Sequence record: SRR31156797_602
Strand: one strand, 5' to 3'
Length of the DNA stretch: 44,779 bases
Part shown: positions 1-44,779 of the stretch, piece by piece
How the letters are laid out: each line of letters starts with the position of its first letter
Numbering within the stretch: position 1 is the first letter of the stretch
Program-made: the position numbers and the translations under genes
Notes under the pieces: model-generated
What the model saw: the letters and a program-made list of their open reading frames with translations, nothing else
Database searches by the model: none
What the model was told of the DNA's origin: nothing

Positions 1-156
1 GTGACTGATGACCTGAATACGGGACTTTGCCGGATTAATGCAGGAGTATTTCGGTACGGAATGAAAGGCGGAGCATACAATTTCACAGCTCAGGCAGCCA
101 TTGCATTTATCCGCATCAACCTTGATGGTCTTGATTTTTTTCTTAGTCTTGGCCAT
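1..156 (-). CDS. bamC: Class II benzoyl-CoA reductase FeS subunit BamC, N-terminal part (runs off the window edge)
   Basis: Not in the ORF track. Manual translation from ATG at 156: MAKTKKKIKTIKVDADKCNGCLSCEIVCSAFHSVPKYSCINPAKSRIQVISH, with a CxxCxxCxxxC ferredoxin motif. It overlaps the bamB stop region. Confidence 0.85.
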   Translation of the reverse strand, partial: MAKTKKKIKTIKVDADKCNGCLSCEIVCSAFHSVPKYSCINPAKSRIQVISH

Positions 157-2113
157 TTTTTAAAAATCCTCTTCTTTCCAAATCTTCAGCGACATAATCC
201 AGATCCAGTTCATGCAATCTTTCTTTCGTGGGGATGCCTTCGGAATTCCATCCCTTGAATGCGTAATAGGTTGATAAAAGTTTTTCCTCCAGTTCGGGAA
301 ATCTCTTTCTCCAGTGGTCTTCGGGCGGCTTCTCATCCGCTCTCGTCAATCCCAATCGGATATTGTACGCTCTATGTAAATTACGGCTCCTGTTGGCTAT
401 TTTTTTCAGGCCGGCTTCATCCAGATCCATCCCGGTGGCCGCCGAGATTAATTTTGGATAATTGTGTATATGGTATGGAGGCTTCAGGCAAAATGACCCC
501 ATCCCGGCGCACAAACAAATGGCGTCATCAATGTTGTGCAACATCTCCATCCAATCCACGATTTCACAGCACATTTCAGGGGTCGGGTAATATGGATTTG
601 AATTTTCTCCGCGCGGTTCCCAATCCAGGAAATACTGTTTAAACTTTTCATGGGGAAGCTGGGGCCAGTCCTTTACAAAGGCTTCCCTATCCTCCCTTTT
701 GGGAAAAGGCGCCTGGGGCCAATTCCCTTCCATTTGGGTAATACTCACCTTCTCATTGGTGGCATACATGAGGAAATAAAGGGGATCCAGCATTCCCAGC
801 TTGATGTTCATCTGCTCATGTTTCTTGGTGGTATTATGGTCATATTTTTCGGCCCCATTGCCGATCTTTCGGGCCGCCCAATAAACGCCGTCGGCTAAGA
901 TATCTCCGATTCCCTCCCGCCGGGCAACCCGGTCAAGCAACCAGTAGAATCTCCCCTCTTTATCGGAGGGGCACCCTTCAAAGTCTTTGTCGGTCAGGAT
1001 ACCGGCTTCATGTAGTTCAACGGCGAATGCCAAAATTTGGGGGGTGGAGAAAGAGTCCACGCCGTACTCAAAAGCACGTTTGGCGATTTTAAAACCGAAA
1101 TCCAGGTCGTCCACATAAGCCGCCATTAAGTAGGTCAGTTTCGAAAAACATTTCATCATATATCTTGAAACGCCATCGGAGGAGATTAATGCCCCGCATT
1201 GCTGCGGACAGTTAAAACAGCTAATCAACCGCGTTATGGTACTTAACTGCGTTTTTTCCCAGCTTTCCGCGATTTCCTTGGTCCAGAAGTCCTTTCTCCG
1301 AACGCGGGCATTTCCCCAGGCAAAACTTTCCGTATGCCACTTCTCATCCGTGTGTTTCATCTCCGCTGGAGACCCGATCCCGGATAAAATGGTCATCACC
1401 CCCGGGAGGGGGTTTGTATTCCGGAATTTTATATATTCCGTTATCTCCTTCATGTGCTCCATGAATTCAGCCCCCCGGGCCAGATGAACACTTTTGGTTC
1501 CCCGGACCGCTATGGCCTTTATCTTTTTGTCTCCCATGACAGCGCCGCCGCCGCCTCTGCTGGCGCTGGACCTGGACTGCTCAATGGAAGCCACAAAGAC
1601 CCGGTTTTCACCGGCCAGGCCGATAGCGGCCACCTCGGCTTTGGGATCATTCAATTCCTCCCGGATAAGTTCTTGCGTTTCAACGGCGCCTTTTCCCTTC
1701 AAATGAGAGGCATCCCGTATTTCCACCTTGTCATTGTTGATCCACAAATATACCAGCTTCGGGGACTTGCCGCGAAGGATCACTTTGTCATAACCGGCAT
1801 ACTTCAATTCCGCCGACCAAAATCCCCCCATCATCGGATATGCCAATAATCCCGTTTGAGGGGAAATGAAGGTAACAATGGTACGGTTAACGCTGAAAGC
1901 GGGTGTGCCGATTAAAAGACCGGTGCTGAATATGAGTAGATTCTCAGGATCAAACGGTTTGGTTTCAGGGGGAACCCTGTCCCAGTGTATCTTGACGCTG
2001 GTACCCAGACCTCCCAAATGAAGTTCCATTAATTTCGGGTCGGTTTCCACCCGTTCAATGTTTCCCGTCGTTAAATCAATTTCCAAATTATATCCTGTTT
2101 CCGCGTATCTCAT
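143..2113 (-). CDS. bamB: Tungsten-containing class II benzoyl-CoA reductase catalytic subunit BamB (AOR family)
   Basis: 656 aa with BamB-typical segments MRYAETGY, DEKWHTE, WGNARxRRKDFW, CxNCPxxC, YMMKCF (W-ligand Cys) and LKPPYHIHNYP. RBS GGAGGG upstream; followed by bamC. Confidence 0.9.
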   Translation of the reverse strand: MRYAETGYNLEIDLTTGNIERVETDPKLMELHLGGLGTSVKIHWDRVPPETKPFDPENLLIFSTGLLIGTPAFSVNRTIVTFISPQTGLLAYPMMGGFWSAELKYAGYDKVILRGKSPKLVYLWINNDKVEIRDASHLKGKGAVETQELIREELNDPKAEVAAIGLAGENRVFVASIEQSRSSASRGGGGAVMGDKKIKAIAVRGTKSVHLARGAEFMEHMKEITEYIKFRNTNPLPGVMTILSGIGSPAEMKHTDEKWHTESFAWGNARVRRKDFWTKEIAESWEKTQLSTITRLISCFNCPQQCGALISSDGVSRYMMKCFSKLTYLMAAYVDDLDFGFKIAKRAFEYGVDSFSTPQILAFAVELHEAGILTDKDFEGCPSDKEGRFYWLLDRVARREGIGDILADGVYWAARKIGNGAEKYDHNTTKKHEQMNIKLGMLDPLYFLMYATNEKVSITQMEGNWPQAPFPKREDREAFVKDWPQLPHEKFKQYFLDWEPRGENSNPYYPTPEMCCEIVDWMEMLHNIDDAICLCAGMGSFCLKPPYHIHNYPKLISAATGMDLDEAGLKKIANRSRNLHRAYNIRLGLTRADEKPPEDHWRKRFPELEEKLLSTYYAFKGWNSEGIPTKERLHELDLDYVAEDLERRGFLKNGQD

Positions 2114-2211
2114 TATTTTCCCTCCGCGAACCTACGGAATATAGATCACGTAGAATCCATTTGCCTTTTTTGAGCCTGGAGAAACCCGAGCAAAACCCTA
2201 AAATGTTTTAA

Positions 2212-2250
2212 TATGCCAAAATTGGCATAACGAAACGCCAAAAAAAATCC
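2212..2250. repeat. Palindrome TATGCCA-N4-TGGCATA plus ACGAAACGCCAAAAAAAATCC, copy 1
   Basis: Near-identical copy at 2645-2682. Confidence 0.8.
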
Positions 2251-2509
2251 CTCCGGAAACAGATAATAGATGCCACTTGGCGCCTTATTTCCTGAAACGT
2301 TGTCACAGAGAACAGGAAATTCATTTCCGGAGAAACTTAAACCCTAAAACTGGGGCCTGCCGTTTTAGATTAGAAACCGCCTACACTCCTTGAAATGGTG
2401 GTAGAACAATTTTAAATCTTATAACAAAATGTTACATACCAATTCGGCCAGCACGTCAAGTCACCCAAGACCATCAAATGACCTACGACTCCCAGTGCGA
2501 TGTGATCAC

Positions 2510-2538
2510 AATCTAGCTATATCATAACTATGTGTCAA
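2510..2538 (-). promoter_or_regulatory. Sigma70-type promoter for bamBC
   Basis: Minus strand TTGACA-17 nt-TAGATT. A perfect palindrome TGTGATCACA (2501-2510) abuts the -10 box. Confidence 0.6.
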
Positions 2539-2644
2539 GAAAAAAATTGGCATTTCGTGAAGACCTTTTGTTTTTTCAGAAAAGAAATGTGGACCTTCCC
2601 AACAGCTTCAGAGATGAGAATAATGAACAAAGCCCAAGGTTCTC

Positions 2645-2682
2645 TATGCCATACATGACATAACGAAACGCCAAAAAAATCC
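2645..2682. repeat. Palindrome TATGCCA-N4-TGACATA plus ACGAAACGCCAAAAAAATCC, copy 2
   Basis: Direct repeat of 2212-2250. It also forms an imperfect inverted repeat with 2732-2757. Confidence 0.8.
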
Positions 2683-2774
2683 TTTCGGGAACCCTATAAC
2701 GATATCGGTTCTAATAATTGCTGTAGCGCATAGGAGCTTTTTGGGCGATGCGTTATGATTTATGGCCGAAATCC

Positions 2775-2996
2775 TTAAACCGCTGCTTGGGTTGCTTCAT
2801 ATTCCTGTTCATCAAGCACGGCTTTTTTCCGCTCTTCCCGCCCCATTTCCCAGATGATGCATTGGGTCCTGAACTTGCAGTAGATGGACGGATCAGCGCA
2901 GGAGACACCGTCATCAAGACATTCACCGCAGTAACCGGTCTGGTGTTTCTGGCAGGGGATGACCGCGTCGCGATCCGGATGGTTTTTACAATGCAT
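2775..2996 (-). CDS. Small Cys/His-rich protein, B-box-like zinc finger
   Basis: 73 aa with C-x2-H-x7-C-x2-H-x4-C-x2-C plus three more Cys. RBS AAGGAG; 13 nt after the upstream gene. Confidence 0.7.
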   Translation of the reverse strand: MHCKNHPDRDAVIPCQKHQTGYCGECLDDGVSCADPSIYCKFRTQCIIWEMGREERKKAVLDEQEYEATQAAV

Positions 2997-3009
2997 GACG
3001 TCTCCTTGG

Positions 3010-3510
3010 TTATGCCGAATCGATCCGGTAACGGTCCGCTTCCACCAACCAACCCCGTTTCATCAAAACCAGCACAAGGGCCGTAAAGAGATACACCACG
3101 GCAAACCCCAGGTGAGAGATATCAATAAAGGCTGTAAATGCCGGCGAAAAAAGCACGTCCGGCATATTCTTGAAGACCCTCAAAATACCAGTAACGACAA
3201 TGCCCAGCATCAGGATAATACGCAGGTAGGCCGAAGGGGTCAGCTGAAAATGTTTTTTTCCGGTGAGAATGTAATCCAGAATGAAATAGGAAAATAGGCC
3301 CAGCAATACACTGGCCCCCAGGTAATGCAGGAAATGGGTTGCGTAAAAATCCGCTGACCAGGACATGCCCGGGATATCGGAGATATAATAGCGTTTAAAG
3401 ATGGGCATCTGGCCGAATCCCGTAAATGCCGTCAAAACCATGGCCAGGATGAAGACGCGACGTAGCGCTCTGCTCCCCCCTGCCAGCCCTGCTGATTTTG
3501 AAGTTTTCAT
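3010..3510 (-). CDS. Four-helix membrane subunit, cytochrome b-like (FdnI-type), partner of the upstream FeS protein
   Basis: 166 aa, four hydrophobic segments, TGFGQMPIFKRY motif, His in THFLHY and ISHLG. RBS GGAGG. Confidence 0.65.
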   Translation of the reverse strand: MKTSKSAGLAGGSRALRRVFILAMVLTAFTGFGQMPIFKRYYISDIPGMSWSADFYATHFLHYLGASVLLGLFSYFILDYILTGKKHFQLTPSAYLRIILMLGIVVTGILRVFKNMPDVLFSPAFTAFIDISHLGFAVVYLFTALVLVLMKRGWLVEADRYRIDSA

Positions 3511-3513
3511 GAT

Positions 3514-4488
3514 CTATTTTTCCTCCAATCCCATGCTCTTTTTAGCACCTACAAAGAATTTTGCTGCCGCTGCTGCAATGCCGGCCACAGGGGCTATGAT
3601 CATTGCCTTTGCCAGGTTATCCGCCTGCGCCATTGAATCTTTCTTCGGCTTTAAATTCGGTCTTCCCGGCCCCTTTTCAATGGCCCTGTTCAGCTCTTCA
3701 AAGGGCACGGGGGAAACATAGATGGTATTGGTACCGCCATTTTCCTTTTCACCGTAAATATACCCGCCGATTTCCTTTTCAATGAGATGGGCCTCTTTTA
3801 AGATTTCATCCCTGGGACCGATTTTCTGCACATCCTCGGGGCATGCATCGATGCAGGCGGGCAGTTTTCCTTTCGAAATCCGGTTGTAGCACCGGTCGCA
3901 CTTGTACATGACGCCATTCCCCGCAAAGGCGGGTAGCAGATCCAGATACAACCCGACACCGGTCTGGCGCTGGGGAATATGCCAGGGGCAGACGCTCTTG
4001 CACTTGGAACCGCCCAGACAGAAATCGGAGTTGATCCTCGTTATACCGTTTTTCAATTTGTATGCGGCCCCCCAGGGACAAAGGTCCGCGCAGGGTGGGT
4101 TTTGGCAGTGCATACAGCGCCTTGGAATGGTAAGGGTCTCCTCCTTTCCATTCACCGTAACGGTTGCTTCCTGGATAAAGAGCCAGTTGTAAGGGGTAAG
4201 CCGGTCGCTCACATCCCTTTTATCGGACCAGTCGGAGACCTTCACCCGACTGGGGTACATCTTTGGAAAAGGTTTTTCGGGTTCGGGGAACTTGGGTTTG
4301 TTAACGTCCTTGCAGGCCTCCACGCAGGCTTCACAGCCGATGCATTTCCGCACATCAATGAGGGTTGCCAACTCCTCCACCGAAGATGCCTTGACAGATG
4401 CCGGCACCGGCAAAGACGATGCCACAGCCGCCCCAGCAACCGCAAGACCGCCCTTTATAAATGATCTTCTGGAAATTTTTCCATCCAT
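3514..4488 (-). CDS. Tat-exported multi-[4Fe-4S] electron-transfer protein (HybA/FdnH/NrfC-like)
   Basis: SRRSFIK twin-arginine signal; CIGCEACVEAC, CMHCQNPPCADLCP, CLGGSKCKSVCP, KCDRC...PACIDACP; C-terminal hydrophobic anchor. Confidence 0.85.
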   Translation of the reverse strand: MDGKISRRSFIKGGLAVAGAAVASSLPVPASVKASSVEELATLIDVRKCIGCEACVEACKDVNKPKFPEPEKPFPKMYPSRVKVSDWSDKRDVSDRLTPYNWLFIQEATVTVNGKEETLTIPRRCMHCQNPPCADLCPWGAAYKLKNGITRINSDFCLGGSKCKSVCPWHIPQRQTGVGLYLDLLPAFAGNGVMYKCDRCYNRISKGKLPACIDACPEDVQKIGPRDEILKEAHLIEKEIGGYIYGEKENGGTNTIYVSPVPFEELNRAIEKGPGRPNLKPKKDSMAQADNLAKAMIIAPVAGIAAAAAKFFVGAKKSMGLEEK

Positions 4489-4610
4489 CTTTCTATTACC
4501 TCACAACCATTTGACGACCCGTCTGATTTATACGGATGCTTAAAAGGATATAATGTTTTTATTGTTCCTTTGCACACTATAGAGTCGGCAGGTTGAAATC
4601 GGTTACAACT

Positions 4611-5210
4611 TCATGGAAAAGACTTGAGAGCACCACATTGTACCAGGGCTTCTATTAAAGCACACATGGGAAGACCCACCACATTGGTGTAAGAACCGGA
4701 AATGGCTTCCACCATGAATGCGCCAACCCCTTGTATGGCATATGCACCGGCCTTCCCAAAGGGCTCTCGGGTCCTGATGTATCCGGCAATATCTTCTTCG
4801 CTGAGGGGTTTGAACCGGACTTTCGTGATCACGGACTCGGAATGGGCAATCATACCCACCGGATTGAGAACACAGAAACCCGTGATGACCCGATGCTCTT
4901 TTCCGCTTAAAAAAGAAAGCATCCTTTGAGCATCTTCACTGTTTTCAGGTTTTCCCAGCACCCTGCCCTCGATCACCACGATGGTGTCCGCCCCCAGAAT
5001 CCAGAAATCCCTTTCCCGGGAACCGACCTCTCTTGCTTTTAAAGCAGCCAGATTCCGGCAAAACGCCTCAGGGCTTTCAACATGAGCATCTTCATTCACC
5101 CGGCTTACCACCACCCGGTGGGGAATTCCCATCCGGGCCAGCAGTCTTTTCCTTCTGGGAGAGGCGGAAGCCAGAACCAGCGGATGCTTTTCATCAATGG
5201 GGGTCATCAT
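4611..5210 (-). CDS. maf: Maf-family nucleoside triphosphate pyrophosphatase (YhdE-like)
   Basis: LASASPRR, GADTIV, LGKP, KAGAYAIQG and NVVGLP motifs. Confidence 0.95.
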   Translation of the reverse strand: MMTPIDEKHPLVLASASPRRKRLLARMGIPHRVVVSRVNEDAHVESPEAFCRNLAALKAREVGSRERDFWILGADTIVVIEGRVLGKPENSEDAQRMLSFLSGKEHRVITGFCVLNPVGMIAHSESVITKVRFKPLSEEDIAGYIRTREPFGKAGAYAIQGVGAFMVEAISGSYTNVVGLPMCALIEALVQCGALKSFP

Positions 5211-5985
5211 ATTTTACAAGGGGCAGATTGAATAGTGTCCCGGCGTTTCGGGCAGTCTGTTCAGCTACGGTATCAAAGGGAATGTCTCTCAATTTGGCAA
5301 TTTCCCGGACCGTGTGGGTTACAAAACCGGGCTCATTTCTTTTTCCCCGCCTGGGTACGGGAGCCAAAAAAGGCGCATCGGTTTCCACCAGCATTCGATC
5401 CAGAGGGATTTCGGCGGCCACCTCTTTAATTTGAACCGCTTTTTTGTAGGTTACGGTACCGGGTATTGAGATGTAATACCCCAGGGCGATAAACGCCTCG
5501 GCCAGATCCCTGTCTCCTGAAAAACAGTGAATAACCCCCTTTCGTTCCCCTTTCCCCATTTTTTCCAAAGTAGCGTAAACCTCCCCGTGGGCATCCCGGT
5601 CATGGATGATGACCGGCAATTCTGCCGCTTGTGCCAACTCAAGCTGCACCTGAAAAATCTTTCGCTGGTTTTCTTTTTCCGAATAGTTTCGATAGTAGTC
5701 CAGACCAATCTCCCCCCAGGCCACTACTTCCGGTTCGGCGGCCATGTGGGACAGTAGCTTAAGATCCTCAGCTCCGCACTCATCCGCGTCATGGGGATGA
5801 CATCCCACCGTAGCGGAAATAAACGCGTGTTGACGGGCCAGGGCAATTGCGGATCGGGAACTCTTCACATCAATCCCGATGGAGATCATATGAACAATAC
5901 CTTCCTTTCGGGCCCGCCCAATGACCTCATCCCTGTCTTCGTTGAAGTTCTTCATATCCAGGTGACAGTGGCTGTCAATTAACAT
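5194..5985 (-). CDS. tatD: TatD-family metal-dependent DNase
   Basis: DSHCHL, GEIGLDY, IHDRDA, HCFSG and ETDAPFLAP motifs. Confidence 0.95.
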   Translation of the reverse strand: MLIDSHCHLDMKNFNEDRDEVIGRARKEGIVHMISIGIDVKSSRSAIALARQHAFISATVGCHPHDADECGAEDLKLLSHMAAEPEVVAWGEIGLDYYRNYSEKENQRKIFQVQLELAQAAELPVIIHDRDAHGEVYATLEKMGKGERKGVIHCFSGDRDLAEAFIALGYYISIPGTVTYKKAVQIKEVAAEIPLDRMLVETDAPFLAPVPRRGKRNEPGFVTHTVREIAKLRDIPFDTVAEQTARNAGTLFNLPLVKYDDPH

Positions 5986-6022
5986 GGTTCATCCTCTTCT
6001 TCTTTGTATTCTGATGGGCGTT

Positions 6023-6051
6023 TTTATAATGGATCAACAACGGTTTATCAA
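6023..6051 (-). promoter_or_regulatory. Sigma70-type promoter for tatD-maf
   Basis: Minus strand TTGATA-17 nt-TATAAA. Confidence 0.5.
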
Positions 6052-6072
6052 TGGCTAATCCTTTCTTTATTC

Positions 6073-6100
6073 TTGACTCCATGGTTCATTGATCTATACT
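6073..6100 (+). promoter_or_regulatory. Sigma70-type promoter for the GAF-PilB gene
   Basis: TTGACT-16 nt-TATACT. Confidence 0.5.
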
Positions 6101-6137
6101 TTCCCCATAAAAAGCAACGATTATAAGGATTTTGGAA

Positions 6138-8426
6138 ATGAACCCTCAAAAAAAGAGCCTTGAGGAACAACTCAATTACCAGAAAAAGTTGAATGACATT
6201 ACCAATAAGATCCATTCAGCCAAGGACACCAATGATATCCTCCTGAAACTGCACGAAAATCTTCTGAATTTTTTTAATGCGGACCGATTGACCATTTATG
6301 TGGTGGATACCGCCAAAAGAGAAATCTATTCAAAAATTAAAACCGGTAATGAGCCCATTGAGATCCGCGTACCCATCAGTAAAAAGAGCCTTGCCGGCTA
6401 CTGCGCGGCCACAGGAAAACTCCTGAACATAAAAGACGTTCGCAATTCCCATGAGTTGCAGTGCATTGATCCCGGCCTGACATTTGACCTCACCTGGGAC
6501 AGGAAAACCGGTTACTGCACAAAGCAAATGCTGGTGGTACCGGTTGTTTATGATCGCTACCTGTTGGGCATCATTCAACTGATCAACAAAAAGACCGGGG
6601 AATGCTTCAACCAGGCGGACCAGTCTGCCGTACTGGACATATCAAAAGTGCTGGGCATTGCCATTTTTAAAAACCAGAAAGTAGCCCAGGGCACCAGGAC
6701 CACAAAATTTCAATTGATCATTTCCAAAGGCATTTTGAACCAGGAAGACATCAACGAAGCCTTTGCACGGGCCAGAAAGACCGGGAGAAGTCCCGAAGCA
6801 ATTTTAATGTCTGATTTTAAGATCTCCAAGGACATTATCGCCGATTCATTGTCGGAGCACTACAAAACCCGCTTCATTCCCTTCGACGACAACATGGCCA
6901 TTCCGGGGGAACTGCTCAAGGACTTCAAAGCCGGTTTTTTCAAAACCCATGTTTTTGTCCCCATCAGTGAAGAGGACGGAAAAATTGCCGTTGCCATGGA
7001 AAACCCCGATTATCTCCCGGCAAGGGATGTCATCAGACGGATCATGCAAAAGAAAGAGCTGGAGTATTGCGTCTCTACCCGGGAAGATATTTTTAATATG
7101 ATTGATCATTTCTTTGTGGGGAGCGGCAAGGAAATCATTGCGGATTCGGGCAGCATCGAAGACATTTTAGGCCAATTGAAATCCGAAGACGACGACGAAC
7201 CCGAGGAAAACGAGGGGGTGGCCGAGGACGACCGTGCCATCGTTCAGCTGATCAACAAAACGATTATCGACGCCTATGCCCGAAAGGCTTCCGACATTCA
7301 CGTGGAACCCCGCCCGGGAAGAAACAACACCGTGATCCGATTCCGGATCGACGGCTCCTGCCAAGTATACCAGACCATTCCATACACCTTTAAACGGGCC
7401 ATTATCTCCCGCCTCAAAATCATGAGCGACCTGGACATATCCGAAAGGCGGAAGCCCCAGGACGGCAAAATCAAATTCAGAAAATTCGCCCCCCTGGACA
7501 TTGAACTTCGTGTGGCCACCATTCCCACCGCCGGGAACAACGAAGATGTTGTCCTCCGGATACTGACCGCCGGCAAACCGCTTTCCCTGGACAAGATGGG
7601 GATGAGCGACCAGAGCTATCAATCTTTTGTAGAGATGATTTCCCAGCCCTACGGCATCGTGCTGGTGGTGGGGCCCACGGGAAGCGGTAAAACCACCACC
7701 CTCCACGCGGCCATGGCCCACATCAACAGACCCGAAACCAAGATCTGGACCGCCGAGGACCCCGTGGAAATCACCCAGGAAGGCCTTCGCCAGGTTCAGG
7801 TCATCCCCAAAATCGGATTCGATTTTGCAGCCGCCATGCGGGCCTTTCTAAGGGCGGACCCGGATGTGATCATGGTGGGGGAAATGCGCGACAAGGAAAC
7901 CGTTTCAATGGGGATCGAAGCATCGCTCACCGGCCACCTGGTCCTGACAACCCTTCACACCAACAGTGCGCCGGAAACCATCACCCGGCTTCTGGACATG
8001 GGCATGGACCCCTTTAACTTCGCCGACGCCCTGCTGGGCGTTCTGGCCCAGCGGCTGGTCAGAACCCTTTGCAAGGACTGCAAGGAAGCCTATCATCCCG
8101 AAAAAAGAGAATTTGACGTCCTGGTTCGATCCTATGACGGCGATTTCAGCCAGCTTGGATTTTCCCATGACGACACTTTTGTTCTGTACAAACCAAAGGG
8201 TTGCTCAAAATGCGGCCACACCGGCTATGCGGGCAGAACGGCCATCCATGAGCTTCTGGTGGGCACGGATGAAATCAAAACCATGGTTCAGAACCGTTCA
8301 AAAATAAAGGATCTCAAAAACCAGGCCATAAAGGACGGCATGACGACCCTCATGCAAGAGGGCATCCGGAAAATCTGCATGGGTCTGACGGATCTTTCGC
8401 AGGTGCGGCGGGTGTGCATGCAGTAG
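6138..8426 (+). CDS. GspE/PilB-family secretion or pilus ATPase with N-terminal GAF domain
   Basis: GAF (NADRLTIY...DRKTGY...GIIQLINK), ASDIHVEP, Walker A GPTGSGKT, RADPDVIMVGEMRD, TGHLVLTTLHTN, and Zn-binding CKDC/CSKC. ATG 6138 follows RBS AAGGA. Confidence 0.9.
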   Translation: MNPQKKSLEEQLNYQKKLNDITNKIHSAKDTNDILLKLHENLLNFFNADRLTIYVVDTAKREIYSKIKTGNEPIEIRVPISKKSLAGYCAATGKLLNIKDVRNSHELQCIDPGLTFDLTWDRKTGYCTKQMLVVPVVYDRYLLGIIQLINKKTGECFNQADQSAVLDISKVLGIAIFKNQKVAQGTRTTKFQLIISKGILNQEDINEAFARARKTGRSPEAILMSDFKISKDIIADSLSEHYKTRFIPFDDNMAIPGELLKDFKAGFFKTHVFVPISEEDGKIAVAMENPDYLPARDVIRRIMQKKELEYCVSTREDIFNMIDHFFVGSGKEIIADSGSIEDILGQLKSEDDDEPEENEGVAEDDRAIVQLINKTIIDAYARKASDIHVEPRPGRNNTVIRFRIDGSCQVYQTIPYTFKRAIISRLKIMSDLDISERRKPQDGKIKFRKFAPLDIELRVATIPTAGNNEDVVLRILTAGKPLSLDKMGMSDQSYQSFVEMISQPYGIVLVVGPTGSGKTTTLHAAMAHINRPETKIWTAEDPVEITQEGLRQVQVIPKIGFDFAAAMRAFLRADPDVIMVGEMRDKETVSMGIEASLTGHLVLTTLHTNSAPETITRLLDMGMDPFNFADALLGVLAQRLVRTLCKDCKEAYHPEKREFDVLVRSYDGDFSQLGFSHDDTFVLYKPKGCSKCGHTGYAGRTAIHELLVGTDEIKTMVQNRSKIKDLKNQAIKDGMTTLMQEGIRKICMGLTDLSQVRRVCMQ

Positions 8427-8658
8427 ATATAACGATAGAATCATTATGAATATTATCTCACTGTAGAGGTTAATCCCGTTAGAACTTGGAAAAGTCCAAC
8501 TTTATCATCTCCTAAACCCTCAGGGCAATAAGGGGGTCTTATCGACCCCTGAACATGAAATCTGAAAAACTCACATAAACAGTATTTTTCCAGAGCATCA
8601 AATCACTTCACCCGGATTCCGGAAAGAAAACACATTGTCGAACACGGGAGATGTTTCA

Positions 8659-8913
8659 ATGATTGATGAAAAATCAAAAACCAGCCGATTTGTAGGTCTC
8701 TTTCTTTTGGGCAATTTCCTATTTTCTTATCCGGTGTTGACGCTGTTTAATATAAAAGCCGTATTCTTAGGCATCCCCATATTCTTTTTCTTTATGTTCT
8801 CAGCCTGGCTTGTGCTCATCGGCCTGATGATCATCTGTGCGGAAAGCAACCCGAAAATTAATCTGGATAAATCCAAATCAACCAAAAAACGGGATCGATT
8901 CAAAAAATCATGA
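8659..8913 (+). CDS. Small two-helix membrane protein preceding the SLC5-kinase
   Basis: Two hydrophobic segments (FLFSYP...GIPIFFFFMFSAW); ATGA overlap with the kinase start; RBS GGGAG. Confidence 0.7.
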   Translation: MIDEKSKTSRFVGLFLLGNFLFSYPVLTLFNIKAVFLGIPIFFFFMFSAWLVLIGLMIICAESNPKINLDKSKSTKKRDRFKKS

Positions 8914-11648
8914 TTGAGCAAAAAGCCATACTCCTGCTCTCTTTCGGATATATCAGCCTTCTGTTTGCCATTGCCTTTTATGGAGACAAACGGGCGGAAA
9001 CCGGCAAAAGCATTATCAGTAATCCATATATTTATGCCCTCTCTCTTGCGGTATATTGCACGGCCTGGACATTTTACGGCAGTGTGGGCGCTGCAAGCCG
9101 ATCCGGGATTACCGGGTTCTTAAATATTTATATCGGTCCAACCTTGACCATGATCCTGGGCTTTCCGGTCATACGGAAGATCATTCGGATCAGCAAAGCC
9201 AACAAGATCACCTCCATTGCCGACTTTATTGCATCCCGTTACGGCAAGAGTTCAACCATAGCAGGAGTTGTGACGATTATCGCCCTCTTGGGCATTGTCC
9301 CTTACATATCAGTCCAAATTAAAGCCATTTCCACAACATACCAGCTTTTAAGCAGCAGTTCCCGCATGGACTCATTGACCCAGCCGCCGCCCATGTTTCA
9401 AGATACGGCGCTCTATGTGGCCTTGCTTTTGGCCGCCTTTGCCGTTTTTTTCGGCACCCGGCATCTGGATGCCACAGAGCGTCATGAAGGCCTGGTGGCC
9501 GCCATTGCCTTTGAATCCCTGGTTAAACTCCTGGCGTTCCTTTCCGTTGGGCTGTTTGTAACCTACGGCATTTATAACGGCTTTGCAGACCTTTTTGAAA
9601 AATCCGGTGCCTTTCCCGAGATTAAAAAACTTTTTGTTATGGAAATGGACGCATCCGGGTTTTCAGGATGGTACAGCGGCCTGTTTCTGTCCATGCTGGC
9701 GATTATCTTTCTTCCCCGTCAGTTCCAGGTGATCGTTGTGGAAAATGTGGATGAAAAACATCTGAATAAAGCCATATGGCTCTTCCCCCTCTATCTGCTG
9801 CTCATCAATATTTTTGTCATCCCCATCGCCTTCGGCGGGCTGCTGGGTTTTGCCGGGGAAGATGTTGTGGATGCGGACTTTTTTGCCCTCATGCTTTTGC
9901 TGGCTGAACATCATAAGGGGTTGGCCCTGTTTGTATTTATCGGCGGACTGTCCGCCGCAACGGGAATGGTCATTGTTGAAACCATTGCTTTATCCACAAT
10001 GATCTGCAACGACCTTGTCATGCCCGTATTATTTCGACTCTCCGCATTTAAACTCTCCCAGAAAAGCGACTTGAGCCATATCCTGTTAAACATCAGACGG
10101 ACCGCCATCCTTCTGGTTCTCATCCTGGGATATCTCTATTTCCATTTTGTGGTGAAATATTATACGCTTGTATCTATCGGTCTGATCTCGTTCACTGCGG
10201 TGGCGCAATTTGCGCCGGCCATTGTCGGGGGGATCTTCTGGAAGGGCGCCACGCGCGCAGGCGCATTATCCGGTCTGATGGCAGGATTTTTCATATGGGC
10301 CTATACCCTTTTGCTGCCGTCCCTTGCCCAGGCCCGGTTTCCCTTGGAAAGTTTTTTAACATACGGTCCCTTTGGAATAGAACTATTGAAACCCCAAGCA
10401 TTATTCGGGCTGGGCGCAAACCTTGACGGATTCAACCCATATGCCCATACGGTTTTCTGGAGCATGTTTTTTAATATGGGTCTCTTTTTCGGGGTGTCCG
10501 TGTTTTCCGCGCAGGATGAAGTTGAAAAGAAACAGGCGACGCTCTTTGTGGATGTGTTCAAGTATTCCGTGGAAGCGGAAAAATCCTCTTTCTGGAGAGG
10601 AACCGCTTCCGTGGGGGACTTAAAATCGATTCTTGAACGCTTTCTCGGCAAAGGCCGCACCCATGAGGCCCTGGATGTGTACGCCGAGGAAAATCACATT
10701 AACCTTGAACAGGAATCGACGGCGGACGCAGGCCTTGTCAGTTATGCGGAAAAACTTCTGGCGGGGGCTATCGGATCCGCTTCCGCCCATGCCATGGTAA
10801 CCTCGGTGGTCCAGGAAGAGCCTCTGGGAGTCCATGATATTATGAGCATCCTTGATGAAACCCAGCAAATTATTATTTACAGCCGGGAACTTGAATCAAC
10901 CACCCGGGATCTTGCCGCTGCCAATGAACGGCTCAAAGAACTGGATCAATTGAAAAACGAATTTATTTCCACGGTGACCCATGAACTTCGAACCCCGTTA
11001 ACATCCGTGAGGGCGCTGGCTGAAATCCTCCATTCCAATCCGGATCTTGACGCCGAGCGGCATGAAAAATTTTCCGGAATCATCATTACGGAAAGTGAAA
11101 GACTCTCCAGGCTCATCAATGATGTTCTAAATTTTCAAAAGATCAAATCCGGTAAAATTCAATGGGAATTTTTGAGAACCGATATTGGGGAGATAATCGA
11201 AGAATCCGTGGTATCAACAAGCCAGCTCATTCATGACCATCACATTGATCTGAAATTGCTTCTTCCGGAAAAAAGAGTGCATGCGTCGGTGGATCGGGAC
11301 CGTTTCATACAGGTCATGATAAATCTGATATCCAATGCCGTGAAATTTTGCGACACGGATCAGGGCCGCATTGAAATCGGCTTATCAAGTAAGCGGAATT
11401 TAATCCGCGTATATGTGAAGGACAACGGCATCGGCATCAGTCCAACGAACCGGGAGATCATCTTCGAGGAATTCAGGCAAATTAAGGATTCTTCCAAGGG
11501 AAGACCCTTGGGAACAGGGGTGGGACTCACCATTACCAAGCATATTATTGAAGCCCATAAAGGTAAAATCTGGGTGGAAAGTGAGCTGGACAAAGGGGCA
11601 ACGTTTGTTTTTGCCATTCCGATAACACAGGATTCCGGCGCCCCATAA
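8910..11648 (+). CDS. CrbS/CbrA-type sodium:solute symporter-STAC-histidine kinase
   Basis: SLC5 domain (YALSLAVYCTAWTFYGSVG, SIADFIASRYGKS, LPRQFQV), STAC (LAGAIGSASA), H-box HELRTPL, and N/G boxes NLISNAVKF, DNGIGI, GTGVGL. Confidence 0.9.
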   Translation: MIEQKAILLLSFGYISLLFAIAFYGDKRAETGKSIISNPYIYALSLAVYCTAWTFYGSVGAASRSGITGFLNIYIGPTLTMILGFPVIRKIIRISKANKITSIADFIASRYGKSSTIAGVVTIIALLGIVPYISVQIKAISTTYQLLSSSSRMDSLTQPPPMFQDTALYVALLLAAFAVFFGTRHLDATERHEGLVAAIAFESLVKLLAFLSVGLFVTYGIYNGFADLFEKSGAFPEIKKLFVMEMDASGFSGWYSGLFLSMLAIIFLPRQFQVIVVENVDEKHLNKAIWLFPLYLLLINIFVIPIAFGGLLGFAGEDVVDADFFALMLLLAEHHKGLALFVFIGGLSAATGMVIVETIALSTMICNDLVMPVLFRLSAFKLSQKSDLSHILLNIRRTAILLVLILGYLYFHFVVKYYTLVSIGLISFTAVAQFAPAIVGGIFWKGATRAGALSGLMAGFFIWAYTLLLPSLAQARFPLESFLTYGPFGIELLKPQALFGLGANLDGFNPYAHTVFWSMFFNMGLFFGVSVFSAQDEVEKKQATLFVDVFKYSVEAEKSSFWRGTASVGDLKSILERFLGKGRTHEALDVYAEENHINLEQESTADAGLVSYAEKLLAGAIGSASAHAMVTSVVQEEPLGVHDIMSILDETQQIIIYSRELESTTRDLAAANERLKELDQLKNEFISTVTHELRTPLTSVRALAEILHSNPDLDAERHEKFSGIIITESERLSRLINDVLNFQKIKSGKIQWEFLRTDIGEIIEESVVSTSQLIHDHHIDLKLLLPEKRVHASVDRDRFIQVMINLISNAVKFCDTDQGRIEIGLSSKRNLIRVYVKDNGIGISPTNREIIFEEFRQIKDSSKGRPLGTGVGLTITKHIIEAHKGKIWVESELDKGATFVFAIPITQDSGAP

Positions 11649-11721
11649 TGGACCGGGATGATCGGACAAAAGCTTTTGATCTGAAGGGTCGCTGCTTCAA
11701 ACAGATCGGTGGGAGGAAATC

Positions 11722-12096
11722 ATGCCGAAAAAAATATTAATCGTTGATGACGAGCCCAATATTATTGTGCCTTTAGAGTTTTTGATGGAGCAGAACAATT
11801 ATGACGTCAAGGTGGCGGATACGGGAGAGAAGGCCCTTGATTTAATGGAAAATTATAATCCGGATCTCATCCTCCTGGATATCATGCTGCCAGGGATGGA
11901 CGGGTATGAGGTCTGCCAGAAAATCAGAATGAATCCCAACTTCAAAACCATGAAAATCGTATTTCTTTCAGCCATGGCAAGAAGTATTGATATTGCAAAA
12001 GGGATGGGGCTTACCGCGGATGACTACATCACAAAACCCTTTTCCAATGCCCATGTGGTGGATCGTATAAACGCGCTTTTAAAGGACGATGAATAG
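11722..12096 (+). CDS. Single-domain response regulator receiver
   Basis: ILIVDDE, LILLDIMLP, DDYITKPF; RBS GGGAGG. Confidence 0.92.
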   Translation: MPKKILIVDDEPNIIVPLEFLMEQNNYDVKVADTGEKALDLMENYNPDLILLDIMLPGMDGYEVCQKIRMNPNFKTMKIVFLSAMARSIDIAKGMGLTADDYITKPFSNAHVVDRINALLKDDE

Positions 12097-12102
12097 ACCC
12101 TT

Positions 12103-14343
12103 CTATTCTCCGATAAATTCTTTTGCCAAACGCATTTGAAGCAGCTTTATCTTCTTGAGTACTTCTTTTAACATTTTTTGTTCCATTTTAGATAATTTCT
12201 TAGGATTAATGTAATTATCCGGTTTCATATTCTCACCGATAATCGCATTGATCTGCCGCATAAATCTAAGCTGCAGTAAAAAGCCATAGGCCTGTTCAAT
12301 CTCGTTGTAATCATCCCGGCTAAAAACACCCTTGATGTATAATTCATGCAATCGGCTCTGGGTGTTGGTCTGGATGATGCCGTTTTTTAAAGAATAGATG
12401 CGAGCAAAATCGACCATGGGCGCCATGCAGGTTTTGATATCCAGACTTTTTTTATGCTTGCCTTTGGATTCAACGATAAAATTGCCCCGAAAACCGATGG
12501 GCGGGCGAAAGCCCAAGGAATTCTGCGCCATAAATCTTAAAAATCCGGATCGCTCATCCAAAGAGCGCAACAGATGAAGTCTTAATTCCTCTGTGAGATT
12601 CTTGTTGCCATGGGTATGCCTGAAATCAAAAAAGATAGTGGTATGCAGGAGATTTTCAGGCTCCGCGGTACGAATCCATTGGGTAAAATACCTTTTCCAG
12701 GTGGAAAGGGGCCGGCACCATTTCGGATTTTTGGCCATGATCCCGCCCGGACAAAGATCATACCCTGCCTGATCCAGCCATAAACATATCTTTTCGCCCA
12801 GTTGGAGAAAATAGCGTTGAACCGCCTCTTCCGTGAGATCCGTATCCGGATCAATGTCCCCAAAAATAATGGCATTGTCCTGATCGGTTTTAAGGGTCTG
12901 CTCCTGCCTTCCTTCACTGCCGAGGGTCATAAATGCAAAGGAGACAGGCGGCGGGCCCTGTTCCTTGAGTGCGAATTCAATGATCTTTTCCAAAATCGCA
13001 TCGGAAAACGTGGTGATCAGCCAGGTCACGGTCTTGGTCTTTGTCCCGCCGGTCAACATGCTGTGAATCAACCCGGGCAATTGGCTGTGTTTACCCATAA
13101 TGGCTTCCAAGGTCTTTGCCTGGCTGATTTCACGGATAAGGGCGGTATAGTTGAGTTCGGTTAAAAGGCGATTATCCAGTTCCGGGTCGAGGCCGGATTT
13201 GTTGAACAGTTCCGGATCATAAATCTCAAATTGTGCCTCGGGCAATACCATCATCGGTTTTACAACCTGACCGTTTTCCGCTTTGTCTCCCGGTATCAAC
13301 AGCCTGAGATACGGCGTTGCCGAACGGTCATCCGCTTCAAAGGGCCAAAGGGCGGCATGATTGGCATTGATGGCCTCTTTTAAGGTCAAAGGAAATATCT
13401 GCCCTGAAATATCGGGGTACCGGTCTTCCCATTCTTTAATGGCATCCGCTTCAAGTGCCCGGCCTTGCCAGTGAAGATCAATGTTGACGATTTCATTCCT
13501 CACGGCAACGGAACCCAAAAACTCGTGAATCCCCGTCTTATCCTTCAACCGGCTCAGCAGAAAAAGAATCACCATGGTAAGGGCATACCGGTCCCCTTTA
13601 ATAAGTATATCCGCATCAATATCTTCCAGGGTTAATTGAATGTGGAGTTTTTCGCCGGCTCTTCGGGCAATGGTTTCAAAAAAATCCGCAGCGGCAATGG
13701 TTTCCATGGATTGTTTGATTCCGGTCAGACTGGCATAGTTTTCCGAGACCTCATTTAAAACATTACTCAAAGCAAGGGATTCATTGTGAATGATCTCTTT
13801 AAATTTATCCTGGCGGGTCGGGTCCATCCCGGGATAATCCATTATCGCTTCTATGGCTGCACGTATGCTTGCAATGGGGGATCGCGCATTCTTCGCAAGG
13901 GAGTGCAAGGTGTCTTCCATCTTTTTGTCGATCTCATTCTGCCGGGAGATGTCCTCCAACATCAAAACAAACCCTCTAAATTGTCCGGCGGAATCAAGCA
14001 ACGGCGTCACCCTTGACCGGACCGTATTCTGATGAACCCTGAAAATAAAATAGGAGACCGTACCCAATACATTTTTTTTCAACCGTTCATTGATTTCATC
14101 CAAGGTATGTTCAATAAGATTTTTGTCGATCAACGCCGTGACCGTTTGCCCCAAAAATGGAAAAGTCCCATGATCTTCTTCCAATTTTAACAAGGCATTC
14201 ACCGGCTTGTTGTATAAAAGGATTTCTCCCCCGGCATTGCAGACAATGATGCCCTGGGGGAGACTGGCAATAACCGAAGCAAAAAGCCTGTTTTCTTTAT
14301 CCGATTCTTTTTCGGTTTTAAAATCTTGATGAGAATCGGTCAT
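12103..14343 (-). CDS. PAS + pseudo-HisKA + DUF294/DUF294_C putative nucleotidyltransferase
   Basis: N-terminal PAS (LPQGIIVCN), GSEGRQEQTLKTDQDNA, CPGGIMAKNPKWC, IFFDFR, DIK...PMVDFAR. Start uncertain (14343 ATG or 14370 TTG). Confidence 0.8.
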   Translation of the reverse strand: MTDSHQDFKTEKESDKENRLFASVIASLPQGIIVCNAGGEILLYNKPVNALLKLEEDHGTFPFLGQTVTALIDKNLIEHTLDEINERLKKNVLGTVSYFIFRVHQNTVRSRVTPLLDSAGQFRGFVLMLEDISRQNEIDKKMEDTLHSLAKNARSPIASIRAAIEAIMDYPGMDPTRQDKFKEIIHNESLALSNVLNEVSENYASLTGIKQSMETIAAADFFETIARRAGEKLHIQLTLEDIDADILIKGDRYALTMVILFLLSRLKDKTGIHEFLGSVAVRNEIVNIDLHWQGRALEADAIKEWEDRYPDISGQIFPLTLKEAINANHAALWPFEADDRSATPYLRLLIPGDKAENGQVVKPMMVLPEAQFEIYDPELFNKSGLDPELDNRLLTELNYTALIREISQAKTLEAIMGKHSQLPGLIHSMLTGGTKTKTVTWLITTFSDAILEKIIEFALKEQGPPPVSFAFMTLGSEGRQEQTLKTDQDNAIIFGDIDPDTDLTEEAVQRYFLQLGEKICLWLDQAGYDLCPGGIMAKNPKWCRPLSTWKRYFTQWIRTAEPENLLHTTIFFDFRHTHGNKNLTEELRLHLLRSLDERSGFLRFMAQNSLGFRPPIGFRGNFIVESKGKHKKSLDIKTCMAPMVDFARIYSLKNGIIQTNTQSRLHELYIKGVFSRDDYNEIEQAYGFLLQLRFMRQINAIIGENMKPDNYINPKKLSKMEQKMLKEVLKKIKLLQMRLAKEFIGE

Positions 14344-14607
14344 CTTCAAACCTTGTTTTTTTGGTATCAACAGATAACAATTGGGAGATGCCGGTTAAAG
14401 ATTTTCTTATGGATGACCAATGGGGCGCCTTGAAATCCGCTTCCCTGTGGGCCTGACGGGCCTGGGCCGGATTAAGATAACACATTGAAACGGTAAAATA
14501 AATAAAGGAATGCCTCTTGAAATGAGGGGCAAGGCTCCATGCTTTGGAACGTAGGATGTTCCTTATGTTGCCGGATCATATTGAAGTTTGACAAAGCCCG
14601 CACCGCT

Positions 14608-15768
14608 TTACCAGCGTATGTCAAACCGGCAGTCCTTTCCATCAATGTTCCCCATGCCGCCATCCGGGAAATATTCCTCATTGGTTTCTATCTTCCCGTT
14701 GCCGTTCAAATCGACGAAGATGCCGTCGTTGGTAAAATCGGCGTCATTGCCTCCCCGCTCCGCAATATAAGCCCGGTAATTCTTCCCATGGACAGTTACA
14801 CGGCCTTTCATCTGGGTGATGCTGTAGTGACGCACACTTCCCTTTGCCCAAAGGCTTTTGTTGGTGAAAAACCAAATTTTAAAATCCACGTCCCTGTTCA
14901 TTTCCTTTATCAACCGCCTCATGGGGATTTGGATCACCGTTCCGAAGATGCCGCGGCCCCTGTTTTCAAGGGGCGGATCATCGGTAAGGTTTCGGTTCTG
15001 GTTTCCATCGAAGTGGAGAAGGGAGCGCCCATCCGGAATGATGTCCAGGATGAAATCATACGTCCGATTATCCCCGGTCCCCAACTGGAGCTTTCCGTAT
15101 TTCCGTTTACCCACTTTGGGTTCGGGCTCCTGAATGAGATATCCAGGGGGTGAATCCGCAAGCTTCGGGTGAACGCCGCTCCTTGATGAGACCTTCATGT
15201 CCACCGGTTCAAATTCTTCGGAGATGGAGACGGATATCCTTGCGGCATTTTCAGGGGACAGAGGGACGTCCCCATCGGAATCACCGGTCCATTTCTTTAG
15301 GAGGGATGCCGCATCCTTCACGGTCTCGCTTACGGCTTCCGCCACTTGCTTCTCCATATCCTTGATGTTAAAACCTCTCCATGCCAGATAGCCGCACAAA
15401 CCGATGAAAACGCAAAGGGCGGTGATAAAAATCACAAGGGCCGGAATGTCGCGGGAATGTTTTTTTTCGGAAACCGCAACGGAAGACCATTTGTCCGGGC
15501 TTTTCACCGGTTCGGAGAGGCCTTTTGTTTCCCCTTTCAACTTCTCCACCCGCAAGATGGCGCCGGCCTTGCGAAAGGCCGTCTTCGCCTTATGGGCCGT
15601 TTCCCCATTGACCTGTTTCTTCAGAACGAACGGCTTTCCGGAAAAAAGATCTTCCACCTGTCTTTCAGTTATCTTGAGCAAGGTGCGGAGATTCTCCTTA
15701 ACCCGCTCTTTTTCCTGTCCGGGGAAGATCTTCCCCTCAAAAATCAGTCGATAGGATACTTCAGTCAT
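14608..15768 (-). CDS. Membrane-anchored hypothetical protein (cytoplasmic N-terminal domain, one TM helix, periplasmic domain with DxNxN motifs)
   Basis: Start MTEVSYRLIFEG after RBS AAGGGA; TM ALVIFITALCVFIGLCGYLAW; FDGNQNRNLTDD and VDLNGNGKIE. The track's 600-aa ORF includes a spurious upstream extension. Confidence 0.7.
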   Translation of the reverse strand: MTEVSYRLIFEGKIFPGQEKERVKENLRTLLKITERQVEDLFSGKPFVLKKQVNGETAHKAKTAFRKAGAILRVEKLKGETKGLSEPVKSPDKWSSVAVSEKKHSRDIPALVIFITALCVFIGLCGYLAWRGFNIKDMEKQVAEAVSETVKDAASLLKKWTGDSDGDVPLSPENAARISVSISEEFEPVDMKVSSRSGVHPKLADSPPGYLIQEPEPKVGKRKYGKLQLGTGDNRTYDFILDIIPDGRSLLHFDGNQNRNLTDDPPLENRGRGIFGTVIQIPMRRLIKEMNRDVDFKIWFFTNKSLWAKGSVRHYSITQMKGRVTVHGKNYRAYIAERGGNDADFTNDGIFVDLNGNGKIETNEEYFPDGGMGNIDGKDCRFDIRW

Positions 15769-15809
15769 GATCGAATCCCTTTCCCATCGTTCAGGCGATT
15801 CTATCGATA

Positions 15810-16310
15810 TCAGCCGGCCGGCTTCTCTCGGGGGACCCGGAAAACCCGCATGATTTTCACGGCCCAGTAGACCACGTAAGCCATGTACATTCCCAATGGC
15901 CACCAGAAAATATCCTCCCGGAGCCGAACCGGATCCGACAGGTTCGCTTGCAGGGAAAGCAAACCCACTACGAACATGAAGGCGAAGGTGACGGAGCCGA
16001 ACCGGAATAACATTCCGGAGAGCAACATTACCATTCGGTTCCGGTTTTCTTCTTTCAACCAATAGGCCTTGTTCGGGAGGTTGATCCAGCGGGCCGGCGT
16101 CTTGCGGAGAAGATGGGGGATAAAATAGAGCGACAGGAACAAAAGCCCATTGGCCCCGGCCATGATCAGGGCACTGACATAGGCCGGCGCCCAGCCGTCG
16201 GGTTCGCCCCCAAAGCCGAAATGGATCGCAACGGTCGAGGGGGATACGGCCAGGGAGACAAGGGCCAGAACCAGGTTCGCCGCAAAGGCTAGGATGAAGA
16301 CGGTACGCAT
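15810..16310 (-). CDS. DUF1648-type membrane protein
   Basis: VAIHFGFGGEPDGW and INLPNKAYW motifs, four TM segments; ATG 16310 after GAAGAGG. Confidence 0.8.
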   Translation of the reverse strand: MRTVFILAFAANLVLALVSLAVSPSTVAIHFGFGGEPDGWAPAYVSALIMAGANGLLFLSLYFIPHLLRKTPARWINLPNKAYWLKEENRNRMVMLLSGMLFRFGSVTFAFMFVVGLLSLQANLSDPVRLREDIFWWPLGMYMAYVVYWAVKIMRVFRVPREKPAG

Positions 16311-16526
16311 GTAAACCTCTTCCGTGAACCCGAATGGCCGGCCGGGGGGCGGACCAGGAGCGGGCCATATGCTGAATCTTCCGATTCTCAATAAATAATA
16401 GACCCATCAATAGGAGTCAAGAACAGATCCGGCCCCTTTAAAGTCCGTCAAATCCTTGACTCCCAATGTCATCATGAAGCGGGACGGCAGAGGCAGGCGG
16501 TGAAGTGATTGCCGCAGCGGGCGCCG

Positions 16527-17600
16527 CTAGTTCTGTTTGCGCTCGCTGGAACAATTGATATCGCCGATCAGTTTGACGGCTGCCACGTCTGCCAGAAGGG
16601 ATCCGATGGTCTCGATGGTTTTCCGAAACGGCGTGTTCCGTACGCGACTCCATCTTGCGTCGCCTTCAAAACGCTCGGGCATTTGAATATTGTATAAAAC
16701 GGGGATTTTCGGATCTTGGAGATCGTCCAGATTGAGGGCGTGGACCCTCAGCCACGCCTCGCCCGCGGGGATGACGTCCGTCAAGTAGTCGATGACCACC
16801 TGTCCGTTGTCAAAGACCGTTGTGGTCAGTTTTCTCCCCTCTTCCCAGTTGCCCAAGGTGGCGTCGGGCACCACCTCCACAAGATTCCAACCGGCAAGGA
16901 TGATGTTTTCTCCGGCGCGAATGGCGCTTCCCGTCGCCCCTTGAACAAGATCGCCGAAAAAGGCCTCTTTCATCTTGGAAAGGAAGAAGCCGGCTCGTCC
17001 CACAAACCCTTCAGGTTCTTTTTCCCCGTCCGGGCGCCAGAGACCGAAACTGAAGCCGCTGCCCAAATCTTCGAAAAAGTCCACAATGGAACCGAGCACC
17101 CCTTTCCCCTTTCCCACCTGAATCCGGTTGTTTTCATCCCGATAATGGGTGTCGGCGCCGAAAAAAATATTTCCGAAGAAATTTTTAATGTTGCCCAGAG
17201 CATCGGAAAGATCCTTTCCGATCCGATCCCAAAAGGACTCGTGGGCCTTGGGATTGGCATCAAACCTTCTTTTTTCCAGGTCATAATGGTCTCCCCCGGG
17301 ATTGCTCAAGAGCTGATCGTCTTTATACTTCTCCCAATCGCTCTGCCGTTCAAGGGGCGCCGCCTGATTTTCATAGGCAGCCGCGGCGTCGGCCTTGGAG
17401 GGTATATTGGATGCCGCGTCAAATGGATAGGGGGAGGGGAACATGGCATGATCCGAAGCATTGGAGGGACCGTGATCGGAAGGATGGACCGTCTCTCCCC
17501 TTAAAATACATTCAAATTCTTCCCATGTCGGTATGGATGGGCGCGTCCTCGGCGAATGAAGGCCTTCGGTGCGGGGCTTGTCAATAGGTTTGATTTCCAT
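16527..17600 (-). CDS. Hypothetical protein
   Basis: 357-aa ORF with a low-complexity N-terminus and an amphipathic Gly/Phe/Asp-rich C-terminal region; sigma54-like promoter upstream. Confidence 0.7.
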   Translation of the reverse strand: MEIKPIDKPRTEGLHSPRTRPSIPTWEEFECILRGETVHPSDHGPSNASDHAMFPSPYPFDAASNIPSKADAAAAYENQAAPLERQSDWEKYKDDQLLSNPGGDHYDLEKRRFDANPKAHESFWDRIGKDLSDALGNIKNFFGNIFFGADTHYRDENNRIQVGKGKGVLGSIVDFFEDLGSGFSFGLWRPDGEKEPEGFVGRAGFFLSKMKEAFFGDLVQGATGSAIRAGENIILAGWNLVEVVPDATLGNWEEGRKLTTTVFDNGQVVIDYLTDVIPAGEAWLRVHALNLDDLQDPKIPVLYNIQMPERFEGDARWSRVRNTPFRKTIETIGSLLADVAAVKLIGDINCSSERKQN

Positions 17601-17727
17601 CAAAATACGTGAATCCCTGGCCTTTTAGCGGCGTAATCCCCCATTGGGCAAAATCATTTGCTTCCGGGGCGACGATCCTGTTCAGGCCATTGGACCGCCC
17701 TGCCGATACTTGCTTCCTCTAGATGCA

Positions 17728-17743
17728 TTCAAGTTTCGTGCCA
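17728..17743 (-). promoter_or_regulatory. Sigma54 (RpoN) -24/-12 promoter
   Basis: Minus strand TGGCACG-AAAC-TTGAA: perfect -24 box and correct spacing, one mismatch in the -12 box. Confidence 0.6.
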
Positions 17744-18014
17744 ACAAAAAAAGAACCGGGATCGGGGAATGGAAAAGCCACGCCTGCCGGTCATGGCCCC
17801 CGGGGTTCCGGGTTGGTCCCCGCATGATACAATGCCCTGATGCCCCGGGTGTGGGAAGATTTTTCCGGTGTTAAAGAGGGAAAGGTTCCTTTTCTTCCCT
17901 CTGATCTATTGATCGAGGAGACAGGCCCCAGCCATGGGGCAGGGGCCGACGGCCTGAATGCAAACGAAATCTGCGGTCTGTCGCTTCACCAAATTTAAAA
18001 TGGCTGTTTTTTTC

Positions 18015-18041
18015 TAAAGTTTATTTCTGAATTGCCGATAA
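18015..18041 (+). promoter_or_regulatory. Sigma28 (FliA) promoter
   Basis: TAAAGTTT-11 nt-GCCGATAA, a perfect match to the established FliA consensus. Confidence 0.85.
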
Positions 18042-18130
18042 TATTTCGGGGAGGCAAGCAAAAATGGATATTTCATGAAAGTGAAACGGCTTTCCCAGGT
18101 TCGATTGTGATGGATTAAAGGAGGACGGCA

Positions 18131-18484
18131 ATGGTCAGTGTACTGGGAAGCAATACGGCGGCCCTTAAGGCATTTGGAACCAAGATAGACGTTACGGCCA
18201 AAAATATTGCCAATGTCAATTCGGAAGAATACAAAAAAAGCAGGGCGGCATTAAAGGCAGGTCCAAACGGTAATGTTCAGGTCGATGTGGAGCGTATCGA
18301 TACGCCCGGTCCTTTTGTTGTTTCCGAGGAAAGGGGGCAAACAACCAAAAAGGAGCTGTCCAACGTGGATTTGTCGGAAGAGATCTCCGAAATGATCATA
18401 GCCAAGCATGGTTATGGGGCAAACCTGAAGGCGGTTAAAGCGAAAGATGAAATATTAGGTGAAGCTCTCGATGTTTTAGGGTAA
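18131..18484 (+). CDS. Orphan flagellar basal-body rod/hook-family small protein (FlgC-like N- and C-terminal motifs)
   Basis: AKNIANVNSEEYK and SNVDLSEEISEMIIAKHGYGANLKAV; RBS AAGGAGG. Confidence 0.85.
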   Translation: MVSVLGSNTAALKAFGTKIDVTAKNIANVNSEEYKKSRAALKAGPNGNVQVDVERIDTPGPFVVSEERGQTTKKELSNVDLSEEISEMIIAKHGYGANLKAVKAKDEILGEALDVLG

Positions 18485-18639
18485 TCATATAAAGTTTTCA
18501 GTTGGCCCGCTGAGCCTTTGGACCCGGATCATCACGGGCCTTCTCCGATTATACTTCTGGCGGTATGGAGCATTCGGCCCGTTGGCTTGTGGCGCCTGGT
18601 TCCCATTCGCGATCATATTTTTCCGATTTCTTTAAGATC

Positions 18640-18930
18640 CTATACTTTTTGAAATCCCTTTTTGCACACCATTTCCCAAAAATCCGTTAATACCGTGAAA
18701 GGTTTGTCCGTCACGGCTGTTCGCACACCTTTTTCATACTCTTCTTTTTTTACGGGATCAGATAGAATCCTATATGCTTTAATTATTTGTCTAAACTTTT
18801 TTTTGACCTCTTTACTTGCGTTATGATCCGGGTGGTACTTGAAAACGAGCTTTCGATAGGCCCTTTTTATTTCTGATAGTGTTGCATCCGATCCAATTTC
18901 CAGTACTTCAAAATATGTGTATTCTTTCAT
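18640..18930 (-). CDS. atcJ: Short J-domain protein, AtcJ-like
   Basis: 96 aa from MKEYTYFEVLEI; KRAYRKLVFKYHPD (HPD motif); C-terminal VTDKP-x7-W extension. Confidence 0.7.
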   Translation of the reverse strand: MKEYTYFEVLEIGSDATLSEIKRAYRKLVFKYHPDHNASKEVKKKFRQIIKAYRILSDPVKKEEYEKGVRTAVTDKPFTVLTDFWEMVCKKGFQKV

Positions 18931-18931
18931 G

Positions 18932-19417
18932 TTACTCACCCACAAATTTTCTAAACTTAGACAAATTATAAAGATACTCACGATTGCCGATCCACTTTTT
19001 GCCAGGTTCTGCACTAAGAGATTCAGAAAAATCCTTTTCCCATTCAAATTCTGTTTTGATGGGATATTCTTGAGAATCTCCAGCCAATTTTACCAAACGG
19101 ATAATGCGTGTCCAGCCTTGGCGAAACATTCCGACAAATCCTTTCGTCTTGATTAGATTAACGGCCTCATCGAAGTTGCCGCCGGATGTTTGAATCAGAC
19201 CAAGATTCATAATCCCCAACACACAATAAGATGCCTGCCGTAGATAAGCTTCGTAAATGACTTTATAGTATTTCTTTGCATAACCGAGGGATAATTCAGC
19301 CCCTTCGTTTTTTAATTTTCCCAATACCGATTGATCAATAAGTTGGTTATTGATGCCATATTCCAAAGTCTTGAAAAGAAACAGGCGAAAATCTTTCCTT
19401 ACAATATCATTGGCCAT
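18932..19417 (-). CDS. AtcC-like protein (short form)
   Basis: 161 aa; RKDFRLFLFKTLEYG...LID...GGNFDEA resembles the AtcC N-terminal region as I recall it; directly adjacent to the atcJ-like gene. Confidence 0.5.
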   Translation of the reverse strand: MANDIVRKDFRLFLFKTLEYGINNQLIDQSVLGKLKNEGAELSLGYAKKYYKVIYEAYLRQASYCVLGIMNLGLIQTSGGNFDEAVNLIKTKGFVGMFRQGWTRIIRLVKLAGDSQEYPIKTEFEWEKDFSESLSAEPGKKWIGNREYLYNLSKFRKFVGE

Positions 19418-19428
19418 ATATCCCCCTT

Positions 19429-20124
19429 TTATTGGACGGGCACAAACATTGTCTTCTCGATTGAAGTATCGAACACATCAATGTATTCAAGTGCTTTTGA
19501 CCATATATCGGCAATGTGATCAAGCAGTGAAGGGCTGCATGTATAGACAAAATCATAAACACTTTCGGCCACGGACGGCGCTGACCATCGCATCACTTCA
19601 AAAAAATGATCAGCACCTCCGGATTCTGTATCCAGGTCCTCAATGAGCAATGTTTGCCTTTTTTTTAATTCCCAACTAATAAACGGAAGGAATAGGTAAT
19701 GTAGGCTTAATTCATCAGAGGCGATGTTTTCAAGAATCTCTTTTTGCTCGATCCGATTTTTATCAATTAATATTAATGAAGCCATCAGGTTAAGGGCATC
19801 CTCCTGAATTTGCAAGAAATTCTCAACTTTTCCCCGGTTCAAAACACTTTCCCAAAAGAGCGGATCGACCTTTAAGACATTGGCAACAACTTCCGGCGTC
19901 AATTGCCAGCTAATCATGGATGGGCAAGAATAATCATTTTCCCTTAATATTGCGGCAATTTTAACGGGAGAAAGATGTGTCAGAATCTTTTTTACAAATT
20001 CATCTCCTTTTTCATCAGCTAGTGTTTCAAGTGCTTTTTCGGCCTTTTGTTCCGATATATCAGTGAGTTTATCGATTGATGCAACATGTTTATCGACGGT
20101 TGAGACATCGAATTCTTCACTCAT
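19429..20124 (-). CDS. AtcB-like acidic protein
   Basis: 231 aa from MSEEFD after RBS AAGGAGG; AEKALETLADEKGD...LSPVKIAAILRENDYSCPSMISWQLTPE resembles the AtcB family as I recall it. Confidence 0.5.
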   Translation of the reverse strand: MSEEFDVSTVDKHVASIDKLTDISEQKAEKALETLADEKGDEFVKKILTHLSPVKIAAILRENDYSCPSMISWQLTPEVVANVLKVDPLFWESVLNRGKVENFLQIQEDALNLMASLILIDKNRIEQKEILENIASDELSLHYLFLPFISWELKKRQTLLIEDLDTESGGADHFFEVMRWSAPSVAESVYDFVYTCSPSLLDHIADIWSKALEYIDVFDTSIEKTMFVPVQ

Positions 20125-20168
20125 ATTCTCCTCCTTATTGAGGGTTGTTTTGTCCCCGCCTACCTGAT

Positions 20169-21548
20169 TTACAACGTCCCGCGCAAAGGTAAAGGGGCCG
20201 GTACGGTTTTCGGCATCCTCTTTAATTCCGCCAAAACAAAAGCCATGGTGATAATAAACGTAACAAGATCGGCAACAGGAAATGAAAGCCAGACCCCGTT
20301 CAACCCGTAGAACCGCGGCAGGAAAACAATCAGGGGCACCAGGACCAACACCTGACGCGAAAGAGAAAGGAGCAGCGCCGGAACCGCTTTTCCAAGGGCC
20401 TGGAAAAATGCGGCGCCCACTATCTGGCATCCCGCAAGGGGCAGGAAAAAAACACACAAGCGAAGGGCATTGCTGCCGGATACCGCCAATTCCGGATCCT
20501 TCGTAAACATCCTCATGATGGCTTCGGGAAACAAAAGAACCACCAGAAAACCCGTGGTGGCCACAATTGTTGCGGCGATGAAGGTCAATTTGATGCTTTG
20601 GCGGACGCGTGGAAACCGGCGGGACCCATAGTTGAATCCGACAACCGGCTGCAACCCCAGGGTTATCCCCATGATCGGCATGAATATGAAGGAGAGCAGG
20701 CGGAAGATCACGCCAAAGGTCGCAATACCGATGGCGCCGCCATAATGGCTGAGGGTGTGGTTCAAAAGCGCTATCATAAAACTCATGGCGCCCATACGTA
20801 CGAAGGCGGAAGACCCCACCGCCAGCATTTCCTTTATAATCTCCATTTTAAGCCGCATATGGCGTAAGCCGAAGGGAATTTCACTGCGCCCGGACACAAA
20901 ATAGACCAACAGCAAAGTACTGGAAAGCGCCATGGAAATCACGGTGGCAACCGCGGCCCCGCGGATTCCCATCTTCAGAACATAAATGAAAATCGGATCC
21001 AGAATCATATTCAAAACAGCACCGGCCGTCATGGTCAGCATGGCCATTTTGGCATTGCCTTCGGCCCGGACCGCATCGTTGGCCACCATGGAAAAAGTCA
21101 TTAAGGGGCCTGAAAGGAAAATGATTTGAGCATACTGCCGGGCCGGCGGCAGCAAGGCTTCGGTTGTCCCGAAGATCCGCAGAAGGGGCGTCAGCGCAAA
21201 ACCACCGATTAGCTGGACGGCAAACCCTATTAGAACCGTCAGCAGCACCATATTTCCCAAGGTCCGCCCCATCTCCTCCTTGTTCTTTGCGCCCATACGT
21301 CGTGAAATAATGGAGGCGCCGCCGATGCCGATGGTTTGCACGACAGCCATTATCAGCATGACAATGGGCAAAACCACCGATATGGCGCCGATGCCCAGAG
21401 GGCCCACCCATTGACCGACAAAAATGGTATCCACCGTATTGTACACCGCATGGACCAACATGCCGACGATGGCGGGAAGGGACAACTTCATGAGCAATGG
21501 TCCGATTTTTTCGTCGGCCAGCATATCGCTTCTTGTTTTTGTTTTCAT
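20169..21548 (-). CDS. MATE family efflux transporter (MepA-like)
   Basis: 459 aa, about 12 TM; YNTVDTIFVG, RAEGN, NMILDPIFI, GAAVATVIS, QPVVGFNYG. Confidence 0.93.
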   Translation of the reverse strand: MKTKTRSDMLADEKIGPLLMKLSLPAIVGMLVHAVYNTVDTIFVGQWVGPLGIGAISVVLPIVMLIMAVVQTIGIGGASIISRRMGAKNKEEMGRTLGNMVLLTVLIGFAVQLIGGFALTPLLRIFGTTEALLPPARQYAQIIFLSGPLMTFSMVANDAVRAEGNAKMAMLTMTAGAVLNMILDPIFIYVLKMGIRGAAVATVISMALSSTLLLVYFVSGRSEIPFGLRHMRLKMEIIKEMLAVGSSAFVRMGAMSFMIALLNHTLSHYGGAIGIATFGVIFRLLSFIFMPIMGITLGLQPVVGFNYGSRRFPRVRQSIKLTFIAATIVATTGFLVVLLFPEAIMRMFTKDPELAVSGSNALRLCVFFLPLAGCQIVGAAFFQALGKAVPALLLSLSRQVLVLVPLIVFLPRFYGLNGVWLSFPVADLVTFIITMAFVLAELKRMPKTVPAPLPLRGTL

Positions 21549-21741
21549 CTAAGATCCTTTCTTGAAGACCCGACTATCAAATTTGTCGGCAAACGCGTTA
21601 ATGAGCAAACCGTCAAAAACCGTTTACGGTGCCAACGGCATTAGCATTCGGGTAATCGTCAGGGACTGAGATGCGGTTTATGACACAATTATATTTTTTT
21701 TGTCAACAATTTTTTTATAAATATATCAGCTATTTATATAG

Positions 21742-21770
21742 TTGACAAAGGGGTGAAACACTGCTATGAT
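21742..21770 (+). promoter_or_regulatory. Strong sigma70-type promoter with no credible downstream CDS
   Basis: TTGACA-17 nt-TATGAT with extended TG. A mirror TTGACA (21701-21706, minus strand) faces the MATE gene. Confidence 0.65.
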
Positions 21771-21776
21771 CTTTAT

Positions 21777-21963
21777 CAAGAATCGCGCTAAAACCTATGG
21801 AAAGCCGGGAATTTTAAAATATGGTACCGAAATTTCAAGTTGGGCTTATGCGCGGTTCCCCAGGGGATCTGCCGGTTCATTGATAGGAAAACCCGGAATA
21901 AGCCTGACGCTGGAATTGATATTTTTGAAGAGAAAGACCGAATCTAAATCAGAAGTGCGCTTA
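21777..21963 (+). ncRNA. Candidate structured small RNA (family unknown)
   Basis: Lies behind the promoter. Nested helices AATTTCA/TGGAATT, GTTGGGCTTAT/ATAAGCCTGAC and AAAATAT/ATATTTT, plus two apical hairpins; G-U pairs favour the + strand. Confidence 0.35.
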
Positions 21964-21977
21964 ACGGTTGGCAACCA

Positions 21978-22490
21978 TCATCGAACAAACCCATGAATGG
22001 AATGGGCATCATCAATGGATGGGTTTGAGATTATCATTCCGGCGTCAAGGGTTCGACGCTTAAGGCTCTTCGCGCCCATACCGCGCAAGGCCTGCATGGC
22101 CGCATCATAAGGGAGCAGAACACAGGAATGTCGGCTCTTTCGGGAACGGACAGGGCTGAAGATATCGTGGCTTTCCGGAAAAGGAAACGCTTCATCTTTT
22201 GATTTCAGGGCCTTTCCAAAAGATTCTCTCAACCGGCCGAGCGTCTCAAGGTCCAATCCCGCGGCAAGGAACGCCAGATGGGCCGCGGATGCTTTGGCAA
22301 GGATGCAGCCGCGCACATGAAAAGCGATCTCTTCTATCCGGGAAAAATGCATTTTTATTTCGACGCTGATGCGATCTCCGCACAAGGGGTTGTTTTCCGT
22401 TGCACGACAATCCGCATTTTCAAGTGTGCCCATGTGCTCTTTTCGCTTTGACCATGCGATTATGGGATCATGATACATATCATTGCTCAT
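21978..22490 (-). CDS. sufU: SufU/IscU-type sulfur-transfer or scaffold protein
   Basis: NPLCGD, RGCILAKASA and RHSCVLLP motifs. Confidence 0.85.
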   Translation of the reverse strand: MSNDMYHDPIIAWSKRKEHMGTLENADCRATENNPLCGDRISVEIKMHFSRIEEIAFHVRGCILAKASAAHLAFLAAGLDLETLGRLRESFGKALKSKDEAFPFPESHDIFSPVRSRKSRHSCVLLPYDAAMQALRGMGAKSLKRRTLDAGMIISNPSIDDAHSIHGFVR

Positions 22491-22504
22491 AGTTTAAATC
22501 CTCT

Positions 22505-23746
22505 CTAATCCAGGATATTGAGACAATCTTCAAGCCCGTTCAACAGAGCATCCACATCTTCCTGACCATTGAACATGCCGAGACTGGCGCGGGTGGTCCC
22601 ATCCAGATCAAATATCTCATGAAGGGGTTCTGCGCAATGGTGGCCTCCTCGAAGCGCCACCCCATGCCGATCGTTCATGATCTGGCAAATATCGTGGGGA
22701 TGTGCATCCTTTACGGCAAAGGAAATCAGAGGCAAGCGTTGCTCTCCCCTCGGGGGCCCGAGAATGCGGATTCTGTTGTCATATTCTTTGTTCAATTGCG
22801 CCATACCCGCCATGATCCCATCCGTGAGCCCCTTTAGATGATGGTGGATTCCCGGCATATCCTGCTTGCCGAGCCATTCCAACGCCACCCCCAAACCCAC
22901 GGCCTGGGTAATGGGAGGGGTTCCGGCTTCAAACTTACGGGGCGGGGCCGCATAACGGGTTTCTTCAAACGCAACGTGGGCAACCATTTCCCCACCGCCA
23001 AAAGCGGGCGGCATTTGCTCAAGTAATTCCATCCTTCCCCAAAGGACTCCCACGCCGTTGGGACCGTAGGTTTTGTGCCCCGAAAAAACATAGAAATCCA
23101 CGCCGAGTCGGGGCAGGTCGAGGGGACCGTGGGGGGCCATCTGGGCGCCGTCCAGCATCAGTTTGGCGCCCCTTTTGCGGGCAATCCCGGCAATGACGGC
23201 CACATCCGTGACGGCGCCGGTAACATTGGACGCGTGGGTCACCGCCACCAGTTTTGTTGCAGGGGTTATGACCTCCTCAACCCGTTTAAGATCGAGGACG
23301 CCGTTTCCGTCCACGGGCAGAAACCTTAAGCGCACGCCTTTTAATTGCTTCAACATTTGCCAGGGAACAAGGTTGCTATGGTGTTCCGCCTGGGAAAGCA
23401 CTATTTCGTCGCCCGGTTTCAAACTCTGCCCGAAACCGAGCGCGATCAGATTGATTCCCGCCGTGGCGCCGCCGGTAAAAACCACTTCATGGGGATTTTC
23501 AATCCCCAAATAGCGGGCGACTCGTTCCCTTGCATTTTCAAATGCATCGGTCGCCTCCTGGGCGAGTCTGTGGATGCCGCGTTTAACGTTTGCGCGGGAC
23601 CTGGTATCATGGGTCGTCATGGCGGATATGACGCAATCTGGAATCTGTGCGGTGGCGGCATTGTCCAGATAATGAAATCGCCCTTCCGACTCATAATGCC
23701 TGACAATAGCAAACTGCCGGGCCATATGATCACTATCAAACATCAT
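22505..23746 (-). CDS. sufS: Group II cysteine desulfurase (SufS-type)
   Basis: YLDNAATAQ, EHHSN, DGAQ, SGHKTYGP (PLP Lys), RGGHHCA (catalytic Cys). Confidence 0.92.
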   Translation of the reverse strand: MMFDSDHMARQFAIVRHYESEGRFHYLDNAATAQIPDCVISAMTTHDTRSRANVKRGIHRLAQEATDAFENARERVARYLGIENPHEVVFTGGATAGINLIALGFGQSLKPGDEIVLSQAEHHSNLVPWQMLKQLKGVRLRFLPVDGNGVLDLKRVEEVITPATKLVAVTHASNVTGAVTDVAVIAGIARKRGAKLMLDGAQMAPHGPLDLPRLGVDFYVFSGHKTYGPNGVGVLWGRMELLEQMPPAFGGGEMVAHVAFEETRYAAPPRKFEAGTPPITQAVGLGVALEWLGKQDMPGIHHHLKGLTDGIMAGMAQLNKEYDNRIRILGPPRGEQRLPLISFAVKDAHPHDICQIMNDRHGVALRGGHHCAEPLHEIFDLDGTTRASLGMFNGQEDVDALLNGLEDCLNILD

Positions 23747-23806
23747 GATTTACCCTTGAATGAGAAATAAATTACAGAAATAACGCCAAGCTCTCATAAA
23801 GCGCTT

Positions 23807-24622
23807 TCAGTCAGAACCGAGAGCAGCGACTTGTTTCATTTCTTGCTTCTTGAAAAACGCAACCACTGTACCCACGTTTTCGATGGCAACTTTCAATTCC
23901 GTATCCTGATCAATCGGCACCAATTCCACCGGAGACCCGGGAATGACAAAGCTATTTCTTTTTAGAGATCGCCCATTTTTTGTGAGGAATTCCACCAGCC
24001 AACGAAGCGAATGTAGAGGCCCACCCATAATTTCCGAAGCAGGCGCCGACGCCACCAAAACCCCATTTTTGTAAACATGAAAGACTTCATTGCTAAAAAG
24101 TAAATCTCCGGGAGGAACCTTTGTGCTCCCCACAACGAGACCTGCATGAATACCGCCTGAACAAATCAGTTCCTGCACACTCGCAGGCGGATTCCAAAAC
24201 TTGAAATTATGAATCTCAATACCGGGGCTAACATATTCAATTGAATCGATAAGCTCACTATCCGAAAGGTTTTCTCCGCTAAGTTCTTTACCGATTTTCA
24301 GGACCATTTCCGGCTCAATGGCACAGTTTACAAAGTCACGCCAGTCAATTACGGCATTTTCTTCAAAAACATGAGGTTGGAAGAGATTTCCATTGATGGG
24401 TTCGGTCAACCCAAATTGTGAACGTATTGCGCTGCTTGTGCAACCCACTTTGTAACCGACAATTTTCTCACCGGCTTCAATCCTCTTTTTTGCCACCAAA
24501 TTCTGCACTTTATAAGCTTCTGCAATGGAAAGTTCCGAGACAGCAGGCTCACATTCACCCAACCACTCTTTCCCATAGAAAGCGTTGAAAAATTGATCGG
24601 CTAATAAATCTAATGATTTCAT
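23807..24622 (-). CDS. FAH-superfamily hydratase/decarboxylase, 2-keto-4-pentenoate hydratase (MhpD)-like
   Basis: AYKVQ, GYKVGCTS, IEPEM, PGIEI and GGPLHSLRWL motifs. Confidence 0.8.
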   Translation of the reverse strand: MKSLDLLADQFFNAFYGKEWLGECEPAVSELSIAEAYKVQNLVAKKRIEAGEKIVGYKVGCTSSAIRSQFGLTEPINGNLFQPHVFEENAVIDWRDFVNCAIEPEMVLKIGKELSGENLSDSELIDSIEYVSPGIEIHNFKFWNPPASVQELICSGGIHAGLVVGSTKVPPGDLLFSNEVFHVYKNGVLVASAPASEIMGGPLHSLRWLVEFLTKNGRSLKRNSFVIPGSPVELVPIDQDTELKVAIENVGTVVAFFKKQEMKQVAALGSD

Positions 24623-24675
24623 CTTTTAAATCGAACCATTTCCTTGTGGAGACCTGAATAAGCATACGTCCAATA

Positions 24676-25680
24676 TTAACCATGCCATTCCTGAACAATC
24701 TCCGCCATGATGGAGACGGCAATCTCTTGAGGGCTTTTTGCGCCGATGGAAAGGCCCACGGGGGCGTGTATGCGCTGCAGGCTCTCCTTAGAAAGACCAT
24801 TCATTTCAAGACGCGCAAGTCTGTCCGCATGGGTTCGGGTGCTTCCGAGGGCGCCCACATAAAAGGCTTTGGATCCGAGCGCCTCAATCAGGGCCGGATC
24901 ATCGATTTTCGGATCATGGGTCAGCACCACCACGGCGGTTTTTGAGCAAACGTTGATTTCCTTCATGGCCTCGTCGGGCCAAACATCTCTCAGTTCCACA
25001 TCAGGAAATCGCTCGGTGGTGGCAAAAGCCTTCCGGGGGTCAATGATCACCACCTCATAGCCTGCTATCCTGGCGATCCTTGAAAGGGCCATGGAAATAT
25101 GGACGGCGCCGACAATGAGGAGTCTTGGTTCCGGGACAAAACGGTGAAGAAAAAACCGTCTGCCGTCGGATTCCAGAACAACACCGTCCTTTTTACCGAA
25201 AAGATCCGTTGCATCATTTTCCATATTGAATGGAAGGTTTAGAACGCCCTTCGAACCGTAGGGCAAAACAAAAGTTTTCTCTCCCGTCTCAAGATCGGCA
25301 ACGAGGGAAACGGTATTTCTCTCTATTAGCAGATTGTTCAGCTTTTTTAGAACTTCTCCCTGACCCGTTGCCCTTGTAACCCAAACATCCACTTTCCCGC
25401 CGCATGCAAGCCCGGAATCCCACGCTTGTGCATTGGTCACACCAAATGAAAGAATTCGGGAGTCGCCCTCTTGGATGACTTCAAGGGCTTCGGCAATGAC
25501 TTCCCCTTCGATGCAGCCGCCGGAAACGGAACCTTCGAAATTTCCGTTCCCATCAACGACCATCTGGCTGCCCACAGGTCTTGGCGAAGAGCCCCATGTG
25601 GCCACAACGGTTGCAACGGCGATTTTACGTCCTTGCTCAATCCATGAAAGAGATTTTTGAATTATTTCCATTTTGTTCAT
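24676..25680 (-). CDS. xdhC: XdhC/CoxI-family molybdenum cofactor sulfuration/insertion chaperone
   Basis: GSSPRPVG, GSVSGGCIE, LACGG, GAVHIS, THDPKIDD, YVGALGS and PVGLSIGA motifs. Confidence 0.92.
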   Translation of the reverse strand: MNKMEIIQKSLSWIEQGRKIAVATVVATWGSSPRPVGSQMVVDGNGNFEGSVSGGCIEGEVIAEALEVIQEGDSRILSFGVTNAQAWDSGLACGGKVDVWVTRATGQGEVLKKLNNLLIERNTVSLVADLETGEKTFVLPYGSKGVLNLPFNMENDATDLFGKKDGVVLESDGRRFFLHRFVPEPRLLIVGAVHISMALSRIARIAGYEVVIIDPRKAFATTERFPDVELRDVWPDEAMKEINVCSKTAVVVLTHDPKIDDPALIEALGSKAFYVGALGSTRTHADRLARLEMNGLSKESLQRIHAPVGLSIGAKSPQEIAVSIMAEIVQEWHG

Positions 25681-25713
25681 ATTACACCATTCCCTCCGGC
25701 ATTGAACAGCCGA

Positions 25714-26709
25714 TCAATTCCGACCACTGGCCCGAGACGAGGCTTCATAAGTCCCAGAAGAAAACCCGTAGGCGCGAACGATTTCAATCAAAACGCCCAT
25801 CTTTCTCCCATAGGCCTCCCCTGACGGTTTTTTCAGCGTTTCCAGGGGATATGTCATCCCCAATGAGCCGTATTTCATTTTGCCCAATTCATGAAACGGC
25901 AGCAACTCCAGTCGTATAACTGTGTTTCGGCATTCCTGACGCAGGAATGCGGCCGTCTCTCTTATGTTATCTTCAGAATCGTTATGGCCGGGGACCACGG
26001 GGACCCTTACCACCATGGGAATTCCGGTCCCTGAAAGCTTTCTGATATTTTCAAGGATGAGTTCGTTTGAAAAACCTGTGTATTCCAGATGCTTTTTTGT
26101 ATCCATCTGTTTGATATCGGTAATAAAATAATCGATGTAGGGAAGGGTTTCTTCAATGATTTTCCACGATACCGGCATGGCGGACTCAACACAGGTATGC
26201 AGGTTCTCCCTTTTTGCTTCTTTCAGAAGCGCTTTTGTAAAATCCCATTGAAAAAATGGTTCACCGCCGGAAACGGTCACGCCGCCGCCGGTTTCTTCAA
26301 AGAATGCCCGATCCCGACAAACCTCTTTTATCTGATCCGCTGCGGTTACCCGTTTGCCCCAGACGGTCAAGGCGTTTGCCGGGCATGCCTCGGCGCATTT
26401 CAAACAGGCAGTGCAAAGACTGCGATCGATGGCGATCACGCGATGGTCTTTCACACAAAAAACATTCTCTACTGGACAAACCGCCATACAGTAGCCGCAT
26501 TTTTCGATATCAATACAGCGCTTGGGAAAAACGCCGATTTCAGGATTCAAGCCCCAACTTTCAGGATTGTCACACCATCTACAGCGCAATGGGCATCCTT
26601 TCAGGAAAACCTGGGTCCGAGTGCCAGGTCCATCATGAATCGTATACCGCTGGACATTGAAAACCGTCCCCTTTAGGACGTTGTCCGTTTCAGGCGCATC
26701 ATCAGGCAT
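25714..26709 (-). CDS. Glycyl-radical enzyme activating enzyme (radical SAM with ferredoxin insert)
   Basis: HDGPGTRT, GCPLRCRWC, two CxxCxxxCP-type clusters, GGVTVSGGEP. Likely start MPDDAPE at 26709. Confidence 0.93.
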   Translation of the reverse strand: MPDDAPETDNVLKGTVFNVQRYTIHDGPGTRTQVFLKGCPLRCRWCDNPESWGLNPEIGVFPKRCIDIEKCGYCMAVCPVENVFCVKDHRVIAIDRSLCTACLKCAEACPANALTVWGKRVTAADQIKEVCRDRAFFEETGGGVTVSGGEPFFQWDFTKALLKEAKRENLHTCVESAMPVSWKIIEETLPYIDYFITDIKQMDTKKHLEYTGFSNELILENIRKLSGTGIPMVVRVPVVPGHNDSEDNIRETAAFLRQECRNTVIRLELLPFHELGKMKYGSLGMTYPLETLKKPSGEAYGRKMGVLIEIVRAYGFSSGTYEASSRASGRN

Positions 26710-26791
26710 AATTTTTCTCGGTTTGCAAGCGGGACGGAAGGTTTCGTTTGACCCAATCGGAGCGAAACCAATTTTCTTCTGACCGCACCAT

Positions 26792-29314
26792 CTAAAAAAC
26801 CAGTTCGGTCCTTTCCAAAATATCCTTCTGCACGCCGGGGTCGAGTTCCGTAAAAAAAGCGCTGTAACCCGCCACCCGAACAATGAGACCCCTGTACTTG
26901 GAAGGGTTTTCCATGGCATCTTCAAGGGTTTTTCGACTCACCACATTGATCTGGTTGTGCATGCCCTTTCGCTGGAAAAATACTTTCATCATGCCGATGA
27001 AGCTCTCGTCTCCCACCGTCCCTTCAAGGGTGGAGGGGCTGAATCGCATGTTTAGGAGCGTGCCGTTTGAGGCGATCCCGTGGTCCAGTCTGGATACGGA
27101 TTTGACCACGGCGGTGGGTCCGTTCACATCATGGGACCCCCGTTCATTATGTACCGGGGACACACCGTCAGCCACCGGTTCACCGGCCTTTCTACCGTCC
27201 GGCGTGGCACCCTGCAGGGCGCCTAAGGGCACATTGGCGGAAACCGGGTAAAGACCGGCCTGAAATTCCCCGCCGTGGGCCGTGGGGCGACCTTCCAGAA
27301 GTCGACAATAGGTTTTCGCCCCGAACCAGCCCATCTCGTCGGCTGTTTTGTCGTCGTTTCCGTAATGGGAAACTTTGGCGCTGTTGACCAGGGCGTGCAA
27401 GGCCTCATATCCTTCCCAATTTTTTTTCAATGCCTCCAGGAACGCCTTCCCGCTGATCTTTTTCTCATCGAATACCAACTGTTTAATGGCGGAAAGTCCA
27501 TCGGCCACATTGCTGACCCCCACCCCCTGGGGTCCCACGTAGTTGTACCTCGCCCCCCCGGCCGTTACATCCACCCCCTTTTCGGTACAATCCTCCACCA
27601 GCAAAGAAAGGTACGGCAACATTTTCAGGGTCTGGTGGGCCAAATCCATACAGAGTTCCGATTTCACCAGGCGATCCACCCAGTAGGCCATCTGCTTCAC
27701 ATAGGCGTCCTTTACTTCCTCAAAGGTCTGAAAGGCATCCAGGCTGCCGCTCCGGACGCCCAATTGGGAACCGGCGCCGGCACAGACACGGTATCTTGGA
27801 CAATGGTCGCTGCAATCGATACATTGTCCGTTATTCAAGGCCAATTCGAGAACCTTGTTCATGTTGAAAAAGGCCGCGTCGTGCCAACCGTACTCACGTC
27901 CCCCGGCATCCGGCTCCACACACCCCAATGCGCCATAATCCCTGGCATCTTCAATGGACCGACCCCGGTTGACCATGGAGGGAATGATCACCTCGTCATT
28001 GAAAAAAGAAGGCATCCCCAACCCCACCTTCGCGGCCTTTGTAACCTTCACCCACCACTCGTGGGGTGAATTGGCATGCCAGCGGCTGGTCATCCAGGGG
28101 GCATTCAACTGAACATGCATGAGGGCGTCAACGGCCATAAAGGAGAGCTCGTTGGTGGCGTCTTTTCCATCCGGCGTCTGCCCGCCGACCGTCAAAGACG
28201 GTCCGCCCAATTCCACGCCCCCAAAGGCCTTGGTGGATCCGGCATCCCTTATTTTTGTGAGTTCGCTGATCTTGATCCAGGCACCTTCGATGAGCTCCTG
28301 CACGAACTCCGAGGTCACCCGATCCTTCTTAATATCGTTTTTAAAAAAAGGATACATCACCTGGTCGAATCTGCCCCAGTGGACGGAATGACCGTTACCT
28401 TCGATGGTGATCACAATGGTAAGCAACCACCACAACTGAAGTGCTTCCCAAAAAGTCCGGGGCGGATTTTCTGAAACCCATCGGCAGTTCTCCGCCATTT
28501 GGAGGAGTTCCTTCCTGCGCACGCCCTTCTTTTTCTCAGCCATTTCCCGGGCCAAACCGGCATACCGGCGCGTATAAACGACCATCCCTTCCAAGGCGAT
28601 GAGTTGGGCCTTATAGAACTGCTTTTTCCAGACATTTTCCGGGACAAACGGATCGAGTCCGACCATTTTGCCTTCAACTTGCTCCCGTATGCCTTTCCAC
28701 CCATTTTCGAAAATCATCTCATATCGGGGCGACACGTGACCCACGCCCCCGAAAAAGTAATTCCCAAGGAGATAGACCCCCTTGCCGTAGGCGCCGGTGC
28801 CTTTCAATTCTTCTTCGGTCATCAAGCTCTTGGCATAATCGTGTACGGTCTCGTTCTTCCAAAAGTTTCGAATGCGCTTCAGACTCTTTTTGGCCTCTTC
28901 GTCGATGAGGAATCGATCCCCGTCCCGTTTCTCAAAAGGCTCGTTTTCCATCTCATGGATCAGCCACTCATAGGAAAACTCCGGAAAAACAGGCGCCGTC
29001 CTAGGCGGAGCCGCCATGTTTCCGAGAATCAATTCAAATTTTCCGATCTCTATGGGAACATTTTCAAGGACATGGGCCAAAGCCTCGGCATTCCGCACGA
29101 TGCGGGGCTTGCCTTTGTTTTTCTGAAGCTTCCGGGTCCACAATACGGCCCGATCAGGGGAAATTCTGAGAGGCGTATCAAGAAACTGTTTTCGCCAAGC
29201 GTTGATCCTGGGAAACGGGGAAGGATTTTCCGCCTGACCTGAAGTGCCGGTCCCCCAGTCTTTGTCATAGTCTTCACAGCCTTGAATCACTATTTTTTTT
29301 GCGGTTTTTTGCAT
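26792..29314 (-). CDS. Glycyl radical enzyme, diol/polyol dehydratase-like clade, substrate unknown
   Basis: 840 aa from MQKTAKK after RBS GGAGGAGG; Gly loop RVAGYS, Cys loop GCVEP, GVGH, NGHS, WHDAAFFN, GLYPVSAN. Confidence 0.92.
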   Translation of the reverse strand: MQKTAKKIVIQGCEDYDKDWGTGTSGQAENPSPFPRINAWRKQFLDTPLRISPDRAVLWTRKLQKNKGKPRIVRNAEALAHVLENVPIEIGKFELILGNMAAPPRTAPVFPEFSYEWLIHEMENEPFEKRDGDRFLIDEEAKKSLKRIRNFWKNETVHDYAKSLMTEEELKGTGAYGKGVYLLGNYFFGGVGHVSPRYEMIFENGWKGIREQVEGKMVGLDPFVPENVWKKQFYKAQLIALEGMVVYTRRYAGLAREMAEKKKGVRRKELLQMAENCRWVSENPPRTFWEALQLWWLLTIVITIEGNGHSVHWGRFDQVMYPFFKNDIKKDRVTSEFVQELIEGAWIKISELTKIRDAGSTKAFGGVELGGPSLTVGGQTPDGKDATNELSFMAVDALMHVQLNAPWMTSRWHANSPHEWWVKVTKAAKVGLGMPSFFNDEVIIPSMVNRGRSIEDARDYGALGCVEPDAGGREYGWHDAAFFNMNKVLELALNNGQCIDCSDHCPRYRVCAGAGSQLGVRSGSLDAFQTFEEVKDAYVKQMAYWVDRLVKSELCMDLAHQTLKMLPYLSLLVEDCTEKGVDVTAGGARYNYVGPQGVGVSNVADGLSAIKQLVFDEKKISGKAFLEALKKNWEGYEALHALVNSAKVSHYGNDDKTADEMGWFGAKTYCRLLEGRPTAHGGEFQAGLYPVSANVPLGALQGATPDGRKAGEPVADGVSPVHNERGSHDVNGPTAVVKSVSRLDHGIASNGTLLNMRFSPSTLEGTVGDESFIGMMKVFFQRKGMHNQINVVSRKTLEDAMENPSKYRGLIVRVAGYSAFFTELDPGVQKDILERTELVF

Positions 29315-29346
29315 GGCCTCCTCCGAATTCCGAGTTGAAAAGTCCA

Positions 29347-30159
29347 CTACCCCTTCACAGCGCCGAAAGTAAGCCCCCGGATGATATATCGCTGCATAAA
29401 CCAGGCTGCGGCCAATGTGGGCAAAATGGCCACACAGATACAGGCCGCCATGGTCCCCCAATCCACCTGGCCCGAGGCCCAGAAAGAAGCCAGCCCGATG
29501 GTCAGGGTCCTGGCGATGTTCCGTGTGAAAAGAAACGCGTAAAGAAATTCGTTCCAGGAGAAAATAAAGCAGAACATGGCCGTAATGGCGGCGCCGGGCA
29601 TAATCATGGGAAAAATGATTTTCCGGAAGATGTCGATCCGCCCGTACCCGTCGATGGTGGCCGCCTGCTCCAGTTCCACGGGAATTTCCCTGAAAAACCC
29701 GTAGAGTAGGAATACGGCGAATGAAACATTGAAATAGAGATAGAGAACAATGAGGCCGAAGCGGGTATCCAGAAGCCCCATCCCTTTAAACGCCATGAAA
29801 AAAGGGATGGCCGCCACGGCCGCGGGGAACATGCGGGTGGAGATGGTGACGAAGAGCAGATGACCGTATCCGGTTTCGTATCGGGCAAAGCTGTAGGCCG
29901 CGGGCAGCGCCACCAGCATGACCAGAATGGTGCTGCTGATGGATATGACCAGCGTATTGAGGAGCTCCCGCACAAAAACCGTCTTCGTGAAAAGATTGAC
30001 GTAATTGTCAAGGATGGGTGAAAAAAAGAACATCCTCACCAGATCCTGGGTATAGATATCCGCATTGGTCTTAAAGGAGGTGAGATATATCCACACCAGG
30101 GGCGATACAAAGGTAAATACCACAAGCAGCGTCGCTGCCCAGAAAAGGGTTCGTTTCAT
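29347..30159 (-). CDS. Carbohydrate (CUT1) ABC transporter permease 2
   Basis: EAA loop ELEQAATIDG, FSWNEFLYA, six TM. Confidence 0.92.
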   Translation of the reverse strand: MKRTLFWAATLLVVFTFVSPLVWIYLTSFKTNADIYTQDLVRMFFFSPILDNYVNLFTKTVFVRELLNTLVISISSTILVMLVALPAAYSFARYETGYGHLLFVTISTRMFPAAVAAIPFFMAFKGMGLLDTRFGLIVLYLYFNVSFAVFLLYGFFREIPVELEQAATIDGYGRIDIFRKIIFPMIMPGAAITAMFCFIFSWNEFLYAFLFTRNIARTLTIGLASFWASGQVDWGTMAACICVAILPTLAAAWFMQRYIIRGLTFGAVKG

Positions 30160-30171
30160 TTTTTTCCTCCG

Positions 30172-31137
30172 CTATTCGCTTGTGGCCGCCAGGGCCTTCA
30201 TCAACTGGTTAAAAAGGATACCGCACACGATCATGGTCAGGAACAAAGAGATAATGGCCAGGGTGGATCCCCGGCCGATGTCAAAATAGACAAAGGTATT
30301 CCTGTAAATCTGCCAATCCAAAAGCTCCGTATCGGCGCCGCCACGGGTGGTTCCATAGAGGGGGTCAAAGAGCCGAACCAGCCACATGGTCCTCAAAAGC
30401 ACAATGATCATGATCAGGGGCGCCAGGTTTGGCAGGGTGAGCCGCCTGAAGGTGTACCAGGGGCCGGCGCCGTCCACCCTGGCGGCTTCGAAAGAATCCC
30501 TGGGAAGGCTCTTGAGCCCCGCCAGAAGGACAAATATGGAGAAAGGGACCCACTGCCACACGGAGATTGCCGCAATGGTGTAGAGCCCCACCCCCGGCGC
30601 GAACCAGCTGACCTTTGAAATTCCCACCAACCCAAAGACCATATTGACGATTCCGAAATCGTATTGCAGAAAGAAATTCCACATCATGGAGACGGCCAGC
30701 GGCGCGATGAGCAGGGGCAAAAGGATAAAGCCCCGAATGGGGTTCTGACCCTTGAATTCACGATTGAATAAAACCGCAACGCCCATGCCGATCGTCAACT
30801 CGGCCCCGATGCTGATCACCAGTACGATCCCCGTACGGCCCAGGGCCAGCCAGAACTCCCCGTCCCGCAACACGTCCCGGTAGTTCTCAAAGCCGATAAA
30901 GGTCGCCGCCTTGACCATGCCGAATTCGTGGAAAGAATACCACAGGCAATAAAGAAGAGGATACAGCATGAAAATGATAAGGACCAAAAGGAGCGGAACC
31001 AAAAGAAGCCATTTATAATATCTGTCGTCACTGAGGACGCTCCAAAAGGTCCGTTCCCGAACTTTGGGATAATCCCCCGATGTCTCCCGGGTTAACGGCC
31101 CCGCCTGCAACGTCGCCTCACTTACATTGTTAGCCAT
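30172..31137 (-). CDS. Carbohydrate (CUT1) ABC transporter permease 1
   Basis: FIGFENY, WQWVPF, EAARVDGAG, TLP. Confidence 0.92.
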   Translation of the reverse strand: MANNVSEATLQAGPLTRETSGDYPKVRERTFWSVLSDDRYYKWLLLVPLLLVLIIFMLYPLLYCLWYSFHEFGMVKAATFIGFENYRDVLRDGEFWLALGRTGIVLVISIGAELTIGMGVAVLFNREFKGQNPIRGFILLPLLIAPLAVSMMWNFFLQYDFGIVNMVFGLVGISKVSWFAPGVGLYTIAAISVWQWVPFSIFVLLAGLKSLPRDSFEAARVDGAGPWYTFRRLTLPNLAPLIMIIVLLRTMWLVRLFDPLYGTTRGGADTELLDWQIYRNTFVYFDIGRGSTLAIISLFLTMIVCGILFNQLMKALAATSE

Positions 31138-31402
31138 TCAAACACCTCTCTGTTTCACGATTTCCCGTTCATGTCCTTCGAAGGACGTCCTTTATGGAAC
31201 AAACCGATGGCATACGCCGGGTAATGTCCTGTCCAAAACGGATGGGCCTGAATTCTCGACACTGAGTACAATAGGAAGGTAACCCCCATTGTTTTGTCTC
31301 CTCCTCAGAGGCGAACACACAGAATCCGTTTTTCATACCGTTAGCGCTCTTGTTTACGCTTACACCAGTGCACACAAATGGATCTTTCGAAAATTGAGGC
31401 AC

Positions 31403-31422
31403 CCCGCGAACCATGCCGCGGG
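31403..31422 (-). other. GC-rich hairpin just downstream of the binding-protein gene (possible mRNA-stabilising element)
   Basis: CCCGCG-N8-CGCGGG. Confidence 0.35.
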
Positions 31423-31441
31423 AATACCCCGTTTCCTTCAC

Positions 31442-32932
31442 CTACTTTTCTTCCCGAATGGGGAGCTGTCCGAATTTTTTCTGCAACTGCATGGTTTTCT
31501 TGGTGATTACCTTGACGCACTCTTCCGGGGTGTACTTTTTGATGGCAGCATTATGCAGCTCAATGATCTGCATTTCATAGATCTTGCCCATGGCTGCGCT
31601 GTTGAAGTGAATGTAGTTATTTACGTAGTTGTTCTGAACCTGAAGGGCCAGGGAGTTGATGTATGCCCGGTCGCCGATGGATTTTTTCCATTTCGGATCG
31701 TTCTGATAAATGGGATCGCCCATGATATCGATCCGCACCCCGGGAAATCCGCCTTCCATGAGCTCTTTCTGACATTCATACCCGCCCAGATACTTGATAA
31801 ACCAGTAGGCTGCCTCGGGGTTCTTGCTGGCTTTGGCCACGCATTCGGCGAAATCGCCGATATACCCCTGCCTGCCCACACATAGGGCCATCCCCTTTCT
31901 AGCGCCCGGCACCTTCTTCTCCACCTGCCATGTCCAGTCTTCAACCACCAGATAGAGATACGGCAACATGATGGCCTGGCCCTCCACGAACTGGGCGCAA
32001 CAGAAATCCCAGAAACCGGTCAAGCAGCCCGGGGAGGCGAACTTGAGCAGGCTGACGTAAAATTCGATGGCTTCCTTCTGTTTTTGCTTGTCCTTCTTGG
32101 TGATGACGAATTCCTTGGCCTTGCCGTTTTCATCGCGAACGATGGTGGCCCAATGGCCTCCGTTGCCCCAGAGAATGGCGCTGATCTCGTCATTGATCTC
32201 AAACCGTCCCGCCATCAAAGCGACACCGTAGACATCCTTCTTGAGGACTTCGCCTTTCAGCTTTTCCCCGGCTTTTCTCGTGAAGAATTCTGCCGTATCA
32301 TAAAGCTGTTGTCGGGTAACGGGCACTTTGAGCTCGTAGCCGTATTTTTTCTTGAAATTGGCCTTTTCCGTTGGGTCTTCAAAGCAGTCAATGCGATGAT
32401 ACAAAACCTGCTCGTAGTTCCAGTAGGGGATTCCCCGAAGCTTCCCTTCCCGGTCGCAGGTGGTCCGAATCAAAGCCGGATCATGACCCGCCAGATCGCT
32501 CTCAAATCCGGCCAGCCCGGTGGGCTCATACTTTTTGGCCAACTCTCTCACGTCCCAAAGATAGGGGGCCCATTCACAGGTGGTGGAGGTCTCCATGACG
32601 ATACAGTCGTATGCGCCGGATCCCGACATCAACTCCACATTAATTTTAGGGTAAATGCTGGTCATGATCATCTTTTCAAAGGTAACCTTCACCCCGGTCT
32701 TCTCTTCGAATTTCTTGATCATCTTGGGCACTGCGATATCAAACTGCTTGGTGCCCCCGAATAATGCGATATGAATCTGCCTTTTGTTTTTAATGTCCGG
32801 AATATCCGCCAGTTTGAACTTGGGTGTGGGCGTCTCAAGCCAATCCGCCAAAGCGCCCGGCGCCACGGTGAAAACCAAAATGCCCATGAGAAAAAAACCG
32901 ATTAACGATTGAACCAAACTCTTTTTTCGCAT
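31442..32932 (-). CDS. ABC transporter extracellular solute-binding protein (family 1)
   Basis: Signal peptide ending ALA-D; FEEKTGVKV, GIPYW, FKKKYGYELKVP, SKNPEAAYWFI; RBS GGGAGG. Confidence 0.9.
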   Translation of the reverse strand: MRKKSLVQSLIGFFLMGILVFTVAPGALADWLETPTPKFKLADIPDIKNKRQIHIALFGGTKQFDIAVPKMIKKFEEKTGVKVTFEKMIMTSIYPKINVELMSGSGAYDCIVMETSTTCEWAPYLWDVRELAKKYEPTGLAGFESDLAGHDPALIRTTCDREGKLRGIPYWNYEQVLYHRIDCFEDPTEKANFKKKYGYELKVPVTRQQLYDTAEFFTRKAGEKLKGEVLKKDVYGVALMAGRFEINDEISAILWGNGGHWATIVRDENGKAKEFVITKKDKQKQKEAIEFYVSLLKFASPGCLTGFWDFCCAQFVEGQAIMLPYLYLVVEDWTWQVEKKVPGARKGMALCVGRQGYIGDFAECVAKASKNPEAAYWFIKYLGGYECQKELMEGGFPGVRIDIMGDPIYQNDPKWKKSIGDRAYINSLALQVQNNYVNNYIHFNSAAMGKIYEMQIIELHNAAIKKYTPEECVKVITKKTMQLQKKFGQLPIREEK

Positions 32933-33120
32933 AATGACCTCCCTAAGAAAATTTTTGAAGTTTGTTTTCGAGTGTTAAGGCTCCCTTTTTTTGATTATCA
33001 CCTCCCAAACGATTAAAAGTTTTAAACCCGGATGTTGCTTTGACAATCATGAACTTACAAACCGCAATGTTTTCTTTAAAAAAATAGAATCTCCACCTGA
33101 AAAACAGCTTATGGTGACGC

Positions 33121-34215
33121 CTATTGAAGGATGGGCATGTCCCCGTCAAATAGGTGAATGGTATCAGGCGCCATTTCAAGCCGGACCTTCTCTCCCGGCT
33201 CGGGCAACCATTCCGTTTCGATGACCGCTTTCACCTCATTTTTTTCCAAATCATCCAGAATCACCGTCACAATCACCGATTCCCCTTGAAACTGGGTCAG
33301 GTCAACCACGCCCGGGATCCCATCTTTGCCATTGCCGGCCATGGAAAGTCGAACCTGCTGGGGTCTGACGCCCACCGTTATTTCGGATCCCACGGATTTC
33401 TCTCCCACCGCGCCATCAAAGGGAAGAATCGATTTTCCATTCTTCGTGCTGATGGAAACCTGACTTCTGTTTTCGATCCGCCCCTTTATGAAATTCATCT
33501 CGGGTTCCCCCACGAAAGTGGCCACGAATTTGTTGGCCGGATGGTTCCAGATCTCATCCACGGTTCCGATCTGCTGAAGCTTTGCGTGATTCATGACCGC
33601 AACCCGATCCGCAAGGGAAACCGCCTCTTCCTGATCGTGGGTCACATAAATGGTGGTAAGCTTCAACTCATCGTGGAGCCTTCGAATACGCGCCCGCATA
33701 TTGGCCCGGACCCGCACGTCCATATGGCTGATGGGTTCATCCAGGAGGGTGATGTTGGGCTGCCGAACCAGGGCCCTGCACAAATTGACCCGCTGCTTGT
33801 GCCCGCCGCTCAAGCTCCCCGGCTTCTTCTTCAGGATGTCGGTCACGTTCAATATGTCGGCAATCCACATGACCTTTTTATCGGCCTCGGCCCTGCTCAT
33901 ACCCTTGGCGCGCATGGGAAAAGCGATATTTTCGTGGACGTTCAGGCGGGCATAGAGGGCATAGGACTCGAAGGCAAGCGCCAGGTTTCGTTCACTGGGG
34001 CTGAGGTCGTTCACCACCTTGCCGTCGAACCGAATCTCCCCCCTGGTGATATCCTCAAGCCCGGCAATCATCCGCAAGGTGGTACTCTTGCCGCATCCGG
34101 AAGGCCCCAGGACGGCCAGAAACTCCCCGTCTTCGATAAAAAAGTTCAGATCCTGGACCGCCTCAACATCCCCATCATAAATTTTCCATACATTGCTGAT
34201 ATCGACTCTACTCAC
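33121..34215 (-). CDS. ABC transporter ATP-binding protein (MalK-like) 2
   Basis: GPSGCGKST, LSGGHKQR, LLDEP, YVTHDQ; C-terminal TOBE-like region; GTG start. Confidence 0.93.
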   Translation of the reverse strand: MSRVDISNVWKIYDGDVEAVQDLNFFIEDGEFLAVLGPSGCGKSTTLRMIAGLEDITRGEIRFDGKVVNDLSPSERNLALAFESYALYARLNVHENIAFPMRAKGMSRAEADKKVMWIADILNVTDILKKKPGSLSGGHKQRVNLCRALVRQPNITLLDEPISHMDVRVRANMRARIRRLHDELKLTTIYVTHDQEEAVSLADRVAVMNHAKLQQIGTVDEIWNHPANKFVATFVGEPEMNFIKGRIENRSQVSISTKNGKSILPFDGAVGEKSVGSEITVGVRPQQVRLSMAGNGKDGIPGVVDLTQFQGESVIVTVILDDLEKNEVKAVIETEWLPEPGEKVRLEMAPDTIHLFDGDMPILQ

Positions 34216-34230
34216 CTTCCACCCCTCCCC

Positions 34231-35346
34231 TTATTTGGATATCTTCACGGTCTTTTTAAAGAAAAAGCTGTGTTCCTGGTCAAAATCCAGCCAAACCTTC
34301 TCGCTCATGCCGTACTGTTCCGGACCCTTCACACTTGCCCTGAAAAAGCACTTGTCTAACTCAAAGGTGATGACCGCGCCTTCGGGCCGGCGTACGATGG
34401 CATAGATGGGCAGTTTAAATGAATGTTCCGTGGTCCTTTCTTTGCTCACTTTGATGCGAGAGGGCCGAATGCCGAGACGAATTTCTCCGTCTTGGTCCTC
34501 GGCTGCAATTTTTTGGGCGGCCGCGATGGATTTGTTTTGCAAAGGGATGGAAAACTCTTTTCCGGATTGAAACAGGGTTTTTCCGTTACCACTGACAAGG
34601 CTTCCGTCAATGAGGTTGCAGGGGGGGTCTCCGATAAAATTGGCGACGAAATCGGTTTCCGGCCGGTTATAAATCTCCCTGGGCGTTCCGATCTGCTCAA
34701 ATTTTCCCTTTCGGAGCACCGCGATTCGATCGGACAAACCCAACGCCTCCCGATAATCATGGGTCACATAGATAATGGCGGTGCCCAATTTGACGGAAAG
34801 CCGTTTTAAGGCCGTCTGGGTGGAAAACTTCAGTCTCGCGTCCAGATGGGCAATGGGTTCGTCCAGCAAAAAGCATTCACATCGTCTCACCATGGCCCTG
34901 GCCAGGGATACCCGTTGTTTCTCGCCTCCGCTCAATTGGACGGGTTTCCTACCCAACAGTCTTTTGATCCCCAGAAAGTCGGCCACCTCTTCGACCCGCC
35001 GTTTTTCCTCGTCCTTGGACAATTTTTCATGCCTTTCGGGAGCTCTCAAGGGAAAGGCGATGTTTTCATAAACCGAGAGATGGGAATAGAGATTATAGGT
35101 CTCAAAGGCCATGGCCACATTCCTTTCCCTAGCGGAAAGGGCGTTGACTTCATAGTCGTCAAAGAAAATCTTGCCGGACGTCACCGGTTCAATGCCGGCG
35201 ATCATCTTTAGTATGGTTGATTTCCCCGCTCCGGCCGGTCCGATGATGGAGAAGAACTCTCCCTCCCTGTACTCAAAACTCAGGTTGTCCACGGCCAGTT
35301 TGTTTCCATATTTTTTTGTTACGTTTAGAAGTTTTACACCCGCCAT
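34231..35346 (-). CDS. ABC transporter ATP-binding protein (MalK-like) 1
   Basis: GPAGAGKST, LSGGEKQR, LLDEP, YVTHD; start MAGVKLL. Confidence 0.93.
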   Translation of the reverse strand: MAGVKLLNVTKKYGNKLAVDNLSFEYREGEFFSIIGPAGAGKSTILKMIAGIEPVTSGKIFFDDYEVNALSARERNVAMAFETYNLYSHLSVYENIAFPLRAPERHEKLSKDEEKRRVEEVADFLGIKRLLGRKPVQLSGGEKQRVSLARAMVRRCECFLLDEPIAHLDARLKFSTQTALKRLSVKLGTAIIYVTHDYREALGLSDRIAVLRKGKFEQIGTPREIYNRPETDFVANFIGDPPCNLIDGSLVSGNGKTLFQSGKEFSIPLQNKSIAAAQKIAAEDQDGEIRLGIRPSRIKVSKERTTEHSFKLPIYAIVRRPEGAVITFELDKCFFRASVKGPEQYGMSEKVWLDFDQEHSFFFKKTVKISK

Positions 35347-35347
35347 G

Positions 35348-35548
35348 TTATTCCTCTCCCTCCTCCACCTCTTCACTCTCCCGCGGGCCGTAGATGAGCA
35401 AAGCCAGGAAGACCATGAGCCCGATTAACGCGCCGATCCATTGGGGAATGTATAATTCCAGCCAGCCCAACCACAAAAAATTAACGCCCACAAAGGCCAG
35501 AATCCCCCAAAAAAGCCAGTTTCCCCATGTCATTCGTGGTAAAAACAT
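35348..35548 (-). CDS. Small integral membrane protein, DUF2160 (GlpU)-like
   Basis: FLPRMTWGNWLFWGIL...FLWLGW, two TM helices; RBS CAGGAGG; located in the ABC cluster. Confidence 0.65.
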   Translation of the reverse strand: MFLPRMTWGNWLFWGILAFVGVNFLWLGWLELYIPQWIGALIGLMVFLALLIYGPRESEEVEEGEE

Positions 35549-35567
35549 CCGTAATTCCTCCTGCCTT

Positions 35568-36728
35568 TCAAATAACCGGCCCCACCATATAGATATCCAT
35601 GGAGCTGGTGTATCCGGAAATCTCCGCCTTGGTCATCTTGCCGGAGGCCACATCCACCAGTTCCATAAGGAGTCTCTTGCCCGCTTCTTCCAGGGTCTCG
35701 GTACCTTCCATTACCGAAGAAACACTGAAATCCATATGGTCTTTCAGGTTCCGCCATGTCTTTTCGTTACCGGTCAATTTGATCACCGGAACAAAGGGAA
35801 AGCCCTGGGGTGCCCCACGGCCCGTTGTGAAAGCGATCACATTGGCGCCCGCCGCCGCCAGCCCGGTCAGGATTTCCGGCTCACGGCCCGGCGAATCCAT
35901 GACCACCAGCCCCTTGACATCGGGTTTGACGCCGTATTCATAAACCGCCTGGAAGGGCGAATTTCCGGCCTTGGCAATGGCGCCCAGAGATTTCTCTTCG
36001 ATGGTGGTGAGTCCTCCCTTGATGTTGCCCCCCGTGGGTTGCCCCCCGCGTATGTCAAAGCCCATCTGAATGGCCCGATTCTCCATCCGCTCCACCAGGG
36101 CCAGCATCTTACGGGCCGTTTCCTCGTCCTTGGCATGCTTGGCCAAGAGATGCTCGGCACCGATAAACTCCGTGACTTCTCCCAGAATGGAGGTCCCCCC
36201 CGCCTCAACAATAAGGTCGGAAAGAATTCCCACCACCGGATTGGCCGACAGCCCTGAAGTGGTATCGGAACTGCCGCATTTCAGACCCAGAACCAGTTCG
36301 CTCAAGGGAAAAGGCGCCCTTTTCTGCTCACTTGCCTCAGTGGCCATGGACTGGGCCAAGAGGATTCCCTGAGCCGTCGATCTGGCCGCCCCACCCTCTT
36401 CCTGAATGAGGATGGTTTCAACCCGCTTCCCCGTTGCCGCAATGGCCTCGGCCACCTGATGAATGTTGGTGCTCTCGCAGCCGAGACTCACCAGCAGTAC
36501 CGCTGCCAGGTTCGGGTTTTTTCCCAGGCCTATGAGCGCATGGTTCACGCGATTGATATCAACTGGTGTCTGACAGCAGCCCTGATGATGAAGGAATGCC
36601 GTGGCCCCCTTCACCTGCGAGGCGATTTTTTCGGCCACTTCGTTACCGCATATGACCGTGGACAAAATACCCACATAGTTCCGGGTGCCGACGCCGCCTT
36701 GGGCTCGTTCGTATCCCAAAAACTCCAT
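35568..36728 (-). CDS. UxaA/GarD-family dehydratase, large subunit
   Basis: FLGYER..GGVGTRN, STVIC, HHQGCC, SLGCE, KCGSSDTTSG, GNIKGGLTTIEEKSLGA, FTTGRG. Confidence 0.9.
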   Translation of the reverse strand: MEFLGYERAQGGVGTRNYVGILSTVICGNEVAEKIASQVKGATAFLHHQGCCQTPVDINRVNHALIGLGKNPNLAAVLLVSLGCESTNIHQVAEAIAATGKRVETILIQEEGGAARSTAQGILLAQSMATEASEQKRAPFPLSELVLGLKCGSSDTTSGLSANPVVGILSDLIVEAGGTSILGEVTEFIGAEHLLAKHAKDEETARKMLALVERMENRAIQMGFDIRGGQPTGGNIKGGLTTIEEKSLGAIAKAGNSPFQAVYEYGVKPDVKGLVVMDSPGREPEILTGLAAAGANVIAFTTGRGAPQGFPFVPVIKLTGNEKTWRNLKDHMDFSVSSVMEGTETLEEAGKRLLMELVDVASGKMTKAEISGYTSSMDIYMVGPVI

Positions 36729-36730
36729 TG

Positions 36731-37033
36731 CTACGCCCCTTTCTTTTCCAGGTCTCCGCGACCCCTCAGACTCTCAATGTTTTGAACGTGGGCATGGGCG
36801 CCCCGGGGGATATGTGCAGTGGCCCTTCCCATGACCTCACCATATTTGATGATGTCGGCGCCCTTTTTTATGTCCACGGCGGCGAATTTATGTCCGTAAG
36901 CGATCGGCTCCTTCATGGTCACATGGAGGGTCTCTTTTCCTGCGACAAACCGGTAGGTTTGCCCCGCGTCCAAATCCTTGAGGGCGGTGGCCACATTGTC
37001 CTCTGCCTTAATCATAATCGCATTCTGTTTCAT
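36731..37033 (-). CDS. UxaA-family dehydratase small (SAF domain) subunit
   Basis: DNVATAL, IAYGHKFA, IIKYGEVMG, HAHVQNI. Confidence 0.9.
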   Translation of the reverse strand: MKQNAIMIKAEDNVATALKDLDAGQTYRFVAGKETLHVTMKEPIAYGHKFAAVDIKKGADIIKYGEVMGRATAHIPRGAHAHVQNIESLRGRGDLEKKGA

Positions 37034-37119
37034 GCGTGCTCCCTTCCGGAGTTTTTCATTCTACCCACAAACCGGCGGTATAGGGACATCATCACAGTTG
37101 CCCATTTAGCCAGGGTCCT

Positions 37120-38118
37120 TTATTGTTCTTTCAATTTTTCAATCAAGACAGGGATGATCTCGTTCACATCACCCACAATTCCGATATCGCAAACGTCAAA
37201 TATGGGAGCGTCCGGATCATTGTTAACCGCGAGCACTTTCCCGGCCTTGAGAAATCCGGCGGAATAGTGATTGGCCCCCGAGGCGCCGATGCTGATCAAA
37301 AGCTTGGGGCTGATGATCTTGCCGCTCACCCCGATCATGCCGCTCTCCCTTATCCATCCTTCATCCAGGACCGGTCTGGTGCCCCCCAAAGCCCCGCCCA
37401 GAATCCCGGCCAGTTCTTTTAAAGAGTCCAGTCCACCGGATGCCTTCATCCCGTATCCGCCTGAAACAACGATATCCGCCTGGTCAATCTGCATACCTTC
37501 CGGCAGTTCCTCCACCATCTCCACGGTCCTGACCCTGAAATCACTATCATTCAACACCACATCCATCATTATGATTTCACCTTTTCCCTGATCGGATCGG
37601 GTCGGTTTTTCCGCAACGCCGGGGCTCACGGTCGCCATTTGAGGCGTATGATCGGGACAGAGGATGTTCACAATCATTCCACCGCCCCATCCCGGAACGG
37701 CTGCAATCAACGTGGGTTTCTCCCCGCCATTATCGATCTCAATACTGCAGCTGTGGGCGGTCAACCCGGTTTTGACCCTTGCGGCCACACTGGGGGCCAG
37801 GTCCATACCGATGGTGGTGGCGCCCAGAAACATAATCTCCGGTCTCTTTTCCTCAACAAGATCACTGATCAACCGGGTATATGCATCGCTCTGATAATAC
37901 GCCAGCTGACGATCTGAAAAGAGATAGACCTTGTCCGCGCCATTGGCCACCAGCTCTTCCGCCAGCCCCTGCACATCGTCCCCGAGAAGTATGGCGGCGG
38001 TACCGCCGTTGATTTCATTTGCCAACTCCGTTGCTTTCCCAAGGATCTCCAATGAGACATCCATGAGTCGCCCGTTTCGCTGTTCAGCCCAAACCCAAAC
38101 CTCATTATTCGTGCTCAT
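37120..38118 (-). CDS. etfA: Electron transfer flavoprotein alpha subunit
   Basis: VWVWAEQ, GADKVY, TGLTA, IVVSGGYG, GGTRP, PKL..GASGA, DAPIF. Confidence 0.9.
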   Translation of the reverse strand: MSTNNEVWVWAEQRNGRLMDVSLEILGKATELANEINGGTAAILLGDDVQGLAEELVANGADKVYLFSDRQLAYYQSDAYTRLISDLVEEKRPEIMFLGATTIGMDLAPSVAARVKTGLTAHSCSIEIDNGGEKPTLIAAVPGWGGGMIVNILCPDHTPQMATVSPGVAEKPTRSDQGKGEIIMMDVVLNDSDFRVRTVEMVEELPEGMQIDQADIVVSGGYGMKASGGLDSLKELAGILGGALGGTRPVLDEGWIRESGMIGVSGKIISPKLLISIGASGANHYSAGFLKAGKVLAVNNDPDAPIFDVCDIGIVGDVNEIIPVLIEKLKEQ

Positions 38119-38135
38119 AATCTTCTCTCCCGCCT

Positions 38136-38936
38136 TTAGACCAGCGCTTCCTGCCTCAGTTTTTCTATGGCCGTGTTTACCATCTCTTCCGGGGTGCCTT
38201 CCAATATCTCACGTTGGCGTTCGATCTTTTGCTCATAAACCTTCCCTACCCTCGTGGGTGAGCCTTCAAGGCCGATATTTTTTTCATCCACTGCGATGTC
38301 TTTCAAACTCCATTCTCTGAAAACCTTGTCCATGAGGCTGAAGATGCCCTCTGCCGTAGCCGTTCTGGGCTGGTTGATCTCCCGTGAAACGGTGACCAAA
38401 ACCGGCAGATTCGCTTCCATTTTCAGGTGGCCGTATTCAATGACGCGTGTCATTTCCGCGGTCTTATTTTCGTTCACCATGAGTTCTTTCACATTACTCA
38501 CATGGGGGTAACCGAGAAGTTCGGCAATCTGCGGTCCCACCTGCTGGGTGGCCCCATCCGCCGCTTCGTTTCCACAAAAAATAATATCAACGGGACATAT
38601 TGCCTTGATACCAGCGGCCAAGACATATGCGGTGGCCAGGGTATCCCCCGCGGCAAAAGCCCGATCGCTCAGAAGGATGGCTTCGTCGGCCCCCAGGGTC
38701 AGTGCCCAATCAAGGACCTCCTTGGCCTGGGGAGGCCCCATACTGATGGCCGTGACCTTGCCGGAAAATTTCTCTCGAAGCCTCAGGGCCTCTTCGATGG
38801 CATTTTCATCCACCGGGTTCAGTATGGACGGAACCTTCTCCCTCTGAATGGCCCCGGTCTCAGGGTCCAGTGTGATTTCCGAAAAATAGTCCGGGTTCGC
38901 CACCTGTTTCACACAGACTACGATATTGAGTGACAT
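38136..38936 (-). CDS. etfB: Electron transfer flavoprotein beta subunit
   Basis: VCVKQV, NPVDENAIEEA, SMGPP, DTLATA, DGATQQVGP, GLEGSPT. Confidence 0.92.
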   Translation of the reverse strand: MSLNIVVCVKQVANPDYFSEITLDPETGAIQREKVPSILNPVDENAIEEALRLREKFSGKVTAISMGPPQAKEVLDWALTLGADEAILLSDRAFAAGDTLATAYVLAAGIKAICPVDIIFCGNEAADGATQQVGPQIAELLGYPHVSNVKELMVNENKTAEMTRVIEYGHLKMEANLPVLVTVSREINQPRTATAEGIFSLMDKVFREWSLKDIAVDEKNIGLEGSPTRVGKVYEQKIERQREILEGTPEEMVNTAIEKLRQEALV

Positions 38937-38992
38937 GTTTTTGCTCCTCCGCTACATCACATATTTGGCGCACTTTTCACAAACGTGCATCA

Positions 38993-40078
38993 TTATTTCG
39001 ACATTAAATCCAGCAGAATTTCCCACTTGAGGTTATTGAATCCAAAGTGAATCACATGGATTTTCGAATCCAAACCCTTCTCCAGACTCTCCGGGAGATG
39101 ATTCTTCGCAATAATGCAGGTCCCTTTGGTCGGTTTCAGGATTTTGTGGGCCAACCGAATGTCTTCAATTTTTCTTTTATGGCGTTCTTCCTCCTCCTCC
39201 AACTGATCCAGGAAATAAACCATCAAGTCAGGTCTGCAGAATTTTTCACAATCAGATACAAGGGATATATCCTCAAGATTTTCATCCATATAAAGCAGTA
39301 AATCCGGCTTCAATTCGGTGGTTTCGTACTCCTCCACAAATGAGTCAATAAGAAGCCATTCCCTCTCTTCACTGTAAAAGGAGGCATGCCAGAGGGCCTT
39401 TCCAATCTCAGTCCGAAAAGCCACATATTTCTCCAATTTTGCGCTACGGATAATAAAATCGGGAATCAGCAAAACATCCCTTCGCCCCACCTCAAAACCC
39501 AGGGCTTTGGTTTCTTCCGGAAAGGGGATATTCTGTTTCATTCGATCACGGTGAAAAATCATCTGTTTTGAAGAAGGTTGGGGAAGAGGAACTTCGTACA
39601 CTTTTTCGGGGCTTAGGTTCTTAATCCAGGAAAGAACAAACCACTTGATATAGCCCATCTGATAGAGGTTACGAAAAGAATCATGGACACTTTTTTCGGC
39701 CCTTTCTTCAAACTCCTCCGGTTCTATCTTTTCTTGAAGCAATTCAAACAAAGGGTCAAACAGATCTCTTACGACCTGTTTCATGGGATCGGACAAAAAC
39801 CGTTCCAGCTCTAAGGGCATCAAGACATCTTCCAGACGAAGACGCTCTGACAAATAATCTTCCACTTTCATATATTTACGACTTAAAAACAGCGCCTCAT
39901 CCAACCACTCGGAGTAATTCTGGGCAAGAAATGAAGCCCTCACTGCGTTGAATTTCTTATAGAAGGCCGGCCGAACTTTATTGTCGATACTAACCAAGTC
40001 TTCCCTGATCACCACTCCGGGCTGATCTTCCATGAAATCGATCAACTCCCCATATCGTTTGGACCATAATTGTGACAA
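38993..40078 (-). CDS. Hypothetical protein within the catabolic cluster
   Basis: 361-aa ORF, TTG start after RBS GAGGAG; acidic and soluble; no recognised family. Confidence 0.75.
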   Translation of the reverse strand: MSQLWSKRYGELIDFMEDQPGVVIREDLVSIDNKVRPAFYKKFNAVRASFLAQNYSEWLDEALFLSRKYMKVEDYLSERLRLEDVLMPLELERFLSDPMKQVVRDLFDPLFELLQEKIEPEEFEERAEKSVHDSFRNLYQMGYIKWFVLSWIKNLSPEKVYEVPLPQPSSKQMIFHRDRMKQNIPFPEETKALGFEVGRRDVLLIPDFIIRSAKLEKYVAFRTEIGKALWHASFYSEEREWLLIDSFVEEYETTELKPDLLLYMDENLEDISLVSDCEKFCRPDLMVYFLDQLEEEEERHKRKIEDIRLAHKILKPTKGTCIIAKNHLPESLEKGLDSKIHVIHFGFNNLKWEILLDLMSK

Positions 40079-40118
40079 AACGATTACTCCTCATTCATAG
40101 GTGTTTTTCCGATCTTGA

Positions 40119-40162
40119 CCGAATTCCCGAATGAGGGGATAAACCCCACATTCGGAATTCGG
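40119..40162. other. Long intergenic hairpin (attenuator or stabiliser)
   Basis: CCGAATTCCCGAATGAGGGG-ATAA-ACCCCACATTCGGAATTCGG imperfect inverted repeat. Confidence 0.55.
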
Positions 40163-40195
40163 CAGGCCCGGCCCTGTAAATCAGCGCTGCATGAA

Positions 40196-41167
40196 TTACC
40201 TGCAATCCAACAGGGTTTGTTTGACCAACCCCTTTGCAATGTGGATCTTGTATTCATTCATGGATAACGGTTTGGCACCCCATACCGCGGCTTCACCGGT
40301 GGTTTCGGCGGCCTCTTCATCCAGGGCCTTGCCCTTGAGGTAATCCGCCGCCCTTGTGGGCACATACGGTTTGTAATGGACGGCGTTCAGGCAGATCCTC
40401 GCGTCCTCTACCGTATCCCCGCTGCTCACCACCATGGACGCACAGTTGACAATGGGAAAATCAATGGACTTGCGGATGGCGAATTTTTTCCACGAACTCT
40501 TCGCGCCCGCCACCGGTTCGGGGATCTGAAACTCCATAAGGATTTCGTCCTCGTCAAGGGTCGTCATTCTTGTGGCATCTTTTTCAGGAAACATATCCTC
40601 CACGTCCAAGGTCCGCTTGGAGGTGACCGCCTTGGCTCCCAAAACAATCAGCGCCGGCAGGGTATCGCTGGGATTGACGGCGAGGCAATCTTTCACATCA
40701 CCGAAAATTGAGTGATAACGGTTGTCCCCATCGTCCGCGTAGCATTCATCCCCACCCTTTCTGGCACAGGGGAATCGGTTGTTGGGACACCGGTAATACC
40801 AGCAACGTGAATTCTGGCACACGTTCCCGCCGATGGTTCCCATTTCTCGAATATGGGGGGATGCGGTGTAGCGCGCCGCCAACGCCAGAGCGGTATATTT
40901 TTCCCTGATCATGGCGTTGTGACCGATGTCCTCCAGCCTGACCAGGGCGCCCAGTTTTAAGACGCCGTCTTCTTCCTTCATCTCTTCAAGACCCGGAATA
41001 TTCTTGATATTGATCAAGGCCTCATAAGGTTTATCGAGTACATTGTCCTTATAGAGCCCGATGACATCCGTTCCTCCGGCGATCACCTTTGCTCTGCCCT
41101 CAAACTTCGATAGGAGGGCTACAGCCTCTTCTATCGTTGAAGCGTCAAAATGCTTGAACCTTACCAT
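40196..41167 (-). CDS. Xanthine dehydrogenase-family FAD subunit with [4Fe-4S] insert (PaoB/HcrB type)
   Basis: IAGGTD, GTIGGN, RCWYYR...CARKGGDEC...C insert, RKSIDF; start MVRFKH 1 nt after the large-subunit stop. Confidence 0.9.
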   Translation of the reverse strand: MVRFKHFDASTIEEAVALLSKFEGRAKVIAGGTDVIGLYKDNVLDKPYEALINIKNIPGLEEMKEEDGVLKLGALVRLEDIGHNAMIREKYTALALAARYTASPHIREMGTIGGNVCQNSRCWYYRCPNNRFPCARKGGDECYADDGDNRYHSIFGDVKDCLAVNPSDTLPALIVLGAKAVTSKRTLDVEDMFPEKDATRMTTLDEDEILMEFQIPEPVAGAKSSWKKFAIRKSIDFPIVNCASMVVSSGDTVEDARICLNAVHYKPYVPTRAADYLKGKALDEEAAETTGEAAVWGAKPLSMNEYKIHIAKGLVKQTLLDCR

Positions 41168-41168
41168 T

Positions 41169-43652
41169 TTAGTAGACCCCCTTTTCTTTGGCTTTTTGGA
41201 TTGCTTGGATGACCTTATTCGGTGTGGCGGGATGATCATCGACCCATTCGCCGATGGCGTTATGGATGGCATTTCCCACAACAAAGGGGACCACGGTGGC
41301 ACAATCTTCACCGATGCCCACCAGGCCGTAGGGTCCGTATCCCATCCCTGTCTCCACAAGGATATTCTCGGTCTCTCCGATATCCCGGAAGGTCGCCACC
41401 TTGTAATCCACCAGGTTGGCGTTCAATCTGACGCCGGTCTTGGGATCATAAATGACTTCTTCTCCCATCACCCTTCCGGTCCCCATATAGGCGCCACCGT
41501 ACTGCTGGCCTTCGCAGGTTTCCGGGCTCAAAGCCTTTCCCACATCATTGACGTTGACGATTTTCTTGACGTCCACCTGACCGGTATCCGGGTCCACTTC
41601 CACTTCGGCAAAATACCCTTGTCGGCAGAGGCGATGCCGGCCGTCCTCACAACCGTATCTCCCCTGTCGGTGGTAGGCCCATTCAAAGAGAGGTGCCCTG
41701 GTTCCGTTCTGGTTCAAAGTCGCCCGTTTCACTACCTCGGAAACCGGCACCGTATTTTCAGGATCAGCCTTCACAAACACCATGCTGTCTTTGACATCCA
41801 ACTCCTCCGGCTTGTGATCCGGGAAGGCGGGCGGATATTCGATTTCGATCAGTTTAATGGGTGTCGTTGCATACTCAAGCAGCGTCTTCCTGGCCTTTCT
41901 GGCCATTTTTAAACTGACGTAAGCATCGGTGCACAGGTTGCACGAACCGTCGGGGGTCATCATCTGAAAACCGGTTTCTTCAAAAAACCGCCAGTTGACG
42001 TCTTCGAGCTTCATACCCAACTCTTCCGCCACCACCTTACAATTGGTGGTCATGGGGTTCACACCGTCGTCCGCTTTCTGGGCCAGGATGTCCACGGTAC
42101 CGTCGCAGTGCATGATCAGCCCCGCACTGGCCGATCCCCGGTTGTCATCCCATTCGTGATCCCAGGTGAAGCCTACGCCGTGCAATTTTCCGTTGGGCAG
42201 CATTTTTTTGCCGGGTTCGTGCCATTTATTGTCCCAATCAATGGCTGCTTTTCCCTTCTCAATGCACTCTTTCAGGCTGTCCCGGTCCGGAAATCCGTGG
42301 TCTTTCTTGAACTTGGACAAATATTCCATGTCCTTGCCTTCCACCCCGTCGTTTTTCACGGCAACCTCCGTGGGATCCATCCCCAGAGCATCGGCCACAT
42401 GGGCAAAAACGGCGCTGAAACAGAAAGAATTGTGATTCTGCTCGCACCGCATCCACCATGCGGGCGCAAAGTTGGTCTGCGCTTCCACATAATTCAACAA
42501 CAAATTGGGGATTCGGGTATTGTCTTCAAAATGGTCAATCCCGTACTGGCCCATTTTGGCAACAATATTGTCAATCTTGACCGCTGTGATGATGCCGTCG
42601 TCGTTAAATCCCACCTTGAAATGGGTAAAGGAATCCGCATCCTGTGACAGACCGTAGAAGTTCTCTCTTCTGTTGTACATGGTTTTGACCGGCCTGCCGG
42701 TCCGTTTTGAGAGGATGGCACTGATCACATGGAACCCATGGGTGTGGTGCATAAAGGGATTTCCGCCGTGGCCGAAGTGACAACCCTGCCAAGGAATATG
42801 AAGTTTGATCTTATTGAGCGGAATTCCGGTCACCTCACTCAGGAGGCATTTGCCATCGTATGGCTGCTGCTGATGGGCCCAGATCTCCAAGTTGTCGCCC
42901 CGCCAGAGGATGACGTTGCTCATGGGCTCCCCATCTGCGGCCGTATAGGGGCGCCTGCGGATGTCGAACTCCATCACCTTATCCGCTTCCTGAAAACCCT
43001 TTTCCACGTCGCCATGTTCAATTCTCACTTTTCGAAGGAGATTGCTCTTGTCGTTCAATTCAGGGATAGCAGCAGGGGCGCCCGGTTTTAAGGCCTCAAT
43101 GGGATTCATCACCACGGGACGCTCTTCCCATTCCACTTCCACCAGGCGGATGGCCTCTTCGGCAGCCTGAAGACTCTCGGCAGCAATGGCCACGCCGGAA
43201 GGGGCACCTTCCCACCATGCAAAACCGTCCAAAACCCTGCCACCGCCCTGAATCCACTGTTCCTGGGTTACGGCCAATTCTTCCTTACCCTTGTAAAAAG
43301 CCTGCCCATCGGAAGCGATATGTCCCGCATTGAACTTGGTGCTTTCGCCGAGCAGAACCTTTCCTTCCAATTCAGGATCATCGAACCTCAAAACGGCCCG
43401 AACCCCGGGTAGGGCTTCCGCCTTGGTGGTGTCCACACTCTTGACCAGGGCATTGGCGTAGGGAGAGGCCAGGATTTTACAAAAAAGCATCCCCGGAAGA
43501 TTCACGTCCCGGGTGTATTGGGCCGCACCGCTGGCCTTTTCCACGCCGTCCATTCGGGATACGCCGCGCTTTCCCAAAAACTGAAATTTTTCGGGAATAT
43601 ACCTATCGCGAACCAACGGCTCGTGTTCCATGATTTTTAGATCTTCAGACAT
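41169..43652 (-). CDS. Xanthine oxidase-family molybdopterin-binding large subunit, divergent active site
   Basis: KASGAAQYTRD, SPYANA, GRPVK, EVEVDPDTGQV, DVGKAL, EGQ..GG, GPYGLVGIGE (catalytic Glu); start MSEDLK after AAGGAGG. Confidence 0.9.
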   Translation of the reverse strand: MSEDLKIMEHEPLVRDRYIPEKFQFLGKRGVSRMDGVEKASGAAQYTRDVNLPGMLFCKILASPYANALVKSVDTTKAEALPGVRAVLRFDDPELEGKVLLGESTKFNAGHIASDGQAFYKGKEELAVTQEQWIQGGGRVLDGFAWWEGAPSGVAIAAESLQAAEEAIRLVEVEWEERPVVMNPIEALKPGAPAAIPELNDKSNLLRKVRIEHGDVEKGFQEADKVMEFDIRRRPYTAADGEPMSNVILWRGDNLEIWAHQQQPYDGKCLLSEVTGIPLNKIKLHIPWQGCHFGHGGNPFMHHTHGFHVISAILSKRTGRPVKTMYNRRENFYGLSQDADSFTHFKVGFNDDGIITAVKIDNIVAKMGQYGIDHFEDNTRIPNLLLNYVEAQTNFAPAWWMRCEQNHNSFCFSAVFAHVADALGMDPTEVAVKNDGVEGKDMEYLSKFKKDHGFPDRDSLKECIEKGKAAIDWDNKWHEPGKKMLPNGKLHGVGFTWDHEWDDNRGSASAGLIMHCDGTVDILAQKADDGVNPMTTNCKVVAEELGMKLEDVNWRFFEETGFQMMTPDGSCNLCTDAYVSLKMARKARKTLLEYATTPIKLIEIEYPPAFPDHKPEELDVKDSMVFVKADPENTVPVSEVVKRATLNQNGTRAPLFEWAYHRQGRYGCEDGRHRLCRQGYFAEVEVDPDTGQVDVKKIVNVNDVGKALSPETCEGQQYGGAYMGTGRVMGEEVIYDPKTGVRLNANLVDYKVATFRDIGETENILVETGMGYGPYGLVGIGEDCATVVPFVVGNAIHNAIGEWVDDHPATPNKVIQAIQKAKEKGVY

Positions 43653-43665
43653 GTAGATCGCCTCC

Positions 43666-44154
43666 TTATCCTTTAAGCTTTTTGGCTGCATCCTGCACAG
43701 CCCAAATGTGTGCCGGGTATGTCCCGCATCGGCAGATGTTGCCTTCCAGGGCAGTCTTGATGTCTTCTTCCGATGGGTCCGGATTTCTGTCCAGCAAAGC
43801 CTTTGCCGTTACCACGAATCCCGGCGTACAATATCCACATTGCATGGCATGATTGTCAGCATAAGCCTGGATTAACGGATGTCCCTTCGCGTTGATCTGT
43901 TCAATGGTTTCGATCGGATGACCATCACATTCGATGGCCAGTATCATGCATGACAGAACCGGCCTGTCATCCATGATCACTGTACAGGAACCGCAGGCAC
44001 CGCGGTCACACATCTCCTTGGTCCCTGTCAACCCGATCCTGTCCTGCAGGATTTCCCTTAGGGTTTCCTGAGGCTCAACCACGAGGTGGTGCTCATCACC
44101 GTTTATCTGCAAGGTAACCAGCCTGGCGCCACCTTGTTCCTCTACGTTCGCCAT
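43666..44154 (-). CDS. Xanthine dehydrogenase-family [2Fe-2S] small subunit (CoxS-like)
   Basis: CDRGACGSC, QCGYCTPG, GNICRC; RBS AAGGAGG. Confidence 0.93.
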   Translation of the reverse strand: MANVEEQGGARLVTLQINGDEHHLVVEPQETLREILQDRIGLTGTKEMCDRGACGSCTVIMDDRPVLSCMILAIECDGHPIETIEQINAKGHPLIQAYADNHAMQCGYCTPGFVVTAKALLDRNPDPSEEDIKTALEGNICRCGTYPAHIWAVQDAAKKLKG

Positions 44155-44322
44155 AGTTTTCTACCTCCTTCGTTTTTCCCATAAGTTACTATTAATGTTA
44201 CCAAATCAAGATTAAAAAGCATTAAAATGTAAAATTCAAGGATGCCGTTCCCTTACACACCCCTTGCTGAATTGGAAAACCCAACTGAAATATCTAATAT
44301 ACTGAGGGAAATGGGTTCCGCT

Positions 44323-44377
44323 GTAAATCCCCCGATGGGTGGAATTTGCATCCCCCGTAAAGGGGATTTTCAGGGGG
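44323..44377. promoter_or_regulatory. Tandem palindromic boxes TCCCCC-N4-GGGGGA, copy 1 (putative LuxR-family operator)
   Basis: Boxes at 44328-44343 and 44351-44366, 23-bp period. Confidence 0.6.
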
Positions 44378-44517
44378 TACTTCCCATAACCCGCTGTAAT
44401 AAGAAGAAATGAAGCGACACCATACCTTGCGGGCCTTGCTGAGCGTTCGATTTAAAGCAAAGCTAATTTCATCATCATTTCGCTGAATCTTACAAATTTT
44501 TTATGCATATAATAAGC

Positions 44518-44598
44518 AATATACAATATAAAGATAAGAGGGTAAATCGCTCTAATGGGGGAAAACACATCCCCCTAAAGGGGGGATTTCGGGGGGGG
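44518..44598 (-). promoter_or_regulatory. Tandem palindromic boxes, copy 2, with adjacent weak promoter TTTACC-17-TATATT
   Basis: Boxes at 44547-44562 and 44570-44585 (23-bp period); -35 at 44541-44546 and -10 at 44518-44523 on the minus strand. Confidence 0.55.
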
Positions 44599-44622
44599 AA
44601 ATGAAAACCTCGTTGGCCAAAT

Positions 44623-44779
44623 TCATAGGGCCAGCAATTTTTGTTCCGTGGCGACGCGAACCGCCTCCACACGATTGGCCACATCCAATTTCCTGAAAAT
44701 GTGCTTTATATGGCTTTTCACGGTTTCACAACTGATGAACAGGTTATCGGCGATTTCCTTGTTCATCTTACCTTCCACA
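44623..44779 (-). CDS. LuxR-family HTH transcriptional regulator, C-terminal end (partial)
   Basis: Not in the ORF track. Manual translation: VEGKMNKEIADNLFISCETVKSHIKHIFRKLDVANRVEAVRVATEQKLLAL*, a canonical LuxR/NarL HTH. Confidence 0.9.
   Translation of the reverse strand, partial: VEGKMNKEIADNLFISCETVKSHIKHIFRKLDVANRVEAVRVATEQKLLAL

Follow-up and report, generated by a model that had tools for sequence, protein, structure and literature searches.

Genomic context and domain architecture of the glycyl radical enzyme

The window, by which we mean the whole stretch of 44,779 nucleotides that was analysed, encodes a glycyl radical enzyme (GRE) on its minus strand. The features of this gene and its immediate surroundings are as follows.

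25714..26709, minus strand: radical-SAM activating enzyme, 331 aa from Met73 of a TTG frame (TIGR02494, 332 bits, cut-off 174)
26792..29314, minus strand: GRE gene, 840 aa, likely start ATG at 29314
26861..26878, minus strand: glycyl radical motif RVAGYS, R813-S818, with radical site Gly816 (Pfam Gly_radical covers 715-822)
27782..27823, minus strand: four-cysteine insert C498-x2-C501-x3-C505-x5-C511, a putative metal-binding module, delimited by codons, alignments and conservation
27911..27925, minus strand: Cys loop GCVEP, G464-P468, with catalytic Cys465 and Glu467, aligning with GCVEP of 1r8w
29213..29314, minus strand: clade-specific N-terminal extension, residues 1-34, with a conserved D-K-x-W-G-x-G-x-S-G stretch
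29347..35376, minus strand: ABC importer (two permeases, a binding protein at 31442-32932 and two UgpC/MalK-like ATPases), upstream of the GRE gene and in the same direction

The ATG at 29314 is preceded by a Shine-Dalgarno sequence, GGAGGAGG; a longer frame of the GRE has a TTG start (ORF 26792-29461, minus strand). The protein combines a PFL-like barrel (PF02901, 664.3 bits, cut-off 24.3) with a C-terminal glycine radical domain (PF01228, 101.2 bits, cut-off 22.2), both above their curated cut-offs, and scores 753.9 bits (cut-off 678.2) on TIGR01774, the PFL2/glycerol dehydratase subfamily model. In an alignment of 66 sequences (A1), G464, C465, V466 and E467 of the Cys loop and R813, V814, G816 and S818 of the radical motif are invariant.

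The best solved relatives are glycerol dehydratase (GD; 1r8w, 701 bits) and propanediol dehydratase (PD; 5i2a, 678 bits). GD (1r8w/1r9d) and PD align with the window GRE from end to end and share its GCVEP, GWHD, NGHS, G-V-G-H and RVAGYS motifs. Residues E467, H193, H309, S310, D479 and Y689 align with their GD counterparts, among which we take His164, His281, Ser282, Asp447 and Tyr640 (GD numbering) to have catalytic or substrate-binding roles. With these columns, and a Glu placed two residues past the catalytic Cys, the protein has the signature of a 1,2-eliminase or diol dehydratase. GD and PD differ from it in lacking both the four-cysteine (Cys4) insert and the N-terminal extension: the alignments with GD and TIGR01774 begin at residues 35-36, and the one with NF048009, the HpfG equivalog model, at residue 11. 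Within the extension, G23, S25, S32 and P33 are at least 90% conserved (A1), and lineages without the Cys insert retain it.

The activase gene begins 82 nt downstream of the GRE stop codon, so that a cognate radical-SAM activating enzyme is encoded next to the GRE. The order of ABC importer and GRE genes is kept in metagenome contigs L083 and L084, and further neighbours in the window include a UxaA-like dehydratase, an ETF and a molybdoenzyme. When 19 window proteins were compared by tblastn with 75 genome loci, only the activase recurred, with a match in most loci. No small-subunit gene was seen beside Cys4 GREs, either in the window annotation or in the 75 genome loci, and no Rfam match was found within the window.

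A four-cysteine insert in the barrel

Translation of the minus strand at window positions 27722-27883 reads ...ALNNGQCIDCSDHCPRYRVCAGAGSQLG..., and the plus strand gives nothing comparable at the same place. The codons of C498 and C511 lie at 27821-27823 and 27782-27784, so the span 27782..27823 given by the first-pass annotation of this DNA is exact; the minus strand, which it had left out, is supplied here. The insert follows the GCVEP loop as described there, at a slightly greater distance than the 'about 25 residues' that had been given: 29 residues separate P468 from C498, and C498 lies 33 residues past the catalytic Cys465. The segment sits in the barrel some 300 residues before Gly816, outside the Gly_radical domain.

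HMMER alignments place the 26 residues N494-G519 opposite 11 residues in 1r8w, 5i2a and 9rco, leaving a 15-residue gap, which agrees with the earlier description of a short loop at this position in GD and PD. The short loop is also present in 125 of the 149 cluster representatives (50% identity) that cover it, and the gap relative to Citrobacter HpfG is 13 residues. This loop of GREs is a hot spot for insertions: unrelated ones of about 60 residues are found in sequence P0144 and of 11-15 residues in P0172 and P0198, and P0154 has a three-Cys loop of another kind at the same position. Neither a 48-aa query across the insert nor a 30-column insert profile (A2; best match E 0.14) retrieved a GRE from the PDB, and we found no solved GRE structure with the insert.

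The window GRE contains 10 Cys in total, and four Cys fall within 14 residues in 48 of 20,000 shuffles of its own sequence; since the pattern is conserved across homologues, it is far beyond chance.

Conservation of the cysteines

The insert is present in every one of the best 120 database homologues, which are 53-92% identical over residues 380-640. The spacing is canonical in 113 of them, six have a 7-residue middle spacer, and one retains three of the four Cys. The first-pass annotation had proposed a built-in metal site that would fall if the Cys were not conserved among close homologues; with all four present in 119 of these 120 sequences, it is not refuted on this count. Alignment A1 shows no variation at C501, C505 or C511 and a conservation of at least 90% at C498. 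Close relatives differ at the Cys codons only by synonymous exchange of TGT and TGC, while the intervening residues vary.

The distances from the first to the second Cys (2 residues) and from the third to the fourth (5 residues) are fixed, and the linker between the second and third measures 3, 4 or 7 residues. Fixed pairs with a variable linker fit two pairs of ligands joined by a free linker, and four conserved Cys in two closely spaced pairs are what the sequence of a mononuclear Cys4 site would look like. Among 140 unique segments, a Pro directly follows C505 in 87, R507 is found in 120 and an aromatic residue occupies position 508 in 130, the last two beside the predicted ligands. His504 was considered as a metal ligand and rejected, because the position is not conserved and holds D, E or Q in close relatives. 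The Cys4 insert occurs in at least six phyla (Bacillota, Thermodesulfobacteriota, Spirochaetota, Elusimicrobiota, Pseudomonadota and Myxococcota). One insert-bearing gene, L029, belongs to a cultured strain of Desulfoluna limicola.

Phylogenetic distribution and repeated loss

In trees built without the insert columns, the 66 Cys4 sequences and 9-10 insert-less rows form one clade with a support of 100. This clade is closest to the glycerol and propanediol dehydratases, whose relatives make up the nearest insert-less group, and it contains the dehydratase HpfG, which acts on (2S)-2,3-dihydroxypropanesulfonate (DHPS). At least seven losses of the insert have occurred inside the clade, one of them affecting HpfG of the Enterococcus/Citrobacter type, and an AU test rejects the grouping of the insert-less rows into one single clade (delta lnL 1141, p 0.0001). 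The suggestion that the insert may define a new GRE subclass thus holds insofar as it marks a clade; with at least seven losses it is not a clean marker.

Insert-less lineages have deleted the whole segment, a partly decayed form being seen in P0031 only. HpfG of E. raffinosus, which scores 1696 bits on the HpfG model and adjoins an HpfH-type activase, an Fe-ADH and a transporter, has no insert; nor do the Citrobacter/Escherichia HpfG cluster and the HpfG forms from Fusobacteria plasmids. P0376, a Lachnospiraceae Cys4 protein of 839 aa, is 79% identical over its full length to the Citrobacter/Escherichia HpfG, from which it is separated by a single 13-residue gap; the L041 GRE is another insert-bearing HpfG orthologue of Lachnospiraceae. 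Orthologues this close, with and without the insert, imply that it is dispensable for catalysis, and it looks like an optional accessory outside the catalytic machinery.

In a covariation analysis, which offered few independent contrasts, no GRE column outside the loop separated Cys4 from insert-less rows; the best difference, 0.64, was found at residue 518, which adjoins the insert. As no residue elsewhere in the GRE co-varies with insert loss, no docking surface was identified.

Relationship to HpfG and substrate of the window enzyme

As far as could be found, HpfG is the only characterised enzyme of the Cys4 clade. Like the window GRE, it has the N-terminal extension and the Cys loop, keeps the catalytic His/Ser/Asp/Tyr columns and is encoded beside an activase. 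The Cys4 insert also occurs in HpfG orthologues with scores of 1344-1521 bits on the HpfG model. We had at first taken characterised HpfG to be an insert carrier, given insert-bearing proteins above the NF048009 cut-off; this was rejected, since the top-scoring HpfG forms are without the insert. The K. oxytoca HpfG that Liu et al. reportedly assayed in 2020 presumably lacks it as well, to judge from the 824-position NF048009 model built on that enzyme.

The window GRE itself is only 41% identical to Citrobacter HpfG and scores 900.3 bits on NF048009, below the cut-off of 1000, whereas true HpfG-type proteins reach 1344-1696 bits. In the pocket segment, G-R-G-F/W/M of HpfG-type proteins corresponds to G-V-E-L in the window subclade, so that a Glu takes the place of an Arg which may bind the sulfonate in HpfG. 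From this Glu, a substrate group that is neutral or cationic would be expected in place of a sulfonate. HpfG loci carry an Fe-ADH and an exporter, whereas the window locus has no HpfD- or HpfE-like neighbours. The score below the HpfG cut-off and the Glu in place of the Arg make it probable that the window enzyme uses a diol other than DHPS. GD also differs, in that the Tyr of its F-G-G-Y-P-M-Y stretch (Tyr339), which presumably has a role in glycerol binding, corresponds to Gly in the window GRE. With a different pocket and a different operon, a new substrate appears likely for the subclade as a whole.

The insert as a probable metal-binding module

With moderate confidence, we read the insert as a compact Cys4 metal-binding module that would hold one metal ion tetrahedrally and serve a structural, accessory role. 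The module would enlarge the loop after the first helix past the Cys loop, where the second half-barrel begins, and its four thiolates may hold Zn2+, or Fe2+/3+ as in rubredoxin-like sites. The bound metal would clamp a loop of 13-15 residues that otherwise has little holding it, and the module would take no part in the radical chemistry. It originated once, near the base of the large HpfG-containing clade, experiences strong purifying selection where present and disappears as a whole cassette when lost. Superfamily precedent supports this reading, both in the zinc finger of class III ribonucleotide reductase (RNR), described in an excerpt of PMC9669993, and in the Fe(Cys)4 site of MASS-delta (PMC13450708). 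Counting against a single ion, the Cys spacing is compatible with an Fe-S cluster too and does not exclude one; for the predicted site, mononuclear Zn or Fe is slightly favoured over such a cluster.

It is possible, though doubtful, that the four Cys ligate an Fe-S cluster ([4Fe-4S] or [2Fe-2S]), either structural, as in MutY/EndoIII, or redox-active; this would then be the first case of an intrinsic cluster in the catalytic subunit of a PFL-type GRE. The insert profile matches two Rrf2-family regulators at 21-24 bits through the same C-x2-C-x3-C-P-R-x3-C string, in a region where we take the Fe-S ligands of that family to lie; with per-genome E values of 1.5e-4 and 5.6e-4 across 401 genomes, these matches are weak, and the regulators are a pair of orthologues. 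Cys-Pro is frequent at C505, as it is at the last Cys of ferredoxin motifs, and Fe-S proteins abound in the hosts, which are strict anaerobes. The spacing of the insert, CxxCxxxCxxxxxC, is nevertheless not the CxxCxxCxxxCP of ferredoxins, and Pfam detected no Fer4-type or other metal domain in a 51-aa piece at E values up to 10, which argues against a ferredoxin-type site and leaves other Fe-S binding modes unaffected. Known GRE accessory subunits all use iron, not zinc (PMC13450708, section 4.2). In MutY-type enzymes, [4Fe-4S] is bound by compact Cys4 loops, likewise contiguous, that some lineages have lost independently, according to an excerpt of bioRxiv 10.1101/2025.01.03.631205; for this reason, the repeated loss of the insert does not favour Zn. 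That the module is dispensable in orthologues speaks against an essential role in electron transfer, but not against a structural cluster.

We regard it as unlikely that the module, with either metal, acts in cis as BSS-beta or MASS-delta do in trans, controlling the glycyl radical through contact with the glycyl radical domain or the activase and so tuning how it is installed or how long it lasts. BSS and MASS do have small Cys4 iron proteins that touch the glycyl radical domain and influence how it moves, its activation and thiyl formation (PMC13450708, section 4.2); that domain is C-terminal and peripheral, and the GRE dimer interface is formed by N-terminal helices (PMC13450708). The activase is the sole recurring neighbour of Cys4 GREs, and the conserved R507 and aromatic residue 508 beside the ligands suggest a contact surface. 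Against such control, no column or indel tracked the insert among 37 neighbouring activases (30 from Cys4 and 7 from insert-less GREs), a comparison made weak by the four of the seven insert-less rows that come from one lineage. The 79%-identical orthologues, which presumably work with and without the module, point the same way, and nothing in our data supports the first-pass proposal that the insert influences activation.

A further reading, improbable on balance, gives the catalytic subunit a built-in iron or iron-sulfur centre with a redox or regulatory role; were it real, PFL-type GRE alpha subunits would gain their first intrinsic cofactor of this sort, and the repeated losses would mark lineages that abandoned such control. 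A loop that binds no metal, with its Cys serving as disulfides or as a thiol-based redox or oxygen sensor, or merely tolerated as a neutral insertion at a permissive site, would explain the unrelated insertions at the same position and the many losses, but is very improbable, as a neutral insertion would not keep four invariant Cys across at least six phyla with synonymous codon changes alone, the cytoplasm of strict anaerobes is too reducing for structural disulfides to be likely, and the all-or-none pattern fits a cooperative metal site.

The insert is probably a metal-binding clip that marks a branch of the GRE family, yet has been deleted many times. Together with the N-terminal extension, it provides a practical marker of a large, mostly unstudied clade. 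HpfG orthologues 79% identical with and without the module, and with DHPS as a known substrate, make any effect of the module on stability, activation or radical lifetime directly testable.

Comparison with known metal sites

The literature searched, which included PMC13450708, PMC11489063 and PMC11528403, makes no mention of a Cys or metal site of this kind in the catalytic subunit of a PFL-type GRE. The broader statement of the first-pass annotation that GRE large subunits carry no metal is overstated, since the glycyl radical domain of class III RNR includes a zinc finger, which PMC9669993 takes to be structural. This NrdD finger is, like the putative site described here, a Cys4 metal site within a GRE catalytic polypeptide. 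The two differ in location: the NrdD finger adjoins the radical glycine within the C-terminal glycyl radical domain, whereas the insert (498-511) lies in the barrel, well before the Gly_radical domain. Neither Pfam nor the A2 profile detected sequence similarity between them. An ESM Atlas feature search with residues 488-522 returned short NrdD fragments first, at values of 0.82-0.85 that are below the reliability level and serve as a lead only.

Small subunits offer a second comparison. BSS-beta/gamma, HPAD-gamma and MASS-beta/gamma bear [4Fe-4S] clusters and MASS-delta a rubredoxin-like Fe(Cys)4 site, with metal roles that are structural or regulatory and still called 'enigmatic' (PMC13450708, section 4.2). 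Like the insert, they are Cys4 modules joined to a GRE catalytic subunit. They are, however, polypeptides in their own right, have HiPIP or rubredoxin folds and belong to X-succinate synthases and HPAD, whereas the insert forms a loop of 14 residues in cis, and its eliminase-type GRE has no accompanying small-subunit gene. Class III RNR aside, metal cofactors of GREs have so far been known only on such separate small subunits of hydrocarbon- or arylacetate-converting enzymes; here, the Cys4 motif is part of an eliminase-type catalytic chain.

Outside the GREs, the Fe-S loop of MutY/EndoIII (Cys-X6-Cys-X2-Cys-X5-Cys) resembles the insert in being short, contiguous and built on four Cys, and it holds a cofactor. 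It differs in spacing and protein family, so that the likeness is one of analogy only. Retroviral zinc knuckles place their ligands at positions 1, 4, 9 and 14; the predicted ligands of the insert, at positions 1, 4, 8 and 14 over its 14 residues, come close to this spacing.

The GRE gene and its four-cysteine insert

The minus strand of window positions 27782-27823 translates as C-I-D-C-S-D-H-C-P-R-Y-R-V-C, set within ...ALNNGQ[...]AGAGSQLG, and the plus-strand translation of the same interval contains no comparable sequence. The first-pass annotation had placed a four-cysteine (Cys4) insert inside the glycyl radical enzyme (GRE) here, and the codons confirm it. The mechanical reading frame of the gene opens at a TTG at 29461; the ATG at 29314 is preceded by GGAGGAGG and yields a product of 840 residues, the length of its relatives. 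The protein has ten cysteines in total; when its sequence was shuffled 20,000 times, 48 of the shuffles brought four of them within 14 residues. By sequence, the insert comes after the first helix following the Cys loop, which puts it where the second half-barrel begins.

Features of the GRE and its activase
26792-29314, minus strand: GRE gene (Pfam PFL-like 664 bits, Gly_radical 101 bits)
GRE residues 464-468, minus strand: Cys loop GCVEP with catalytic Cys C465
27821-27823, minus strand: codon of C498, first Cys of the insert
27782-27784, minus strand: codon of C511, last Cys of the insert; codons of C501 and C505 lie in between
GRE residues 813-818, minus strand: radical motif RVAGYS
25714-26709, minus strand: radical-SAM activase, 82 nt downstream of the GRE

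Conservation of the insert

In a word-indexed search against 5.8 billion proteins, the best 120 matches share 53-92% identity with the GRE across residues 380-640, and all 120 carry the insert. The spacing C-x2-C-x3-C-x5-C is found in 113, and the middle spacer has 7 residues in six. All four cysteines, whose conservation among close homologues had been proposed as a check, are present in 119; the remaining protein, P0031, retains three, with Gly in place of the first. In a 66-sequence GRE alignment, C501, C505 and C511 do not vary, and the conservation of C498 is 90% or higher. The 140 unique canonical segments give the consensus A-[IL]-N-[ND]-G-[RQK]-C-[ILV]-x-C-[GS]-x-x-C-P-R-[WY]-x-x-C-[GAV]-G-x-G, with Arg after the Pro in 120 and an aromatic residue next in 130; these segments were picked by their Cys pattern, so that only the non-Cys columns are informative. 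Relatives of 64-90% identity show TGT/TGC switches at the Cys codons, their intervening residues vary, and His504 is replaced by D, E or Q.

Insertion site compared with other GREs

The three best solved relatives are glycerol dehydratase (GD) 1r8w (701 bits), propanediol dehydratase (PD) 5i2a, and 9rco. HMMER alignments place the 26 residues N494-G519 opposite 11 residues in all three, in agreement with the short loop that had been noted for GD and PD. A 48-aa query across the insert retrieved no Cys4 motif from the solved GREs, and a 30-column profile of the insert matched no GRE among solved structures (best E 0.14, a non-GRE).

We further compared the top 150 cluster representatives (50% identity), drawn from 8,741 matches at E<=0.001. 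The span is 13 residues in 125 of the 149 that cover the loop, against 26 in the window GRE, and only four of them (P0023, P0126, P0129, P0223) have four Cys in the loop, 76 rows having been aligned with a fixed-length option able to drop novel insertions. P0154 has a different loop with three Cys. P0144 has an unrelated insertion of about 60 residues at the same loop, and those of P0172 and P0198 measure 11-15 residues; the loop is therefore permissive. These lineages (P0144, P0172, P0198, P0154) show it to be a hot spot for insertions.

Phylogeny and distribution

Trees were built from 171-172 GREs (30 near homologues, 76 representatives, 64 named-genome loci and the window protein; the 172-row tree adds Enterococcus raffinosus HpfG), excluding rows with stop codons or fewer than 740 aa. 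Three FastTree runs, one with the insert columns and two without, all recovered a single clade (support 100) of 66 Cys4 and 9 insert-less rows, the latter becoming 10 with E. raffinosus HpfG. The nearest insert-less group, in the tree with insert columns, consists of GD/PD-like sequences. The insert is present on every basal branch of the clade (P0120, P0042/P0080, P0039, P0034 and the subclade of the window GRE), so its presence there is ancestral. IQ-TREE (LG+G4) on 55 chosen rows gave the same picture, with nine state changes forced by well-supported branches. The AU test rejected a single clade of the ten insert-less rows, a group defined by trait rather than by tree (delta lnL 1141, p 0.0001).

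On our reading, the insert was gained once and lost at least seven times (L055; L012; P0124; Enterococcus HpfG; the L045/L017/L013/L071 group; L040; L025), although some apparent losses could be mimicked by recombination or transfer of loop-less alleles. The Cys spacing of P0126, directly outside the clade, is the same, and a somewhat earlier gain is therefore possible. As the marker of a new subclass, as first suggested, the insert holds in part: it marks a fully supported clade, but the nested insert-less rows point to repeated loss.

Going by record titles, insert-bearing loci fall in Bacillota (19), Thermodesulfobacteriota (8), Spirochaetota (2), Elusimicrobiota, Pseudomonadota and Myxococcota (1 each), with 2 unplaced. 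The insert profile matched GRE-length frames in at least 10 of 401 sampled genomes from the phylum of Desulfoluna limicola, and in at least 3 of 399 scored genomes, counting the centre genome, from the class to which a Lachnospiraceae MAG belongs; up to 20 candidates per genome were scored. Insert-bearing GRE genes occur in two or three copies in some genomes (G172:C178 25306-27979; G363:C7 24064-26832; G403, three places), and in two genomes such genes stand in tandem about 2.6 kb apart. The clade is also set apart by an N-terminal extension (GRE residues 1-34; 29213-29314, minus strand) with a conserved D-K-x-W-G-x-G-x-S-G, which is missing from GD and PD and is kept where the Cys insert has been lost.

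HpfG forms with and without the insert

The best NCBIfam model of the window GRE is NF048009 (HpfG, (2S)-2,3-dihydroxypropanesulfonate (DHPS) dehydratase), on which it scores 900 bits and so falls below the cut-off of 1000. According to a 2026 GRE review, HpfG dehydrates DHPS and has no experimental structure (PMC13450708). The insert-bearing P0114, P0094, P0047 and P0048 exceed the cut-off (1037-1124 bits), which might suggest that HpfG carries the insert; at least the best-matching HpfG forms are without it. The forms compared are those of Enterococcus, a Fusobacteria plasmid and Citrobacter/Escherichia/Shigella; the HpfG that has been assayed is from K. oxytoca. More specifically, an E. raffinosus megaplasmid gene scores 1696 bits, adjoins an HpfH-type activase (564 bits; cut-off 500), an iron alcohol dehydrogenase (Fe-ADH) and an anion transporter, and has the loop N-G-G-R-S-L-N-T-G-N-Q-L-G. 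The Fusobacteria plasmid copy, 77% identical to it and flanked by an activase, a TauE-type exporter and an Fe-ADH, also lacks the insert, as does an 826-aa Citrobacter/Escherichia/Shigella cluster named (2S)-3-sulfopropanediol dehydratase by NCBI and UniRef.

These insert-less forms nest (support 100) among insert-bearing Lachnospiraceae and Eubacterium proteins of 1344-1521 bits. The best 120 matches to Enterococcus HpfG (81-100% identical, residues 380-620) divide into 97 without and 23 with the insert, and P0376 (839 aa) and P0350 (826 aa), 79% identical over their full length, differ by a single 13-residue gap exactly at the insert. In the HpfG orthogroup tree, whose branches are very short, Cys4 forms are basal and about six changes are needed. 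P0114, P0094, P0047, P0048, P0105 and the L012 GRE pass the cut-off (1031-1124 bits) yet lie far from core HpfG (1344-1696). Some passing proteins occur in other contexts; a D. limicola gene, for instance, is flanked by an activase and a TetR regulator alone. Annotation pipelines may be giving the HpfG name to too many proteins.

Likely substrate of the window enzyme

The GD catalytic columns H193, H309, S310, C465, E467, D479 and Y689 are retained. A pocket segment reads G-V-E-L-G-G-P-S-L in the window subclade (window, P0004, P0016, P0023, P0034) versus G-R-G-[FWM]-G-G-E-S-L in HpfG-type proteins (L082, L041, L047, P0114); this difference and the HpfG score below the cut-off point to a substrate that is as yet uncharacterised.

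Features of the gene neighbourhood
28204-28233, minus strand: pocket segment (GRE residues 361-370), aligned with F-G-G-Y-P-M-Y of glycerol dehydratase
21978-44154, minus strand: co-directional genes, molybdoenzyme subunits through NifU
41169-43691, minus strand: Mo subunit, mechanical ORF
40196-41359, minus strand: FAD subunit ORF, TTG start inside the end of the Mo-subunit gene
143-4488, minus strand: tungsten-type aldehyde:ferredoxin oxidoreductase and poly-ferredoxin, opposite end of the window
14608-16410, 16527-17603, 19429-20457 and 38993-40078, minus strand: long ORFs without Pfam family

The co-directional string starts with the 2Fe-2S, Mo and FAD subunits of a xanthine-dehydrogenase-family molybdoenzyme upstream of the operon, a 361-aa ORF without a family, and ETF beta and alpha. 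From ETF, the order continues with a UxaA-like dehydratase, two ATPases, a binding protein, two permeases, the GRE, its activase, an XdhC-type maturation factor, an FAH-type hydratase, cysteine desulfurase and NifU. The FAD and Mo frames overlap by 191 nt, and the true FAD-subunit start is probably further downstream. Four of the minus-strand ORFs (342-600 aa) matched no Pfam family even at E 0.1. The ETF-to-NifU order is conserved in a 90%-identical metagenome contig (L084, 2-17993) and partly in L083, and was not found beside more distant relatives at 75 loci; a 74%-identical Desulfovibrionaceae copy adjoins a PocR-sensor kinase. The most likely substrate of the enzyme is an imported diol-type compound, distinct from DHPS, which it would dehydrate. 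Neighbouring molybdenum or tungsten oxidoreductases could take over the aldehyde so formed, the enzymes at 143-4488 being further candidates for this oxidation.

Possible nature of the insert

The full-text literature searched, which includes few subscription papers, contains no description of the Cys4 motif. The word 'zinc' is absent from the 2026 review, where 'four cysteine' refers solely to small subunits (PMC13450708), and neither 'zinc' nor 'cysteine' occurs in the E. gilvus HpfG paper (PMC11489063). The insert is a real, old, widespread and testable feature, though probably an accessory one.

No GRE or activase columns were found to follow its loss, and no neighbour gene apart from the activase recurs at the 75 loci; an influence on activation, as first proposed, is therefore neither supported nor refuted. 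According to the review, the conserved GRE dimer interface is formed by N-terminal helices, and the glycyl radical domain is peripheral (PMC13450708). Judging by its absence from some HpfG orthologues, the insert is not needed for radical chemistry or activase recognition.

Where present the insert is intact, and where lost it is deleted whole; its two Cys pairs have fixed spacing, and the linker between them varies. Such retention, whole loss and paired spacing would be the behaviour of a small cooperative metal site. We favour a mononuclear Cys4 site, which would hold Zn, or Fe as in a rubredoxin-like centre. The four candidate ligands (positions 1, 4, 8 and 14) span just 14 residues, a spacing close to that of zinc knuckles.

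A serious rival is that the insert ligates Fe-S. The insert profile weakly matched (21-24 bits) two orthologous 154-aa regulators that share the C-x2-C-x3-C-P-R-x3-C string and fit the Rrf2 family (TIGR00738, 95-98 bits); the string presumably lies in the region where this family binds Fe-S clusters.

Rrf2-family regulators matched by the insert profile
L102:243-707, plus strand: E-C-V-N-C-S-D-A-C-P-R-S-D-T-C
L103:326-790, minus strand: E-C-V-N-C-S-D-A-C-P-R-S-D-T-C

Both come from genomes of the phylum Thermodesulfobacteriota, have the Cys spacing and CPR string of the GRE insert, and may represent an unusual cluster-binding variant of the family. Furthermore, iron is used by every known GRE accessory subunit (PMC13450708), and MutY-type enzymes are described in a preprint as carrying [4Fe-4S] on a contiguous Cys4 loop, a cluster that was lost twice (bioRxiv 10.1101/2025.01.03.631205).

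As a mononuclear Cys4 site, the insert would resemble the rubredoxin-like Fe site of MASS-delta, a small subunit treated in the same review (PMC13450708). In being contiguous and independently lost, it is likewise comparable to the MutY-type loop (bioRxiv 10.1101/2025.01.03.631205).
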